From an uncultured Candidatus Saccharibacteria bacterium (GTDB taxonomy: Bacteria > Patescibacteriota > Minisyncoccia > UBA6257 > CAYRSR01): 64,000 bases of DNA. Where the stretch lies: NCBI GenBank assembly GCA_964427275.1, contig CAYRSR010000001.1:20394-84393 (forward strand), read 5' to 3'. Under the pieces are notes generated by a model. That model saw nothing but the letters and a program-made list of their open reading frames with translations, did no database searches and was not told the DNA's origin. Shown here one piece after another: positions 1 through 64,000 of this stretch (position 1 is its first letter; every line of letters begins with the position of its first letter). A program made the position numbers and the translations under genes.

Positions 1-1512
1 TAAAACTTCAAAAATACCTATTCTTCCAAAATAGCCGGTGCCATCACAATTTTTACAACCTCGTCCTCTATAAAGTCGAACTTCATCAGTGTTCTTAAAT
101 AACTCTTCGACAACTTGCTGAGGAAACTTGGATAATGCTTCTGATTTTTTGAGTTCATAACTCTCAATGCAGGCAGGACAAATTTTTCTGACCAGTCTTT
201 GAGCTATAACCAAAATTACCGAGGAAGCCACCAGATATGGTTCGGCTCCCATCTCTATCAATCTAATTAAATTAGCAGCAGCATTGATAGCATGCATAGT
301 CGATAGCACTAAATGACCGGTCATTGCTGTATCAATAGCAATTTTAACAGTTTCTCTGTCTCTTATTTCCCCTACCAGAATAATATCCGGGTCCTGTCTG
401 ACAATTGATCTAAGTCCTTGAGAAAAAGTTAAATTAGTCCTGGGATTAACTTGAACCTGGTTTACCCCAGGTATATAGTACTCTACCGGATCTTCAATCG
501 AAGAAATGTTTACCTCTGGAGTATTTAAAATTTTCAATATTGCATACATAGTAGTAGTCTTACCACAACCAGTAGGTCCTCCGGCTATTAGCATCCCATA
601 ACTTTTTTTAGTATATTCTTTAATAATCTCAATATCTTTTTCAAATAAACCTAAGCTATCTAAGGTGAATTTTCTAGCTCGCTCAGATAAAAGTCGTAGT
701 TCTATTTTTTCTCCGGCGGTAATTGGGATAACCGAAACCCTAGCATCAAAGCTATCCTGACCAATAGTTACAGTAAATCTTCCATCCTGAGCAGCAAAAT
801 GTTCATCTATCCGAAGATTACTTAAAACCTTTATTCTGGTAACTATAGAATCATGAACAAATCGAGGTAAAGTAAGTCCTCGCCTTAAGATACCATCAAT
901 TCGATACCTTACTATAGTTTCTTTTTTCATCGGCTCAATGTGAATATCCGAAGCTTCATTTTCATATCCATATCTAATTATGGCATCTACAATCTTTATA
1001 ACCGCAGTTTCAGCTCCGGCAGTTCCACTCTTAATTCTTTTTAGTTCCTGATTAACTACATCTTCAAAACTCTCCTTGACTTGCTGGTGAAAGTATTTCA
1101 AGGCAACTTTAATGCTTCTGGGAGTAGTATAATAAGGAATTATTCTTTGATTAGTTTTCCTCTCCAGCCAATCAATCATTTCTAAATTATTTGGATCAGT
1201 CATTGCCACTTTTATTCCTTCGCTTACCTGATCAAAACAAATTACCTGTTGATTTTTAGCTACTTCTTCAGGGATGATATTTAAAATCTCCTTGGGAATA
1301 GTAACTCTCCTGAGATCAACAAAATTAAAACCCATCCTTTCAGCTATTAGTCTGCCTAAATGTTCATCCTGAATTAGTCCTCTCTCTACTAGAACTTCTT
1401 CCAGAGATATATTTCTTTGCCTGGCTTCTTGCTTGACCGACTCAAATTGCTCCTTAGTAACAAATCCCGGAGCTACTAACATTTCTTCAAGACCTTTTGA
1501 AGTTAACTTCAT
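1..1512 (-). CDS. GspE/PilB-family type II/IV secretion ATPase (N-terminus complete, C-terminus cut by window edge)
   Basis: Minus-strand ORF starting at ATG 1512 and running off position 1. Translation has a GSPII_E N-domain-like start, Walker A GGPTGCGKTTT and downstream Asp/His boxes typical of PilB/GspE. Confidence 0.8.
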   Translation of the reverse strand, partial: MKLTSKGLEEMLVAPGFVTKEQFESVKQEARQRNISLEEVLVERGLIQDEHLGRLIAERMGFNFVDLRRVTIPKEILNIIPEEVAKNQQVICFDQVSEGIKVAMTDPNNLEMIDWLERKTNQRIIPYYTTPRSIKVALKYFHQQVKESFEDVVNQELKRIKSGTAGAETAVIKIVDAIIRYGYENEASDIHIEPMKKETIVRYRIDGILRRGLTLPRFVHDSIVTRIKVLSNLRIDEHFAAQDGRFTVTIGQDSFDARVSVIPITAGEKIELRLLSERARKFTLDSLGLFEKDIEIIKEYTKKSYGMLIAGGPTGCGKTTTMYAILKILNTPEVNISSIEDPVEYYIPGVNQVQVNPRTNLTFSQGLRSIVRQDPDIILVGEIRDRETVKIAIDTAMTGHLVLSTMHAINAAANLIRLIEMGAEPYLVASSVILVIAQRLVRKICPACIESYELKKSEALSKFPQQVVEELFKNTDEVRLYRGRGCKNCDGTGYFGRIGIFEVL

Positions 1513-1519
1513 TTTATCT

Positions 1520-2080
1520 TTATTTTATTATACTACTTTTATAACTTGTTAGAAGATGTTTTATTTTTCGTTTTATTTCGCTCCGATTAGCAGTAGATAA
1601 TTTTAATATAATAGTATCTTTTCTATTTCTTATTCTATCTAAAAACGGATCTGAATGAATACCAATTGTTCCAAGAACCTGGCTTTTACTATTAAGAGCC
1701 TGAAGTACCACCTTTTGAAATCGTTTAGAAAAAATTTCCATTTTTCCAATTTCATCAATAATTATTAAATCTCCCTTTTTCAAACCTCTGAAAATGGAAC
1801 TTACTCCCAATTCTTCTAAATCTTTAAGATTCAGGCCATATTTACTTACTCGCTTCTCACTACGAATATTCTGGTGAGCCAAAATTCCACGCTTACCACT
1901 TAAAGTTACTATACTAAATCCCTTCCTTTTTCCATGAACTCTTATTTCAGAAGTATAAAATCCACTAGCTTTTAAGTTTAATTCCTTTAATATTTCTATT
2001 ATTAATGTAGTCTTTCCGCAGCCAGGCTTACTAGTAATCAAAATATTCTTTACTCCGCTTAAATTTTTAGAACTTTCCAT
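1520..2080 (-). CDS. NTPase, THEP1/COG1618-like P-loop nucleoside triphosphatase
   Basis: 186-aa ORF with Walker A SKPGCGKTT and a size and architecture typical of the THEP1 NTPase family. Confidence 0.6.
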   Translation of the reverse strand: MESSKNLSGVKNILITSKPGCGKTTLIIEILKELNLKASGFYTSEIRVHGKRKGFSIVTLSGKRGILAHQNIRSEKRVSKYGLNLKDLEELGVSSIFRGLKKGDLIIIDEIGKMEIFSKRFQKVVLQALNSKSQVLGTIGIHSDPFLDRIRNRKDTIILKLSTANRSEIKRKIKHLLTSYKSSIIK

Positions 2081-2083
2081 AGT

Positions 2084-2671
2084 TTAAGTAAAAAATTCCC
2101 CTATCCCAGAGCAAATCATCTCTACAGCTAAAGCTGCTAAAATCAACCCCATTATTTTTGCTAGAGCTTGAGTTCCTCCAGTTTTAAGAAACTTAAACAA
2201 ATATTCAGAATTAATTAAAACTATCCAGCAAAAAAACATTGCTAAAAATATTGCCATAAAAACTAAAATTCTTTGTACCCCAAAAACCTGTCTAGTATAA
2301 ATCATTACTGTAGCTATTGCTCCTGGACCGGCAATTAATGGAACTGCTAGTGGAGTAAAAGCAAGATAGTCTTTTTCTTTTTGAATAACCTTGGGAAATC
2401 CTAAAATAATTTCTAGAGAAATAATCAGTAGCAAAATTCCTGCAGATATTCTAAAAGAGGAAAGACTTAAATTTAGCCAATCTAAAATATGCTGACCCAA
2501 ACAAGCAAATATTATTAAAATTAGACCAGAAATTAGAATTGCTTTAGTAATAATTCTTTTTCGAACCGAAGAATTAAAATTGGAAGTTAAAGACAAAAAA
2601 ATTGGAATATTCCCAAATGGATCAGCAATAACTACCAAAGTTATAAAAAGACGTATAAATAAATCAAGCAT
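2084..2671 (-). CDS. MarC family (UPF0056) integral membrane protein
   Basis: 195-aa polytopic membrane ORF. The N-terminal ADPFGNIPIFLSLT motif is characteristic of MarC-family proteins. Confidence 0.7.
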   Translation of the reverse strand: MLDLFIRLFITLVVIADPFGNIPIFLSLTSNFNSSVRKRIITKAILISGLILIIFACLGQHILDWLNLSLSSFRISAGILLLIISLEIILGFPKVIQKEKDYLAFTPLAVPLIAGPGAIATVMIYTRQVFGVQRILVFMAIFLAMFFCWIVLINSEYLFKFLKTGGTQALAKIMGLILAALAVEMICSGIGEFFT

Positions 2672-3649
2672 TTATTTAAAAAAAGTTAGTTTAATAATAA
2701 ACCAGGTGTAAAATACAATATACATTATCCCTTCCCAAAAGTGAAGTTTTTTGGAAAAGTAAGAAATTAATAACAAAAACGTAGCTAAAATTAAAAATGG
2801 TAAGCCAAGAGACAAAGTCAATGCATCTACATTGATAACTCTAAATAGAGATGGAAAACCACCTACAAATAAGAGATTAAATACATTAGAACCAAAAATA
2901 TTTCCTATTGCAATATCGTACTTTCTTCTAATTGCTGCTCTTACTGAAACTACTAATTCAGGCAAGGAAGTCCCTACTGCTAAAGCAGTTATGGAAATAA
3001 GAGAAGTAGTAACAACTAAAGTCTGGGCTAATTTAGAAATTGACTCAACTACAAAGTTTGCTCCTATCGAAAGTCCAATTATAGCTAAAACAAAAGTTAA
3101 AAATACTTTAAATAGCTTTATAATCAAGGAGAGAAATGCTTTAATTGCTTTCCAGTCTGGTCTTTTCAACTTAGGTATTTTTTGAGGAATTTCTCCCTTT
3201 CTCCGATAAAAGGAGAAAAATAAATAAACTAAAAAGGCTAAAATTAGCATACATCCCTCACTAAATTCAATTTTTCCATCCATAATTACTAAGATAAATA
3301 AAACTGTAGAAGTGGCTAGCAAAAAATAATCCAAAGTAATTAAGTCTTTAAGCTTTAAAGTCCGAGCTACTATAGTCATAATTCCCAGTATCAACAAAAT
3401 ATTAGCAACATTAGAACCTATTACATTGGAAGTAACAATTTCAGTTTCCTGCTTAATTGCTGCAGCAGTTGATGAAGCTAACTCAGGAAGTGAAGTTCCC
3501 ATAGCCACTATAACAGTTCCTATTACCAAAGGAGAAATCCCAAAAGCCAGGCCAATTTTTTCAGCACTGAATATCAGCCAGTCAGCCGATTTTACTACCA
3601 AGATAATACTAGCTATAAAAATAAGAACCCAGAAAAAAAGAGAAATCAT
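2672..3649 (-). CDS. CaCA-family Na+/Ca2+ exchanger membrane protein
   Basis: Two internal alpha-repeat motifs, GTSLPELASS and GTSLPELVVS, in a 325-aa polytopic protein. Confidence 0.8.
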   Translation of the reverse strand: MISLFFWVLIFIASIILVVKSADWLIFSAEKIGLAFGISPLVIGTVIVAMGTSLPELASSTAAAIKQETEIVTSNVIGSNVANILLILGIMTIVARTLKLKDLITLDYFLLATSTVLFILVIMDGKIEFSEGCMLILAFLVYLFFSFYRRKGEIPQKIPKLKRPDWKAIKAFLSLIIKLFKVFLTFVLAIIGLSIGANFVVESISKLAQTLVVTTSLISITALAVGTSLPELVVSVRAAIRRKYDIAIGNIFGSNVFNLLFVGGFPSLFRVINVDALTLSLGLPFLILATFLLLISYFSKKLHFWEGIMYIVFYTWFIIKLTFFK

Positions 3650-3942
3650 TTAATAAGCTAATTTTGATACTTTAGTCAAGCGACCAGTAAACCTTAGTCT
3701 CAGTGATTAATTTAAATCTAAACACTTTTAGAAATACCCTCTTGTGGTCTTAATACTCAAGTTAAGTATTTTATTTAGTCAGAAACTTATTAGAAATCGC
3801 ATAAAAATGATAGCTAATTTTTCAATTGTAGTCAACAAAAAATCATACCTAAAAACATACTCAAATTAATCTAAGCCTTGACAAAAGTAAGATTTTATGC
3901 TAACTTATTACCAAATAAAACGATCTTTAAAAAGGAGGGAGA

Positions 3943-4257
3943 ATGGATAGAGAAGATAAGCATTTAGACATAACAAAAAAACTGAAGAAGTTAGTAGAAG
4001 AAGCAGGAGATCCGGTCCATTTGGACACCCCATGGTGTAAAAGATGGAGAGAAACTCACCCTAATTGCAAGGGCTGTGAATCAGAACTCGGATGTGCTAA
4101 GTTGACCAGATTAATGCAATTAGTAGCCCTTTCTTCTCTTTGTCCAGTTGAGAGAGAAGTAATAGAAGAACTTAAATCAAAAATCTTAAAAGCTAGAACA
4201 ATTGAGGAGCTCAATAAAATTGTTGATGAAGAGGATCTTTTTAACCCGCTAATTTAA
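3943..4257 (+). CDS. small Cys-rich hypothetical protein (possible zinc-binding)
   Basis: 104-aa ORF preceded by a strong SD (AAAAGGAGGGAGA-ATG). Contains a C-x-n-H-x2-C-x2-C-x-n-C cluster and is followed by a terminator hairpin. Confidence 0.5.
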   Translation: MDREDKHLDITKKLKKLVEEAGDPVHLDTPWCKRWRETHPNCKGCESELGCAKLTRLMQLVALSSLCPVEREVIEELKSKILKARTIEELNKIVDEEDLFNPLI

Positions 4258-4266
4258 AATACTTCA

Positions 4267-4296
4267 GGCAGGCATTAAAGCCTGCCATTTTTATTT
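4267..4296 (+). terminator. rho-independent terminator
   Basis: GGCAGGC-attaaa-GCCTGCC hairpin followed by ATTTTTATTT. Confidence 0.5.
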
Positions 4297-4331
4297 AAAT
4301 ATTCCCAGCTTAACCTAAAGTTCAGTCTTTG

Positions 4332-4412
4332 TGCCCAGGGCGGGATTCGAACCCGCAGGCCTTTCGGCACGGCACCTCAAACCGTTGCGTCTGCCAGTTC
4401 CGCCACCTGGGC
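4332..4412 (-). tRNA. tRNA-Leu (anticodon GAG)
   Basis: 81-nt class II tRNA on the minus strand. Features: 5' GCCCAGGTGGCGGAA...; acceptor 7 bp; anticodon stem ACGGT/GCCGT with loop TTGAGGT (anticodon GAG, G37); long variable arm GCCGAAAGGC; T-arm GCGGGTTCGAATCCCGC; discriminator A; CCA not encoded. Confidence 0.8.
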
Positions 4413-4414
4413 AG

Positions 4415-4717
4415 TTAAATTTTTAATCGTTTTCTAATCTTTCTTTCTGATGCTTCTCTAGTCCAGTAAAGCTTGGCTCTTTTAGCTGAACCTTCCTTAA
4501 TAATCTTTACTTCAATCAAAGGTGAGTGTATTGGATAGGTCTTTTCCACTGCCACTCCTTCAATAACTTTTCTTACTGTAAAAGTAGCTCCGGGCTCACT
4601 TCCATGTTTTCTAGAAATTACTAGTCCCTCAAAGACACTCTGACTTTTCTCTCCTCTCTTCTCAATTACTCTCACTACCGCTCCAGCTCTAATTTTCTGA
4701 AGTTCTTTTTCAGTCAT
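4415..4717 (-). CDS. rplS: 50S ribosomal protein L19
   Basis: 100-aa ORF with clear L19 similarity (VFEGLVISRKHGSEPGATFTVRKV...KLYWTRE). Confidence 0.9.
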   Translation of the reverse strand: MTEKELQKIRAGAVVRVIEKRGEKSQSVFEGLVISRKHGSEPGATFTVRKVIEGVAVEKTYPIHSPLIEVKIIKEGSAKRAKLYWTREASERKIRKRLKI

Positions 4718-4729
4718 GCTTTTATAATT

Positions 4730-5461
4730 TTAACCATTCATTTTAAATTGTAAAGCATTTAAAACGTCTTCTAGATCAGCAGGAAGACCAGCTTCAATTC
4801 TAACTCTACCTTCTCTCTGCAAGAATGAATTGAATTCTAAACTCAAAGAATGAAGGAAAGGTCTCTTTAAACCAAATGGATTACTCTTTCTTCCATACAT
4901 TGAATCTCCTACTATGGGATGATGAATACTGGAAAAATGTATTCTAATTTGATGAGTTCTTCCAGTTAATGGGATTACTTTAACCAAGCTAAATTCCTGT
5001 CCTTTAAATTTAAAGCTTTTTATTCGCTGATATAAAGTTACTGCTGACTTAACTAACTTAGCCTTTTTTAGATAAGTAGTTCTTTTTACTACTCCTTTTC
5101 TGGATAATCCAATTGGTTTATCAATCTTGCCACTTTTAGGAACTATCCCAAAAATCAATGCTAAGTAGGTTTTCTTAACTTCTTCTTGTTTGAATAAATT
5201 TTTAAAGTAATCAAAACTTTTTTGATTTAATGCAATTATCATTGCTCCAGAAGTATCTCTATCCAACCGATGAACAATCCCTGGTCTGAATTTCTCTCCA
5301 ACATTTCTAACTTCCGGATAATTATCAAGCAGCCAACTTACAACAGTATTATTAGATGAATTCAAAAACTTAGAACCTACTGGCCTATGAACTAAAACTC
5401 CAGCTGGCTTATTTATTACAAGAAAATCAGAAGTCTTATAAATAACTTTAATTTCAGGCAT
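4730..5461 (-). CDS. RluA-family pseudouridine synthase
   Basis: Catalytic HRLDRDTSG motif and GRTHQIR motif. 243 aa. Confidence 0.85.
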   Translation of the reverse strand: MPEIKVIYKTSDFLVINKPAGVLVHRPVGSKFLNSSNNTVVSWLLDNYPEVRNVGEKFRPGIVHRLDRDTSGAMIIALNQKSFDYFKNLFKQEEVKKTYLALIFGIVPKSGKIDKPIGLSRKGVVKRTTYLKKAKLVKSAVTLYQRIKSFKFKGQEFSLVKVIPLTGRTHQIRIHFSSIHHPIVGDSMYGRKSNPFGLKRPFLHSLSLEFNSFLQREGRVRIEAGLPADLEDVLNALQFKMNG

Positions 5462-5474
5462 TAAAACTAAACTA

Positions 5475-5714
5475 TTACTTTTTACCAGCTATTAATCCAG
5501 CTATTATCCTGGCTACAAGGTAGAAAATCCAGACAGGTAAAAACCCAAGCAAAAATGAGGTAGAAATTTCAATTAAAAAATATTTAAAACTTTCCTGAAT
5601 AAATTCTTTTGGAAAACTTAATCCAGTCAAAAGTGCCAGGATAGTTCCTAAAATTAGAGAAAATAAAATAGTTAGCTTTAAAAATTTTCCAGTTAAAAAT
5701 ATGCTTTTTCTCAT
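5475..5714 (-). CDS. small membrane protein, hypothetical
   Basis: 79-aa ORF with two predicted TM helices and an ATG start. Confidence 0.4.
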   Translation of the reverse strand: MRKSIFLTGKFLKLTILFSLILGTILALLTGLSFPKEFIQESFKYFLIEISTSFLLGFLPVWIFYLVARIIAGLIAGKK

Positions 5715-5853
5715 AATTTTTTAGCTATTAAATATTCAACTAACATAATTACTGCTGCTATTATCAAGTATATCAATATTACCACCCAAAGCTTAAATTT
5801 TTTAAACCAGATAGTTTTTCTACTTGATGGAGTCTCCTTAAAAACTTTCATGA

Positions 5854-6738
5854 CTACATCATCCTTAGTCTTTTAATTCTTTCCTCCACTGGAGGATGAG
5901 TAGAAAACAATCTAGTAATGACGCTCTTAGCTTGCTTGCCTTTAAATGGACTAATTATAAATAGATGAGCTGTTGAATAATCAGCAGTTCTTAAAATGTT
6001 ATTATCTGCAGAAATTTTCTCTAAAGCTCTGGCCAACCCTTCCGGATATCTAGTCAACAAGGCACCAGTAGCATCGGCTAAAAATTCCCTTTCTCTGGAA
6101 ACAGCCAGTCTGATTAAAGTTGCTGCCAGTGGAGCTAATATAGCTCCTAACAAACCCAAAACCAATAGCATTATTCCTCCCTCCTTTCTTCTGCGGTTAC
6201 TAAAAAAGCTTGCTCTTAAAAAATATCTGGAAATCAAGGTAACCACTCCCACCAGTACTACTATTACTGTAGCCAGTAAAATATCTCTGTTTCCAATATG
6301 AGCCATTTCATGAGAAATTACCCCTTCTAATTCTACTCTTTCCAGTTTGTTCAACAATCCTTTGGTTACTGCAATTGCTGAATGTTCCGGATCTCTTCCA
6401 GTAGCAAAAGCATTTGGTTGTGAAGAATCAATTAAGTAAATTTTAGGCTTAGGCAAGCCAGCTGTAATAGACAGATTCTCTACAATTCGATGAAGTTCTG
6501 GATTATCTTCTTTGCTAACCGGAACTGCTCCAGTCATTTTTAACACAAACTTGTCAGAATACCAGTAACTTAAAAAGCTCTCCACAATAGCAATAACTAT
6601 AGCTATCACCACAATTAGATATTCATCTAAAATATAGCTAAACAGCCAGCCCAAGCCAATAATTAAAGCTACAAAGCCAGAAATAAATAAAAAGGTATTT
6701 CTGATATTCTTCTCTGCTTGAGTATACAAAGTAGCCAT
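5854..6738 (-). CDS. htpX: zinc metalloprotease HtpX (M48 family)
   Basis: HEMAHI zinc-binding motif, N-terminal TM helices and overall HtpX architecture. 294 aa. Confidence 0.85.
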   Translation of the reverse strand: MATLYTQAEKNIRNTFLFISGFVALIIGLGWLFSYILDEYLIVVIAIVIAIVESFLSYWYSDKFVLKMTGAVPVSKEDNPELHRIVENLSITAGLPKPKIYLIDSSQPNAFATGRDPEHSAIAVTKGLLNKLERVELEGVISHEMAHIGNRDILLATVIVVLVGVVTLISRYFLRASFFSNRRRKEGGIMLLVLGLLGAILAPLAATLIRLAVSREREFLADATGALLTRYPEGLARALEKISADNNILRTADYSTAHLFIISPFKGKQAKSVITRLFSTHPPVEERIKRLRMM

Positions 6739-6780
6739 TTTAGCTATAACTCAACCTAACAGAATTTTTATTTTTCTAAA

Positions 6781-7326
6781 TTAAAACTTTACTTCCACCG
6801 GTTTTCTCTCTTCCAACCCAGTTAATTCAAATAAATCCATTTTCCTAAACTTAAACATCTTCGCAATTATCTTAGCTGGAAAGCTTTCAATCCGGATGTT
6901 CAAATCCCTAACATTAGCATTATAAAACCTTCTGGCTGCCTGAATTTTATCCTCGGTATCTCTTAGTTCCCTTTGGAGCTCAATGAAGTTTTTGGAAGCC
7001 TTCAATTCAGGATAATTCTCAGCTACCGCAAAAAGACTCTTTAAAGCTTCACTTAAAGCACCTTCAGCTGCCCCTTTCTCAACTACTCCTTTTGCTTTAG
7101 TAACACTAGCTCTGGCCTCAGTTATCTTTTCAAAAAGTTCTCTTTCATGAGTAGCATATCCTTTTACTGTATTTACCAAATTTGGAATCAGGTTATATCT
7201 TCTTTTTAGCTGGACATCAATATCAGCCCAGGCTTCTCTGGCTCTGTTCCTTAACTTAACCAGTCCATTATAAGTAAAGATAGTCCACAAAAGAATTATG
7301 ACTACTATGGTTATCGCAATCCACAT
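6781..7326 (-). CDS. lemA: LemA family protein
   Basis: N-terminal TM plus conserved LemA core (AWADIDVQLKRRYNLIPNLVNTVKGYATHE). Confidence 0.85.
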   Translation of the reverse strand: MWIAITIVVIILLWTIFTYNGLVKLRNRAREAWADIDVQLKRRYNLIPNLVNTVKGYATHERELFEKITEARASVTKAKGVVEKGAAEGALSEALKSLFAVAENYPELKASKNFIELQRELRDTEDKIQAARRFYNANVRDLNIRIESFPAKIIAKMFKFRKMDLFELTGLEERKPVEVKF

Positions 7327-7418
7327 AATAAAAATTAAATTAAGTTCCGACCTTTAAACATTAAATCTCATACTTCAATTATACCAAATTTTAAATCTGG
7401 ACAAAACACAATAGATTA

Positions 7419-8672
7419 TCAGCCAATCCAGTTAATCAAAAAATATTTTCTCTTTCCTCTTCTAACTAACAAGTACTTGCCAAACAATTTATCTGAAGGA
7501 AAGAGAATTTTGTGTAAATCTCCAACTACCTTTCCATTAATACAAATTGCACCATTTCTAACATCTTCTCTTGCCTGTCGCTTGGATGAACAGATTCCAG
7601 TTTTAACTAGCAAATCTAAAATATTTAATTGTTTTCCTGAAATATTACTTGTAGGAATAGTATCTTTAATCTGAGCTAAGTCTGATTTAGATAGCTGACT
7701 GATTTTTCCATAAAACAAATAATTCGATATTTTTCCAGCCTGTTTAGAAGCAGATTTTCCATGTACTAATTCAGTAACTAATTTTGCTAAGGTTCTTTGA
7801 GCCTCCCTTTTTTCAGGTTGATTTTTAACTTTTTCTTGTAAATTCAAGATTTCTTTCTTATTCAAAAAGGTAAAATACTTGATAAGCTTAATTACATCTC
7901 TATCATCAATATTTATCCAGAACTGATAAAATTGATAAGGTGAAGTTTTTTTTGCATCCAGCCAGATATTACCTGATTCAGTTTTTCCAAACTTGGTTCC
8001 ATCAGCTTTGACTAATAATGGTAAAGTTAAGCCATAAACCACTTTCTTGCATTTCTTTCTGATTAAATCTACCCCGGCAGTAATATTCCCCCACTGATCA
8101 CTGCCTCCAATTTGAAGTTCACAGTTAAACTTTTTATTTAATACCATAAAGTCGTATGCTTGCAGTAACATATAACAAAATTCGGCAAATGAAATTCCAG
8201 TAGTTAATCTACTTCTTATTGATTGTTTGGAAAGCATATAATTTACCTGAAACCACTTTCCAATATCTCTTAAAAATTCAACTAACTTAAGATTACCAAG
8301 CCAGTCGTAATTATTTATCAACCTAGCTGGATTAATTTTAGATTTAAAATCGAAAAACTTTTTAATCTGATTTTCAATTTTTTTGGCTCTCAGTTTCACT
8401 TCTTTTTCGGAAAGTAAGGGACGTTCTTTTAGCTTCCCACTAGGATCACCTATTAAAGCAGTACCCGTTCCAATTAAAATTATTGGGGTATGACCGTATT
8501 CTTGAAATCTTTTTAAAGTGATTAGTTGAAGTAAATTTCCTAAGTGTAAGCTCTCTGCAGTAGGATCAAAGCCAGCATATACCACAATTTTGCCCTGTTT
8601 TAATCTAGAAGGTAACCCTTCAGTTGCTTGATATATTAGCCCTCTAAATTTTAAATCTTCTAAAATGTTCAT
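7419..8672 (-). CDS. tyrS: tyrosine--tRNA ligase
   Basis: Class I HIGH-like HLGN and KMSKS-like KFGKT motifs, C-terminal S4-like domain. 417 aa. 4-bp overlap with metG. Confidence 0.9.
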   Translation of the reverse strand: MNILEDLKFRGLIYQATEGLPSRLKQGKIVVYAGFDPTAESLHLGNLLQLITLKRFQEYGHTPIILIGTGTALIGDPSGKLKERPLLSEKEVKLRAKKIENQIKKFFDFKSKINPARLINNYDWLGNLKLVEFLRDIGKWFQVNYMLSKQSIRSRLTTGISFAEFCYMLLQAYDFMVLNKKFNCELQIGGSDQWGNITAGVDLIRKKCKKVVYGLTLPLLVKADGTKFGKTESGNIWLDAKKTSPYQFYQFWINIDDRDVIKLIKYFTFLNKKEILNLQEKVKNQPEKREAQRTLAKLVTELVHGKSASKQAGKISNYLFYGKISQLSKSDLAQIKDTIPTSNISGKQLNILDLLVKTGICSSKRQAREDVRNGAICINGKVVGDLHKILFPSDKLFGKYLLVRRGKRKYFLINWIG

Positions 8673-10090
8673 TTAATTTTTGGAAACATTGGTTTTCCTT
8701 TTTTAATCAGGTATTTTCCAGGAGAAATTGGCTTGATGTTTTTAAATATATTTGCAGCAGTTTCAGGCATAAACGGTGATAATAAATCCGAAATTCTTTT
8801 CAAGATAAAAATCAATTCAGAAACTTCAGTAGGATCTTCTATTCTCCACAATTTTCGCTGGTTAATATATAAATCGCCATAAGATATTAGCTCCCAGATA
8901 GCTGCCAAACTCTCATTAAATTTATACTGATTCATTTTTTGTTCAAATTTTTTTTCAATTTTTTTTACTTCTTCAGAAGAATATCCGGCTTGTTTCAATT
9001 TAACATACTTAAATTTAGAGCCAATTCCTTCTATTCTAGCTACCAAGTTTCCCAATCCATCAGCTAAATCTGAATTGTATCTTCTTTCTAACTTAGTATA
9101 AGAAAAATCTCCATCTTCAAATGGTGGAAACTCTCTTAATAGATAATACCTCAAAGTATCTGCACCATACTTTTCAGCTACTTCTATTGGATCAATTATA
9201 TTTCCCAAAGATTTTGACATTTTTTTGCCTTCAACTGTAATAAATCCGTGAACCAAAAGAGTTTTAGGAAGTTGAAGTCCTGCTGACTTAAGAAGCGAGC
9301 CCCAGATTATGCTATGATGCCACAAAATGTCCTTTCCAATTAAATGAACATCAGCTGGCCAGAATTCAGAAAATTTCTGCTCAGGATAATTAATGGTAGA
9401 AAGATAATTTATCAATGCATCTACCCAGACTGCAATAACATATTTTTCATCTCCTGGAAAAGGAATCCCCCAGCTGATATCCCGAGAAATGCTCAAATCT
9501 CTTAAAGGAGTCTTTAATCTTTCTAGGATTTCATTTGCACGATAGTGAGGAATAATAAAATCAGAATTATCTTTGATATGTTTAATTAAAAAATCTTGAT
9601 ATTTACTCATTTTAAAAAAGTAACTTTCCTCTTGTTTATACTCTACTGGTAATCGGTGCACCGGACACAGGTTATTAACCAGTTCTGATTTAGAATAATA
9701 AGTCTCACATTCCACGCAATAGTAACCCTGATAAACTCCCTTATAAACATCCTTATTTTTAATGATTTTATCTAAGACTTTTTCAACCGTTTGAATATGT
9801 CTAGGCTCAGTGGTTCGAATAAAATCATCAAAAGATATATTTAAAACCTGGCTTAACTGCTTAAAGTGATTAACCATTTTGTTTACAAACTGCTCAGGGG
9901 TTTGATTATTTTTTTGAGCTTGTTTTAATATTTTCAATCCATGCTCATCAGTCCCGGTACTAAAGTGAACTTTAAAGCCTTTTTTTCTCTTGTAGCGGGC
10001 AATGACATCAGCCTGAATCTTCTCTAAAGCATGCCCTAAATGAGGCTTGGCTGAAGGATAATCAATTGCAGTGGTAACAAAGAACTTCAT
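8669..10090 (-). CDS. metG: methionine--tRNA ligase
   Basis: HLGH (HIGH) and KMSKS motifs, Cys-knuckle (CVECETYYSKSELVNNLCPVH). 473 aa. Confidence 0.9.
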   Translation of the reverse strand: MKFFVTTAIDYPSAKPHLGHALEKIQADVIARYKRKKGFKVHFSTGTDEHGLKILKQAQKNNQTPEQFVNKMVNHFKQLSQVLNISFDDFIRTTEPRHIQTVEKVLDKIIKNKDVYKGVYQGYYCVECETYYSKSELVNNLCPVHRLPVEYKQEESYFFKMSKYQDFLIKHIKDNSDFIIPHYRANEILERLKTPLRDLSISRDISWGIPFPGDEKYVIAVWVDALINYLSTINYPEQKFSEFWPADVHLIGKDILWHHSIIWGSLLKSAGLQLPKTLLVHGFITVEGKKMSKSLGNIIDPIEVAEKYGADTLRYYLLREFPPFEDGDFSYTKLERRYNSDLADGLGNLVARIEGIGSKFKYVKLKQAGYSSEEVKKIEKKFEQKMNQYKFNESLAAIWELISYGDLYINQRKLWRIEDPTEVSELIFILKRISDLLSPFMPETAANIFKNIKPISPGKYLIKKGKPMFPKIK

Positions 10091-10092
10091 AT

Positions 10093-11073
10093 TTATTTTA
10101 AAGTTTCAATTTCTTTAACCACCTCTTGAATTATTATTACTGTGGGAACAGCTAAAATAATTCCAATCAGCCCAGCAAATTTTGCTCCCAATATTGCAAC
10201 TACAATTACTACAGCCGGATTTAAAGCTAACGTCTTTTTAAATATAGTCGGAATTAGTAAATCATTTTCTATTCTCTGAATAATTACAAACAATCCTATA
10301 ACCAGTAAGCCAAGCCACTTAGACTGAGCACTGGCAATAATAAAAGCTATAATCGCAGTTATAATCGGACCCAGAAATGGTATAATTTCCAAAATACCAG
10401 CTAACCCACCCAGAGTTGCTGAATAATCCACTTTTAATATTGACAAGCCCAGCCAAGTAAGTAAGCCTACTATTAAGCATAAAAGTAACTGAGCTTTTAG
10501 CCACTTTTCTAATCTGAACTTGATTTTCTCAAATACCAGATAAGCTCGATGCTGGTATTTAACTGGAATAAAAAAGCTTAAAAATTCCCAAACTCCATTT
10601 TCTCTAACAGTTAAGTAAAAGGTTAAAACTGCAATGGTGATAAAAGTAAAAATTCTTCCAAATACTGAAAAAACTATTTCAAAAATTGCCTGGGTATTTT
10701 CCACTAGCTTACTTACTCCAAGCTCCAGTCCAGAGCTTAACTGAGGAGCTATCGTTTCGGGAAAAAAGGCATAGATAAATTCCGTAGCAATTTCTTTAAA
10801 ATTAACTACAAACTCTTGAAACTGAGAACTTACTGCTGGAATAATATCAGAAAGAATAAATACTACTAAGCAAATAAAACTTAGATAAATTAACAACAAT
10901 GGATAAATTCTAGAAACATTTTTTTTCTGAAACCAATCTATCAAGGGAGAAATAGCTAAAGAAATTAGAACTGCTACTGCAACAAGAAGAATTACATCTC
11001 TAGCTAAATACAATAAGATAGCTACTGCAATAACTGCTAAAAATCTCCACAAATTTTTTCTGGAAATTTCCAT
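10093..11073 (-). CDS. AI-2E family transporter (UPF0118/PerM-like)
   Basis: Polytopic membrane protein with AI-2E family topology and conserved C-terminal region. The ATG at 11073 is preferred over the TTG at 11094. Confidence 0.75.
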   Translation of the reverse strand: MEISRKNLWRFLAVIAVAILLYLARDVILLVAVAVLISLAISPLIDWFQKKNVSRIYPLLLIYLSFICLVVFILSDIIPAVSSQFQEFVVNFKEIATEFIYAFFPETIAPQLSSGLELGVSKLVENTQAIFEIVFSVFGRIFTFITIAVLTFYLTVRENGVWEFLSFFIPVKYQHRAYLVFEKIKFRLEKWLKAQLLLCLIVGLLTWLGLSILKVDYSATLGGLAGILEIIPFLGPIITAIIAFIIASAQSKWLGLLVIGLFVIIQRIENDLLIPTIFKKTLALNPAVVIVVAILGAKFAGLIGIILAVPTVIIIQEVVKEIETLK

Positions 11074-11083
11074 ATCTTTAAAT

Positions 11084-12352
11084 TTAGCCTGCAATTAGTT
11101 TAGTAAAAATTTTCTCATCTTTAAATGGCCCAACTATTGCCAGTCTTGACTCTTTTTTACGGAAAATTTGGTTAGCAAGTTTTCTAATCTGCTCCGAGTT
11201 AACTTTTTCTATCTCTCTAGCAACTTGTTCTGGTGATTTAATTTTATTTTCCATCAGTTCAGTTCGAGCATAAAATCCAGCCCAATCATTAGACCTTTCC
11301 AACCTTAAGTACAGGTTTCCAATTAAGTAATTTTTTACTTTTTGAAGTTCACGTTCAGATACTCTATACTTCTTAATTCGATCAATTTCTTTAACTATTG
11401 CTAAAATTACCCTTTCTATTCTTTTATTATCCACCCCAGCTGAAATTGTGAACATTCCATGCTTTGAAAACAATGAAACGCTAGAAGAAACATAATAGGC
11501 TGCTCCCATTTTTTCTCTAACTACCTGAAACAATCTAGAACTCATTCCTGCACCTAAAACACCAGACAAAACCTCCAAAATATAGCGCCGGCGATCAAAT
11601 AGACTAAAAGCTGGATAACCAAAGACCAGGTGGCTTTGATGAGTAGGTCTAGTTTCTATCTTCACTCTAGACTTTGGTATTAAATTTGAGTGTAGTCGGT
11701 AAGAAAATCGCCTGGACTTAACTTTTCGAAGACTAAACTTGCTTTTAATCTGAATTAAAATATCTTCACTTAAAGCACCGGCTACAGCTACTACTGTTTT
11801 TTGAGGAATATAATTTCTCTTTCTAAATTCTAAAAGCTCGTTTTGGCTAATTTTTTCAACCGTTTCCTTAAATCCAATTACTGGATAGCCAATAGGTTGA
11901 TCCCCATACATCAAGGATAAAAACACATCGTCAACCTTATATTCCGGCATATCCTCATACATGTTAATTTCTTCAATTATCACTTTTCTTTCTTTTTCCA
12001 AGTCTGACTTTGAAAAGACCGGATTTAAATACAACTCAGAAATTAATTCCAGGGCTCTGGCTAAAAACTTGTTCTGAACCTTAATCCAGTAGCCAGTATA
12101 TTCCTCACTGGTAAAGGCATTGTAAGCTGCTCCAATTTTCTCAAATTCCAAAGCTAGTTTTAATGGACTAGGATACTTTTTTGTTCCTTTAAAGGCTAGA
12201 TGTTCCAAAAAATGAGAAATTCCAGCGTTACTCTTTCTCTCTAAAAACGAGCCAACTTTTACCAGTATTAAGATGGTAGAAGATAAGCTATCTTTTATTG
12301 GTACAAGTATAATTCTTAATCTATTATTTAAAGTAATCTTTTTATAAGTCAT
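11084..12352 (-). CDS. M16-family zinc peptidase (insulinase-like)
   Basis: Inverted zinc-binding motif HFLEH near the N-terminus. 422 aa. Confidence 0.8.
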   Translation of the reverse strand: MTYKKITLNNRLRIILVPIKDSLSSTILILVKVGSFLERKSNAGISHFLEHLAFKGTKKYPSPLKLALEFEKIGAAYNAFTSEEYTGYWIKVQNKFLARALELISELYLNPVFSKSDLEKERKVIIEEINMYEDMPEYKVDDVFLSLMYGDQPIGYPVIGFKETVEKISQNELLEFRKRNYIPQKTVVAVAGALSEDILIQIKSKFSLRKVKSRRFSYRLHSNLIPKSRVKIETRPTHQSHLVFGYPAFSLFDRRRYILEVLSGVLGAGMSSRLFQVVREKMGAAYYVSSSVSLFSKHGMFTISAGVDNKRIERVILAIVKEIDRIKKYRVSERELQKVKNYLIGNLYLRLERSNDWAGFYARTELMENKIKSPEQVAREIEKVNSEQIRKLANQIFRKKESRLAIVGPFKDEKIFTKLIAG

Positions 12353-12524
12353 AATATAAAAAATTTAAAATTAAAAAATCAAAATGCTATTAATTAATTT
12401 TCAATTATCAATTTTCAATTTTCAACATCCAACTTCTAACTTCTAACTTCTATTTGTAAATTCGTTGATTATTAGCAATTCGTAGATTGACATAACATTT
12501 GTAGGTTGGCATTATATCCATTAT
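12353..12524. repeat. dispersed intergenic repeat element, copy A (heptamer tract CAACWTC x4 followed by conserved TATTTGTAAATTCGTTGATTATTAGCAATTCGTAGATTG)
   Basis: Near-identical sequence recurs at 13770-13941 and 50658-50887, and in inverted orientation at 59195-59290. Confidence 0.8.
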
Positions 12525-13769
12525 TTACTTTATTATTTTCCCAAATTTTTCTATTTTTTGACCAGCCAAAATTTGAGGAATAATCTCAGCTAATCGATTA
12601 ATCTTTACTCTTATTTGGTTCATAGAATCACGGTCCCTTAAAGTAACATCCTGATTTTCAATAGATTCAAAGTCAACTGTAATGCATATTGGAGTCCCAA
12701 TTTCATCCTGTCTTCGATATCTTCTACCAATGGAATCTTTCTCATCATACTGAACCAAAAAATTTTCGGAAAGTCTCGTTTTAATTTGCTTAGCTATTTT
12801 AATTAACTGAGGTTTCTTAATTAAAGGTAGAACCGCTACTTTAACTGGAGAAAGTTTCGGATTCAATCTTAAAACTACTTCTATTTCCTTGGTTGGCTTG
12901 GTAGTCTTAGTTCTACCCCCCCTAACTTCACAATAAGCATCACATAACAAGGCTAAAAAAATTCTATCAATTCCGGAAGACGATTCAACAATGTAAGGTA
13001 ATGGCTGAGGAAAGTTTTGTCCTGAAAATTTTTGATGCTGTCTTAAATCGTAATCTCCACGATTGGCTATTCCCTCAATTTCCTTCCAGCCAAACGGAAA
13101 TCTATACTCTACATCTGTACAGGCTTTGGCATAATGAGCCAGCTCATCATTAGAATGTTCTTTTAATCTAAGATTCTCTTTTTTGATGCCTAAATTCAAA
13201 TACCAGTTTAGCCTTTCATTTCTCCAAAAGTTATAACATTTTTCTGCTTCAGATTCGCTTACAAAATATTCCAATTCCATTTGTTCAAATTCCAAAATTT
13301 TAATCAGAAAATGTTCAGGTGTTACTTCATTTCTAAACGATTTACCAATCTGAGCTATTCCAAAAGGAAGCTTCGCTCTTTGAGTATCCAGAATATTTAA
13401 ATAATTTACAAAAACTCCTTGAGCAGTTTCCGGTCTTAAGTAAATTAAATTTTTTTTCTGCTTTTCTCGATGATAGGTTTCAAACATTAAATTAAATGGC
13501 CGACCTTCAAACTCTTCAGTAAATAAAGTAGTATGTCCAGAAGCTTCCCATACCTTTTTATTCATAAAAATCGCTGCATCAAGTCCTACAACATTATCTC
13601 TCTTATAAACAATATCCTGCCACCACAACTTTTTAATATTGTTTTTTAACTCAACTCCCAATGGTCCATAATCATAAACTGCTGATAGTCCCCCATAAAT
13701 TTCTGAACTCGGGAAAATAAATCCTCTTCGCTTACACAAAGAAACTATTTTATCTAAGCTGTCTACCAT
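12525..13769 (-). CDS. glyQS: glycine--tRNA ligase (class II, homodimeric GlyRS-2 type)
   Basis: N-terminal IYGGLSAVYDYGPLGVELKNNIKKLWW and class II motifs. 414 aa. Confidence 0.85.
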   Translation of the reverse strand: MVDSLDKIVSLCKRRGFIFPSSEIYGGLSAVYDYGPLGVELKNNIKKLWWQDIVYKRDNVVGLDAAIFMNKKVWEASGHTTLFTEEFEGRPFNLMFETYHREKQKKNLIYLRPETAQGVFVNYLNILDTQRAKLPFGIAQIGKSFRNEVTPEHFLIKILEFEQMELEYFVSESEAEKCYNFWRNERLNWYLNLGIKKENLRLKEHSNDELAHYAKACTDVEYRFPFGWKEIEGIANRGDYDLRQHQKFSGQNFPQPLPYIVESSSGIDRIFLALLCDAYCEVRGGRTKTTKPTKEIEVVLRLNPKLSPVKVAVLPLIKKPQLIKIAKQIKTRLSENFLVQYDEKDSIGRRYRRQDEIGTPICITVDFESIENQDVTLRDRDSMNQIRVKINRLAEIIPQILAGQKIEKFGKIIK

Positions 13770-13941
13770 AGTTAATTTAAAATTAAAAAATCAAAAATCA
13801 AAATGCTATTAATCAATTTTTAATTTTCATTGAATTTTCAATTTTCAACATCCAACTTCTAACTTTTAACTTTTATTTGTAAATTCGTTGATTATTAGCA
13901 ATTTGTAGATTGGCATCATATATTTGCATTTTACATTTTTC
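13770..13941. repeat. dispersed intergenic repeat element, copy B
   Basis: About 90% identical to 12353-12524 over more than 110 bp, including the AAAAATCAAAATGCTATTAAT motif and the heptamer tract. Confidence 0.8.
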
Positions 13942-15123
13942 TTATGGTTTAGTCCAGCTAGTTTTAACATAAAAATCAGAAACAGTCTGACAATAATCAG
14001 AATCATTTAAATCTTCGGCTAAATTGGAACAATTAAACACAATCCAGCCACAGTTATCGGACCAAGCATAGCCATGAAAAATTCCTTCTGAATCAATAGT
14101 AACTTTATAGTTTGAAACAGTATCGCAAAAATCAGGGTCATTATGATAGTCTGCCATATCTGAACAATTAAACGATATCCAGCCACATTTTTCAGACCAG
14201 GCATAACCAGAAAGAACCCCCGTACTATCATTTAATACTCTATAATTAGAAACTGAGCATTCATTTTTATTTTTACAATTAAATGAAACTAGTCCATAAT
14301 TTTCTCCATAACCAAAGCCAGTAAGTTCATCTGTCTTTACATATACTCCATTTTCAACATCCATAGCTGTCATATCCAGCCAGCCAGCTATGTCAGACCA
14401 GGCATACTTATAAACTGAATCTATATTGGAAATAGATGGCGCAAGCCCTTGAATATAAATAGAACCTGGAATGGACAAATAGTCTATATTAGATGATGTA
14501 GCAAAAGAGAAACCAAAATCTTTTACCACCTGAACTTCTCCAAGTTGCTTTTCCCAGAATGACTGCCTGGCTATCTTATTTGTCCACCGAGTGAGAATGC
14601 TGACCATTCTCACTTTAGAAATTTGCTGAGCTTTCTTCCAGAACACTTCAACAATAATTTTTTGAGTAGAAGGATCTTCAGAACCCTCAGCTGGTTCCAC
14701 AATTTTCCCATTAACATCTCGATAAACATTTTCTACTGAAAAAAAACTATTAAACTTGGTTCCACCTATTTCTACTTCATCGATACCATCAACTACAACC
14801 AGTTCAGTACCACTGGTCTGGGTATGATACTTATAACCCATTCCTTTATTAAGTTGATAAATATTATTCCAATTACTTTCAGCTACTGTTTTCAGGTCAT
14901 CTATAAGCTGTTCGGCAATTGTGCTAGCAATTTGATGTAGCTTAGCTTCAAATTGAGAATGGAGAGCCATTACTACTGCAGTAATAGTTGCTCCAATTAA
15001 AATTGTCCCAATAGCTAAACCAATTAATACTTCAGCTAGAGCCTGTCCCTTATTTCTAAGTTTTAATACTTTGCATCTAGTACTCAATTTTTCCATTTTG
15101 ATGAATGGTAATAGAAATTTCAT
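13942..15123 (-). CDS. pilin-like protein with class III signal (G|QALAE) and C-terminal Cys-containing repeat modules
   Basis: Prepilin-like leader MKFLLPFIKMEKLSTRCKVLKLRNKG-QALAEVLIGLAIG with Glu at +5. Three repeats of about 45 aa, GYAWS..CGWI.FNCS. An alternative start ATG is at 15096. Confidence 0.55.
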   Translation of the reverse strand: MKFLLPFIKMEKLSTRCKVLKLRNKGQALAEVLIGLAIGTILIGATITAVVMALHSQFEAKLHQIASTIAEQLIDDLKTVAESNWNNIYQLNKGMGYKYHTQTSGTELVVVDGIDEVEIGGTKFNSFFSVENVYRDVNGKIVEPAEGSEDPSTQKIIVEVFWKKAQQISKVRMVSILTRWTNKIARQSFWEKQLGEVQVVKDFGFSFATSSNIDYLSIPGSIYIQGLAPSISNIDSVYKYAWSDIAGWLDMTAMDVENGVYVKTDELTGFGYGENYGLVSFNCKNKNECSVSNYRVLNDSTGVLSGYAWSEKCGWISFNCSDMADYHNDPDFCDTVSNYKVTIDSEGIFHGYAWSDNCGWIVFNCSNLAEDLNDSDYCQTVSDFYVKTSWTKP

Positions 15124-15547
15124 CCTGTGGTTTTTTTATCAGACGAACTTTTACAACCGACAAATTTTTAGGTAAGCCAGTAATACTTTCAAAAATAATA
15201 TCTACTGTTTTACCTTCAGATGGTTGACTAAATTCAAGTTGAGGTTTTAAAAAATAAGTGTCAGTTACATTAGAAGCAGTAAAATTTTCTCCAAAAAAAA
15301 CTTGATAAAAATCTTTCTGAGAATTTACAAAATGAATTCCCCAGCAATCTGGTCTATCGTCTCCATCCCCATCCACACCAGCTAGAGATTTAGTTTGGGT
15401 CGCTCGTAAGGAAATTACTATTTTTCTGGCTTCAAGTTCTAGAGTTTGTCGCTGTTGATAAGAAAATAAATTCAGTAAAATTACTAATCCCAAAGTAACT
15501 AAAATTGAGATTGAAATTAGAAGCTCAGTTAAGGTAACCCCCCTCAT
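15077..15547 (-). CDS. minor (pseudo)pilin with prepilin-type N-terminus
   Basis: MRG-VTLTELLISISILV class III signal with Glu+5. The start at ATG 15547 sits just downstream of the pilC stop. The ORF-track 5' extension to 15610 overlaps pilC and is unlikely. Confidence 0.6.
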   Translation of the reverse strand: MRGVTLTELLISISILVTLGLVILLNLFSYQQRQTLELEARKIVISLRATQTKSLAGVDGDGDDRPDCWGIHFVNSQKDFYQVFFGENFTASNVTDTYFLKPQLEFSQPSEGKTVDIIFESITGLPKNLSVVKVRLIKKPQDEISITIHQNGKIEY

Positions 15548-15551
15548 AACA

Positions 15552-16760
15552 TTAGAACTGGGTAGCCATCTGATAAATTGGAACGATAATAGAAATAGCA
15601 ATAAATCCAATAATTAGTCCCATAACTAAAAGTAAAATTGGCTCAAGTATCGTAACCAAATCTTTAAGAGCTTTATCTACTTCTTTTCTATAAAAGTCCG
15701 CCAAGGTTTGCAGAGTTGTTTCAATGTTGCCAGTTTTTTCAGCAATACTAATTAAATTAACCACTGTTCTGGGGAAAAATGGCTCTCTTGAAAATGCATC
15801 AGATATAGTCCAGCCCTTAGCTAATCTTTCTCTAGAAATTCTGATTAAAGCATCTTTTAGTCTCTGATTTCCAACTACTTCGGCAGTAATTTCAACCGCG
15901 CGCGGAAAATCTATTCCGGCTTCAATTAAAGATGCTAAGGTGGAGGCAAATCTTTGAATAGCCATTTTTTCAGTCAAATTTCTAACTATTTTTATTTTGG
16001 TAAATAAATCAAAAAGTAATCTGCGAACTACTATAAAATTACGATATAAAATGAACAGTAATAATAAACCTCCTATCCCTAATGATAATATTGTCCAGAT
16101 ATGTTCAGCAATAAATCCACCTACAGTAAAAACCATCTTAGAAAAAGCTGGCGGTTCAAATCCAGTACCTTCAAACACCGAAGCAATTTTGGGTAGCGCA
16201 AAGGTAGTTAAAAAGGTTACCACAACACCAGACATTATTAATAGAAAAACTGGATAAATTAGAGCTGATCTAACTCGGCCTTTAAAATCCCTGGTTGTTT
16301 CTAAAGAAGTTGACAAGCGATCAAACACCACTTCCAGATTACCTGAAGCTTCTCCGGCTTTAATTAAATTAACAAAAACCGGGTCAAAAAACTGAGGATA
16401 TTTTGCGAAAGTAAAAGACATTGACCGTCCCTGTTCAAGGTCATATCTCAATTCCATTAAAAAGTTTCGAAGTCCTGGCTTTTCATAGTCAGTAATCAAA
16501 ATTTTAACAGTCCTGAATAAATCTGTCCCACTTCTCAGCATTAAAGATATATACCTAGTTAGAAAGATTTTATCATTGATACCAATTAGTGGAGCAAAAA
16601 ATCTTCTTCCTCGAAGTACCACTCTCCTTTTTGGTTTAATTGTAATTGGAGTTAAACCTTTTGCAGCTAACTCTTCTAAGGCTTCTTTGATATCTGTGGC
16701 AGATATTTCTCCTTCACTAACTTCTCCAGTTGGTAAAGCTGCAGTATATTTAAAACGCAT
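15552..16760 (-). CDS. pilC: type IV pilus assembly platform protein PilC (GspF family)
   Basis: 402-aa inner-membrane protein with duplicated T2SS-F domains. Confidence 0.85.
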   Translation of the reverse strand: MRFKYTAALPTGEVSEGEISATDIKEALEELAAKGLTPITIKPKRRVVLRGRRFFAPLIGINDKIFLTRYISLMLRSGTDLFRTVKILITDYEKPGLRNFLMELRYDLEQGRSMSFTFAKYPQFFDPVFVNLIKAGEASGNLEVVFDRLSTSLETTRDFKGRVRSALIYPVFLLIMSGVVVTFLTTFALPKIASVFEGTGFEPPAFSKMVFTVGGFIAEHIWTILSLGIGGLLLLFILYRNFIVVRRLLFDLFTKIKIVRNLTEKMAIQRFASTLASLIEAGIDFPRAVEITAEVVGNQRLKDALIRISRERLAKGWTISDAFSREPFFPRTVVNLISIAEKTGNIETTLQTLADFYRKEVDKALKDLVTILEPILLLVMGLIIGFIAISIIVPIYQMATQF

Positions 16761-16906
16761 AATGTAAATTTAAAATGTAAAAATCAAAATGTAAAATGAC
16801 GATTTAAAATTCAAAATAGATAAATATTAAAATGATTTTGAAATTTGCTAATTTTAACATTTTGCATTGTAATTTTAATTTTTGATTTTTTAATTTTAAA
16901 TTTATA
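16761..16906. repeat. AT-rich imperfect palindromic intergenic element related to the AAAATGTAAAAATCAAAATG motif
   Basis: Left arm TAAATTTAAAATGTAAAAATCAAAATG and right arm CATTTTGCATTGTAATTTTAATTTTTGATTTTTTAATTTTAAATTTA are largely reverse complements. The motif recurs at 12373, 13785, 50875 and 59490. Confidence 0.4.
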
Positions 16907-18625
16907 TTACCTGGCTACTCTCAAAACCTCTTCTATGGTGGTAATTCCTCTTTCTACTTTCAATAAACCATCCTCAAACATTGTTGTCATCCCCTTGCTT
17001 CTACTTAGTTCCTTTAAGGCATCTAAGGAAAAATCTGGAAGTGTAATCATATCTCTAATATCTTTGGTTACATCTAAAACCTCAAAAATGGCAGTTCTTC
17101 CAGAATATCCAGTAAAGTTACATCCAGGACATCCTCTGCCTCGGTAAAGAGTCTTTGGTATACGCACTTCACTAGGATCTATCCCTAACACTCTTAGCTG
17201 CTCTTTTATAGCTGATATAGTACCCTTATCTGGCTTATATGACTCAATACAGGGCTTATGAATTGTTCGAACCAATCTTTGAGCTACTACTGCATTTAAA
17301 ACCGCAGCTACCAAATAAGCTGGAATGCCCATATCAATTAACCTTGGAATTGCAGTAGGTGCATCGCTGGTATGAAGTGAGGATAGAATTAGATGTCCGG
17401 TTAAAGCTGAATGAACTGCAATTTCAGCAGTTTCTCTATCTCGAATTTCACCAACCATAATAATGTCGGGGTCTTGACGCAGAATAGCCCTTAAGCCATT
17501 AGCAAAAGTAATTCCAGCTTTAGGATTTATCTGAGTTTGATTCAAATAAGAAATATTATATTCCACCGGATCTTCAATAGTAACAATATTTACACCAGGT
17601 TGATTTAATAAATTCAAAATTGAATAAAGGGTAGTGGTTTTTCCAGAGCCAGTAGGCCCACATACTAAAATCATTCCATAAGTTTTAGCAATATTCTTTT
17701 TAACTAATTTTATGGTATCCCTTAACATTCCCAGTTCTTCAAAGGAAAAAGGTTTTTGAGTCGCAGCTAGCAACCTAATCGCAATTTTTTCTCCAAAAAA
17801 AGTAGGCATTACCGATACTCGCATATCTACCGCCCCTGTTTCAGTCTTGTATCTAAACCGTCCATCCTGAGGCCTGGAATGTTCATCAATTGCAAGCCCG
17901 GATAGTAGTTTAATTCTAGCCACTATTGCCGGATGAATTTGCTTGGGTAGTCTAATCATTTCATAAAGAATTCCGTCAATTCTAAACCTTACCAGTAAGC
18001 AATCTTCTAAAATTTCTAGATGAATATCAGAGGCCGAAAGCGAAGCAGCATAACTTATCAGATTATCAACTATAGCAGCAATTGGAACCATGGTAGCTAT
18101 TTCTTTTAACTTCTTTTCGGCTTTGGTTCCAGCTCGTAAAGCTTCAGCTACACTTTCTTCAATCATCTTCCTGAAGCTTAATGCAGTTTTTCTCTGATAT
18201 AAAGAAAAAGCCCAATTTAAATCCTCATCAGAGACTAAAACTGGATGAACTTTAGCTTTTAAATATTTTTCTAAAAATTCAATAATTTCTAGATTAGTAG
18301 GGTCCTCCATTCCTATATCCAGAGTTCCATCTTTTTCTCGATTAAATACACAAACTTTATATTCTTGAGCTAAGTCCTGAGGAAGAAGATAAAATGCATC
18401 TTCCTGAATTCCCACATTTTTAAGTTTTACCCTTTCCACTTTCAGAATATCTGATAACAGGTCATAGTAATAATCCAAAGTAAGATAACCTTGAGCTGCT
18501 AGAGCTTCGACTATATTCTGTCTTTTTCGCTTGGCTCTTTCAACCATCGCATCAAATTCTTCAGTGGTAATTAGTCCTTTATCAATCAATATTTGCTTCA
18601 GCTTTTTTAAAGGAAGAATTAACAT
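16907..18625 (-). CDS. pilB: type IV pilus assembly ATPase PilB (GspE family)
   Basis: Walker A GPTGSGKTTT and GSPII_E N-terminal domain. 572 aa. Confidence 0.9.
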   Translation of the reverse strand: MLILPLKKLKQILIDKGLITTEEFDAMVERAKRKRQNIVEALAAQGYLTLDYYYDLLSDILKVERVKLKNVGIQEDAFYLLPQDLAQEYKVCVFNREKDGTLDIGMEDPTNLEIIEFLEKYLKAKVHPVLVSDEDLNWAFSLYQRKTALSFRKMIEESVAEALRAGTKAEKKLKEIATMVPIAAIVDNLISYAASLSASDIHLEILEDCLLVRFRIDGILYEMIRLPKQIHPAIVARIKLLSGLAIDEHSRPQDGRFRYKTETGAVDMRVSVMPTFFGEKIAIRLLAATQKPFSFEELGMLRDTIKLVKKNIAKTYGMILVCGPTGSGKTTTLYSILNLLNQPGVNIVTIEDPVEYNISYLNQTQINPKAGITFANGLRAILRQDPDIIMVGEIRDRETAEIAVHSALTGHLILSSLHTSDAPTAIPRLIDMGIPAYLVAAVLNAVVAQRLVRTIHKPCIESYKPDKGTISAIKEQLRVLGIDPSEVRIPKTLYRGRGCPGCNFTGYSGRTAIFEVLDVTKDIRDMITLPDFSLDALKELSRSKGMTTMFEDGLLKVERGITTIEEVLRVAR

Positions 18626-18647
18626 GATAAATTTCTAACTTGTTTTA

Positions 18648-19208
18648 TTATACCAAAAATTTAGATACTAATAAAATAGCTAAACTTGGCCAAAGCCAGA
18701 AATAATAAAATGGAAACCGAGCCTGAGAACCTCTAAATTTTAACAGCGCAGTTCCAATAATTCCAATCAAAAATATGGCTATTAAATAAATAAAACACCA
18801 TGGATGAGGAAGAATAAAAATTGATACTCCAGCAATATAAGGTTCCTCATTTTCAAAAAATCGATATCGCTTCTTTTTGTTTATGTATTTAAAAAAAGCT
18901 AGAAAAAATAAAGAAATCCCAAAGGATATTAAATATTTGATATAAAAGTGGAAAAAAGAATAACTTAAAAAATAATAAATACTACGATAGGGAGGAATAA
19001 GATACTTTGATGGTGGACTTGTCTGCCAGGTTAAAAACAATTGCCTGGTATTATAAAAGCTAAAGCTGAAAATTAAAATAACTGAAATTAGTAGTATAAG
19101 TTTGAAAACATTTTTAGCTAAAGTTTTCCCAACTAAATTTTTAAACTTTAAAAAAACTTGAACAGCAATACTGACAATTAAAATACTTAAAGCAAGATAG
19201 AACATCAT
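18648..19208 (-). CDS. integral membrane protein, hypothetical (within pilus cluster)
   Basis: 186-aa ORF with multiple TM helices. No recognisable PilD motifs. Confidence 0.45.
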   Translation of the reverse strand: MMFYLALSILIVSIAVQVFLKFKNLVGKTLAKNVFKLILLISVILIFSFSFYNTRQLFLTWQTSPPSKYLIPPYRSIYYFLSYSFFHFYIKYLISFGISLFFLAFFKYINKKKRYRFFENEEPYIAGVSIFILPHPWCFIYLIAIFLIGIIGTALLKFRGSQARFPFYYFWLWPSLAILLVSKFLV

Positions 19209-19236
19209 TAAAATTATACCAGCTTCAGACTAAATT

Positions 19237-19267
19237 CAAAATCAAGCCTGCCCCTGAATTTCAGGGG
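19237..19267 (-). terminator. rho-independent terminator downstream of major pilin gene
   Basis: Perfect 15-bp palindrome AAGCCTGCCCCTGAA-T-TTCAGGGGCAGGCTT followed by a T-rich tract on the minus strand. Confidence 0.6.
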
Positions 19268-19292
19268 CAGGCTTCAAACGCTTCCTGCTCAA

Positions 19293-19889
19293 CTAAATCA
19301 AATCCAATCCGGGGTCAGAACCAATTTCGTAAATATTAGAATTATCTCCTCCATCCTTGCCTTCCAGGTCGCTATACTTGGTGCTCTCCATATTGCAGTT
19401 CAACTCAAAAGTCAGGGTAGAAGAAGAACAACCAAAGATGTAATAAAAGCCACCATCAACCCCTTCACCATTACTGCTATCATCATTAACTGGATCTAAT
19501 GGTAAAGATGATAAAGGAGAACCGGCAGGAATATCATTTAGATTAATTGCTACCCAGCCGGTACCATCAGTGGTAATATCATTATCAGCAGCGCAAGTTG
19601 CAGACGTGAATCCACCATCAGTATCATCCTTCGCGTAAACATTACCACTTCCAGTTTTCCCAGTACATTTACAGGCAGATTCTCCAGATTTGGGCATTTG
19701 CGGATTAGACACTGATACTAGATACAAACTTAAAGCTGATTGAATACTCTTTAAATCAGACATTCTCTGAGAGTCTCTGGCTTCCTTGAGCATCTGAGCT
19801 GGATTCATTACTACCGCTATCGTGGTTGCTATAATTGCCAGAATTGCAATAACTATCAATAGCTCAATTAAAGTAAATCCCCTCTTCAT
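19293..19889 (-). CDS. type IV major pilin (PilA-like)
   Basis: Canonical prepilin N-terminus MKRG-FTLIELLIVIAILAII with Glu+5. The ATG at 19889 is preferred over the upstream GTG at 19901. Confidence 0.85.
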   Translation of the reverse strand: MKRGFTLIELLIVIAILAIIATTIAVVMNPAQMLKEARDSQRMSDLKSIQSALSLYLVSVSNPQMPKSGESACKCTGKTGSGNVYAKDDTDGGFTSATCAADNDITTDGTGWVAINLNDIPAGSPLSSLPLDPVNDDSSNGEGVDGGFYYIFGCSSSTLTFELNCNMESTKYSDLEGKDGGDNSNIYEIGSDPGLDLI

Positions 19890-19983
19890 CCTTTTTGTCA
19901 CTTTTTTCGACCTTTGTTATTATTGTAAAACAAATAATTACAAGAATCAATTGGGAATTTGTTTTTAAAAAAATTACAAGGAT

Positions 19984-22900
19984 TTATTCTTTAAAGAAAT
20001 ATCGGTTTTGGTCTCTAGCTATAGTTACTAAAGTCCCCCTGGGAAGACCAGAGTTATTACAATTTAGAAAAGCTATGGTTATGAAATCTGAAGAATTAAG
20101 CTCGGATAAATTTTTATCTGAATTGTAAATTCCAGAAACTTTAATGACAATTTTCCCTGGTTTATCCTGTTTTGGAAAAACAATTTCTGAAAATGGCAGC
20201 GAATATCTTCTATAGCATATACAATCCTTTTTTTCAGCTAAAAACAGAGCTGGAGAATCCTTAATTTGACTGCATTGCTTATAATTTAACTTTAGCTGAG
20301 AATCATTTTGAATTATTTCAGAATCTCTGGCATTCAGGTTAAAGGAGATATTTTTAGCTGGCTGATTAAAATAAAATATTATTGCCTGCCAGGGATAATC
20401 ATTTTCAGGAATAAATGGATACTTACCAAATTCAAAACTTAACTCAACAGTTGAAGAAGAGTTTAAATGTCCCCACTGAATATTTTTAAGTCCTAATGGA
20501 TTTTTAATCTCAGGAACTGAATAATTGAACAATTTTGTTTCAGAATAAATTCCAAATTCATCTTTAGCTCTAACTGCTATTTGATACGTACTACCAGGAT
20601 AAACAGTTAACCTGACTGAATTTTCCACTTCCTGCCAATCTTTATCTTCTAAATTTTCAGGCAATTCAGCATATTTCAATTCATATTTCAACGACTTGTC
20701 CAATGAATCAACATCAGTTGATTTGAATTCCAGACAAAGTTCTGAATTATTCTCATCCAGGCTAGAACTGAGAATTTCTGGAATAATTGGTTTTTGATGA
20801 AAAGAAATATCATCCTGAAAGTAGTATTTAGTTCTATCTACAGCTACCAATCTAGCTGTAGTGTCAGAACTGGAGCTATAAAAGGCAATGGTTAAATAAT
20901 CTGAATTAGAAAGGTTATCAATATCAGCGTCATCAATCTTAATTTTTAAATGCAAGTCTTCTAACTGACTCCAGGGCATTGAACCAACTCCGGTCCATCC
21001 AGGTATCATCTGCTGGCTTTCAGTATCAGGCAAAATTAAACTGGTGCTGGTTCGTTCACTCTGGCTATATAAATTAACCCAGGTTAAGTACTTTAGCCTA
21101 ATAGCTTCATTGATTTCAGAACCCCAATATCCATACTTCTTTGCATTTTCGCTGGAGTCAACATAAAAACCGCTTGCCCCATCTAGCTGATTAATTTCAA
21201 CATTTGGGTCTTGATTTAAATAAAATATCAAAAACTTAAAGCTATCTCCCTGATTATAAATATCCGGAATAAATGGATATTTAGAATAGTACAAATCAAT
21301 AAATTGCTGGCCATTGTATTGATATAAATAAACCGAATCTAAAAACGAAGGAACTTTAATTTCAGTATAATTTTTTGAAGACAATAAACCATCTTTATCT
21401 CTGGCTCGAATTGAAAACTTATAATTTCGGCCAATTTCCAAAATTGGCTTGCAAACAGAATTTTCAGAAATTGGTTCAAAAATTAAACTGGTAGAAGAAT
21501 TGGAAATATCGGTAATTAAATAAGTTAAGTCAGAGTTACCTAAACAGTCAGTTGATTTCTCCCAGCTAAATTCAAGTTGCATCTTTTCAGAATTAAATTC
21601 AACTTCAAAGTTTGATGGAGTAGTCGGTCTTTCTCTTGGTTCAGGCAAGCTTTGGGAATTTTGAGGATTAGGAACATCTCTTAAATCAAAATCATTTAAG
21701 CTATCGGTATCGCATCCATTACCAGAAAACTCATATTCATTCTGAGCAACATAGCAAGTGTCATTCAAAATTGCTTTTCGTTCTAAAGATTTTCCTTTGG
21801 GAATATTTGAATAAGAAACTTTATCAACAACATCAGCAGTTTGATAATCGCCATTATACAAAACTATTGAATTGTTTGAATAAGCTAATAGCCCACTACT
21901 TACTGAATAATTAATATCTGGCTGTTTTTCTCCTGAATAATCCTTAGAACCAATCAAGAAAAAACCTCTAGCCGGAATAGTCCCGATAAATTTACCATCA
22001 TCTAATAAATTAGTTTCGGTTCCAGTAGAGGTTATTTTTCTTAACTCCCAGCCAGTTAAATCTACCGGTTTTGAAGCGGGATTGTAAAGCTCAACAAATT
22101 CATCATTAGGGTTTTCTTCAGTTCCAGCTTGAATTTCCGAAATAACTACATGGTCGGCTAATTTTGGCACCGGTTTTACTTCAATAATTTTGGAAACCTT
22201 CGAGCTGGCATTTTTATCATCAAAAATAGTTAAAGAAATTTGATAAGTTTTTGGCTCTGAGAATGAATGACTGATCAATTGAGTGGTAGTAGAGATGAAA
22301 CTTCCATCACCAAAATCCCAGTTATAAGAAGTAATTTTTCCATCTGAATCAAAAGAATTGCTGGCGTCAAAGTTAATCAGCTGATTGACTTTGGGATTTT
22401 GAGGTTGAAAATCAAAATCGGCAATTGGCAAGGAATTTGGAGGAGGACCAACCGAAATTGTAGTAGAAGTAGAATTAGATAAATTTTGGTCATCATAAAC
22501 AGTTAAAACCACCCGATAATTACCTGGCTCAACATAATGATGAAAAATGACCGTGCTGGTAGTAGAACTGGCAAAACCATCTCCAAAATCCCAATTATAG
22601 GAAATAATTTCTCCGTCAGAATCAGTTGAGGAAGAGGCGTCAAAAGTTATTTCGTCTTCAGTGGTCGGATTTTCAGGAGTACAAACAAAAAAAGCGCTTG
22701 GAGATTGGTTTATATGTTTTTTGTTTTCTTCTCCCGGCGAGGGATTTTCTTCAAGCCATTGTCCATCTATTTTTTGAAGAGATTTATTGTTGCCATCTGC
22801 TCCCCAAGTGTTTGAATATTCTACCTGGTCAATAATTTCATCGTTGTATTTTAAAGCAATTTCTTCGCCAGGATTGTTCTTCAGAGAATTAAAGGAAGAT

Positions 22901-23154
22901 TTAAAAAGAGGAGAAGTGCAATCAGGGAATTCCTCTTTAAACTTCTCTGGATTGTTGGAAATTACGGCATATTCGTTGGAAGAAATTTCTTTATTTCCTT
23001 GGAATAAAGAAACACTATGATTGGTTTTATCTTCGTAAAACTTTAAACAAGTTAAATCTATTTCTTTATTTCCTTTATTTTTTATCTCTATCCATTCTCT
23101 CCCTGAATCATTGCCTTCCGGATTATACATAATCTCAGTAATTTCTAATTGCAA
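19984..23154 (-). CDS. large secreted/surface protein with two lamin-tail (LTD) domains and two PKD domains
   Basis: LTD signatures (EIMYNPEGNDSGREWIEIKNKG; EIQAGTEENPNDEFVELYNP) and PKD signatures (YNWDFGDG, twice). 1056 aa as called with a TTG start. The frame is open further upstream with no ATG. Confidence 0.75.
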   Translation of the reverse strand: MQLEITEIMYNPEGNDSGREWIEIKNKGNKEIDLTCLKFYEDKTNHSVSLFQGNKEISSNEYAVISNNPEKFKEEFPDCTSPLFKSSFNSLKNNPGEEIALKYNDEIIDQVEYSNTWGADGNNKSLQKIDGQWLEENPSPGEENKKHINQSPSAFFVCTPENPTTEDEITFDASSSTDSDGEIISYNWDFGDGFASSTTSTVIFHHYVEPGNYRVVLTVYDDQNLSNSTSTTISVGPPPNSLPIADFDFQPQNPKVNQLINFDASNSFDSDGKITSYNWDFGDGSFISTTTQLISHSFSEPKTYQISLTIFDDKNASSKVSKIIEVKPVPKLADHVVISEIQAGTEENPNDEFVELYNPASKPVDLTGWELRKITSTGTETNLLDDGKFIGTIPARGFFLIGSKDYSGEKQPDINYSVSSGLLAYSNNSIVLYNGDYQTADVVDKVSYSNIPKGKSLERKAILNDTCYVAQNEYEFSGNGCDTDSLNDFDLRDVPNPQNSQSLPEPRERPTTPSNFEVEFNSEKMQLEFSWEKSTDCLGNSDLTYLITDISNSSTSLIFEPISENSVCKPILEIGRNYKFSIRARDKDGLLSSKNYTEIKVPSFLDSVYLYQYNGQQFIDLYYSKYPFIPDIYNQGDSFKFLIFYLNQDPNVEINQLDGASGFYVDSSENAKKYGYWGSEINEAIRLKYLTWVNLYSQSERTSTSLILPDTESQQMIPGWTGVGSMPWSQLEDLHLKIKIDDADIDNLSNSDYLTIAFYSSSSDTTARLVAVDRTKYYFQDDISFHQKPIIPEILSSSLDENNSELCLEFKSTDVDSLDKSLKYELKYAELPENLEDKDWQEVENSVRLTVYPGSTYQIAVRAKDEFGIYSETKLFNYSVPEIKNPLGLKNIQWGHLNSSSTVELSFEFGKYPFIPENDYPWQAIIFYFNQPAKNISFNLNARDSEIIQNDSQLKLNYKQCSQIKDSPALFLAEKKDCICYRRYSLPFSEIVFPKQDKPGKIVIKVSGIYNSDKNLSELNSSDFITIAFLNCNNSGLPRGTLVTIARDQNRYFFKE

Positions 23155-23400
23155 AGATTGTTGGTTTTCAGAAGGAATAACAGTTACAATTAAATTATCG
23201 CTATCTTTATTTCCAGCTGCATCTGAAACCTCTAAAGTTACAGTATTAGGTATTTGCCGATGAATAGCCCTGAAAAAATGGCTTTTCTCCTAACAAATCC
23301 GCTACTCCATCATTGTTAACATCCCAATTATAAGAAACAATCCCAATATTATCAGTTGAACCAGAAACAATGTAATATTTATAATAACGTTAAGCTATCA
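23155..23400 (-). pseudogene. frameshifted PKD-like fragment upstream of the LTD/PKD gene (possible disrupted 5' extension)
   Basis: Minus-strand translation gives ...IVSGSTDNIGIVSYNWDVNNDGVADLLGEK in one frame. After a T6 homopolymer it continues as AIHRQIPNTVTLEVSDAAGNKDSDNLIVTVIPSENQQSLQLEITEI, in frame with the main ORF. There are stops on both sides and no ATG. Confidence 0.3.
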
Positions 23401-23500
23401 CTCTGTTAATATCTTTTACTTGTAATAATGACATAATTATCAGGCAGATCCATGAAAAAAGAATTTAGAGGAACTTTACAGTTAAATTCAAGAAGCTTAT

Positions 23501-23773
23501 TTACAAGATTAGATTTTGTAAAGTTTGCAAATATTTTCTACCTTTACCTTTTTTAATATTTCTTGCTTTTACGCTTTCACCAGTTTCAAGATTTGTCAGT
23601 TTATAATTAAACATGCTATTATCATCAATTTTCTCAATTTCAATTTCAGCTGTTGGAATCCACGTGCAAACCGTAGGCATATCCCCGGGATTAATTAGCC
23701 ATTCAGATTCATCTATTAAAGAAATTTTTTCTCCATCATTTATCACTTCATATAATAACATTTTTTTGTTCAT
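23501..23773 (-). CDS. hypothetical protein
   Basis: 90-aa ORF with an ATG start. Confidence 0.4.
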   Translation of the reverse strand: MNKKMLLYEVINDGEKISLIDESEWLINPGDMPTVCTWIPTAEIEIEKIDDNSMFNYKLTNLETGESVKARNIKKGKGRKYLQTLQNLIL

Positions 23774-24020
23774 ATGATTAGAATTGAGTAGGATTAGTTA
23801 CTAACAAGCTATACACAAACTCACTGATTTTAAGCTCTACTCAAGCTAAAATTTTACTTAAAAAGATACAACCATAATTACTCTCTAATTGCATTAACCT
23901 TTGATTTGATTATAAGCAAATTTTATACTTAAATAAAGTGGCACGCTTGTACATTTCTACCAGGTAAAAAATAGGACAATTTTTGGGGTCTGACCTCCCT
24001 TGTTCAACGGCTAATTACGC

Positions 24021-24290
24021 CTATTTAGCCGTTGATTTAAATTGATAATAAACAAACCTACCGGTTTTGCCTACTTGTTCAATTGTTCCTTCCTTTTCTA
24101 ATTCATCCAAATAATTAGTAGCAGTAACATCAGAACAATTTAAAATCTCCTGAATATTATTATTGGCGATTTTCCTTTTTTCTTTTAATATTTCCAAAAT
24201 TTTTCTCTTACTCTCTTGCTTTTTCTTTATCCTGGCTTGAGTGGCTTTCTTTATACTATAACCAACAACATCTCTATCTTCATTTCTCAA
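24021..24290 (-). CDS. winged-helix DNA-binding protein, hypothetical regulator
   Basis: 89 aa. Basic N-terminus and a C-terminal wHTH-like segment (IQEILNCSDVTATNYLDELEKEGTIEQVGKTGRFVYY). TTG start only. Confidence 0.45.
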   Translation of the reverse strand: MRNEDRDVVGYSIKKATQARIKKKQESKRKILEILKEKRKIANNNIQEILNCSDVTATNYLDELEKEGTIEQVGKTGRFVYYQFKSTAK

Positions 24291-24333
24291 CTTCCTTACT
24301 CTTTTCTTTTTCCTAAAATTTCTTTTATAAAAG

Positions 24334-24681
24334 TTACTGGGATTTACACTTAATATGGAAAATTGATACTAAAAATAGAACTGCCACAATAAGGTCAATT
24401 ATCTGCCATAATTCTTTATCCAAATGAATAGGTAAGATGAGATTAAAGAGGATAGCCACTCCCATCATTAACCAAAGCCAGCTTTTCTTGTTAAGATTAT
24501 AAGCTACCCATAGCACGAAAAGGGCTAGTCCTGTAACAACCCAACGCAAAAGAATGTAATATCCGTAAGGCCATATTCCCGAAGGAATAGCAAGTAAAAG
24601 CATTAAAATAACAATTACCGAAGCAATATTCTTATTTCTAATTATATTTTTAAAAATTGTAGATTCTTCCACATGGGGCAT
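24334..24681 (-). CDS. integral membrane protein, hypothetical
   Basis: 115 aa with 3-4 TM helices. Confidence 0.5.
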   Translation of the reverse strand: MPHVEESTIFKNIIRNKNIASVIVILMLLLAIPSGIWPYGYYILLRWVVTGLALFVLWVAYNLNKKSWLWLMMGVAILFNLILPIHLDKELWQIIDLIVAVLFLVSIFHIKCKSQ

Positions 24682-24753
24682 TATATCTAATACAAGTTTA
24701 AAGTCAAGCGATCATATAAGATGAGTACATCTTCTTGAAAAACTTCGAAATAT

Positions 24754-25386
24754 ATGCTATCACTATTAGGAGTTATAGAAAACTTGATCAGGAGAACCTA
24801 TAAAACAATTTTATCTGGTCTGCTATCACTTTGTGCAATAGGAAGTCTTTTTTATATAGCTTGCGATACTAATACTTATGCGAGAGTAAAGAGATACTAT
24901 CGGAAAGACGGCACTTATATAAGACCTCACTATAGGAGTAACCCCGATGGTAATCCTCATAATAATTGGAGTTTTCCCGGTAATGTTAATCCATTTACAG
25001 GAAAGGTAGCACCTGGTAATCCGGGTACTTATTTAAAAAATTATTATAAGAAACCAGCACCTCCCTCTTGTAGAGTTCCTAAACCCAAAACCTCTCTGAC
25101 GCTAAAGTTTAGTCCTCAAGTGAGCCTTCTAACAAGATTATTATACCAAGAAATAAGAAATGGAGATGTTACAAAGCTTCAAAGGTTCGCTGTCTCTCAA
25201 GATTCAGATATTTATCCTGAGAAGTTGATTACTAGTTATTTTGGCCCTTTGACTGAAGCTGCGGTAGTTCACTTTCAAGAGAAATATACTAATAATATTT
25301 TAGCTCCCTGGAGTTTAATCAGGGAGACCGAAATTGTTGGCATTACCACTAGAGCAAAAATTAATGGAATATTGCTATTAAACTAA
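24754..25386 (+). CDS. membrane-anchored protein with C-terminal peptidoglycan-binding-like domain
   Basis: N-terminal TM. Proline-rich linker. C-terminal GPLTEAAVVHFQEKYT...INGIL resembles PG_binding_1. Confidence 0.55.
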   Translation: MLSLLGVIENLIRRTYKTILSGLLSLCAIGSLFYIACDTNTYARVKRYYRKDGTYIRPHYRSNPDGNPHNNWSFPGNVNPFTGKVAPGNPGTYLKNYYKKPAPPSCRVPKPKTSLTLKFSPQVSLLTRLLYQEIRNGDVTKLQRFAVSQDSDIYPEKLITSYFGPLTEAAVVHFQEKYTNNILAPWSLIRETEIVGITTRAKINGILLLN

Positions 25387-25399
25387 TAGGTAACGGTTT

Positions 25400-26137
25400 A
25401 TGAATATTTTTTTGAAAAAGAATAAAACCTTCATTGCAATAATAATAGCTGCTTTTATAATTGGTGGTTTTATTTATTTATCTAATTCCAGAATCAGCTT
25501 TCCCAGTCCAGAATCTCCCAAAGAAGAAATTCCCAACTTAAAAACAAAAAAGCAAGTTGTTCCTAAAGATGAATTACAATTATTTACCCAATTGCAGCAA
25601 ATTCTCAACGAGACAATGGAAGCCGAAAGAATCTCAGACAATCGTATTTATCTCCCTCGATTTCCTCATTATCAAAAAGAATTTGTTGAATTTGAAGAAA
25701 GCATTGCTAATCTTCCTCTTTTAGAGCAAGTAAAAAGAAAAGAGCTCTACGCAAAGGAGAATCCTGAATACCAAGCATATCGCAATGCTGTTACTAAACA
25801 GCTTGATAAAGTTTTCCAATGGGGATACCAAATTAGCAGGGGAAAAACATTAGCTATGACCTTGCACCAAATTATGGAAGGAGAAAAACAACCGAGTGAA
25901 ATCCAAGAACTATTAGAAAGATATGCAAAAGCATCTGTCAAATTTTGGAATCTTGAAGAAATATATTATTATTACAGCTTCTGTTATAGAACCCAACAAC
26001 AAATGGAAATATCTGATTGTCTCAATAATCAAGAGAAGCGGTTAGGAAAATTCCCTGATGATTTAGAACAACAACGTAATTCAGCACTTCTTACAGTAAT
26101 AATTTTAGGAAAAAAAATTGATGCTTTAGTTGAATAA
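25400..26137 (+). CDS. hypothetical protein with N-terminal TM anchor
   Basis: 245-aa ORF. Confidence 0.5.
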   Translation: MNIFLKKNKTFIAIIIAAFIIGGFIYLSNSRISFPSPESPKEEIPNLKTKKQVVPKDELQLFTQLQQILNETMEAERISDNRIYLPRFPHYQKEFVEFEESIANLPLLEQVKRKELYAKENPEYQAYRNAVTKQLDKVFQWGYQISRGKTLAMTLHQIMEGEKQPSEIQELLERYAKASVKFWNLEEIYYYYSFCYRTQQQMEISDCLNNQEKRLGKFPDDLEQQRNSALLTVIILGKKIDALVE

Positions 26138-26937
26138 AAACTTTCATAAATAAGCCTATGAAAGAAAAAAAAGAAAAATTGTGAGTGGATAAAATGGATT
26201 TTAATTACTCTTATTATTTATGTAGTGATTTATTTAATTTGTCCAAAATATGACTTTATCAGTAGCAGTGACAGAATGATATATGTATGTAATAAAATTA
26301 CTGGACAGTGCAGAAGAGCAACTAAGTATGATCGCCTCTGGTAAGATCTGAAGCTAAAGTCATCTGTTAGGTAAAGCCATTTCAGCTCTAAATTTAGGAT
26401 TTTCTCTGGAATTACTTAAAATCTTCTTAATCTGATTAATATAGTAGAGGATTTACTTCAGCTGTCTGAGCGATAATAGTTCTTAGAATCTGTCTTTTAA
26501 GTATACAATCTTCACAGTAACTTTCCTGAGTGACTACCAAAATTTTTAATTTACTTAAAGCAAAGCTCGCTTTAAGACCAATTGAGGAATTCATCTATAG
26601 ATGGGTTTGAAGGATAATTATATTGCCTATAAACCAAGCCAACATCAAGACTGCCATAGCTAACCCAGACTTTACTCACCTTTTTTAAGAAATTTTTTCA
26701 TAAAAATATATAATTGGCAAAATGCGTTACTACACAGATTAATTTTTTGTCAACTGGTCAAATTTTTAAAAATTTTTTGTAGGAAACATAATTTAGCAAA
26801 ACCTTATTACCAATTAATTTTTTGTTAAGCAGTTCAAAATAATTCAATGAACTATTAAACTATTTAAGTACTTGACTAGTTAGACACTTAAATACATTAA
26901 GAACAAAGAGTCAAATAATCAAAAATGAAAACCTGAA

Positions 26938-27489
26938 TTATCTACTCTGATTCAGATAAGCTTTCCTGATTAAATAGTAAAAAAGAGCAATGGTTATGAT
27001 AATTCCAAAAAGAACCTGCCAGCCAAAGTGCTGCTGTATAGTTAAACCTAATTTAGTTATTAGTAATACCAATCCCCCGGCAGTAAATACTCCCAAGCTA
27101 ATAGCAGAAAGAGCCTTTTTAAATGGAATACCAAATAAGAAGGCAATTAAACAACCAGTCCAGGCTCCGGTAACTGGAAGTGGAATAGCTACGAACAAAG
27201 CTAAAATCGGATGACCAAATTTTTTAATCTGTAAATTGTATTTTTTTCTAGTTCTTTTGAATAACCAGCTAAAAAATATTTCAAAAACTTTAAAATTTCT
27301 GGAAAGAAAATTAGTTATTTTTTCTAAAAATAGTAACAGAAAAATTACTGGAATTAAATTACCAGCTACAGATATTAAATAAGCAAGAACCGGATTTAAA
27401 CCATAAACTGTTAAAGCCACTGGAATAGAAACTCTTAATTCTCCAATTGGTGTCATAGCTAAAAGAAGAATTTTAATTAATTGATTCAT
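26938..27489 (-). CDS. small multidrug-export-like membrane protein (COG2426/Sm_multidrug_ex-like)
   Basis: The PIGELRVSIPVALTVYGLNPVLAYLISVAGNLIPV segment is typical of the family. The ATG at 27489 is preferred over the TTG at 27513. Confidence 0.5.
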   Translation of the reverse strand: MNQLIKILLLAMTPIGELRVSIPVALTVYGLNPVLAYLISVAGNLIPVIFLLLFLEKITNFLSRNFKVFEIFFSWLFKRTRKKYNLQIKKFGHPILALFVAIPLPVTGAWTGCLIAFLFGIPFKKALSAISLGVFTAGGLVLLITKLGLTIQQHFGWQVLFGIIITIALFYYLIRKAYLNQSR

Positions 27490-27556
27490 TTTTAGGTAGT
27501 GTAACAGAGTCAATTTCTAAATTAAAGTGGATTATGAACATATTCCCAACTATACT

Positions 27557-27600
27557 AACACCAACCACTTAAGTACTTAACTACTCAAGTACTTAAGTAG
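27557..27600. promoter_or_regulatory. 13-bp-stem hairpin / palindromic operator-like site between the Wzz-like gene and the downstream membrane gene
   Basis: AGTACTTAACTAC-tcaagtacttaa-GTAGTTAAGTACT, a perfect inverted repeat. The half-site AAGTACTT recurs at about 26870. Confidence 0.35.
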
Positions 27601-27741
27601 TTAAGTACTCAATCAAAACTCATAAAAACATCACATACAAATAAAAATAAGTAGGCGATAAAATAAGAATAAGAAAGTAGATGATTTACAATATTACCAA
27701 CACTTAGAGAAGATTATAAGTAATTACTTGGTAGAAATTTT

Positions 27742-28539
27742 TTAGGCTGATGCTTCTCTACTCTTTTTCCACCATTCTTTAATAAAAGCAGCAAATACTC
27801 CAATAAGTAACCCTAAAATTCCAGATATAGTTAGATTCTGAGCAACTTTTGGCCGAATTGGTCGGTCCAAAACTTGGGCAGATTTTATTACTTTAGTTGA
27901 TTCAATTTTGGTTAAAGCATTCTTCAATTCATTAATTTTCGATTTAGTCTCGCTGATTTCCTGTTTTTTAACTTCAAGTAAATTCAGTAAGGCATACCTT
28001 TCCGAGCCAGTTAACTTTTGAATGTCCTGTTCTAAGATTTTCCTTTCTTGCTCTAAAGAATTAACTTTTTGCTCCAGATTTCTAATATTATCATTTAAGA
28101 TATTTTGTTTAGCCGAAACTTTGAGCTGGTGTTGCTTTAAAATAACCTGATTTAAGTTATTCAAAGCTTTCCGAATCAACTGCTTATTAGTTGATTCAAT
28201 TTTAACTTCTATAAAACTGGTCTCACCTAAGACAGCTGACGATATTCTAATTAAAGGTTTTTCTTTTCTCCCAACTACTAAATCCGAATAAACTCCTTGA
28301 TTAATTTTTTCCACTAGTTCAGCCGGAGATTCAATTAATTCTGATACAACCTGACCAGTTTTGGGAACCAAAGTTCCTATCTGCCCAATTTCTAAAATTG
28401 CGGTTCCCTGATAAACTTTAGGAGCAACTAAATTTAAAATAATAGCTGTAACTATGATTATTCCAAAGATAGCTAAAATCAGCCACCTATGTTTAATAAT
28501 TACTTCTAGATAATCCACTAAGTTAACTTCTTCTTCCAT
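27742..28539 (-). CDS. Wzz-like polysaccharide chain-length determinant / PCP-family protein (no kinase domain)
   Basis: N-terminal TM (WLILAIFGIIIVTAIIL). APKVYQGTAILEIG Wzz motif. Periplasmic coiled-coil. C-terminal TM. The ATG at 28539 with an AAGGA SD is preferred over the TTG at 28629. Confidence 0.6.
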   Translation of the reverse strand: MEEEVNLVDYLEVIIKHRWLILAIFGIIIVTAIILNLVAPKVYQGTAILEIGQIGTLVPKTGQVVSELIESPAELVEKINQGVYSDLVVGRKEKPLIRISSAVLGETSFIEVKIESTNKQLIRKALNNLNQVILKQHQLKVSAKQNILNDNIRNLEQKVNSLEQERKILEQDIQKLTGSERYALLNLLEVKKQEISETKSKINELKNALTKIESTKVIKSAQVLDRPIRPKVAQNLTISGILGLLIGVFAAFIKEWWKKSREASA

Positions 28540-28585
28540 ATATTTTTTACTGTCCTTAGTATAGTAGCCTGTTTTGTCTATTTTG

Positions 28586-29857
28586 TCAAAATAAATATCT
28601 AATAGTTTTAAGAATAATTCCCAAATCAAAGATAAAAGAGCGATGTTTTAAATAATAAAGTTCATATTTCAGTTTTTCTTTGGCTTCATCAACAGAAGCT
28701 CCATACTTGTACTTGATCTGTGCCCAGCCGGTTAAACCGGGCTTTACAAGATGGCGGATGTCATAAAAAGGAATTTCTCTTTTTAATCTTTCTACAAATT
28801 CCGGCCTCTCCGGCCTTGGTCCAACAAAAGAAATATCTCCTTTTAAAATGTTAAAAAACTGGGGAAATTCATCCAAATGAGTGGAGCGGAGAAACTTTCC
28901 AAAAGAAGTTATTCGTGAATCATTCTTAACTGCCCACTGTGGCCCATTTATTTCAGCACTTTTTATCATGGTTCTAAATTTATATAAGGTAAAAATTTTA
29001 CCATTCTTACCTACTCTTTTTTGTTTGTAAAAAATAGGGCCAGGAGAAGTAATTTTTATACCCAGGGCAACAAAAGGAAAAAGAACTCCAGTAACTATTA
29101 AGCCAATTATAGAAAAAACAATATCAAACAATCTCTTAAAAAACTGGTAGGTTTTTCCTTTATTTTTAAAGTTTTCAAAAAACCAGGTCTCATCAATATA
29201 ATCCAAGGCCACCCTTTGAAGCAAACTCTCGTAAAAATCTTTCAAACTTATGTAATTTAAATCCAAAGGAAAATTAGAAAATATCTCTTTTATCCTTTCT
29301 TTGTCTTCTTTGTCAAAAGCCAGAATAACTAAATCCGGCCTTTCTTCGTACTTATTCAAAACTTTGTACTCACTTCTAGTTAAAACTTCAGGAAGAACTT
29401 CCTTTAGTAACAGATGACTTCCCAAAAAAAGAATTTTTTGTTTAAAACCAAAAAATTTTAATAAAAAAGAAATTAAAAGACGCCAGATGTAAAGAAAAAT
29501 TGCTAAAAAGACGACATCCATTAAAAGTATGGTTTTGGGAGAAATAATTATTTTGGGTTGAACATAAAAATAAACACTTCCTACTAAAAAAGCTAAAAAC
29601 AGAAAAATAATTAGATGAGAAAAAAATTCAGATAAATTCTTTAAAGAAGGAATTTCATAAAAATCTAAGAGAAAAAGAATAAAAAGCCAGATTAGATGGA
29701 TAAAAGAAAAATGAAAAAGGAAAATCTGCGTTCTTGGCCCGGGCAAAAAAGAAAAATCGTTATACCTTATAGCCAAAGCTAAAAGAATAGCAAAGTACAT
29801 CAAGAGAAAATCGCCCAAACATAAAACAAACTTTAGAAAATTTATTTTAGACTTCAT
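28586..29857 (-). CDS. initiating polyprenyl-phosphate sugar-phosphate transferase (bacterial sugar transferase, WbaP/PssY-like)
   Basis: C-terminal PF02397 core (KRLFDIVFS...PGPIFYKQKRVGKNGKIFTLYKFRTM...LDEFPQFFNILKGDISFVGPRP) with N-terminal TM helices. Confidence 0.85.
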   Translation of the reverse strand: MKSKINFLKFVLCLGDFLLMYFAILLALAIRYNDFSFLPGPRTQIFLFHFSFIHLIWLFILFLLDFYEIPSLKNLSEFFSHLIIFLFLAFLVGSVYFYVQPKIIISPKTILLMDVVFLAIFLYIWRLLISFLLKFFGFKQKILFLGSHLLLKEVLPEVLTRSEYKVLNKYEERPDLVILAFDKEDKERIKEIFSNFPLDLNYISLKDFYESLLQRVALDYIDETWFFENFKNKGKTYQFFKRLFDIVFSIIGLIVTGVLFPFVALGIKITSPGPIFYKQKRVGKNGKIFTLYKFRTMIKSAEINGPQWAVKNDSRITSFGKFLRSTHLDEFPQFFNILKGDISFVGPRPERPEFVERLKREIPFYDIRHLVKPGLTGWAQIKYKYGASVDEAKEKLKYELYYLKHRSFIFDLGIILKTIRYLF

Positions 29858-29946
29858 CAAAGACTTTTTATTAACTAGATTTTAAATTCTTGCGTTTTAA
29901 AATACAATAGCTGAAATGCTAGCAGTAGATATAATCACTTTCAATG

Positions 29947-30993
29947 TTATCTTGCAAGGGGTATATCTTCAATCTTTTTCTTTTTATGTTTTTCTAAAAT
30001 AATAAAATCCCATATACCTTTTAAATAGCCAAGTCCATAGCTAAAATGTAAGGTTGAAAAGACAGAAGGAAGAACAAAAAAGAATTTAATTCCTTTTTTG
30101 AGAGAAATTTTTAAAGAAAACACCAGATTAACAATTATATAAGAGCTCAACATAAAAACAAAAAGCCATAAAAGTGGTTGGTAAATTATTGAAAGCGCAA
30201 GCGAAATAACCAAACTTCCAACAAATATCCCTGGAACTAGTTGTCTTATAGTATAAACATTTCCTACTTTTTTAACTGTTAAAGGTTTAAAATACCCATA
30301 TTGAAAGTAGGTTCTCCAGAGTTTAAGTAAGGAATCCCTGGCATAATAATAAGAAACAATTTCTGGGACCAGAAGAATTTTTCCTCCGTACTTTTTTAAT
30401 CTAGTATTAAATTCAGCATCCTGTCCTCGCAATAAATCTTCATCAAACAATCCAATTTTTTTAAAAACTTCCCTTTTATAACAACCAAATGGAACCGTAT
30501 CCACAAATCTTGGTTTTTTTGAACCTATCCTAAAATAAACATTTCCTACACCAAAGGGATGAGAAAGTGCTAACGCAATGGATTGAGAAAGTAAGTTTTC
30601 CTTTGCAGGAAGAGTTATTATAGTTCCTCCGACACAGTCAACACGATGTTTTTGTAAATTCGAAACATTCTCCTGGATAAAATTTTTACCTACCTTTGAA
30701 TGACTGCTTAAAATCAATATATAATCCCCTTTTGCCTTTTTTATTCCTATGTTCATGCCAGCAGGAGTTATCCTCTTTGGGTTATCTAAAATTCTTATAA
30801 ATGAATATTTCTGAATATATTTTTTAACAACCTCTTTTGTCTTATCGGTGCTTCTTCCATCTACTACCAGTACCTCAATTCTATCCTTTGGATAATTCTG
30901 AACAATAATAGAATCAAGACAGTCTCCAATGAACTTTTCTTCATTTCGACAAGGAATAATTATAGAAACCAGTGGTAAATTTTCATTTTCCAT
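29947..30993 (-). CDS. family 2 glycosyltransferase with C-terminal TM segments
   Basis: N-terminal GT-A fold motifs (SIIIPCRNEE...DGRSTD). 348 aa. Confidence 0.8.
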   Translation of the reverse strand: MENENLPLVSIIIPCRNEEKFIGDCLDSIIVQNYPKDRIEVLVVDGRSTDKTKEVVKKYIQKYSFIRILDNPKRITPAGMNIGIKKAKGDYILILSSHSKVGKNFIQENVSNLQKHRVDCVGGTIITLPAKENLLSQSIALALSHPFGVGNVYFRIGSKKPRFVDTVPFGCYKREVFKKIGLFDEDLLRGQDAEFNTRLKKYGGKILLVPEIVSYYYARDSLLKLWRTYFQYGYFKPLTVKKVGNVYTIRQLVPGIFVGSLVISLALSIIYQPLLWLFVFMLSSYIIVNLVFSLKISLKKGIKFFFVLPSVFSTLHFSYGLGYLKGIWDFIILEKHKKKKIEDIPLAR

Positions 30994-32071
30994 AGTTCTT
31001 TAGAACTTCTATGATTCTTTCACTTGCTTTTCCGCCACCATAAAAGTCAATCCATTTTTTATTGGAAGTATCTCTATTAAAAGCTTTTATGGTCTCTTTT
31101 ACTATGTTTTCTTTTTTATTGCCAACAACCTTATTCCATCCTATTTCTACCAGTTCAACCCATTCTGTTTCATTCCTTGGAATGATACAGGGTGTTCTAA
31201 AAAAATATCCTTCCTTCTGTACACCTCCAGAATCAGTAACTATTACCTTTGCACTACTTTCAAGAACAATCATCTCAAAATAAGAAACTGGTTCTGTGAT
31301 AATTAAGTTTTTAGAAGTTCTATCTATTAAGTTATAATTTTTTAATGCTTTTCTTGTTCTTGGATGAACAGGAAAGAAAACTTTTATATCTGAATTAGCA
31401 ATATCATTCAAAGCATTCCAGATATTTTCTAAATTCTCTTTAATATCTGTATTTTCCGCTCGATGTATTGTAACTAGAATAAATTCTTTAGGTCTGAGAT
31501 TATATTTTGAAAGTATCTTTTTTTTACTAACTTTCCTTTTAACTTCTAAAGCTAGATCGAACATTACATCCCCTACTTTGTAAACACCTTTTGTTATCCC
31601 TTCTTTCTTTAAATTTTCTACTGTCTTATCTGTTGGTGCAAAAAGAATATCCGAACAGTGATCTGTCAAAACCCTGTTTACTTCCTCAGGCATATTCTTG
31701 TTATAACTTCTCAGGCCTGCTTCTATATGAGCAAGAGGAATATGAAGCTTGACAGAAGCCAAAGCTCCTGCCAGAGTTGTATTCGTATCTCCATAAACTA
31801 AAACAAGATCAGGTTTCTCTTTGAATAATACTTTTTCTACTTCTATAAGCATTTTGCCTGTCTGTTTGCCATGAGTTCCGGAACCTACTCCAAGATTATA
31901 ATCGGGTCTTGGTAAGCTTAATTCCTTGAAAAATATGTCAGACATGTTGAAGTCATAATGCTGTCCTGTATGAACAAGAATTTCATTAATACCATTTTTT
32001 CTCAGTTTCCTTGAAATTAAAGCTGCCTTTATAAATTGAGGACGAGCACCAATAATAGATATAACTTTCAT
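30983..32071 (-). CDS. wecB: UDP-N-acetylglucosamine 2-epimerase (non-hydrolysing), WecB/WbpI family
   Basis: IGARPQFIKAA...GQHYD...LVYGDTNTTLAGALA...HIEAGLRSYN signature. Confidence 0.85.
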   Translation of the reverse strand: MKVISIIGARPQFIKAALISRKLRKNGINEILVHTGQHYDFNMSDIFFKELSLPRPDYNLGVGSGTHGKQTGKMLIEVEKVLFKEKPDLVLVYGDTNTTLAGALASVKLHIPLAHIEAGLRSYNKNMPEEVNRVLTDHCSDILFAPTDKTVENLKKEGITKGVYKVGDVMFDLALEVKRKVSKKKILSKYNLRPKEFILVTIHRAENTDIKENLENIWNALNDIANSDIKVFFPVHPRTRKALKNYNLIDRTSKNLIITEPVSYFEMIVLESSAKVIVTDSGGVQKEGYFFRTPCIIPRNETEWVELVEIGWNKVVGNKKENIVKETIKAFNRDTSNKKWIDFYGGGKASERIIEVLKNYGK

Positions 32072-32116
32072 AGTTTTTTATGGATACTTAAAATTTTTTT
32101 CTCTTTTATGACTTGA

Positions 32117-32863
32117 CTACTTCTTGATTTTCATTACAAACTGCTGATATTTTTCAATAACCTCCTGAGGTTTCCCATAAGCCTTAACTTCACCTCTATG
32201 CAACCACAATACCTGTGTAGAAAACTGTTTGATAGCTTCCATATTGTGACTTACCAAAACTACTGTGTGATCCTTACCTAATAACTCTCGAATCTTTGCC
32301 TGGCTTTTTTGACGAAAACTCTGGTCTCCAACACCTAATACTTCGTCAATCAGCAATATATCACATTCCAGATGAGCAGCTATAGCAAATCCAAGTCTAG
32401 CTACCATACCTGATGAATAAGTTTTAACAGGAGTATTAATAAAATCCCCAATTTCGGCAAACTCTACTATCCTTTTATAATACTTCCTAATTTGAGGTAA
32501 GGAAAATCCCATTAGCATTCCAACCAAAAATATGTTCTCACTGCCAGTAAGCTCAGGTTGAAAACCTGCGGTTAAGGAAAGTAATGTTGAAACTCGGCCA
32601 GCTACTTCTATCTTACCTTCATCTGGAACAAATATACCCCCGATCACCCTGAGAAGAGTACTTTTTCCAGCTCCATTTAATCCTATAACTCCCAATGTTT
32701 CACCATTTCTTACAGCAAAGCTTACATTCCGCAAGGCCCAAAATTCTTTAAAAGATTGACGCTTTAAACCCTGCACTACTAACTTTTTTAATGTAGGACG
32801 CTTTTCCAGATGCAGTCTGAACTTTATGCCAATATTATTTGCTTTTATCATTACTTTGCTCAT
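32117..32863 (-). CDS. wzt: polysaccharide ABC exporter ATP-binding protein (Wzt/TagH-like, no C-terminal carbohydrate-binding domain)
   Basis: Walker A GLNGAGKST, ABC signature and Walker B. 248 aa. 4-bp overlap with the upstream permease. Confidence 0.8.
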   Translation of the reverse strand: MSKVMIKANNIGIKFRLHLEKRPTLKKLVVQGLKRQSFKEFWALRNVSFAVRNGETLGVIGLNGAGKSTLLRVIGGIFVPDEGKIEVAGRVSTLLSLTAGFQPELTGSENIFLVGMLMGFSLPQIRKYYKRIVEFAEIGDFINTPVKTYSSGMVARLGFAIAAHLECDILLIDEVLGVGDQSFRQKSQAKIRELLGKDHTVVLVSHNMEAIKQFSTQVLWLHRGEVKAYGKPQEVIEKYQQFVMKIKK

Positions 32864-33648
32864 CTTATATCTTTTGCTAGATAAGATTCCTTACGAGCAA
32901 AAAGAAAAAGACCAAAGCACAAGAATAAAAATCCTGCTCCTAAAGTTATCCAGATATAAAAAGTTGGTGGAATCCCTCGCACCAGTAAATTCTTGTAGGC
33001 ATTAAACAAAGCAGAAAATGGATTCAACATATATATTGGTTGTAGATGTTTTGGAATTCTATCAGCTACCGAATATAATCCCGGTGAAAGATAAAACCAC
33101 ATTCGCAAGCCAAACTGTAATATGTTTTGAAGGTCTCGAAAATATACCCCAAAAATTGCCAATATTAGAGAAAGACCTAGCGTAAAAACAAACTGAATCA
33201 AAACTACCACCGGTAGCCATACAAGATTTATAGTAAAGCGAGCATGAAACATAAAAAGCATGGGTAAGAGAGCAATCAAACTGAATAAATACTTCATAAA
33301 CCCAGTAACTACCTGTTGAGTAGGAAGTATTATTTTTGGAAAAGCTACGGCCTGAATAAGCTTTGCCCTGCTAGTAAGTGAGACAACGGATTGCTGTAAA
33401 GAATAAGTGAACCAGCGCCAGGCAAGTAGAGCAGAAAATAAAAGCACTGGAAACTGAGGACCTCCTCTTTTAAAGATATACTGAACCAGAATTACATATA
33501 CTACCATCATCATCAAAGGATCTAAAATACTCCACAAAAAACCAAAAAACTTGTTTTTGTAGGCAACTTTAAGATCAGACTTTACCAGAAACCAAAGTAG
33601 ATATCTCCAATTCCAAAGTTGTTTTACCGGTTGAAATAAGTTTTTCAT
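32860..33648 (-). CDS. wzm: ABC-2 type polysaccharide exporter permease (Wzm-like)
   Basis: 262 aa with 6 TM helices and the ABC-2 family pattern. Overlaps the stop of the GT4 gene by 4 bp. Confidence 0.8.
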   Translation of the reverse strand: MKNLFQPVKQLWNWRYLLWFLVKSDLKVAYKNKFFGFLWSILDPLMMMVVYVILVQYIFKRGGPQFPVLLFSALLAWRWFTYSLQQSVVSLTSRAKLIQAVAFPKIILPTQQVVTGFMKYLFSLIALLPMLFMFHARFTINLVWLPVVVLIQFVFTLGLSLILAIFGVYFRDLQNILQFGLRMWFYLSPGLYSVADRIPKHLQPIYMLNPFSALFNAYKNLLVRGIPPTFYIWITLGAGFLFLCFGLFLFARKESYLAKDIR

Positions 33649-35231
33649 AAGTTCTTATTTGTCAACTCAGAGTAAACTTTTAAAAGTTTCTTGGATTCGT
33701 TTTCCCAGTTGTAAATCTTAGCTGCTTTTTTTGCATTCTCTTTCATTTGTCGATATCTTTTTGGATTAGATAGAATAAAATCAATAGCTCTGGCAATATC
33801 CTCTGGGTCTTCTGGATTAAAAACTGCGCCAAGTTTATGCCCAAGTACAATCTTTCTTAATTCTGGAAAATCACTTGCAGCTACTGGTAAGCCAGCCATT
33901 AAATATTCAAACATTTTATTTGGAAGCCCGTAGTAATTGTTTAAGCTAACTTTCCGAAAAGGAATTACACCTAAATGTGCTTCTTTTGTAACATAGATTA
34001 GCTTATCAGGGGAAACTGGAGGAAGAAATATTACTTTATCATGTAATTCCTGATCAGTTTCAACAAAACTTTTAAGTTCACTTTCTAGTTTTCCCCAGCC
34101 AATCAATACCAGAATAATTTGTGAAAGAGAAACAAGTTTAATAGCTTTTATTAAATTAAATAAGCCTCGCCCAGGAGCGAATCCTCCTTGATAAATAACT
34201 ACTTTGAACTTATTGCTTACCGGGATAAATTTTCGGTTATAATGCTGTTGTTTGTTTTTTTTAGCAGCAACCGGACAATTCATAACTATAGCCGAAATAT
34301 TTAGGTTATATCTTTTTTCTAGTTGACCTGCAATTGAATGGTTAACTGTAATGATTCTGTCAGATTTACCTATAAGATTTCTTTCTATTATTCGTGCTAG
34401 AAACCTCTCCAGCCAATTTAGGCCAGTCTTTTCTGTATAGAGTTCATGTGAATCATATACCAGTTTTCCTCCTAATTTTTTCTTAGCCCAAAAAGCTATC
34501 GGTAAAGTATTTAAGTCATGAGCATGATAAATATCTGCTGGTTCTTGTTCTATAATCTTAAAACTTCGCTGGTAATAATCTAAAAACGACAAAGGTCTGT
34601 GGAAAATCATTAAAAAATTTCGAAGTAACCCATACAAAAAGAAATAGGTATGTTTTGCTGGATAATAAAATCCCCAGTAGAAAATTTTTTTTATACCTTT
34701 GTAGAAAAAGAAGCAGATACATTTTGCTGGATAATAAAATCCCCAGTAGAAAATTTTTTTTATACCTTTGTAGAAGTAATAACCTAATACTAAAGCCCAG
34801 CCTAAAGATAAAAAGTAACCCGGACAAGTTTTTAAAGATTTTCTAACATACTCTCTAAGTCCTTTTTCTTTAATAACCTGATTAAGTTTCTGAAATATTA
34901 ATCGCAGCTTGCCTACTGCTTTTCTTGTAACTGATTGAACTTTTACCGGTTGACGTTTCAACCGTGAAATAGAGCAATTTAAAAAACTCAAAAATTTTTT
35001 AGTAGAAGAAAGGATTCCTTTTAAGATTTTATAGTGAAGTGGGTTTTTAACCACTCGAATAATCCTAAACCCTTCCCTTTTTTCGTAAGGTTCTGTAGTT
35101 TTATCAAGCACGGCAATAATTCTTACATCGTATCCAGCTTCCGTTAAAGTCTTTGCTTCTTTTAAAACTCTAGCATCATGCTTACAGTTATTATATACAA
35201 ACATGCAGACTTTAATGTTTCTGAATGTCAT
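33645..35231 (-). CDS. GT4-family (group 1) glycosyltransferase
   Basis: C-terminal GT-B motif (GLPNKMFEYLMAGLPVAASDFPELRKIV). 528 aa. Contains an internal 69-bp tandem duplication. Confidence 0.75.
   Translation of the reverse strand: MTFRNIKVCMFVYNNCKHDARVLKEAKTLTEAGYDVRIIAVLDKTTEPYEKREGFRIIRVVKNPLHYKILKGILSSTKKFLSFLNCSISRLKRQPVKVQSVTRKAVGKLRLIFQKLNQVIKEKGLREYVRKSLKTCPGYFLSLGWALVLGYYFYKGIKKIFYWGFYYPAKCICFFFYKGIKKIFYWGFYYPAKHTYFFLYGLLRNFLMIFHRPLSFLDYYQRSFKIIEQEPADIYHAHDLNTLPIAFWAKKKLGGKLVYDSHELYTEKTGLNWLERFLARIIERNLIGKSDRIITVNHSIAGQLEKRYNLNISAIVMNCPVAAKKNKQQHYNRKFIPVSNKFKVVIYQGGFAPGRGLFNLIKAIKLVSLSQIILVLIGWGKLESELKSFVETDQELHDKVIFLPPVSPDKLIYVTKEAHLGVIPFRKVSLNNYYGLPNKMFEYLMAGLPVAASDFPELRKIVLGHKLGAVFNPEDPEDIARAIDFILSNPKRYRQMKENAKKAAKIYNWENESKKLLKVYSELTNKNL
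34653..34790. repeat. in-frame 69-bp tandem duplication (2 copies) inside the GT4 gene
   Basis: TTTTGCTGGATAATAAAATCCCCAGTAGAAAATTTTTTTTATACCTTTGTAGAA... repeated head-to-tail. Encodes FYKGIKKIFYWGFYYPAK(C/H) twice. Confidence 0.7.
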
Positions 35232-35348
35232 TTTTTACAATTAGTAAAACTTTATTTCAGGTTAATTTTCTTGTCAAGTTTTAAAAAATTTCAAAAATCG
35301 CTTGCTTAGAAATTTCTATTAGCCAAGAAATATTAGACTTATCTCTCT

Positions 35349-36614
35349 TTAATTTTCGGTCATCAATGTCTTTCGCAAATATAAAGCAATTACATGACTT
35401 CTCTCAAGCTGTCTTTCTTTAGTTAACTTCTTATTCCACTCATTACATAACCTACTAACTGCATTTTGTTCTGGGTAACCTCCCGGATAAAGATAAATAG
35501 AACATTTCGGGCAAACAGTTGTTGGAGTACGTGCCCAAATACCTCCTAAATGCTGCTTAATCCAAAGAAGAATTCTTACAAACGAGCGACGCTCTCCTCC
35601 AGTATGAAGAATTTTAACCAGTTTGAAATCAGGCTCAAATAAATATTTTAATTTCTTTAACGAGAAACTTCGATGATGATAATTAACATGAAAAATTGTT
35701 TTACAGCGTATACATCGAGCTAAACCCAATGACAATTGTTCTTGCCAAGGAACACTTATTAGTATCCACTTTCGAGCTACCCGCTTAAGCTCCTTTAGCG
35801 TCCGTTCATAAGCAGCTTGAGGAAGATGTTCCAAGAGCTCTGCTGCTAGGACAAGATCGAAGCTTTGGTCTCTAAATGGAAGATTATCTGCAGATCCAAT
35901 TACTGTTTTGGTTTTTACGTATTTTAAAGCAGCCTGGCTTGTGTCTACTCCTATAACTTTATAAGAACTGGCAAGTCGATTAGTAATTCTGCCATCACCA
36001 CATCCTACATCAAGTATTGTTGAAGTACCTTTAGGTATCATAGTAATTGTGTCGTTAATCCGCCTTAATTCTCTCTTATCAAGTTTTTTACCCCAAAGAG
36101 AGGATTGTTCATAATATCCTTCTGCTTTTTTAGATTTAGCTAAAAGAATTATGTCATTATAATCGCGAATAAAATAGCGTCTTTTAAGAATACAAGCTAG
36201 CCATACTAAAAGCATAAGACTCAATGGAAAATGAACATGGTAGTAAACAGCTGGCAGACGAAACGCAGCAAATACCAACAAAAGAGTAGTTAAGAATTTA
36301 TTCAAAATTCCTCCCAACTTACGTATCAGGACAACCACAACTAAATCAGCTTTTTGTAAAAAGAACCTTACAGGTTTAGGAGAGAGTTTAGTTATTTTCC
36401 TGTATTTACCAATCAATGAGGTTGATATTCTATATACTGCTGAAGGAATCCTAACTATTTCAAAACCAGTAATTCTTTCCCGTTTTGGCAAGTTCTTAGC
36501 CCAGAGTCCAATAACTGTTACCCAAAGACCAAACTTAGAAAGAATCCTAGCTTCTTTAATCGTACGTGAGTCATTTACTAAAGTATTACGCGTTACTATA
36601 CAAACTCTGCCCAT
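35349..36614 (-). CDS. fusion protein: GT4-N-terminal-like domain + TM segments + class I SAM-dependent methyltransferase
   Basis: The N-terminus (RVCIVTRNTLVNDSRTIKEARILSKFGLWVTVIGL) parallels the N-terminus of the adjacent GT4. The C-terminal half has methyltransferase motif I LDVGCGDGRIT and post I/II motifs. Confidence 0.65.
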   Translation of the reverse strand: MGRVCIVTRNTLVNDSRTIKEARILSKFGLWVTVIGLWAKNLPKRERITGFEIVRIPSAVYRISTSLIGKYRKITKLSPKPVRFFLQKADLVVVVLIRKLGGILNKFLTTLLLVFAAFRLPAVYYHVHFPLSLMLLVWLACILKRRYFIRDYNDIILLAKSKKAEGYYEQSSLWGKKLDKRELRRINDTITMIPKGTSTILDVGCGDGRITNRLASSYKVIGVDTSQAALKYVKTKTVIGSADNLPFRDQSFDLVLAAELLEHLPQAAYERTLKELKRVARKWILISVPWQEQLSLGLARCIRCKTIFHVNYHHRSFSLKKLKYLFEPDFKLVKILHTGGERRSFVRILLWIKQHLGGIWARTPTTVCPKCSIYLYPGGYPEQNAVSRLCNEWNKKLTKERQLERSHVIALYLRKTLMTEN

Positions 36615-36630
36615 GCTCAACTTTTGTTTG

Positions 36631-38148
36631 TCACCTGCTACTAGCTTCTATCTTATGAAGTAACGCATTCCAATTGTCCGTTAGTAAGAAGGCTCTATGT
36701 TCGTATAACTCTTTCAAAACATACTGGTAATCATAAAATACCAGCTTCTTACCGGAATTCCAGTTTTCGATTGTTTGCATCCATTTGTGCATCCAGAATT
36801 TTAAAGTTTGATACACTTCCTCTGGAAGATCAGCAGAAGCAAGTAGACATACCAAAGCAACCACATGATAAGTATGATAATAATTCTTACCAATACCAAA
36901 CTTGGAAAAGTTAGTTGGATAACCACAGAATAGTTTGTCACGCACTGAGGTAATATGAACTACTGAATAATTACTGAGTTTTTTTGATTGAAGCTTAACA
37001 GTTTCTCCTCCAGCAGGAGTTGTTTGATAGGGATCATATTCACCAACATTAAACTCAACAGAAAAAGGTTTTCCTTCTCCTATTAAATAAGTATCATACC
37101 TTTGACTACAGCTTATCCATATATCAGTCCACCCGGAAGTAGTTTTAATAATTCTATTGTCATAAGATGAACTATCTTCTTTGATAAGTTCAAGCTTAAA
37201 TACTAAGTCATCCAGCTCAGGTAAGCGAGATTTATAAAATACATAAAGATTATCCGGTGGTCCATCAGGATGATAAATTCTAACTCGATAAGGACAAAGA
37301 TCTGAATACAAACTCAAACCAGTTGTCGAATCGTGGAAGGAAGGTAAAACTTGAGCAAGGGTAAAGATATTTTTCCTGAATAGTTCTAATGCTTCTGAAT
37401 CATTATAAAAAGTAGCATATTGATGAAGATAAAGAAGTGCATGAAGCCATCCATTAAGAATAACTTCAGGGGCAGATCGAAAAAGGGGTAGTTCAAGCAG
37501 AAAGCTATCTTTTAAATTTACTCCACCTTGATAATATGGGAAAGCTAATCCAAGATAGGTTTCTCGAGCTAATTCTTTTAAATTTAAGTTGCAACGCCTA
37601 TCTAGATCCACAATGGCTCCAAGAATCTGAGCCTGACCAATTGCACTTGGAGAAATATCAGGTCCAAGGAAACGATTAAGATTAAAATTATCTGGATAGT
37701 ACCATAAAAGACCACCATTAGGTAATCTATATGCTGTTTTCTTTGCTGCTGAAAGATACTTTTTTATTGGTTCATCACAACTAAGACGAGATAAAAATCC
37801 TCCATAAGCCATCGGATGAAAAACATATCTTTCTTTAACATCCTGCCAGTACTTAAAAAAAGGAACATCATTTACCAAAACAATGTTATCTTTAGAAATA
37901 ACCTGTCTATTCTTTTCTTCAGGAGTATAAACACTTGAAATTAACTGAAGTAAGTCCTCTGGAGGTTGAAGATAATTTTTGATGTGTCGTGCTTTGTGAA
38001 AAGCTACTATTAAAGAATTAGGTTCTTGTTTCGATTCTGTAGGCAAAAATGCATCATAAGAAAATAGTAATAGAATTAACAAAAGACAGCTAACCATAAC
38101 TGCTGTATAGATGACTTTACTAATTAGTTTTTTTAATGGAGTTTTCAT
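36631..38148 (-). CDS. secreted protein with D-glucuronyl C5-epimerase-like C-terminal region (tentative)
   Basis: N-terminal signal/TM. The GPDISPSAIGQAQILGAI segment resembles the S-x-MAQG-x-A-x-S core of PF06662. Weak. Confidence 0.35.
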   Translation of the reverse strand: MKTPLKKLISKVIYTAVMVSCLLLILLLFSYDAFLPTESKQEPNSLIVAFHKARHIKNYLQPPEDLLQLISSVYTPEEKNRQVISKDNIVLVNDVPFFKYWQDVKERYVFHPMAYGGFLSRLSCDEPIKKYLSAAKKTAYRLPNGGLLWYYPDNFNLNRFLGPDISPSAIGQAQILGAIVDLDRRCNLNLKELARETYLGLAFPYYQGGVNLKDSFLLELPLFRSAPEVILNGWLHALLYLHQYATFYNDSEALELFRKNIFTLAQVLPSFHDSTTGLSLYSDLCPYRVRIYHPDGPPDNLYVFYKSRLPELDDLVFKLELIKEDSSSYDNRIIKTTSGWTDIWISCSQRYDTYLIGEGKPFSVEFNVGEYDPYQTTPAGGETVKLQSKKLSNYSVVHITSVRDKLFCGYPTNFSKFGIGKNYYHTYHVVALVCLLASADLPEEVYQTLKFWMHKWMQTIENWNSGKKLVFYDYQYVLKELYEHRAFLLTDNWNALLHKIEASSR

Positions 38149-38163
38149 ATCAACTTAAATTCT

Positions 38164-39309
38164 TTATTGTAAACTCTTTATTTCTTCTACCACTTTTTTA
38201 TAAATCTTTTCTTTATAAGCTGGCTCTATTGGCAAGCTTAAAACTTGCTCTGTAACCTCTATGGTATTTTTTAGTTTTCCTAAGCATTTACATCTTTTTT
38301 TAAAAACTTTCATCTTACAAAGAGGTACTGGGTAGTAAACCATTGTTTGTATGCCTTTTCTTTTAAGTTTTTCTTGAATCTTATCTCTTTTTTTATTAAG
38401 TAGTTTCACGGTATATTGATGATAAACATGATAAGCTCTTCTTTGAACCTTGGGTATTTTAATCCAACTTATTCCTCTTAGGTACCTATTGTAGAATCTG
38501 GCTATTTTTCTTCTTTTTTTATTAAACTTATCTATGTATCTTATTTTTGCAAGCAAAACAGCTGCCTGCAAAGTATCAAGACGAGCATTATAACCTATAT
38601 GTTCTGCATCATATTTATCTTTACCCCCATGCTTTCTTAACATTCTTACAATTTCCGCCAGTTTATTATCATTTGTAGTAATCATTCCTCCATCGCCAAA
38701 TCCGCCAAGATTTTTAGAAGGGAAAAAACTGAAACATCCTGCATCGCCAAACGAACCTGTTTGTCTTCCATTCCATTTAGCACCAAAACTTTGAGCACAA
38801 TCTTCTACTATAAACAAATTATTTTTTCTAGCTATCTTTATTATTTCATCCATATTGGATGCCTGACCATAAAGATGAACAGGAAGTATTCCTACCACGT
38901 TACTATCATATTTTTCTAAGGCCAAATTTATCTGCACTGGGTCTATGTTAAAAGTCTCAGGGTTTATGTCTACAAAAAGTGGAGTTGCTCCAGATCTTAA
39001 AATAGCATCTCCGGTAGCAGTAAAGGTAAATGGTGTAGTAATTATTAAATCTTTTTTATTCCAGAACTCAGAATCTCTTTTTTTGATAGCTATAGCTCTT
39101 AAAGCAAGAACTAAAGCATCTGTTCCTGAAGATACACCAACAGCATGTTTTACTTTTATATAGTTAGCAACTTTTTGTTCTAATTCTTTTACTTCAGGGC
39201 CTAATATCCAGCGTTGATGTCTAAGACATTTCTTAATAGCAGAATTAATCTCTTTTTTAATTAACTTATACTGAGCCACCAGATCAAGAAGTTTTATTTC
39301 AATTGCCAT
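38164..39309 (-). CDS. DegT/DnrJ/EryC1/StrS-family sugar aminotransferase (WbpE-like)
   Basis: PLP-dependent fold with family-typical N-terminus (LDLVAQYK...GPEV.ELEQK...[11 protein letters not shown]). Confidence 0.85.
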
Positions 39310-39878
39310 ACTTTGTTTCTCTTTTTTCTGTACTTTCTTTTACAAATTTTACAAATAGCCTTTCCTTTCTTAAATTCTAATTTATTTCCACATTCACAAA
39401 CCCAGCCAATAATTCTTGCAGGTACTCCAGCTACAATTGCATAATCTGGAACATCTTTTGTAACCACAGCTCCAGCTCCAATCATTGCCCATTTACCAAT
39501 TTCAATTCCACAAACAATTGTCGCATTTGCTCCAATCGTAGCTCCTTCTTTCACCAATGTAGGAAACCATTTTCCATATTGAGGATATTTTGATTTAGGA
39601 TATTTAGCTCTTGGGTTTTTATCATTAGTAAAAACTGCTGAAGGTCCTACAAAAACGTAATCTTCTAAGGTTACTAAATCCCAAACATCAACATTAGACT
39701 CAAGTTTTACCCCTTTCCCCAGTTTTGCTTTAGAACTTACCAGACAATTATGCCCGATAACACAATTTTCACCAATTTCTGCACCTTTTAAAATCTGACA
39801 ATTTTGCCAAATTTTCGTCCCTTTTCCAATTTTTGCTCCCTTTTGAATCTCAGCAGTTTTATGTGCCCAATAATTCAT
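39294..39878 (-). CDS. hexapeptide-repeat sugar N-acetyltransferase (WbpD/WlbB-like)
   Basis: Left-handed beta-helix repeats and a C-terminal GVPARIIG... region as in UDP-GlcNAc3NA N-acetyltransferases. Confidence 0.8.
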
Positions 39879-40846
39879 AAATTAATAAGTTTCCCATTTT
39901 TACTCAATGACCTCTGGCAACCTTCTAACACCTTTAATACTTCTAGTGCTTCTTTTCCATCTGTTCTTGGATCTTTTCTTTCCTTGATACATTTCAAAAA
40001 ATGCTTTGCTTCCTCCATTAATGGTTCTTTTTTTGAAATTTTAATCACTTTCCCTTTAGCCTTTATTACTTCCGGATTTTTGTTTTTCCTCCACCTTATC
40101 TTATGGAAATAAATTATAAGCTCATTTTTCACACCATCAAAAACTGCCATTGCCTTTGAGCCAATTATCGACAATTTTTGCTCTTTAAAGGGATTTAGCC
40201 AGGAAACAAAAATGTGAGCTGCTTTTCCTTCTTGAAACTCTAGAGAAGTTAGAGTAATATCGGGAATGTCTTTTTGAAGATATGTCTTTCCAATTGCCCT
40301 AACTTTCTTGGGCATTCCTAAAATATCAAGAATGACTGAAATATCATGAGGAGCAAATGACCATAAAACATTTTCCTCTCTTCTTAACCTACCAAAATTA
40401 AGTCGGTTTGACCAAATATAGCAAATTTTTCCTAATTCCCCTTTCTTTATTATTTCCTTTAACTTTAAAACCGCTGGATGATACAAAAGCAAGTGTCCTA
40501 CCATTAAAATCTTTTTTTTCTTTTCAGTCAATTTTAGTAGTTCTTTACCTTCTTTGACTTTCAGAGCCAGTGGCTTCTCTACAAAAACATCTTTTCCGGA
40601 ATTTAAAGCTAATTTAGCTAACTTATAATGAGTAGCCGAGGGAGTTGAAATCACAACTGCATCAATCTCTCTCTTTTTTAAGACATCTAAAAAATTTGTT
40701 GTTGTTTTAAGCCAAGGAAAGTCTCTTTTTCTCTTCCTTAGAACTTTTTTATCAGAATCACAAATAATCTCTAAAACTCCAAGTTGACTAAAAACCCTAA
40801 CCAAATTCTTTCCCCAGTATCCTGTCCCAATTATTGCTACTTTCAT
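39875..40846 (-). CDS. Gfo/Idh/MocA-family oxidoreductase (WbpB-like)
   Basis: N-terminal Rossmann [14 protein letters not shown]. 323 aa. Confidence 0.8.
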
Positions 40847-40852
40847 AAGTCT

Positions 40853-42169
40853 TTACCACCAAGACACATTTTTGTATTCTCTCGATTTAATAGCATTTCT
40901 GGTATCAACTACCAATTTTGCATTTTTAGCAATTTCATTGTAATCAAATCCTGAGTGATCTGTAAGAATTAAGACCAAATCATACCTTTTTAAAACTTCA
41001 GGAGAATACTTAATTGATTCTAAAATTATTGGTTTCTTTAATCTATGATTTTTAACCTCAAATTTTTTAATGTAAGGGTCAAAATAATCAAGCCTGGCTC
41101 TCTTTCGCAAGAGATCCCATATTACTCGGTGAGCTGCTGATTCTCTTGAATCGGCAATATCTCTCTTATAAGCTACTCCCCAAACCAAAATTTTAGAATC
41201 CTTAACTGGCTTTTTGTTTCTATTTAGAAGAGTAATTACTCTAGTAACTACAAAATGTGGCATTTGTTCATTAATCTGTCCAGCTAATTCAATAAATCGG
41301 GGCCAGAAATTAAATTCTCTAGCACGAAAAGAAAGATAGAATGGATCAACTCCAATACAATGACCGCCACAACGAGGAGAAGGATAAAAAGGCATAAAGC
41401 CAAAAGGCTTTGTTTTTGCCGCCTCAATTACTTCCCAGATATCGATTCCCATTTTGCCACAAAGTAAAGCCAGTTCATTTATCATTGAAATGTTTACCAG
41501 TCGAAAAGTGTTTTCTAAAATTTTGGTCATTTCGGCAGTTTCAGGAAAAGTTAGTGGCATTATTTGAGCTTCAATAAAGCTCTGATAAAATTGAGTAGCA
41601 AGTTTAGTACATTTTCTGGTTATTCCTCCTACTACTCTGGGAATACTTTTTAACTGATATTTTTTGTTTCCTGGATCAAGTCTTTCTGGTGAATAAGCTA
41701 AAAAGAAATCTCTACCAACCTTTAAACCAGTCTTTTGAAGGATTGGTAAAACTACTTCCCTGGTTGTTCCAGGATAAGTGCTACTTTCTAAAATAATAAG
41801 TTGGTGTCTATGTAAATATTTTGCAATTTCTTTTGTAGCTGATTTTATATAGGAAATATCAGGAATTTTGTTTTTATCTAAAGGAGTTGGAACGCAGATT
41901 AAAACAACATCCGATTTTTTTAAACACAGATAATCATTAAAGACTTCTAATCTTTTAGAAGCTATTGCTTTCTTTAAATCTTCTGAAGTCACATCAAAAA
42001 TGTAAGACCTTCCTATATTAATCTGCCTAACTCTTTGATTATTTTTATCTATGCCAAAAACTTTAAAGCCTACCCTGGTTAGTTGAACAACAGTAGGCAA
42101 TCCTACATAACCTAAACCGATAACTGTAACTTTTGCTTTTCTATTTCTAATTAACCTATCCAAGTTCAT
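40853..42169 (-). CDS. UDP-N-acetyl-D-glucosamine/mannosamine 6-dehydrogenase (WbpA/WecC-like nucleotide-sugar dehydrogenase)
   Basis: VTVIGLGYVGLP Rossmann motif and the three-domain UDPGDH architecture. The ATG at 42169 is preferred over the TTG at 42178. Confidence 0.85.
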   Translation of the reverse strand: MNLDRLIRNRKAKVTVIGLGYVGLPTVVQLTRVGFKVFGIDKNNQRVRQINIGRSYIFDVTSEDLKKAIASKRLEVFNDYLCLKKSDVVLICVPTPLDKNKIPDISYIKSATKEIAKYLHRHQLIILESSTYPGTTREVVLPILQKTGLKVGRDFFLAYSPERLDPGNKKYQLKSIPRVVGGITRKCTKLATQFYQSFIEAQIMPLTFPETAEMTKILENTFRLVNISMINELALLCGKMGIDIWEVIEAAKTKPFGFMPFYPSPRCGGHCIGVDPFYLSFRAREFNFWPRFIELAGQINEQMPHFVVTRVITLLNRNKKPVKDSKILVWGVAYKRDIADSRESAAHRVIWDLLRKRARLDYFDPYIKKFEVKNHRLKKPIILESIKYSPEVLKRYDLVLILTDHSGFDYNEIAKNAKLVVDTRNAIKSREYKNVSWW

Positions 42170-42299
42170 AAATTTCAATTTTTCTTTTGATGTTTATGTG
42201 CTTTTCTTATCATCACTTTTAAATATTTTTGATAAATAAACCTACTTGGTGTTCTAAAGGCTAATTTTCCTTTTTTAGCTCTTTTTGACGAGTATTTTT

Positions 42300-43367
42300 T
42301 CATTGTCTGAGTTCTTCAAACCATTGGTGAACCATTTTGAGACCTTCTTTGAGATCAACTTTTGATTGCCAGCCAAGTAATTTTTTAGCCAGAGTTATAT
42401 CAGCTCGAGTATGATAAACATCACCATCTCTTGGTGGTAAATATTGTTTTTTGCCACCAACTAAATCGGCTAGGTAATTTATTGAGTAGGATTTTTCACT
42501 GCTCATGTTAATTACTTCTCCCCCTTTTAGCTTCTCACTTTCCATTGCTTTAATAGTTGCATCAATTGCATCGTCGACATAACAAAATCCTCTGGTCTGC
42601 TTACCATCACCATAAATAGTTAATGGCTTACCTTCAATTTTTTGTTTTAAAAATTTTCCAATTACCAAACTGTATTCGGAATCAAAGTCAATTCTGGGCC
42701 CATATATGTTGAAGTATCGTAAAGAAATAATTGGTGTCCTATAAAGATTGGTAAATAGCTTAGCAAATTGTTCCCCAACTAATTTCTGTAAGCCGTAAGG
42801 ACTAACAGGCTCAGGGGTCATATCTTCTTTGAAAGGTAGTTTTTCTTGATTACCATAAACAGCCGAAGAAGAAGCAAAAACAACTCTCTTTACTCTACTC
42901 TCAGCTGAAGCCTTAAATACACTGATTGTTCCAAGAATATTAACCTTAGAAGTCCTGACAGGATCCTCAACTGAAAGAGGCACTCTTGGAATAGCTGCTA
43001 AATGAAAAACATAATCAACTTTTTGAAAAAGTGGTTTAATCTTATCAAAATTACAAATATCAAGTTCATAAAATTCAGCTTTAGGATTTAAATTCTCCCT
43101 TTTACCAGTGGATAGATCATCAATTACAATTACTTTATAGTTTTCTTTAATTAATCTATCTACTAAATGACTTCCAATAAAACCAGCACCACCAGTAACT
43201 AAGATTGTTTGATGTTTGAGGTTAGATGTTCGATGTTGGAGATTGGAAGTTGGAAGTTGGAGGTTGGAGGTTGGAGGTTGGAAGTTGGAGGTTTGAGGTT
43301 GGAAGTTTGACGTTTGATGTTGGATATTAGATGTTAGATGTTGGAGGTTTGATGTTTGATGTTTCAT
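42300..43367 (-). CDS. NAD-dependent epimerase/dehydratase (UDP-sugar 4-epimerase / UXS-like) with heptamer-repeat-encoded N-terminal tail
   Basis: TGGAGFIGSHL Rossmann motif and YxxxK. The first 54 codons, (H/Q)QTSN(L/F)Q repeats, are encoded by a (AACWTCY)n heptamer tract. Confidence 0.8.
   Translation of the reverse strand: MKHQTSNLQHLTSNIQHQTSNFQPQTSNFQPPTSNLQLPTSNLQHRTSNLKHQTILVTGGAGFIGSHLVDRLIKENYKVIVIDDLSTGKRENLNPKAEFYELDICNFDKIKPLFQKVDYVFHLAAIPRVPLSVEDPVRTSKVNILGTISVFKASAESRVKRVVFASSSAVYGNQEKLPFKEDMTPEPVSPYGLQKLVGEQFAKLFTNLYRTPIISLRYFNIYGPRIDFDSEYSLVIGKFLKQKIEGKPLTIYGDGKQTRGFCYVDDAIDATIKAMESEKLKGGEVINMSSEKSYSINYLADLVGGKKQYLPPRDGDVYHTRADITLAKKLLGWQSKVDLKEGLKMVHQWFEELRQ
43205..43364. 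repeat. tandem heptanucleotide repeat tract, about 23 units of GADGTTD (plus strand), within the 5' coding end of the epimerase gene
   Basis: Read directly: gatgttt gaggtta gatgttc gatgttg gagattg gaagttg gaagttg gaggttg gaggttg gaggttg gaagttg gaggttt gaggttg gaagttt gacgttt gatgttg gatatta gatgtta gatgttg gaggttt gatgttt gatgttt. Confidence 0.85.
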
Positions 43368-43753
43368 TGTTTTTTTAGATATCTTTTTAAACTTAATAAC
43401 TTGAAAAATAATTCATCGATTCTGGTGATGATTTGATTAAAGGTTATTTTAGATATGTATTTTAAATTCTCGGCAATAATACAACAAGCCTTTACCTCTA
43501 TCAAAGAACCTAATGCAATATCCACAAACCTTGCAAATTCTTTCTTGTTTCGCGCACTTCCTTCTGTAATATTCAATATCACTGAAATTGCCGCTCGTTT
43601 CAATTGAGCACCCAAAATGAATGTTTCTTCCTTAGGAAATTTTAAACTAAGATTGTAAATTTCCTTAAGTAATTCATTTGCTAACTTATAAACTTCTAAA
43701 TTTCCAAAATTATACTTCTGATACATAATTCCAACATCCAACATATCCAACAT
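43364..43753 (-). CDS. four-helix-bundle protein (23S rRNA intervening-sequence protein family, TIGR02436-like)
   Basis: 129 aa. YKLANELLKEIYNLSLKFPKEE...QLKRAAISVILNITEGSAR...EFARFVDIALGSLIEV is typical of the family. Confidence 0.7.
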   Translation of the reverse strand: MLDMLDVGIMYQKYNFGNLEVYKLANELLKEIYNLSLKFPKEETFILGAQLKRAAISVILNITEGSARNKKEFARFVDIALGSLIEVKACCIIAENLKYISKITFNQIITRIDELFFKLLSLKRYLKKQ

Positions 43754-43770
43754 CTAACATCTAACATCAT
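43729..43770. repeat. heptamer tract (CCAACAT/ATCTAAC x about 6), inverted orientation relative to 43205-43364
   Basis: ccaacat ccaacat atccaac atctaac atctaac atc spans the start codon of the four-helix-bundle gene and the stop of the upstream YqeY gene. Confidence 0.7.
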
Positions 43771-44276
43771 TTAGCTTTTTTCAGGAGTAAGTCTTTGACT
43801 ATTTTTGCGATTAATTGAGGTTCAGCTTTTCCTTTGAATTTAGACATCATCTCCTTCATTACTTTTCCCATATCAGCTATAGATTTTGCTTTGAGTTTTT
43901 CTATAACTTGCTGGGCTGACTTTTCAATTTCTGTAGCAGAAGCTTGCTTGGGTAAATACTTTTTCAGAATCTCTATCTCGGCCTGTTCTTTTTTAGCTAG
44001 TTCTTCTCTCCCTCCTTTTCGATACAGTTTAATTGAATCAGTTCGCTTTTTTATTTCCGAATAAATCAAGTCAATTATTTCCTGATCAGTTAAACTACTT
44101 TGCTTAGTTAGTTCTGATTCAGTTATTGATTTACTTTGTTTAAGAATTCTTACTCTTTTTTCCTTTTCACGATTTAAAATAGATGTTTTTAAAAGCCTCA
44201 GCACCGAAAGAACTTCGGTTTGTTTATTTTTTAAAGCTAATTTAAAATCCCGTTCAATTTCTTGCTTAAGAGACAT
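43767..44276 (-). CDS. GatB/YqeY domain protein
   Basis: MSLKQEIERDFKLALKNKQTEVLSVLRLLKTSI start is typical of YqeY. The ATG at 44276 is preferred over the GTG at 44306. Confidence 0.7.
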   Translation of the reverse strand: MSLKQEIERDFKLALKNKQTEVLSVLRLLKTSILNREKEKRVRILKQSKSITESELTKQSSLTDQEIIDLIYSEIKKRTDSIKLYRKGGREELAKKEQAEIEILKKYLPKQASATEIEKSAQQVIEKLKAKSIADMGKVMKEMMSKFKGKAEPQLIAKIVKDLLLKKAK

Positions 44277-44281
44277 AATAA

Positions 44282-45277
44282 CTACTTTGTTTTTTCTAAA
44301 TACCACTTTAAAGTTTTTTCTAATCCTTCATCCAGACTGTACTTTGGTTCAAATTCAAGCTCTCTTTTAGCTTTAGAGTAATCTAGAGCAACTCGGCCAA
44401 CCTCACCTCTTTTTTCTGGAACATATATTTTGGCTACATCTATCCTGGTTAACTTTTTAATCTTATCAAATAAGCTATTTATGCTAGTCTCTACACCAGT
44501 CCCAATATTAAATATTCCAGTTTTATCTTTCTTTAAAGCTAAAATTGCAGCATCTATCGCATCGTCTATGTAAATAAAATCTCTAGTTTGAGTTCCATCT
44601 CCAATAATAGTAGGCTGCTCACCAGCTAGCATCTTTTTAAAAAATACCGAAATTACTCCAGCTTCAGCAGAAATTCCCTGTCTTGGTCCATAGACATTTG
44701 AGTAACGCAAGGAAATACTCGGTACCTGATATACTTCGCGATAATAGTCCAAGTACTTTTCTACTGCTAGCTTAGCCACTACACATGGAGCAATAGGTCT
44801 TTCTGGAGAAGTTTCAGGAGTAGGAATGACATCTGCTTCTCCATAAATTGCTCCACCAGTAGAGAAAAATATAAACTTAGAATCAGTAATTTCCACCGGC
44901 AAGAAATGTAAAAAATTTTTTAACACATTTAAAGAGCCCATAATATTTATCCGGGCATCCCAGTCAGGATTATCTAGCGACTTTCTTATATCCACCTGAG
45001 CAGCTAGATGGAACACTGTCTGAGGTCTTTCTTTTTTAAATATTTTGGAAATTTTAGGTGAGCAAATATCTACTTTATAAAAACTTGCTTTTTTGTTCAC
45101 CAGCTCTTTTCTTCCGGTAGAGAGATTATCAATAACTACTACCTTAAAGCCAAGTTCTACTAATCTATCCACCAGATGAGAACCAATAAATCCAGCTCCA
45201 CCAGTAACTAAGATTGTTTGAGGTTTGAGGTTAGACGTTGGATGTTGGATATTAGAGGTTTGATGTTTTTCCAGCAT
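44282..45277 (-). CDS. NAD-dependent epimerase/dehydratase (paralog) with short heptamer-repeat-encoded N-terminus
   Basis: MLEKHQTSNIQHPTSNLKPQT followed by ILVTGGAGFIGSHLVDRL. The ATG at 45277 is preferred over the ORF-track TTG at 45331. Confidence 0.8.
   Translation of the reverse strand: MLEKHQTSNIQHPTSNLKPQTILVTGGAGFIGSHLVDRLVELGFKVVVIDNLSTGRKELVNKKASFYKVDICSPKISKIFKKERPQTVFHLAAQVDIRKSLDNPDWDARINIMGSLNVLKNFLHFLPVEITDSKFIFFSTGGAIYGEADVIPTPETSPERPIAPCVVAKLAVEKYLDYYREVYQVPSISLRYSNVYGPRQGISAEAGVISVFFKKMLAGEQPTIIGDGTQTRDFIYIDDAIDAAILALKKDKTGIFNIGTGVETSINSLFDKIKKLTRIDVAKIYVPEKRGEVGRVALDYSKAKRELEFEPKYSLDEGLEKTLKWYLEKTK
45215..45268. repeat. heptamer tract (about 8 units: gtttgag gtttgag gttagac gttggat gttggat attagag gtttgat) in the 5' coding end of the second epimerase gene
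   Basis: Same unit family and the same adjoining 22-nt sequence (CCACCAGTAACTAAGATTGTTT) as at 43183-43206. Confidence 0.8.
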
Positions 45278-45409
45278 TGAGATGATTATAACATATCTTA
45301 AAAGTAGTTTGCACCACTTGACAAATTGCAAAAATGTTAGTATAATTAGGTCAGCTTAAGGGAATTAACAAAAAAATAAGGTTGGTAGAATTGAAAAAGG
45401 AGGTTCGAA

Positions 45410-45637
45410 ATGAATGAAAAGAAAGAAAGATTTAATAAAGCTGTAAAACTATGTGCAAAAAGTCCAGTGTTAGTCGCTAAAAGAATTCTGAAGGCTGGAG
45501 TATACGATGAAACAGCAGTTTATCTTTTTTGTCAGAAACTCTATAATGCAGTGTTAAAAGTAAATGAGGAATCAGCAGAAATTTTTGCTAAAAAGCTAGA
45601 AGAAGAAGGAATTAAACTGGCTTGCAGGAGGAAATAA
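45410..45637 (+). CDS. small hypothetical protein
   Basis: 75 aa. Strong SD AAAAAGGAGGTTCGAA-ATG. Followed by a terminator. Confidence 0.45.
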   Translation: MNEKKERFNKAVKLCAKSPVLVAKRILKAGVYDETAVYLFCQKLYNAVLKVNEESAEIFAKKLEEEGIKLACRRK

Positions 45638-45654
45638 ATTATCAAATAAATTTA

Positions 45655-45708
45655 TGCCGCGAGTGGAGCCATCATCCTTATAACTTCTTCTCCCTCGCGG
45701 CTCTTTTC
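45655..45708 (+). terminator. rho-independent terminator
   Basis: GCCGCGAGTGG...CCCTCGCGGC stem followed by TCTTTTCC. Confidence 0.5.
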
Positions 45709-45736
45709 CTGAATAGCAAGTTAAAAGGAGGTAAAA

Positions 45737-46126
45737 ATGAAAAGGATGATATGGTTGATTGTTGGAGGGTTAATGATAATATCCCTGTGCGGTTGTATAA
45801 CCACTGGGACGATAAGATATCCTAGAGTTCGTGTAAGAACAAACCTTCCAATTCATTTATACCGGGATTTAACAGTAGTAGTAGTAAATGCCTCAGACTT
45901 TCAAGTTAAGTTAATTATTGATGGCAAGTTAAAAGCTGAACTTCAAAGCGGAAAAAGTGTAACTATATTCTTTAACAACTACACCACCAGAAGCGCAAGG
46001 GTTTGTATAACCGCAATTGCCTATAAAGGAGATAAGGTAATTGGAGCAACTGCAAGAAGATTCAATGTATCAGGATATTATAAAGATTCAACAAGCTGGA
46101 TATTAAGAAATAAAGATTTTAGATAA
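45737..46126 (+). CDS. lipoprotein, hypothetical
   Basis: Signal peptide with lipobox (IISLCGC). SD AAAAGGAGGTAAAA-ATG. 129 aa. Confidence 0.55.
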   Translation: MKRMIWLIVGGLMIISLCGCITTGTIRYPRVRVRTNLPIHLYRDLTVVVVNASDFQVKLIIDGKLKAELQSGKSVTIFFNNYTTRSARVCITAIAYKGDKVIGATARRFNVSGYYKDSTSWILRNKDFR

Positions 46127-46141
46127 AAAACATTAATTTAA

Positions 46142-46200
46142 TCCTGCCCGTGAGTGGAGCTATTATAATATCTTTCTTTTCTCCCTCGCGGGCTTTTTAT
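46142..46200 (+). terminator. rho-independent terminator (paralogous in sequence to 45655-45708)
   Basis: CCCGTGAGTGGAGC...CTCCCTCGCGGG stem followed by CTTTTTATTT. Confidence 0.5.
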
Positions 46201-46288
46201 TTCAACAAACTAAGGTTGACAAATTTTAAAAAGTTGTTAAAATTCAAAGCGGAAAATTGAAAATTAAGTAAAGGAAGGAGGTGGAGAT

Positions 46289-46885
46289 ATGTTTAAAAAA
46301 AGATTTGGGTTAAAGGAAGCTTTGAAGGTTTTAGAAAAAAAGCCAGATATTTATGAAAGCGAAGTCAAGGTTGGAATAGCGTTCTTGGAAGCACTAGGGA
46401 TCCCAAATGTTGCATCAAAAGAGGCCAGTCAAAGAATAGAGGAGTTAGAACGTCACCAACGACAGTTGAAACAGGCTGTCAAGCTTGGAGAAGCTAGAAT
46501 TAATTCAATAGCTTCTAGTGTTGCTGAAAAAATTTCAGCTGTAGCCGAAAAGGGAGCTAAGCTGGTTGAAAAACTAAATAAAGAATTAGTTGCTTCGATA
46601 GTTAAAATCACTAGTAAAGCACAGAGAAAGGTTGTTAAGTTGCAAACCAAAATATCTAGAGTCCTAAGGTGGAAAGTGGAAGAAATAAACAAAGTTCAGC
46701 AGGTAACCAAGCAGCTTAAAGAAGAAATTGCCAGACAGGTTGAAAGAGAGACAATTAGGATCAGAATGCAAGCAAGTCAGGAAATAAAAAGGATTAAGGA
46801 AGACATTAAAGAACTTCAGAAAAAAGTTGAAAAACAAGAGAAAGAAGTTTCAACTTTAGAAGAAGTAGTCAGATTATTTAAATAA
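46289..46885 (+). CDS. coiled-coil hypothetical protein
   Basis: 198 aa rich in heptad-like K/E segments. SD GGAAGGAGGTGGAG-ATATG. Confidence 0.5.
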   Translation: MFKKRFGLKEALKVLEKKPDIYESEVKVGIAFLEALGIPNVASKEASQRIEELERHQRQLKQAVKLGEARINSIASSVAEKISAVAEKGAKLVEKLNKELVASIVKITSKAQRKVVKLQTKISRVLRWKVEEINKVQQVTKQLKEEIARQVERETIRIRMQASQEIKRIKEDIKELQKKVEKQEKEVSTLEEVVRLFK

Positions 46886-46902
46886 TATTTAAATAATAAT
46901 TA

Positions 46903-46930
46903 AAGGGGGCACAAAAGTGCCCCTTTTTAT
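46903..46930 (+). terminator. rho-independent terminator
   Basis: AAAGGGGGCAC-aaaa-GTGCCCCCTTTTTATTTT. Confidence 0.6.
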
Positions 46931-46980
46931 TTTAAAATCTAGACAAAATTTTAAAAAAGTGTTAAAATTTTTTTAAGCTT

Positions 46981-47490
46981 ATGGCTGGACATTCTCACTG
47001 GAAACAAACTAAATATAAGAAAGCTATAGTTGATGCTAAAAAAGGAAAAATATTTTCAAAGTTAATTCACGAAATCATGGTTGCTGCTCAAGCTGAACCA
47101 AACCCTGAGTTTAATCCCAGGCTAAGACAGGCAATCGAAAAAGCCAAGCAAGCCAGAGTACCCCAAGAAAACATTAAGCGAGCTATTGAAAAAAGCAGAC
47201 AAGTAGAAGAGCTAATTTTAGAAGGGTATGGTCCAGAAGGAGTTGGTTTAATTGTTCAAGTTACATCAACAAATAAGCAAGGAGTTTTGTCTGCAATTAA
47301 AAAAATCTTCACTAAATACCAGGGAAAGCTAGTTGATAAAGGAGGTGTAAGTTGGGCTTTTGACTCTCAATTCCAGCCAAAATTTCTTCAAAAAATATCT
47401 GAATCAGGAAAAAACACCTTACAGCAGTTAATTTCCGAGTTAAACCAGTTAGAGGAAGTCAAAAAGATAATTACAAACGCTGAAAATTAA
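46981..47490 (+). CDS. YebC/PmpR-family protein (short form)
   Basis: MAGHSHWKQTKYKKAIVDAKKGKIFSKLIHEIMVAAQ matches the family N-terminus. 169 aa, shorter than the usual roughly 240. Confidence 0.6.
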   Translation: MAGHSHWKQTKYKKAIVDAKKGKIFSKLIHEIMVAAQAEPNPEFNPRLRQAIEKAKQARVPQENIKRAIEKSRQVEELILEGYGPEGVGLIVQVTSTNKQGVLSAIKKIFTKYQGKLVDKGGVSWAFDSQFQPKFLQKISESGKNTLQQLISELNQLEEVKKIITNAEN

Positions 47491-48500
47491 ATTTCTTTAA
47501 ATTCTTTCTGCCGATAAGCTAAAATAGTCTGTTTTTTAATTTGATTCAGAAGCTTTTTATTTTCTCTTAAAGTTTGCCTTACCTTTTCCTTTCCTACTCC
47601 AAGTTTTTCTTGACCAAACCTATAACTAGCTCCAGCCTTAGCAATTACTCCATATTTCTCAGCAACATTAATCACATCTAACAAGTAAGGAATACCTCTT
47701 CCGTAAATCAAATCAAATTCAGCAACTCTAAAGGGTGGAGCTAATTTATTTTTAACTATCTTAGCTTTTATCCGATGCCCAACAATTTTATCTTTCTGTT
47801 TAATTTTAGCTGATGGTCTGACATCTATTCTTACTGACGAATAAAACTTTAAAGCCCTTCCACCAGGAGTAGTTTCAGGATTCCCAAACATTACCCCAAT
47901 TTTCATTCTAATCTGATTTATAAACACAATCACAGTTTTAGTTTTAGCAGTAATTGCGGTTAATTTTCTTAGTGCCTGAGACATCAGTCTAGCTTGTAAG
48001 CCAATATGAGGGGTTCCCACTTCCTCTTCAATTTCTGCCTGAGGAGTAAGTGCTGCAACTGAATCCACAATAATAATGTCAATACTTCCTGATCTTACTA
48101 AGGTTTCTAAAATATTTAAAGCTTCCTCACCACTGTCTGGCTGAGAAATTAAAAGATTTTTAACATCAACACCTAATCTTTTAGCATATTCCAGATCCAA
48201 AGCATGTTCAGCATCAATGTAGGCGGCTTGTCCGCCCTGTGCCTGTGCAGAAGCTACTGCTTGAAGAGCAATAGTACTTTTCCCACTACCTTCTACTCCA
48301 AAAAGTTCAATTATTCTACCTCTGGGAAAGCCTCCTATTCCTAAAGCTAAATCTAAAGAAAAACAGCCACTGGAAATAACCTCAACTGGAGAAATCTTTA
48401 CCTCACCCAGTCTCATTATTGCCCCTTCTCCAAATTTTTCCTGCAAAGCTTTTACTAAATTATCCAGATTTTGATTCTTTTTTGATTTTGATTCAGTCAT
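47487..48500 (-). CDS. recA: recombinase RecA
   Basis: Walker A GVEGSGKST and the L1/L2 loop regions. 337 aa. Confidence 0.95.
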   Translation of the reverse strand: MTESKSKKNQNLDNLVKALQEKFGEGAIMRLGEVKISPVEVISSGCFSLDLALGIGGFPRGRIIELFGVEGSGKSTIALQAVASAQAQGGQAAYIDAEHALDLEYAKRLGVDVKNLLISQPDSGEEALNILETLVRSGSIDIIIVDSVAALTPQAEIEEEVGTPHIGLQARLMSQALRKLTAITAKTKTVIVFINQIRMKIGVMFGNPETTPGGRALKFYSSVRIDVRPSAKIKQKDKIVGHRIKAKIVKNKLAPPFRVAEFDLIYGRGIPYLLDVINVAEKYGVIAKAGASYRFGQEKLGVGKEKVRQTLRENKKLLNQIKKQTILAYRQKEFKEI

Positions 48501-48506
48501 TTTTAA

Positions 48507-49133
48507 TTAAATTTCAACATCAGGTAAATAGTAAACCTGTTTGGTAATAGTTTTGGTTCGACCTAAAAAATTTTTTAAGTTAAATCTAATTGGGTTAATT
48601 CCTGGTTCAAGTAGAATTTCTTTATAAAATTCTCCATTTTGATTCGAAAATACCTCTTCACCATTAATTAATAACCTAGCATTCGGGGAAATCTTGCCAC
48701 GAATTGTAAAAATTGGCTGGTTTACTACAACTCTATCCGAACCAATCAGAGGTGAAGCCAAACATAACTTCAAAGAATTGTTAATTAACTGACTGGCCTG
48801 AGTAATCAAAAAAAACATTAAAAGAAAGAACAAAAGCAAAACTCCAAAAAATCTTCTGAAATTTTTTACTTCAAACCTATTAGCAGGTAAGCGGTCTTTT
48901 ATTCCAGGTTTTTTAAGGTTTTGCTCCTTAAAATCCTTCCAGAGTTCTTTACCATTCAGTTTCAAAATATCAGCAATTCTCAAAATATATCCCCTAACAT
49001 AGGGAATTGCAGGAAGTTCTTCAACTTTTCCCTGAATTAGAGCATTTATAAACCTTTCCTGAATCCCGGATAATTCAGCTAGTTTGTGTACATCCAATTT
49101 TCTTTTTTGAAGTACCTTTTTAATTTGCTCCAT
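48507..49133 (-). CDS. RodZ-like HTH (XRE-type) membrane protein
   Basis: N-terminal HTH (LDVHKLAELSGIQERFINALIQGKVEELPAIPYVRGYILRIADIL), single TM, short periplasmic tail. Confidence 0.55.
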   Translation of the reverse strand: MEQIKKVLQKRKLDVHKLAELSGIQERFINALIQGKVEELPAIPYVRGYILRIADILKLNGKELWKDFKEQNLKKPGIKDRLPANRFEVKNFRRFFGVLLLFFLLMFFLITQASQLINNSLKLCLASPLIGSDRVVVNQPIFTIRGKISPNARLLINGEEVFSNQNGEFYKEILLEPGINPIRFNLKNFLGRTKTITKQVYYLPDVEI

Positions 49134-49215
49134 TGATTACATATAATAAAATAATTAATCCAATAAAGTCAAGAATTTGATATTTAAGTTAGCTGTCATA
49201 TAATATTAAAATCTT

Positions 49216-49581
49216 ATGAAGGACACCTATCAAAAACTAAATCAAGGCAAAAAATTTCACTGGACAAATCATATAATTGAAAAAATGAAATATTATCGAA
49301 TTTCTCCATCCATGATTAGAAGAGTAATCAGATTTCCTGAGAGAGTTGAAGAAGGAATAGTTAAAAACACTATTGCTAGCATGAAAGTAAACAAACTAAA
49401 AAAGAAAAGAGAAGAAATCTGGGTAATGTATCAAAGAAAAATCAAAAATAAAAAATCAAAAATAAAAAATAATAATAAGTTAATTCTAATTACAGCGTGG
49501 AGATATCCAGGTAAAAGTCCTGAAAGAAATCCCATCCCCAAGGAAATAGTTGAAGAAATAAAAGAAATCCTAAAAATTTAA
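49216..49581 (+). CDS. lysine-rich hypothetical protein
   Basis: 121-aa ORF divergent from the RodZ-like gene. No recognisable domain. Confidence 0.4.
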   Translation: MKDTYQKLNQGKKFHWTNHIIEKMKYYRISPSMIRRVIRFPERVEEGIVKNTIASMKVNKLKKKREEIWVMYQRKIKNKKSKIKNNNKLILITAWRYPGKSPERNPIPKEIVEEIKEILKI

Positions 49582-49619
49582 GAGTTGCATTTTAATTTTA
49601 GAAATATATACTAAAAAGT

Positions 49620-49886
49620 ATGCCCATCACTAAGTCAGCTAAAAAAGCACTAAGACAAAGCTTAAGAAGAAGAGAAAGAAATCTTATAAGGAAAAATAAG
49701 TTGCGTAAAGCAATTAAAGAGTTTAAGAAATCGCTGGAGCAGGAAAATTTTGATAAGGCTAGAAAACAGCTAGACCTGGTTTATAAAGCTGCAGATAAGT
49801 TAGCTAAAGTCAATTACATCAAGAAAAATAAAGCTTCCAGAATAAAATCCAGGATAACTAAACTTTTAAACAAATCAGTCAAGTAA
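49620..49886 (+). CDS. rpsT: 30S ribosomal protein S20
   Basis: ITKSAKKALRQSLRRRERN... start typical of bS20. 88 aa. Confidence 0.85.
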   Translation: MPITKSAKKALRQSLRRRERNLIRKNKLRKAIKEFKKSLEQENFDKARKQLDLVYKAADKLAKVNYIKKNKASRIKSRITKLLNKSVK

Positions 49887-50657
49887 CTTTGATAAGACAA
49901 AATCCAGTAAGGCAGTTTGATAATCCAGTTTCCCTGATTTGATTTTCACATCGTATTCAGCAAATTTTAAAACCAATTTTTTTCTTGTTCCCAATAGATT
50001 AAAAATATAAGCAGGCTCAGTTCTGAAAAGTAGTTTTTCTAAATTTACCAAATTAAAGTTGTTAATTAGTTTAAAAATACCTTCTGAATTCAAATAAGGA
50101 AAGAAATTAAGGATTTTAGTTAAATCTACTGGCTGTGAAAATTTAGCTAACTTAATTTTTTTTAGCTCATTTACTATAAACCAGCTTTTATCCTGACCAT
50201 AATTTTGACCATATCTAGCTAAAAAATTAACTACATCTCTTTTTAACTTAAGATTTAACTTTTGGGCTTCTTTTTCAATGAAAAATACAAGTTTATGTTG
50301 ATCCATTTCTTGAAATTTCTGCGAGATAACCGGTGACTTGGTCAAAAATTCAAACTCCTTTTCAGGACATGAATCCTCGCTAATAATTAAGGTAGTTTTT
50401 TTTCGATTCAGTTGAATCTTTAAAAAGTTAATCAGCTTTTTAGAATTAACCTTAAAAATATTATCAACCAAAGCCAGCTTGAAATTCTCAAATAAAGATG
50501 GTTGGTCTAAAAAGTCCATTAAATCTTCAAAGTTATCCTCAGCTAGGTCAAACCTTTTAAAATCAAACTGAGGATGTTTTCTTTTGTAAATTGAAATTAT
50601 TTCCTTTTGTTTTTGTTTTCTTCGATATGAATCTTTTCCATAAAGAAAAATAAGCAT
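49875..50657 (-). CDS. probable DNA polymerase III delta subunit (HolA-like), short
   Basis: MLIFLYGKDSYRRKQ start resembles holA. Synteny next to rpsT is common for holA. Weak sequence support. Confidence 0.4.
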   Translation of the reverse strand: MLIFLYGKDSYRRKQKQKEIISIYKRKHPQFDFKRFDLAEDNFEDLMDFLDQPSLFENFKLALVDNIFKVNSKKLINFLKIQLNRKKTTLIISEDSCPEKEFEFLTKSPVISQKFQEMDQHKLVFFIEKEAQKLNLKLKRDVVNFLARYGQNYGQDKSWFIVNELKKIKLAKFSQPVDLTKILNFFPYLNSEGIFKLINNFNLVNLEKLLFRTEPAYIFNLLGTRKKLVLKFAEYDVKIKSGKLDYQTALLDFVLSKLLD

Positions 50658-50887
50658 AATAGCAAATTCAAAATTTAAAAATTAAATTTTAAAATGATAA
50701 TTTAAAATTCAAAATTAGCAAATTTTAAAATTACACCAACCATAATAAAATTTAAAATTTAAATATTAAAATGCGATTAATCAATTTTCAACTATCAATT
50801 TCTAATTTTCATTGAATTTTCAATTTTCAACTTCCAACTTCTAACTTCTAACTTTTATTTGTAAACTGTCATTTTTCATTTTGATTT
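50658..50887. repeat. dispersed intergenic repeat element, copy D
   Basis: Contains GCGATTAATCAATTTTCAACTATCAATTTCTAATTTTCATTGAATTTTCAATTTTCAACTTCCAACTTCTAACTTCTAACTTTTATTTGTAAAC, matching copies A and B. Confidence 0.75.
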
Positions 50888-51469
50888 TTAAATTTTACAT
50901 TTACTATGGTATTTCTCTACTTTGAATCTATAGATTACTATTTTTTCTCTGGACAGGTCTATTCCTGCTTTCAGGCAGGCAATAGATATTTGTTTCTCTA
51001 CTGTATCAACTCCCTCTAAATCTGGTAAAAGCAAGCCAGTTTTGACAGGCACTTTGCCATTAAAAGTTACATTTGATGAACTAGTAATTGGAGTTGTCTT
51101 TACAATTATTCCGTATTTCTTAGGATTTAACTCGGTTTTAGTTTTTACTAGCTCCGGCTTGCTCAAGATATAAACAGTATAAACTAAATCTGGTAATTCA
51201 AGTTGGCTAACTCTTCCAAATCTATAATCTTCAGTAGCAGCAGCAATAGCATTATAAATTACTTCTAATGCAATATTTTTTCTGGTAGGAAGATAAGTTC
51301 CAATACAGCCGCGCAATACTTTATGACTATTTAATCTTTTTTCAATAGTTACAAAAGTTCCGGCTTGCTTATTTAAAAACTCCTGGTCTAAATCCTTTGG
51401 TACAGAAATTATCTTTCCTTCTTTAATGTAGCTTTCTACTGCTAATTTGGCTAAATCAACCAAAGACAT
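50888..51469 (-). CDS. AMMECR1 domain protein
   Basis: LRGCIGTY...AAATEDYRF motif set. The ATG at 51469 is preferred over the TTG at 51493. Confidence 0.7.
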   Translation of the reverse strand: MSLVDLAKLAVESYIKEGKIISVPKDLDQEFLNKQAGTFVTIEKRLNSHKVLRGCIGTYLPTRKNIALEVIYNAIAAATEDYRFGRVSQLELPDLVYTVYILSKPELVKTKTELNPKKYGIIVKTTPITSSSNVTFNGKVPVKTGLLLPDLEGVDTVEKQISIACLKAGIDLSREKIVIYRFKVEKYHSKCKI

Positions 51470-51562
51470 AGTAAATTTAAAATTCAAAATCAAAATACAA
51501 ACTCAAGGTTGGCGACAAGTGAGTAACTTTGATTTTTGGTTTTTTAAGTTTTGTATTTCTCA

Positions 51563-52321
51563 TTATATCCTAACTATCTTTAAATCTCTAGCATCCTTTA
51601 TCTCTTTTTTAAAATCGTAAATAGCTATATTTCTTTCTGGCCGATAAGCTGAAGAAGTAAATATGGTAAGGCAACGATTATTAAACAAATATAAAGGTGC
51701 ATCAGGTTGATGGGCTCTAATAAGTACCTCTTTATTAAATCTGTTCATTAAATTATAAAACCAATCTTTTCCAAATTGAGGCCGGCCAGTAAAAGAGTCA
51801 AAGTCTAGTTTTTTCCCAGCAACTTCCTGAAAATCTCCCCAGGTAATCTGCTTCCAGATTTCTGAACCTAAACTTATTTTATTTACCTGCTTTAGGTTTT
51901 CTAAATCTGGTAAAGCTCCGTGTAAAGAAATAACATTTTTAGCCACAACTATTAAGGGAAATTTTTCCACTATTTCAGCGTAATATTGATAATCAACTGA
52001 ACTTAAGTTTTCCCAAAAATCGGCTGGATAAAAAGGTAAAATTCGATGACCCTCGTGATTTCCCTGTAGTAAATAAATCTGTTCTGGATATTTTAATTTA
52101 TTTTGAAGTAAAAAATCCAAATTTTCTCTGGAATTAGGACCTCGGTCAACATAATCTCCTAAAAAAACTAATATATTACCTGATTTAAGGTAATTCTTAA
52201 CTACTATTTTTGAAGCTTCAAAATCACCATGAGTATCACCAACAAAAACAACCAGGTTGGCTTTAGAAACCTCAATCAATCTAGGTTCATTTTTCAAAAC
52301 TTCTAAAATTTTCTTCATCAT
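51563..52321 (-). CDS. calcineurin-like metallophosphoesterase (PPP-family phosphatase-like)
   Basis: GDTHGD, GDYVDRG and GNHE motifs. 252 aa. Confidence 0.75.
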   Translation of the reverse strand: MMKKILEVLKNEPRLIEVSKANLVVFVGDTHGDFEASKIVVKNYLKSGNILVFLGDYVDRGPNSRENLDFLLQNKLKYPEQIYLLQGNHEGHRILPFYPADFWENLSSVDYQYYAEIVEKFPLIVVAKNVISLHGALPDLENLKQVNKISLGSEIWKQITWGDFQEVAGKKLDFDSFTGRPQFGKDWFYNLMNRFNKEVLIRAHQPDAPLYLFNNRCLTIFTSSAYRPERNIAIYDFKKEIKDARDLKIVRI

Positions 52322-52332
52322 AATATAAAAAA

Positions 52333-52365
52333 TGAAGCCCCGTTTTTAAAAGAAACGGAGCTTCA
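52333..52365 (-). terminator. rho-independent terminator downstream of second pilin gene
   Basis: On the minus strand, GAAGCTCCGTTTC-ttttaaa-AACGGGGCTTC followed by ATTTTTTATA. Confidence 0.5.
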
Positions 52366-52387
52366 AGCTAAAAAGTAGTCTATAATT

Positions 52388-52939
52388 TTAAATTCGGTTC
52401 AATCCTGGCACTGAACCAATCTCGTAAACCTCATTATTATTTCCACCATCAGTACTCTCCACATCAGCACTTCCACCATTGCTGTACTTTGTACTCTCCA
52501 TGTTACAATTCAACTCAAAGGTTAACGGGTGAGTACCGGTAGCATTACTAGCAAATTCATAGTAATAACTACTATCATTAACTGGGTCTAGTGGCAAAGC
52601 TGATAAAGGAGAACCAGTTGGAATTGCATCTAAATTAACATCTACCCAACCATTACCATCAGTGGTTATAACGGTACGCTCAGTACAGCTAGTGTCTGCT
52701 GGTCCGTAACCAGTAGTTCCCTTAGTGCAATAATCATTGCCACTGAATGATGGATCAACTACCGATACCAGATACAAAGCCAAAGCTGACTGAATACTCT
52801 TTAAATCAGACATTCTCTGAGAATCTCTAGCTTCCTTAAGCATCTGAGCTGGATTCATCACTACCGCTATCGTGGTTGCCAGAATTGCTAGAATTGCAAT
52901 AACTATCAACAGCTCAATTAAAGTAAACCCTTTCTTCAT
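52388..52939 (-). CDS. type IV major pilin paralog
   Basis: MKKG-FTLIELLIVIAILAIL. The first roughly 60 aa are nearly identical to pilin 19293-19889, with a divergent C-terminus. 183 aa. Confidence 0.85.
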   Translation of the reverse strand: MKKGFTLIELLIVIAILAILATTIAVVMNPAQMLKEARDSQRMSDLKSIQSALALYLVSVVDPSFSGNDYCTKGTTGYGPADTSCTERTVITTDGNGWVDVNLDAIPTGSPLSALPLDPVNDSSYYYEFASNATGTHPLTFELNCNMESTKYSNGGSADVESTDGGNNNEVYEIGSVPGLNRI

Positions 52940-53009
52940 TTTTTTAAATTAAACTTCGACCTTTAATCTTATTATATCACAAATCAATTACTTGAATTGT
53001 GGATAACTT

Positions 53010-53387
53010 TCACTTCAAAAAATTCTTAACCCGCTGCACTAAATCATCAATGGAAACTTGAGCTTTAACAAAGTAGTCAGCTGCTCCAAGTTGCTTTCCC
53101 CTAGAAATATCTTCAGTTTGACCTAAATTAGAGACAATTATTACCGGTGGAAACTTAATCTGGGGATCTTTGGAAGCCTCCTCCATAAATTCAAAGCCAG
53201 ACATTTTAGGCAAAATTATATCCAGTAATATCAAATCAAAGGATGCGCCCGGTTCTCTTAATAAGTTCAAAGCTTCTTCCCCGTCCCTAGCTACCACCGG
53301 CTTAAATCCTTCCTTTTCCAGACGACTCTTTAAAAGATGAGCTAGAAATTTTTCATCTTCTACTACTAAAATTTTTTTTGGTTCCAT
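53010..53387 (-). CDS. stand-alone response regulator receiver (CheY/PilH-like)
   Basis: REC domain with DD...D...T...K signature (ILVVEDEKF...LILLDIILPKMSGFEF...VIIVSN). 125 aa. Confidence 0.8.
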   Translation of the reverse strand: MEPKKILVVEDEKFLAHLLKSRLEKEGFKPVVARDGEEALNLLREPGASFDLILLDIILPKMSGFEFMEEASKDPQIKFPPVIIVSNLGQTEDISRGKQLGAADYFVKAQVSIDDLVQRVKNFLK

Positions 53388-53902
53388 AAGTTAATAAATT
53401 TAATTTTAAAGTTTTTAAGCACTGCTAAATCCTTTTTTGGTTGCCCAAAGGAGTTTTGTTAGTTTTTAATTGATCCACGGACAGGTTCCCCTACCCGTGC
53501 CTTGTTACGACTTCATCCTGATCACCGAGCTGATTCTAGGTCCTTAAACAGGAACTTCGAACCCTCCCGGCTCTCCTGATGTGACGGGCGGTGAGTACAG
53601 GACTCGAGAACGTATTCACCGCGACATAGCTGATTCGCGATTACTAGCGATTCCGGCTTCATGAGGGCGAATTGCAGCCCTCAATCCGAACTGAGACTAC
53701 TTTTAAGAGATTCGCTCCGCCTTACGGCTTAGCAGCTCTTTATAGTAGCCATTGTAGCATGAGTGCAGCCCAGGGCATCAGAGGGCCATGCTGACTTGGC
53801 GTCATCCCCACCTTCCTCCCCAAAAATTGAGGCAGTTCCGCATGACACATATAACATGCAGTAGGGGTTGCGCTCGTTACCTCACTTAAGAGAACACCTC
53901 AA

Positions 53903-53934
<32 letters not shown>

Positions 53935-54175
53935 CTCCAATGTCCTTGAAGGAAGCCTCACCTTTCGGTAAGGTTTCATTGGAGTGTCAAGCCCTGGTGA
54001 GGTTCTTCGGTTATTGACGAATTAAGCCTCATGCTCCACCGCTTGTGCGAGTCCCCGTCTATTCCTTTGAGTTTTAACCTTGCGGTCGTACTCCCCAGGC
54101 GGTCTGCTTAACGCGTTAGCTACGCCACCCAGAGGGTCGATACTCTAGACAGCAAGCAGACATCGTTTAGGGCCT

Positions 54176-54209
<34 letters not shown>

Positions 54210-54441
54210 AGGCTTTCGGGTCTCAGAGTCAGGAGAGCCCCAGCTATTTGCCTTCGCCTTTGGTATTCCGCACGATATCAACGGATTTCACCCCTACACC
54301 GTGCGTTCTAAAAGCCTCTGGCTCCCTCTAGTTCGGTAGTTTCCGAGGCATTTCCCTGGTTGGGCCAGGGGCTTTAACCTCAGACTTACCGAACCTCCTA
54401 CACCCGCTTTACGCCCAGTAAATCCGGATAACGCTTAGGGT

Positions 54442-54476
<35 letters not shown>

Positions 54477-54889
54477 AACCCTTTATTCTCCACTTACCAT
54501 CAACATCTACTAAAAGGTAGATGCTTTTTCAGTGGAAAAAGCGGTTTACACTCCGCAGAGCTTCATCCCGCACGCGGCGTCGCTGGATCAGGCTTTCGCC
54601 CATTGTCCAAAATTCTCGACTGCTGCCTCCCGTAGGAGTAGGGCCCGTGTCTCAGTGCCCTTGTTGGAGAACAACCTCTCAGTCCTCCTACCCGTCATAG
54701 CCAAGGTGAGCCATTACCCCACCTTCTAGCTGATAGGCCGCAGGCCATTCCCATTCCGGCATACCATAAGATACACCTTTAATGACATCACTAAAAGTGT
54801 GTCATACTATCGGGTATTAGCCACCTTTTCAGATGGTTATCCCCGTGAATGGGGTATGTACCTACGTGTTACTAACCCGTTTGCCGCTC

Positions 54890-55210
54890 CCAGCCCCACT
54901 TTTTGGATTCAAATAAAGCATTTCTTAATTCTCTTGAAAAGTTCCTGTTTTGCACTCCCATAATGTTTTAATCTCTTTTCTCTTCTCTTCGCATCTTTTT
55001 TATTTCTATAAGCTTCGGCATAAATTAAAACCCACTTTCCATCTCTTCGGTAAGTGGCTTTTGTTTTTCCTTGATTATGATCTGTCAACCTCTTTTGAAG
55101 ATTTTTAGTTAAACCAATGTAAACTTGTTTTGTGACATTATGCTGAATTAGATAAACATACCACCACATAACCTTATTATGACTATTGAATCCAAAAAGT
55201 GAGGCTGGGC
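54890..55210 (-). other. intervening/insertion sequence within 16S helix 6, closed by a 23-bp stem and carrying an endonuclease ORF
   Basis: The exon sequence GCATGCAAGTCGTGCGC is interrupted by CCAGCCTCACTTTTTGGATTCAA...[ORF]...TTGAATCCAAAAAGTGGGGCTGG and then resumes at GAGCGGCAAACGGGTTAGTAACACGTAGG. The flanks are reverse complements, allowing one U-G. Confidence 0.6.
54909..55169 (-). CDS. GIY-YIG nuclease-superfamily protein (homing-endonuclease-like) encoded inside the 16S insertion
   Basis: YVYLIQHNVTKQVYIGLTKNLQKRLTDHNQGKTKATYRRDGKWVLIYAEAY matches the GIY-(x10)-YIG...R...E core. The ATG at 55169 has an AAGG SD. The ORF-track 5' extension to 55223 lies in the stem. Confidence 0.7.
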   Translation of the reverse strand: MWWYVYLIQHNVTKQVYIGLTKNLQKRLTDHNQGKTKATYRRDGKWVLIYAEAYRNKKDAKRREKRLKHYGSAKQELFKRIKKCFI

Positions 55211-55330
55211 GCACGACTTGCATGCCTTATCCACGCCGCCAGCGTTCATCCTGAGCCAAGATCAAACTCTCGTTTTGGGCAACCAAAAAAGAATTCAACC
55301 TGTTTAACTTTTAAAGGTACAACCACGTTA

Positions 55331-55359
55331 ATAATAGTCAAAAACTCATTGCAAGTCAA
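55331..55359 (-). promoter_or_regulatory. candidate sigma-70 promoter for the 16S gene
   Basis: On the minus strand, TTGACT-17 bp-TATTAT about 60 nt upstream of the processing stem. Confidence 0.4.
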
Positions 55360-55378
55360 GCCCATCTTGAATTAAAAA

Positions 55379-55407
55379 GAGGTAGTCCCGATTAATGGAA
55401 CTACCTC
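55379..55407 (-). terminator. terminator hairpin downstream of CPBP protease gene
   Basis: GAGGTAGT-n13-ACTACCTC followed on the minus strand by TTTTTAATTC. Confidence 0.45.
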
Positions 55408-55423
55408 CAAATAATCTTACAAT

Positions 55424-55936
55424 TTACAATAATGATATTAACATCACTAGCAGGTTATGCAAGCCGTGAAGTGTTACCACAGATGCATAACCTTGAAAAA
55501 CTCCACCGGCATTCTGACTAACTTTCAGAAAAAATAGCGACCATAATGCTCCAACAACTCCTTGAATGAATATACTAGGCCATCCATAATGAAAATATCC
55601 AAATATCACCGAGCTTATCAAAATTACTGCAGTAAGAATCAAATTCCGACTCTTTCTGCTTTTTCGACTTACTTCAAAAACCAGTAAACTTAAAGTTAAA
55701 GGCACAAACCGGAATATAAACTCTTCTATAATTGGAGCCAATATTACCGCTTTTACTACAGAAACAGACTTATAGTAATAGCTACCGACTACTTGATACA
55801 GATATGGCTTCAAGAAAGAAATTGCAATTGTACACCAGGTAAAATCAACAATCAAAATCAAGATTATCCATAAAAGGTATTCTAAAAATGAACTTGGTTT
55901 TTTGGTCAACCATTTCAACCATTTCTGGAATTTCAC
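55424..55936 (-). CDS. CPBP-family (CAAX/Abi) intramembrane metalloprotease
   Basis: EEFIFRFVPL (EExxxR motif), a FGYFH motif and multi-TM. 170 aa. GTG start. Confidence 0.7.
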   Translation of the reverse strand: MKFQKWLKWLTKKPSSFLEYLLWIILILIVDFTWCTIAISFLKPYLYQVVGSYYYKSVSVVKAVILAPIIEEFIFRFVPLTLSLLVFEVSRKSRKSRNLILTAVILISSVIFGYFHYGWPSIFIQGVVGALWSLFFLKVSQNAGGVFQGYASVVTLHGLHNLLVMLISLL

Positions 55937-56029
55937 TCAAATCACCCCCTTTAAAAAATTTTTAAGGTACTATTCTGTTGAACAAACCAATCTAGCCTGC
56001 TATCTTTGTAACATAAATTTTAATTTTTG

Positions 56030-56626
56030 TCAATTGTGGCTAATCTTTCTTTGAATAGCTTTAAGATATACTACCAGCATTAATCCCCAGCAAAAAATTA
56101 TAAGTTCAGTTGATGCATTTTGTATCAATGATAGCACTACTAGAATTAATACTCCTACTGCACCTCCAGCAGCCGGAGCAGTAGTTCTTAGTATTGATGG
56201 AACCATTTTTCTAAGAAACCTGGAGTAAATTAATCCAAAAATAACTGCTACTCCCAGAGATAATCCAGTTAGTTTGGGAACTAAAACTAAACCAGTTCCT
56301 ATTGAAGTTGCTAGTCCTCCACCTCCTTTAAACTTAAAAAATACCGGCCAGTTGTGACCGGCTACACAAAACAAAGCCCCTGCAACTATTACACTTAAAT
56401 TTAGATTCAAAAATTTACCTAAAAGTACTATCAGACTTCCCTTTAAAGCATCAAATAATCCAACCAAAATTCCAAGTATAATTGAATTGGTTTGCCTTGT
56501 AGTTCCAGCTGCTCCGGGTAAGTCAACTTTAGCAAAATCTTTAAGCTTTAAAGCTCTAGCTAAGATATATCCCCCCAAAATAGAACCTACTAGATAGCTT
56601 ATTAAGATATATAAAACTCCAGGCAT
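56030..56626 (-). CDS. plsY: glycerol-3-phosphate acyltransferase PlsY (acyl-phosphate dependent)
   Basis: GHNWPVFFKFKGGGGLATSIG and upstream SGN-like motifs. 198 aa, polytopic. Confidence 0.8.
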   Translation of the reverse strand: MPGVLYILISYLVGSILGGYILARALKLKDFAKVDLPGAAGTTRQTNSIILGILVGLFDALKGSLIVLLGKFLNLNLSVIVAGALFCVAGHNWPVFFKFKGGGGLATSIGTGLVLVPKLTGLSLGVAVIFGLIYSRFLRKMVPSILRTTAPAAGGAVGVLILVVLSLIQNASTELIIFCWGLMLVVYLKAIQRKISHN

Positions 56627-56627
56627 T

Positions 56628-57488
56628 TTACATTATTGTATATCCTATTCCCCAGGCTTTAGGTCCCATGTAGCAGGTAGCAGTACAGCCAATTTCTCCT
56701 TTAATTATTTCAATGTTTTTAAAATTTTGTTTCAGAAGATTTTCTAAATCCTGACTGGCTGGCTGATTATCAATTTCTCCAATCATTGAGATTATAAATT
56801 TACCATTTTTTTCTTTTAAATCCCTTTTAATCTGTTCAACCATTATTTCATTGGCTTGTCTAATTGTTCTAGCTTTACCAAGCGGGCTAACTATTCCTTC
56901 CTGATTTCTAAAGCCAACCAGAGGAATTATTTTAATCAGTGAACCAATTAAAACTTTTGCTTTGCCAATTCGACCTCCTTGATAAAGATACTCCAAATCA
57001 GGTAAAGCTAGAATAGAATTAGTCCGGCTAACAATTTTTTCAGCTTCAGTAAAAATTTCTGAGTCAGTTTTACCTGATTCAACTAGCCGGGCAATTTCTA
57101 TAACAATTAAATCCTTGCCCAGACCAGCTTGTCTTGTATCAATGATTCTTATCTTTGTTTCAGGAAAGTCTTTAATTGCCTGTTTTATGTTTAGATAAGT
57201 AGCCTTGGTTAATTCTTTTGACATTAAAACCAGTAAAATCTGATAGTTCTGCCAGAGGTCCTTAAAAATTCTTGATAGGTCAGCTACACCCGGAGCAGAA
57301 GTTTTAGGAAAACCCCTTTTTTCTTTCAGGTCTCTTAGGAAAACTTCTCTGCTAGTATTGCTTTCCAGGTACTCTTTTCCAGCAAAGTAAATAGGACAAT
57401 TAAAAAGCCTTATATCATATTTTTTTACCAGTTCCTTCGATAAGGCATGTCCATTATCAGTAACAATTTTAATTTTCATTACATTCAT
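56628..57488 (-). CDS. DegV-family fatty-acid-binding protein (FakB-like)
   Basis: N-terminal MKIKIVTDNGHAL...LF and overall DegV length (286 aa). Confidence 0.8.
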   Translation of the reverse strand: MNVMKIKIVTDNGHALSKELVKKYDIRLFNCPIYFAGKEYLESNTSREVFLRDLKEKRGFPKTSAPGVADLSRIFKDLWQNYQILLVLMSKELTKATYLNIKQAIKDFPETKIRIIDTRQAGLGKDLIVIEIARLVESGKTDSEIFTEAEKIVSRTNSILALPDLEYLYQGGRIGKAKVLIGSLIKIIPLVGFRNQEGIVSPLGKARTIRQANEIMVEQIKRDLKEKNGKFIISMIGEIDNQPASQDLENLLKQNFKNIEIIKGEIGCTATCYMGPKAWGIGYTIM

Positions 57489-57490
57489 AA

Positions 57491-59119
57491 TTATTCACAG
57501 GATATTATATAAAAATAATGAGGCTGACCACCAGAGTAAATTTGAACTTCCAGGTCAGGATATTTTGATTTTATAATTTTAGCTAATCTTTCAGCTTCCT
57601 TTTTTGTAACCATTTTACCATAATATAGAGAAAGAAGATGAGAATCTTTTTCTACCATCTTTTCAATTAATTTAATAGTAACTTCATTTAGATCCTCTCC
57701 AGCAACTTCTAGCTTCTCTTCACAAAAACCAAGCTTATCCCCTTTCTTTAAAATACTTTGCTGAAAACTTCTTTCTTCCAGAGAATAGGTAACCAATCCT
57801 GATTTTACTCTTTTTAAAGCCTGGTTCATTGCCATTAAATTTTGTTCTAGATTGTTGTGAGAATTAAAAGATAAGAGAGCTGAAATTCCCTGGGGAATAG
57901 TTTTTGAAGAAACAATATAAACTTTGAACCCACTTAATTTTTCAATTTCTTTTGCAGTAACTAAAACATTTTCATTATTTGGAAGAATAATGACTTCCTC
58001 AGCTTTAGTTTTTTTAATTGCTTTATCTAGATCTCTTACACTTGGATTCATAACATATCTTCCGGTAATTACCACATCTGCACCAAGATTTTTAAAAATT
58101 CTAGTTAATCCGCTTCCCAAAGTTACAGCCACAATACCAATTTTCTTTTCCTTATCCTTTTTTGCCAGAGTGGCTCGTCTTCTAATCATTTTCTCCATGT
58201 CATCTATCTTTTCAGATTTAATTTTCCCCAAGCCAGATAAAAGCTGATGTATTTTTTTGGGATAATTGGTATGAATGTGAATTTTAAACAAATTTCCCGA
58301 CTTAGAAGTGATTAAAGAACTTCCATACTGTTTTAGCTTTTCTTTAATTTCTTCAAATTTTGATTCAGAAGTAGAAATAACTGATTCAAAACAATACTTA
58401 TTTACCAATTCCTCGGTCTTGTATCTAAGTTCTCTTAAAAACTTTGGCAAAAGAGTTGCTTCAGAAACTACTTTTAAAAGAGTTTTTGGCTTTTTATTTA
58501 AATAAGCAGTTATTGCCTCAAGTATAAAAACAAATCCCTGACCACCAGCATCTACTACTCCAGCTTCTTTAAGAACTGGTAAAAGCTCTGGAGTTTCAGC
58601 TAAAGTTTTTTGAGCTTGCTTTAAAGCCTCCGAAAAAATTTTACCTAAATCGTTTTCTTTTTTAGCCAGTTGACTAATTTTTTTAGCAACCTCTCTCATA
58701 ACTGTAAGAATTGTTCCTTCAACCGGCTTTTCTACTGCCCGGTAAGCAGATTGGGCTCCTTTCTCAAATGCTAAACCTAAATCTTTGACAGATAGATATT
58801 CTTTGCCCTGGCAAGCCTCTGAAAATCCTTTTAACCATTGAGACAAAATATTACCTGAACAACCCCGAGCCTCCATTAAACTGGCCCGAGCAATAAGCTG
58901 AGTTGTTTGAGAAAAATCTAACTGAACATTCTTTAATGCTTTAACTGCCCCTTTTAAGGTTAAAGACATATTTATTCCAGTGTCACCATCGGGAACTGGA
59001 AAAACATTAAGCCGGTTTAAAATCTCTTTATTTTTATCCACCCAATCACTGGCAGCTAAAATCAGTTCCTTCAACTGGCTAGCATCTATTTTTCTAACTT
59101 TGGTCATTTCCTGGTTCAT
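57491..59119 (-). CDS. DAK2-domain fusion protein YloV (FakA-like fatty acid kinase catalytic subunit)
   Basis: N-terminal Dak2 domain (VPDGDTGINMSLTLKGAV), central and C-terminal YloV-type domains. 542 aa. Confidence 0.8.
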   Translation of the reverse strand: MNQEMTKVRKIDASQLKELILAASDWVDKNKEILNRLNVFPVPDGDTGINMSLTLKGAVKALKNVQLDFSQTTQLIARASLMEARGCSGNILSQWLKGFSEACQGKEYLSVKDLGLAFEKGAQSAYRAVEKPVEGTILTVMREVAKKISQLAKKENDLGKIFSEALKQAQKTLAETPELLPVLKEAGVVDAGGQGFVFILEAITAYLNKKPKTLLKVVSEATLLPKFLRELRYKTEELVNKYCFESVISTSESKFEEIKEKLKQYGSSLITSKSGNLFKIHIHTNYPKKIHQLLSGLGKIKSEKIDDMEKMIRRRATLAKKDKEKKIGIVAVTLGSGLTRIFKNLGADVVITGRYVMNPSVRDLDKAIKKTKAEEVIILPNNENVLVTAKEIEKLSGFKVYIVSSKTIPQGISALLSFNSHNNLEQNLMAMNQALKRVKSGLVTYSLEERSFQQSILKKGDKLGFCEEKLEVAGEDLNEVTIKLIEKMVEKDSHLLSLYYGKMVTKKEAERLAKIIKSKYPDLEVQIYSGGQPHYFYIISCE

Positions 59120-59194
59120 TGGCTTATCTTCCTCTCATAATTATAATTTAATTATAGTTATAATATTGCAACTGAAATAAATTATCAACCAATT

Positions 59195-59290
59195 TACAAA
59201 ATATGATGCCAATCTACGAATTGCTAATTATCAACGAATTTACGGATAAAAGTTGGAAGTTGGAAGATAGAAGATGACAAATATCTAAAA
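59195..59290. repeat. dispersed intergenic repeat element, copy E (inverted orientation)
   Basis: Its reverse complement, ...CCAACTTCCAACTTTTATCCGTAAATTCGTTGATAATTAGCAATTCGTAGATTGGCATCATAT, matches the conserved core of copies A, B and D. Confidence 0.75.
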
Positions 59291-59395
59291 ACTTATTAAC
59301 AGATTTCACGATCGTAAAAAATGTTAATAAACTGAATCTAGATGTAAATAATGGAATTTAAAAAATGAAAATTGAACTGATTTAAGTTTTAGTTC

Positions 59396-59440
59396 AAAAA
59401 AATTACGTAAAAAATTACGTAATTTTTTACGTAATTTTTT
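59396..59440. promoter_or_regulatory. 45-bp perfect palindrome containing three TTACGTAA boxes at 12-bp spacing
   Basis: AAAAAAATTACGTAAAAAATTACGTAATTTTTTACGTAATTTTTT, with boxes at 59403, 59415 and 59427. Confidence 0.5.
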
Positions 59441-59455
59441 GAATTCTTTTAAAAA

Positions 59456-59482
59456 TATAAGGACTTCGCAAGTCCTTATATT
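59456..59482 (-). terminator. rho-independent terminator downstream of the giant pilin-like gene
   Basis: ATATAAGGACT-tcgca-AGTCCTTATAT (11-bp perfect stem) followed on the minus strand by TTTTTAAAAG. Confidence 0.6.
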
Positions 59483-59547
59483 CAGTAAATTAAAAATGTA
59501 AAAATCAAAATGATTTAATCTACAAAGGAGAATATCTTAATATTTGC

Positions 59548-61503
59548 TTATCTAGTTACTTTCTCCAGTAAAAATTTGTAAATTTCACCAGTTTTTTGAT
59601 TTTCTAAATATAATCCACTTTCATCTTCAAACATCCGCCAGAGAATTTGTCGAGTTTTCTGATCTCTAAAAGTAATGTCTCCTACATCAAAAGCAGCTGC
59701 TTGAATTTTTCCTTCTACATCAAGTTTGTACCCGGTTGCCGGATTTGTTGTCCCAATACCAACGTTGCCACTTGGATCAATTGTTAGATCTGCAACATCA
59801 TCACCGGCACTAAAGGAGAGATCAAGATCCGTCCCTACAGCACCAGTCCTTATCAACACATTCGGTTCAGTTCCTCCAGCTGTCAATACAAAATCAAGTG
59901 CCTTTAGTTCACCTGATGTGTTTTCAGCGATTGCAGATAAAACATATTGAGAAGTGTCCTGTTGACTTCCTTGTACAACCAATTTTGCTCTATCTGGACT
60001 CGTTGTTCCAATGCCAACATTACCGTCATCTTTAATAAACAAGCCTTCTACACCTCCAGATCTAAAAAATCGAAAGCCTCCCCAGTATCTATCTCGCCCC
60101 ATAACCCATTCCTCAGTTGTCCCTTCATTAAAGCCAATCCAGACATCACCACCATCTGGATCAGTCAACCTGAGCTTCCTTTTTGTATTACTTGATTCAC
60201 TAATTTCAAGCTTTGCTCCTGGACTGATTGTTCCGATGCCGACGTTGCCGTCAAAAGTAACTACCAGCTTCCCGCCTCCAGCATCCAGTAATCCGGCCGG
60301 GTTGATTGTTCCGATGCCGACACCGCCTAAGGAATTTACTACAAATCTGCTTGTTGCATCGTTGGAATCTGCTCTTAAAATAGGCTGCTGATAAGAATAA
60401 GAAGTTCCCTCTGGCAAATCAGTAGAAAATGCAGAATCTACAGTTAATGAGGTTTGAGATTCAATTGAAACTATGGTTTTGTATTCATTTCCAGTCCCAG
60501 GGTCGGCAATTAAAATATCTCCTACATTTAATTCGGTTTGGAAGCTGGTGTTATTTCCGGTAACTGTAATATCTGATGAAGAAATTGTTCCGGTTCCGGA
60601 TTGAGCTGCTGTTCCTTTGATATGCAGAACAGAAATTGGTTCAGTCGTTCCAATACCGGTATTTCCAGATGATAATACTATAAATTTTCCTCCGCCAATA
60701 TCTAATAAACCTGAAGGATTCTTAGTTCCTATTCCTACTTTCTTTTGCTTGGTAATTACAAATGGAGGTTCAAGTTCACCAATTCCAGAATGAGGCTCAA
60801 TTTTAAATTTATTTAAATCATCTACATCTACTCCAACAGTAAACTGGTCAGTTGCACCAGCATCAAAAATTAGAGCGGAATCTTCTCCGGTTGGACTAGA
60901 AATTTCTAAATTAGTAAATACACCCTTATCCCAGCGGGAAGCAGAATTCCCTACCGAAAACCAATCATCCTGGTTTGGAATTAAATCTGAATCAAAAGTA
61001 GCAGCTGAAACTTTTCCAATTGCAGTAGTCAAAGTTCTACTAATCTGCATTAAAGGAGAAGGAGAATTATAAGTTAAAGTAATATTTAATTCTACAATTG
61101 CTTTTCCGCCCGGATTTTCATATTTAGTGACCTCAAAATTATCTACTTTTACCCGAGTAGTAGTTAATGAGGTCTTATCCGCAGTTCCCTGCTTTAGATA
61201 AACTGCATTATTATCAGCTGAAATTATAGTTGGGTCAATAGCTGAGTTTCTCATTCTCAGTATTAATTCAGCTGAAGTTTCACCAGGTTTATTTTCAATT
61301 AAACTTGATTGACGAACCAGCCGTTGAATAGTATCCTGCACAAACCGCAATTGAGTAGTAACTTCCGAGCCAGCAGTCAGTCTTTGATGAGCCCTGGTAA
61401 TGCTTAAAAGAATAGCAGTAAAAATGCCTGAAGCAACAGCAAAAATAGCAATATAAATTAACAGCTCCATCAATGTATATCCCTTAAATTTAGATGAAAT
61501 CAT
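59548..61503 (-). CDS. giant pilin-like protein (class III signal peptide + repetitive beta-helix-like C-terminal region)
   Basis: MISSKFKG-YTLMELLIYIAIFAV prepilin N-terminus with Glu+5. Body contains recurring G(N/G)VGIGT(T/I)(N/S/E)P...LLD(A/I)GGGK motifs, at least 5 times. 651 aa. Confidence 0.65.
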   Translation of the reverse strand: MISSKFKGYTLMELLIYIAIFAVASGIFTAILLSITRAHQRLTAGSEVTTQLRFVQDTIQRLVRQSSLIENKPGETSAELILRMRNSAIDPTIISADNNAVYLKQGTADKTSLTTTRVKVDNFEVTKYENPGGKAIVELNITLTYNSPSPLMQISRTLTTAIGKVSAATFDSDLIPNQDDWFSVGNSASRWDKGVFTNLEISSPTGEDSALIFDAGATDQFTVGVDVDDLNKFKIEPHSGIGELEPPFVITKQKKVGIGTKNPSGLLDIGGGKFIVLSSGNTGIGTTEPISVLHIKGTAAQSGTGTISSSDITVTGNNTSFQTELNVGDILIADPGTGNEYKTIVSIESQTSLTVDSAFSTDLPEGTSYSYQQPILRADSNDATSRFVVNSLGGVGIGTINPAGLLDAGGGKLVVTFDGNVGIGTISPGAKLEISESSNTKRKLRLTDPDGGDVWIGFNEGTTEEWVMGRDRYWGGFRFFRSGGVEGLFIKDDGNVGIGTTSPDRAKLVVQGSQQDTSQYVLSAIAENTSGELKALDFVLTAGGTEPNVLIRTGAVGTDLDLSFSAGDDVADLTIDPSGNVGIGTTNPATGYKLDVEGKIQAAAFDVGDITFRDQKTRQILWRMFEDESGLYLENQKTGEIYKFLLEKVTR

Positions 61504-61652
61504 ATTTTAATAATTATATCTTACTCTAGAAAAATTGCAATTATTTGTATAAGATGAGTACATTTTTGATAACTAAATGTCTTCACTTGAAATTTAATGC
61601 ATCTAAATGACTTATATCTTTTTTAAATTAATTTTGGTAAAATAGTATTAAG

Positions 61653-63092
61653 ATGATTTCAATTAAAGACTTCAAAAAAATTAATCCCTGGCTCTGGGAG
61701 ATTCCCAAAAACTTTAGAAAGGATATGAGAGTTCCGGCTAGAATTTATGCATCAGAGAAGCTTTGCAAGGATATTTTCAGAGACCAATCAATTTCCCAGC
61801 TAATCAATACCTCTACTCTACCTGGAATTGTTAAATACGCTATGGCTATGCCAGATATACATGAAGGTTATGGATTTCCAATCGGTGGAGTAGTGGCCAC
61901 TAGAACCTCCGACGGAGTAATTTCTCCTGGAGGAATTGGCTTTGATATTAATTGTGGAGTAAGGTTACTAAAATCAGACTTTACTGCTGAAGAAATAAAA
62001 CCTTATTTAGATAAGTTAGCTCAAGAAATTCAACAGGCAGTTCCTTCAGGTTTGGGTAGAGCTAGAAAAACCAAAATTAGCTTGATCGACTTAAACAAAG
62101 TTTTAAAATATGGAGTTAAAAGTTTACTTGAAAATGGCTATGGAGAAAAAGAAGATTTCGAAAATTGCGAAGCAAATGGAAGCTTAAATTTAGCTGAACC
62201 AGATTTAGTTTCCAATCATGCCAAAGAAAGAGGCAGAAACCAGCTTGGTACTCTTGGTTCAGGAAATCATTTTCTGGAAATTCAGCAAGTAGTTCAAATT
62301 TATGACCAGAAAATAGCTGAAGTTTTTGGGTTGTATTTAAACCAGATAGTAATAATGCTTCATACCGGCTCCAGGGGTTTAGGGCATCAGGTTTGTACCG
62401 ACTACCTAAAAGTAATGAGAAGAGCAGTAGATAAATATAGGATTACTTTACCAGACCGAGAACTTTGTTGCGCTCCATTTAATTCTCCAGAAGGAAGAAA
62501 TTATTTCCGGGCAATGTGTGCAGCAGCAAACTTTGGCTTTTCGAATCGTCAGATGATTACCTACTATGTTCGAAAAGTTTGGAAAAAAGTTTTTGGTAGT
62601 AGAAATCTTAAGCTTTTATATGGAGTAGCTCATAACATTGCTAAAATTGAAAAATATCAGGTTAATGGAAAAACTGAAGAATTATGCGTTCATCGAAAAG
62701 GAGCCACTCGAGCTTTTCCACCAGGAAGTCCGGAAATTCCTGAAAAATACCGAGAAGTTGGCCAGCCAGTATTAATTCCTGGTTCAATGGGAACTTCTTC
62801 ATATGTTTTAGCTGGTACCAAATCTGGAGAACAAGCCTGGTACTCAACCTGTCATGGTTCAGGAAGAACTATGTCCAGGCACCAGGCAATTAAGAGATTT
62901 CCTGGTCGAGAAGTGATAGAAAATTTACAGGCAAAAGGAATCATTGTAAAATACCAGGGATATCGTGGGATAGCCGAAGAAGCACCTGGTGCTTACAAAG
63001 ATGTTGATAAAGTAGTTGAAACAGTTCATCAAAGTGGACTTTCCAGAAAAGTTGCTAAACTCAAGCCACTAGCAGTAATCAAGGGAGAATAA
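61653..63092 (+). CDS. rtcB: RNA-splicing ligase RtcB
   Basis: Metal-binding motifs: MPDIHEGYGFPIGG, GIGFDINCGVR, GSGNHF, and the C-terminal His cluster. 479 aa. Confidence 0.9.
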   Translation: MISIKDFKKINPWLWEIPKNFRKDMRVPARIYASEKLCKDIFRDQSISQLINTSTLPGIVKYAMAMPDIHEGYGFPIGGVVATRTSDGVISPGGIGFDINCGVRLLKSDFTAEEIKPYLDKLAQEIQQAVPSGLGRARKTKISLIDLNKVLKYGVKSLLENGYGEKEDFENCEANGSLNLAEPDLVSNHAKERGRNQLGTLGSGNHFLEIQQVVQIYDQKIAEVFGLYLNQIVIMLHTGSRGLGHQVCTDYLKVMRRAVDKYRITLPDRELCCAPFNSPEGRNYFRAMCAAANFGFSNRQMITYYVRKVWKKVFGSRNLKLLYGVAHNIAKIEKYQVNGKTEELCVHRKGATRAFPPGSPEIPEKYREVGQPVLIPGSMGTSSYVLAGTKSGEQAWYSTCHGSGRTMSRHQAIKRFPGREVIENLQAKGIIVKYQGYRGIAEEAPGAYKDVDKVVETVHQSGLSRKVAKLKPLAVIKGE

Positions 63093-63130
63093 TTAAGTCA
63101 GTAAGATTAGTTAAAGGCTTATGAAAAAGA

Positions 63131-63292
63131 AGATGCCCAAGTCTTTAAGAAAATTTATTCGCAGAAAAAAAGCTGAAATTAGAAGAAAGTTTTTAGATCC
63201 AGAAAAGGCTCAGCAAGAAATTAAAAAATTTTTAGAAACTCTAAAAACTAAAAAAAATAACTTATGCTCGAACAAAAGCTAAAACATGCAAT
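63131..63292 (+). CDS. small basic ORF (about 53 aa), hypothetical
   Basis: ATG 63131 gives MKKKMPKSLRKFIRRKKAEIRRKFLDPEKAQQEIKKFLETLKTKKNNL... It overlaps the start of the next gene in another frame and is not in the ORF track (below the size cut-off). Confidence 0.25.
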
Positions 63293-63824
63293 CTGCATAT
63301 CCGGAACAGCTGATCTAGATGTTTGCAGTGAAGAAACTAAACAAAAAGCTTTTAAAATTGGTAAGGAAATTGCCAAACGAGATTTAATTTTACTTACTGG
63401 GGCTACCACTGGAATTCCTTATCTGGCAGCTCAAGGAGCTAAAAAAGCTGGAGGAATAGTATTTGGCTTCTCTCCAGCTGCCTCAAAGGTCAGTCACTTA
63501 AAAACCTATCATTTACCGATAACTTATCATGATGTAATTGTCTACACTGGATTTGGTTATTCTGGAAGAAATTTATTTTTAATTCGGGCTGCTGACGGAA
63601 TAATCATAATTAACGGAAGAATGGGAACATTAAACGAATTTACCATTGCTTTCGAAGACAAAAAACCAATAGGAGTTTTAACTGGAAGCGGAGGTACAGC
63701 TGATAAGATTGAAAAGATAGTTAAGGAAGCTCACCGGGGTCCAGGAAAAATTGTATACGATTCCAATCCATCCAAACTCCTGGATAAATTAATTAAACAA
63801 ATTGAAGAAGAAGAAAAGCTATAA
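63264..63824 (+). CDS. Rossmann-fold nucleotide-binding protein (TIGR00725/LOG-like family)
   Basis: 186 aa with the pattern AICISGTAD...LLTGATTGIPYLAAQGAKKAGG...IIINGRMGTLNE, typical of SLOG/LOG-like proteins. Confidence 0.45.
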   Translation: MLEQKLKHAICISGTADLDVCSEETKQKAFKIGKEIAKRDLILLTGATTGIPYLAAQGAKKAGGIVFGFSPAASKVSHLKTYHLPITYHDVIVYTGFGYSGRNLFLIRAADGIIIINGRMGTLNEFTIAFEDKKPIGVLTGSGGTADKIEKIVKEAHRGPGKIVYDSNPSKLLDKLIKQIEEEEKL

Positions 63825-64000
63825 CATCTGATGAAATTCATTAATAGCTTGAATTAATTCTTTAAAACTGGTGTTAGTAATATTTAGCTGATTTTCAAAT
63901 TGATAAGCAGATATTGATTTAAATGACTTAAATTTTATTTGTAAAATCTGACGTTTAAACTTTTTGCTTTTATTTTCAGCTTCAAATTTAAGTTTTTCAA
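63819..64000 (-). CDS. hypothetical protein, C-terminal fragment (gene runs off window end)
   Basis: Minus-strand frame is open from position 64000 to the TAG at 63819-63821 (...FKELIQAINEFHQML*). Confidence 0.3.
   Translation of the reverse strand, partial: EKLKFEAENKSKKFKRQILQIKFKSFKSISAYQFENQLNITNTSFKELIQAINEFHQML

What the first reader, a model, noticed from the sequence alone, without database searches (positions are those of the whole stretch)
59548..61503. 651-aa protein with a genuine prepilin N-terminus and a repetitive GIGT-motif body: candidate pilus-tip adhesin or fibre
A class III signal (KG|YTLMELLIYIAIF, Glu+5) is fused to a long C-terminal region. That region is full of recurring G-N-V-G-I-G-T-T-x-P...L-L-D-x-G-G-G-K segments, at least 5 times. 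These are reminiscent of beta-helical fibre repeats from phage tail fibres or adhesins. Pilins this large are rare. In episymbiotic CPR bacteria, type IV pili are thought to mediate host attachment, so this is a candidate host-binding pilin. It is followed by a strong terminator.
Basis: partly seen in the sequence, partly recalled or inferred. Interest (0 to 1): 0.6.

Follow-up and report, generated by a model that had tools for sequence, protein, structure and literature searches.

The report
Pilin fused to swappable tail-fibre
A tiny symbiotic (CPR/Patescibacteria) bacterium encodes a type IV pilin whose outer two-thirds resemble a phage tail fibre. The end piece of that fibre differs between two nearly identical strains, so it is a good candidate for the part of the pilus that recognises the host cell.

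Summary
ORF 59548-61503 (minus strand, 651 aa) starts with a canonical prepilin signal (MISSKFKG|YTLME, Glu+5; Pfam N_methyl above its cut-off). It carries six V/T-G-I-G-T motifs, against 0.12 expected by chance. AlphaFold2 models aa 10-165 confidently as a long helix plus a beta-sheet.

This N-module defines a large Patescibacteria family: 525 cluster representatives at E<=1e-30, and it is always N-terminal. It carries varied C-terminal modules, including GIGT fibres, Peptidase_S74, LamG, Collar and discoidin.

The body is homologous to phage tail fibres (PHROG 1.4e-18) and to the trimeric beta-helix 'MAT' fibres of Bdellovibrio (PDB 8OND). In those fibres the GIGT motif is the capping loop.

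The only close allele is 98% identical in DNA up to codon ~487. Its distal cassette is different and ends in an S74 self-cleaving chaperone. This window's allele ends instead in an undescribed, highly conserved about 55-aa cap (WRMFEDE-GLYLEN).

Best reading: a homotrimeric, pilus-tip, tail-fibre-like adhesin with an exchangeable tip. Architecture and homology are shown. Trimer state, tip location and host binding are inferred.

Modular pilins, including N_methyl+S74, are already catalogued, so this is a new variant of a known kind. The gene lies 41 kb from PilB/PilC, and no prepilin peptidase is in the window.

The parts
59548..61503 (-). Whole gene: a 651-aa modular prepilin (pilin N-module, neck, tail-fibre-like body, cap).
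   Evidence: ORF list. An identical protein, P0001, is on a 96-kb NCBI/JGI/ENA contig.
61513..61540 (-). Sigma-70-like promoter match (TTGCAA, 16-nt spacer, TATAAT). The -10 element ends 9 nt before the ATG and there is no Shine-Dalgarno sequence.
   Evidence: Consensus scan, 10 of 12 positions, and the sequence itself. This is a consensus match only.
61480..61503 (-). Class III leader peptide MISSKFKG (aa 1-8). The predicted prepilin-peptidase cut is after Gly8.
   Evidence: Pfam N_methyl matches aa 4-27 above its cut-off. Gly-1 is at least 90% conserved and Glu+5 is invariant across the family.
61309..61473 (-). Alpha-1 helix (aa 11-65), including the hydrophobic N-terminal half that packs in the filament core.
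   Evidence: AlphaFold2 helix 11-65 with pLDDT 87-98 in two independent runs.
61009..61308 (-). Beta-sheet head of the pilin N-module (aa 66-165).
   Evidence: AlphaFold2 strands 66-165 with pLDDT above 90. No significant match to solved pilins.
60913..61008 (-). Conserved neck, VSAATFDSDLIPNQDDWFSVGNSASRWDKGVF (aa 166-197). Invariant residues are A168, F170, D171, P176, G185 and W191.
   Evidence: Alignments A2 and A3. pLDDT is about 47-55 in the monomer models. Its function is unexplained.
60043..60912 (-). Proximal fibre body (aa 198-487). It carries GIGT capping-loop motifs 1-4 (aa 257, 283, 396, 422) and an internal duplication (aa 248-300 resembles 387-440; aa 199-258 resembles 444-498).
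   Evidence: Motif positions. Self-similarity appears in the BLASTP output. phmmer hit to 8OND Bd2133 over aa 262-440. Against the sister allele there are 8 nonsynonymous and 5 synonymous differences.
60379..60609 (-). Inserted small domain (aa 299-375) that resembles the N-terminus of phage tail-fibre proteins.
   Evidence: phrog_1980 'tail fiber protein' 6.4e-07 and phrog_17834, both matching aa 302-370. The same segment is found in non-pilin fibre proteins.
59521..60042 (-). Strain-variable distal cassette (codon ~488 to 28 nt past the stop). It contains GIGT motifs 5 and 6. In the sister allele on L001 an unrelated 701-nt cassette ending in Peptidase_S74 takes its place.
   Evidence: blastn finds 98% identity over 64000..60001, then none until 59520..59447. 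The codon comparison puts the breakpoint at codon ~487/488.
59551..59712 (-). C-terminal cap domain (aa 598-651): GKIQAAAFDVGDITFRDQKTRQILWRMFEDESGLYLENQKTGEIYKFLLEKVTR.
   Evidence: AlphaFold2 predicts four strands with pLDDT about 89-93. It is 50-79% identical to the C-termini of 33 short proteins from other bacteria. The cap proper has no Pfam or PDB match.
59449..59482 (-). Intrinsic-terminator-like hairpin with a T-run, conserved in the sister strain.
   Evidence: Inverted repeat I5, 13-nt arms, 100% complementary. Fold energy -15.4 kcal/mol. Conserved downstream of the different cassette in L001.
15552..18625 (-). Context: type IV pilus assembly ATPase PilB (16907-18625) and platform protein PilC (15552-16760), 41 kb away.
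   Evidence: Pfam T2SSE 2.5e-118 with MshEN, and T2SSF 1.8e-52.
19293..19901 (-). Context: a 202-aa prepilin, a candidate major pilin, next to PilB. A paralog lies at 52388-52939 and a further prepilin-like ORF at 15077-15610.
   Evidence: Pfam N_methyl 2.7e-09 and 3e-08. Motif scan.

Best explanation
The gene encodes a modular type IV (minor) pilin. A prepilin peptidase would remove the 8-residue leader. The hydrophobic alpha-1 helix and small beta-sheet head (aa 9-165) form a 'carrier' pilin module that the PilB/PilC machinery can load into a pilus.

From a conserved neck (aa 166-197) the chain continues as a fibre made of beta-helix segments bounded by GNVGIGTTxP 'capping loops'. This fibre is homologous to phage tail fibres, to endosialidase stalks and to the trimeric MAT fibres of Bdellovibrio.

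That fibre type is an intertwined homotrimer. Three copies would therefore have to come together, and the most economical arrangement is a homotrimeric cap on the pilus tip with the fibre projecting along the axis. The trimeric minor pilin CofB of type IVb pili is a precedent.

The last about 55 residues form an uncleaved, highly conserved cap. It takes the position that the self-cleaving S74 chaperone holds in the sister allele, and it probably nucleates trimer folding from the C-terminus. The distal cassette (aa ~488-651) is exchanged between strains by recombination, as in phage receptor-binding proteins, which points to a role in recognising a variable host-cell surface structure.

Shown: the signal motif, the confident helix-plus-sheet model of the N-module, the family distribution, the homology of the body, the cassette swap and the cap conservation. 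Inferred: trimer state, tip position, folding role of the cap and host binding.
For: Pilin module:
- Pfam N_methyl is above its cut-off.
- AlphaFold2 gives helix 11-65 plus a sheet to residue 165 with pLDDT above 90.
- PilB, PilC and three other prepilins are in the window.

Carrier family:
- The N-module profile finds 525 representatives at E<=1e-30. The module is N-terminal in all 150 listed, and protein lengths run from 157 to 1150 aa.
- At least 348 loci were found in species-representative genomes. The best 80 are nearly all Patescibacteria.
- C-terminal modules include GIGT fibres (75 of 130), S74 (14 of 130), LamG, Collar, discoidin, Kelch and dockerin.
- PilB lies within 8 kb in 12 of 80 loci.

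Fibre:
- PHROG tail-fibre families score 1.4e-18, 1.6e-11 and 6.4e-07.
- phmmer hits 8OND Bd2133 at 0.0026.
- A profile containing the last repeat hits five MAT crystal structures, down to 1.8e-13.
- MAT fibres are intertwined trimers with V-G-G/N-pi-x-x-P-x-x-x-L capping loops and either S74 or non-S74 tips (PMC10769870).
- tblastn hits cyanophage and pelagiphage tail fibres and 'chaperone of endosialidase' genes.

Tip swap:
- The alleles are 98% identical in DNA up to codon ~487. The cassettes are unrelated, and identity resumes 28 nt after the stop, including the terminator.
- The fibre body has 8 nonsynonymous and 5 synonymous changes, against 8 and 35 in the neighbouring RtcB (Fisher p=0.005). 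The pilin module has 0 and 5.

Cap:
- pLDDT is about 90.
- W-R-M-F-E and G-L-Y are invariant across 34 sequences, and some members continue into coiled coils.

Precedents:
- Modular pilins are thought to sit at the pilus tip, and CofB forms a trimer (PMC8179133).
- The Saccharibacteria minor pilin PilX2, which has an accessory domain, is needed for efficient host binding (PMC11623550).
Against: - Foldseek against the PDB found no solved pilin, or anything else significant, for the N-module (best E 0.05). Apart from the N-terminal helix, the pilin fold rests on the predicted secondary-structure order only, because model coordinates were not inspected.
- The fibre body was modelled with pLDDT below 50 as a monomer, so its beta-helical trimeric fold is not confirmed for this protein.
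- No prepilin peptidase is present in the 64-kb window.
- The gene is solitary and 41 kb from PilB/PilC. Family members rarely sit beside other pilin genes (1 of 80).
- Only two alleles exist in the searched data, so 'tip swapping' rests on a single comparison. The metagenome scan found no further alleles.
- The cap is too conserved across phyla to be a specificity determinant itself.
- No experiment links this family to pili or to host binding.
Confidence: 0.55

Rival explanations
1. Cell-surface fibre, not a pilus component. The class III signal serves only for export and anchoring. After cleavage, the three hydrophobic alpha-1 helices of a trimer stay in the cytoplasmic membrane, or form a stub pseudopilus, and the fibre projects directly from the cell surface like a MAT fibre.
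For: The gene is solitary and far from the pilus genes. In this protein the pilin module occupies the position that an invariant N-terminal surface-anchoring domain holds in Bdellovibrio MATs. Three alpha-1 helices per trimer are awkward to fit into a one-start pilus helix. The head has no detectable fold match to solved pilins.
Against: The N-module keeps the full pilin layout (Gly-1, Glu+5, a 55-residue helix, a beta head) under strong purifying selection, with 0 nonsynonymous and 5 synonymous changes. In 12 of 80 genomes the family gene lies just upstream of pilB/pilC. CPR cells are covered by an envelope layer, which a fibre of roughly 450 residues on a membrane anchor may not clear.
Confidence: 0.2
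2. Tailspike-like enzyme carried on a pilin. The beta-helix body is a polysaccharide depolymerase or glycosidase, as in endosialidase or the P22 tailspike, and it digests the host capsule or wall rather than merely adhering.
For: The body is homologous to the S74-associated beta-helix class, which includes endosialidases. The MAT paper notes P22-like surface clefts. Raynaud et al. read the N_methyl+S74 architecture as a 'peptidase'.
Against: There is no hit to any glycosidase, lyase or catalytic family in Pfam or NCBIfam. The S74 domain is a folding chaperone, not an effector, and this allele lacks it. The beta-helix segments are short stalk-type repeats.
Confidence: 0.1
3. Shaft-decorating or pilus-bundling minor pilin. 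Monomers insert along the filament, and fibres trimerise between pili or between cells, driving aggregation rather than specific host recognition.
For: Raynaud et al. do not exclude a body location for modular pilins when the linker is flexible. The neck has low predicted order.
Against: A 450-residue appendage on a shaft subunit would clash sterically. Fibres of this class fold as intertwined trimers from the C-terminus, which favours co-assembly of three neighbouring chains before polymerisation.
Confidence: 0.08
4. Prophage or phage-derived tail-fibre gene with an N-terminus that looks like a pilin by chance.
For: The PHROG tail-fibre hits and weak phage tblastn hits.
Against: There are no phage genes around it. 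The neighbours are RtcB, a SLOG protein, FakA, DegV and PlsY, and the synteny is the same in the sister strain. Neither the N-module nor the cap was found in 2.9 million viral contigs. The N-module forms a family of at least 525 representatives that is always N-terminal and carries N_methyl.
Confidence: 0.03

Closest known systems
Modular type IV pilins (Raynaud et al. 2021, PMC8179133). Examples are S. sanguinis PilB (pilin + vWA) and PilC (pilin + lectin). The paper's InterPro survey lists IPR012902-IPR030392 (N_methyl + Peptidase S74).
   Same: An N-terminal class III signal and small pilin module with a functional module grafted onto the C-terminus. The predicted location is the tip and the predicted role is adhesion. 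The sister allele P0002 and about 11% of the family have exactly the N_methyl+S74 architecture.
   Different: The grafted module here is a long, repeat-built, presumably homotrimeric fibre, not a globular monomeric domain. The survey read S74 as a peptidase activity, not as the chaperone of a tail-fibre-like shaft. This allele has no S74 and ends in an undescribed cap. The N-module is a distinct Patescibacteria family with a conserved neck motif.
Bdellovibrio bacteriovorus MAT (mosaic adhesive trimer) fibres (Caulton et al. 2024, PMC10769870; PDB 8OND, 8OML, 8OJN, 8ON4, 8OL4).
   Same: Sequence-level homology of the beta-helix repeats and capping loops. Both have S74 and non-S74 tip classes and mosaic 'tip swapping'. 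Both belong to a bacterium that must recognise other bacteria.
   Different: MATs have a Sec signal and an invariant beta-rich N-terminal anchor of about 130 aa. Here a prepilin module takes that place. MATs are about 1,000 aa and this protein is 651 aa. The cap domain is not among the solved MAT tips.
CofB / TcpB, the homotrimeric minor pilins at the tip of type IVb pili in ETEC and V. cholerae (as summarised in PMC8179133; TcpB is from my own knowledge).
   Same: A pilin module followed by a linker and beta-rich C-terminal domains that trimerise. The trimer is proposed to cap the pilus and to mediate binding.
   Different: No sequence relationship was detected. Those are T4b systems of diderm pathogens. 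Their C-terminal domains are not S74-type beta-helix fibres. The trimer state of this protein is inferred, not shown.
Phage tail fibres and tailspikes with a C-terminal Peptidase_S74 intramolecular chaperone (K1F endosialidase, T5 pb1).
   Same: Homologous repeat and capping-loop architecture. The sister allele has the SDxxxK S74 domain. Distal receptor-binding parts are exchanged as cassettes.
   Different: This is encoded in a cellular, non-prophage context and attached to a pilin instead of a virion-binding N-terminus. This allele ends in an uncleaved cap.
PilV shufflon adhesins of IncI-type conjugative plasmid thin pili (e.g. TP114, PMC9045228; the mechanism is from my own knowledge).
   Same: A minor pilin whose C-terminal segment varies and sets partner-cell specificity.
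   Different: Shufflons switch by site-specific inversion (Rci) among silent cassettes in the same locus. Here the 64-kb window holds no alternative GIGT-coding cassette. The variation is between strains.
Saccharibacteria TM7x minor pilins PilX1 and PilX2 (PMC11623550).
   Same: CPR minor pilins with C-terminal accessory domains proposed as tip adhesins. PilX2 is needed for efficient host binding.
   Different: Their accessory domains are a beta-jelly-roll and a beta-propeller, not a tail-fibre-like shaft. They are encoded within pilus loci. Homology to this N-module was not tested.

Membership tests
Type IV pilin (class III signal peptide, Pfam N_methyl / IPR012902) | A short basic leader ending in Gly, a hydrophobic residue at +1, Glu at +5, then about 20 hydrophobic residues. 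| tested here: met
   MISSKFKG|YTLMELLIYIAIFAVASGIF. N_methyl scores 23.3 bits against a cut-off of 21.2. TIGR02532 falls just below its cut-off, 14.3 against 16.3. Gly-1 is at least 90% conserved and Glu+5 is invariant in the family.
Type IV pilin | An extended N-terminal alpha-1 helix of about 50 residues followed by an antiparallel beta-sheet head (the pilin 'lollipop' layout; packing of sheet against helix could not be inspected). | tested here: met
   AlphaFold2 gives helix 11-65 and strands 66-165 with pLDDT above 90 in two runs. This is a predicted secondary-structure order, not a solved structure, and the 3D packing was not examined.
Type IV pilin | The head domain is structurally similar to solved pilins or pseudopilins. 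| tested here: inconclusive
Type IV pilin | The genome encodes a prepilin peptidase (Peptidase_A24) and an assembly ATPase and platform protein. | tested here: inconclusive
   PilB and PilC are present in the window. No A24 peptidase was found among the window ORFs scanned. The rest of the genome could not be reached.
Type IV pilin | The protein is cleaved, N-methylated and polymerised into a filament. | not testable with these tools
   This needs proteomics of sheared pili or cryo-ET.
Modular pilin (in the sense of Raynaud et al. 2021) | An N-terminal pilin module joined by a linker to a module that also occurs outside pilus biology. | tested here: met
   The fibre repeats, the aa 299-375 insert and the cap all occur in proteins without a pilin motif. 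The N-module occurs with many other C-terminal modules.
MAT / S74-class trimeric beta-helix fibre (tail-fibre-like) | Recurrent capping-loop motif (V-G-x-G-T-x-x-P-x-x-x-L) bounding beta-helix segments. | tested here: met
   Six copies, and none of 20,000 shuffles reached that number. The motif aligns with the SGNLGLGTAAPTSALHV and GNVGIGATAPTAKLEV loops of 8OND.
MAT / S74-class trimeric beta-helix fibre | Significant sequence homology to characterised members. | tested here: met
   phrog_9942 at 1.4e-18 and phrog_18345 at 1.6e-11. 8OND at E 0.0026 from the single sequence. A profile that includes this protein's last repeat hits 8OND at 1.8e-13, 8OML at 1e-09, and also 8OJN, 8ON4 and 8OL4.
MAT / S74-class trimeric beta-helix fibre | An intertwined homotrimeric beta-helix fold. 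| tested here: inconclusive
   Only a monomer prediction was possible, and the body has pLDDT below 50. No multimer tool was available.
MAT / S74-class trimeric beta-helix fibre | A C-terminal Peptidase_S74 self-cleaving chaperone (S74 subclass). | tested here: not met
   This protein has no PF13884 hit. The sister allele P0002 has one, with the SDLRLK motif. This allele therefore falls in the 'non-S74' class.
Bdellovibrio MAT family proper | A Sec signal followed by the invariant beta-rich N-terminal domain of about 130 aa. | tested here: not met
   The N-terminus is a prepilin module instead. The protein is a relative of the fibre shaft, not a member of the MAT family as defined in PMC10769870.
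Shufflon-type variable pilin (PilV) | Alternative C-terminal cassettes in the same locus, flanked by inverted recombination sites and accompanied by a recombinase. | tested here: not met
   In the six-frame translation of the window, the GIGT motifs occur only in this gene, apart from one isolated GVGT match in another frame at 41883. No recombinase family other than RecA appeared among the Pfam results for the window ORFs scanned. The repeats in the 3' intergenic region are a terminator and an AT-rich palindrome.

The most novel reading that the evidence does not exclude
Patescibacteria may carry phage-style receptor-binding fibres on type IV pilus tips. In this reading a homotrimer of a dedicated 'carrier' pilin caps the pilus and extends a tail-fibre-like shaft. 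The distal cassette of that shaft is exchanged between strains and with non-pilin fibre genes, so episymbionts would choose hosts by the same modular logic as phages and Bdellovibrio. The WRMFEDE-GLYLEN cap would be a new, uncleaved alternative to the S74 chaperone as a C-terminal trimerisation nucleus.
Probability: 0.35. Interest if true: 0.75.

Novelty: new variant of a known kind. Interest (0 to 1): 0.6.

Why it matters
How ultrasmall CPR episymbionts find and hold the right host cell is largely unknown. Type IV pili are implicated, but the specificity determinant has not been identified. A pilin that carries a phage-like, cassette-swappable fibre is a concrete and testable candidate, because alleles can be compared with host range in metagenomes and the fibre can be expressed and tested for binding.

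The finding also links three literatures: modular pilins, phage receptor-binding proteins and the MAT fibres of predatory bacteria. It reinterprets the catalogued 'pilin + S74 peptidase' architecture as a pilin-borne trimeric fibre. It also flags an undescribed, widely conserved C-terminal cap domain.

Tried and rejected
- The monomer AlphaFold2 model of the fibre body was low-confidence, so it neither confirms nor refutes a repetitive fold.
- A metagenome-contig scan for further alleles of aa 1-501 found none. An exact-sequence look-up of P0001 found no contig on record, so the rest of the genome, including any PilD, could not be inspected.
- Scans of viral contigs for the cap and for the N-module found nothing. 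This counts against a phage origin for these two modules.
- The consensus terminator scanner missed the hairpin. Repeat finding and folding detected it.
- I looked for the neck motif (D..L.P....G....W) in non-pilin fibre proteins. There was no match to the full pattern and one loose match, in P0115, so its origin stays unexplained.
- My first 'cap' probe included the GNVGIGTT motif and over-called cap domains. A strict probe (aa 598-651) showed that no other N-module protein in hand carries the cap.
- I first placed the 5' recombination breakpoint at the end of GNVGIGTT motif 5, from the BLAST boundary. The codon comparison moved it upstream to about codon 487/488, because the motif is encoded by different codons in the two alleles.
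- A prophage origin was rejected because the neighbouring genes are housekeeping genes with conserved synteny.
Full report
**1. The observation**

The ORF lies on the minus strand at 59548-61503 and encodes 651 aa. Its N-terminus is MISSKFKG|YTLMELLIYIAIFAVASG. This has the defining prepilin features: a short basic leader ending in Gly, an aromatic residue at +1, Glu at +5 and about 20 hydrophobic residues. Pfam N_methyl matches aa 4-27 above its gathering score, 23.3 against 21.2 bits. NCBIfam gives only sub-threshold, helix-limited hits to minor pilins and pseudopilins such as ComGF, XpsH, GspH and GspJ.

The motif G[IV]GT occurs six times, at aa 257, 283, 396, 422, 497 and 582. Composition-preserving shuffles give a mean of 0.12 and never more than 3 in 20,000 trials. 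The six-frame translation of the window holds only one other match to the looser pattern G[IVL]GT, an isolated GVGT at 41883.

A 13-bp perfect hairpin with a T-run lies 66 nt downstream of the stop codon. A sigma-70-like promoter match ends 9 nt before the ATG. The gene looks monocistronic. It sits between a divergent RtcB gene and a FakA/DegV/PlsY operon.

**2. Organism and pilus context**

The window has 29-43% G+C per 2-kb window, about 33% on average. Its 16S rRNA gene is 1815 nt long, and a GIY-YIG endonuclease ORF lies inside it. The RecA protein is 63-72% identical to RecA proteins of Colwellbacteria, Harrisonbacteria, Wolfebacteria and Paceibacterota. The organism is therefore a Parcubacteria-type member of the CPR/Patescibacteria.

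The window contains PilB (T2SSE with MshEN) and PilC (T2SSF). It also holds three further prepilin-like ORFs, at 15077-15610, 19293-19901 and 52388-52939. These lie 7-41 kb from the gene of interest. No Peptidase_A24 was found among the window ORFs scanned.

**3. Anatomy**

AlphaFold2 with a 101-sequence alignment models two regions confidently. The first is aa 10-165, a 55-residue helix followed by seven strands, with pLDDT 92-98. The second is aa 605-645, four strands, with pLDDT about 90. The regions in between (aa 166-600) fall mostly below pLDDT 60. A separate run on aa 1-200 reproduced the N-module.

The helix-then-sheet order is that of a pilin, but Foldseek found no significant solved relative. 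The fold assignment therefore rests on the signal motif and the predicted secondary-structure order.

Between the head and the fibre lies a neck, aa 166-197 (VSAATFD..P..G..W). Six of its residues are invariant in every family member, yet it is predicted to be disordered in the monomer. I cannot explain it. It may become ordered on oligomerisation.

**4. The N-module is a family-wide carrier**

About 52 of the first 120 homologues share only aa 1-195, and nearly all of these show the prepilin motif. Downstream they carry different modules: LamG, Peptidase_S74, a glycine-rich domain, fn3, a beta-helix and others.

An exhaustive HMMER search with the N-module profile finds 525 cluster representatives at E<=1e-30 and 1938 at 1e-10. 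In all 150 listed hits the module is at the N-terminus of proteins of 157-1150 aa.

In one genome per species, at least 348 loci encode the module. The best 80 are almost all from Patescibacteria. Of the 74 complete genes among them:
- 44 are short (up to 320 aa), and 38 of these end in a Cys...Cys loop.
- 30 are long.
- Of 29 long ones scanned against Pfam, 26 have N_methyl, 3 have S74, and one each has a phage tail Collar, Kelch, F5/8-type-C or dockerin domain.

Of 130 further representatives, 75 have at least two GxGT motifs after the module and 14 have S74. Large pilins are therefore not rare in this lineage, and pilin plus GIGT fibre is a common architecture.

PilB lies within 8 kb in 12 of 80 loci. 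Another pilin gene lies within 5 kb in only 1 of 80.

**5. The body is a tail-fibre / MAT-type fibre**

- PHROG tail-fibre families match at 1.4e-18 (aa 484-611), 1.6e-11 and 6.4e-07 (aa 302-370).
- tblastn finds cyanophage and pelagiphage tail-fibre and 'chaperone of endosialidase' genes at 24-31% identity.
- Against PDB sequences the best hits are Bdellovibrio Bd2133 (8OND, E 0.0026) and 8OJN.
- A profile of the last repeat plus cap hits five MAT structures, with 8OND at 1.8e-13 and 8OML at 1e-09, and marginally MyRF. All matches run through the GNVGIGT and beta-helix part.

Caulton et al. showed that these fibres are intertwined homotrimers. The V-G-x-...-P-...-L motif forms 'capping loops' at the edges of beta-helix segments. 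Tips are either S74 chaperone domains or unrelated non-S74 domains, and the authors proposed 'tip swapping' (PMC10769870). By homology the fibre here should also be a trimer. This is inferred, because only a monomer could be modelled.

**6. A swapped distal cassette**

The only close relative, P0002, comes from JGI metagenome 3300017593 and has the same RtcB/SLOG neighbourhood. Its DNA is 98% identical from window position 64000 down to about 60042. There is then no similarity until 59520, and identity returns at 95% across the terminator.

Codon comparison puts the 5' junction at codon ~487/488. From there the shared GNVGIGTT peptide is encoded by different codons.

The sister cassette is 701 nt. 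It ends in a Peptidase_S74 domain with the SDLRLK cleavage motif. The cassette in this window is 522 nt (window 59521-60042) and ends in the cap.

Upstream of the junction, differences between the two alleles are distributed as follows:

| Region | Nonsynonymous | Synonymous |
|---|---|---|
| Pilin module (aa 1-200) | 0 | 5 |
| Fibre body (aa 201-487) | 8 | 5 |
| RtcB (neighbouring gene) | 8 | 35 |

The fibre body differs significantly from RtcB (Fisher p=0.005). The carrier is thus conserved, the shaft evolves fast, and the tip is replaced wholesale. This is the pattern seen in phage receptor-binding proteins. It rests on one pair of alleles, because a metagenome scan found no more.

**7. The cap**

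The cap sequence is GDITFRDQKTRQILWRMFEDESGLYLENQKTGEIYKF. The last about 75 residues are 50-79% identical to the C-termini of 33 short proteins (78-245 aa), most with signal peptides or membrane anchors. The few that carry names come from lineages such as Thiomargarita and Anaerolineales.

W-R-M-F-E and G-L-Y are invariant, and several members continue into coiled coils. The cap proper has no Pfam or PDB match. It was not found in 2.9 million viral contigs. No other N-module protein that I inspected has it. This supports acquisition from a non-pilin fibre gene.

Such strong conservation argues for a structural role rather than a specificity role. I infer that it acts as an uncleaved trimerisation or folding nucleus in the position that S74 otherwise holds.

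**8. Mechanism proposed**

1. PilD-type processing removes the leader peptide.
2. Three chains are zipped from the C-terminal cap into an intertwined fibre.
3. Their three pilin modules form the first layer of a PilB/PilC-assembled pilus, so the fibre sits at the tip.
4. The distal beta-helix segment and cap contact a host surface structure.

Steps 1 to 4 are inference, supported by precedent. Modular pilins are thought to be tip-exposed, and CofB forms a trimer (PMC8179133). In Saccharibacteria, the minor pilin PilX2, which carries an accessory domain, is needed for efficient host binding (PMC11623550).

The rivals are listed with their tests: a membrane-anchored surface fibre that uses the class III signal only for export, a tailspike-like enzyme, a shaft-decorating pilin, and a prophage gene. 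The first is the serious one, given the gene's solitary position and the lack of a fold match to pilins.

**9. Comparison and novelty**

Raynaud et al. already catalogued more than 1,200 modular pilins. They listed N_methyl+S74 among the common architectures and read it as a peptidase. MAT fibres are described in Bdellovibrio, with a different anchor.

Literature searches found no paper combining Patescibacteria, pilin and tail fibre in this sense. This is only a search of the held library.

I file the protein as a modular type IV pilin. Its signal-motif and secondary-structure features are met, its fold match is inconclusive, and its polymerisation is untested. The grafted module belongs to the S74-class/MAT-like fibre superfamily. 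It is not a member of the Bdellovibrio MAT family proper, because the N-terminal domain is not met. It is not S74-bearing in this allele.

It is a new variant of a known kind. Three things appear to be new:
- The recognition that a large Patescibacteria pilin family carries tail-fibre-like trimeric shafts.
- The documented cassette swap.
- The undescribed cap domain.

Noticed in passing
window 53463-55277 (-), ORF 54909-55223 (-): The 16S rRNA gene spans 1815 nt against a 1533-position model. It contains a 104-aa ORF with a GIY-YIG endonuclease domain (6.9e-18). This looks like an insertion or intron encoding a homing endonuclease, as often seen in CPR rRNA genes. No 23S gene follows within the window.
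   Followed up: partly
window 59397-59440: A perfect 44-nt palindrome made of three TTACGTAA units spaced 12 nt apart (AAAAAATTACGTAAAAAATTACGTAATTTTTTACGTAATTTTTT). It lies between the pilin-fibre terminator and the fakA-like gene. It could be an operator or a second AU-rich terminator.
   Followed up: no
window 19293-19901 (-) and 52388-52939 (-): Two prepilins of 202 and 183 aa share an essentially identical N-terminal stretch of about 35 residues (GFTLIELLIVIAILAI.ATTIAVVMNPAQMLK). They are likely major-pilin paralogs. The second sits beside a stand-alone response-regulator receiver gene (53010-53387).
   Followed up: partly
window 15077-15610 (-): A 177-aa ORF overlapping the start of PilC has a prepilin-like motif (MRGVTLTELLISISILV) but no Pfam hit. 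It is probably a minor pilin. The neighbouring ORFs 13942-15123 (393 aa) and 18648-19208 (186 aa) have no Pfam hit at all.
   Followed up: no
window 19984-23154 (-): A 1056-aa protein with PKD, lamin-tail (LTD) and fn3 domains lies directly upstream of the pilin/PilB/PilC cluster. It may be another surface adhesin linked to the pilus locus.
   Followed up: no
window 27742-45331 (-), ORF 43364-43753: A surface-polysaccharide cluster of about 17 kb: Wzz-like protein, sugar transferase, glycosyltransferases, UDP-GlcNAc 2-epimerase, an ABC-2 exporter, DegT aminotransferase and dehydrogenases/epimerases. A '23S rRNA-intervening-sequence protein' gene is embedded in it.
   Followed up: no
window 59551-59712 (-); proteins P0121-P0153: The WRMFEDE-GLYLEN cap is an undescribed C-terminal domain with no Pfam or PDB match. 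It is found on small GIGT-fibre proteins from many bacteria. Some of these have an N-terminal TTYYP.P.G.Y motif after a signal peptide, and others have coiled-coil tails after the cap.
   Followed up: partly
window 60913-61008 (-); loci L004-L081: The neck motif SAATFD..P..G..W is invariant across the whole pilin family, including the short members (233-300 aa) that end in a Cys...Cys loop instead of a fibre. It is predicted to be disordered in monomer models. Its role is unexplained.
   Followed up: partly
window 61504-61540 (-): The promoter-like -10 TATAAT ends 9 nt before the ATG, and there is no Shine-Dalgarno sequence. The mRNA may be leaderless or nearly so.
   Followed up: no
window 56030-59119 (-): A FakA-like gene (DAK2 domain), a DegV (FakB-like) gene and a PlsY gene lie in a row. 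This would be a fatty-acid kinase and acyl-phosphate route for using exogenous, host-derived fatty acids. That fits a symbiont lacking fatty-acid synthesis, which I did not check here.
   Followed up: no
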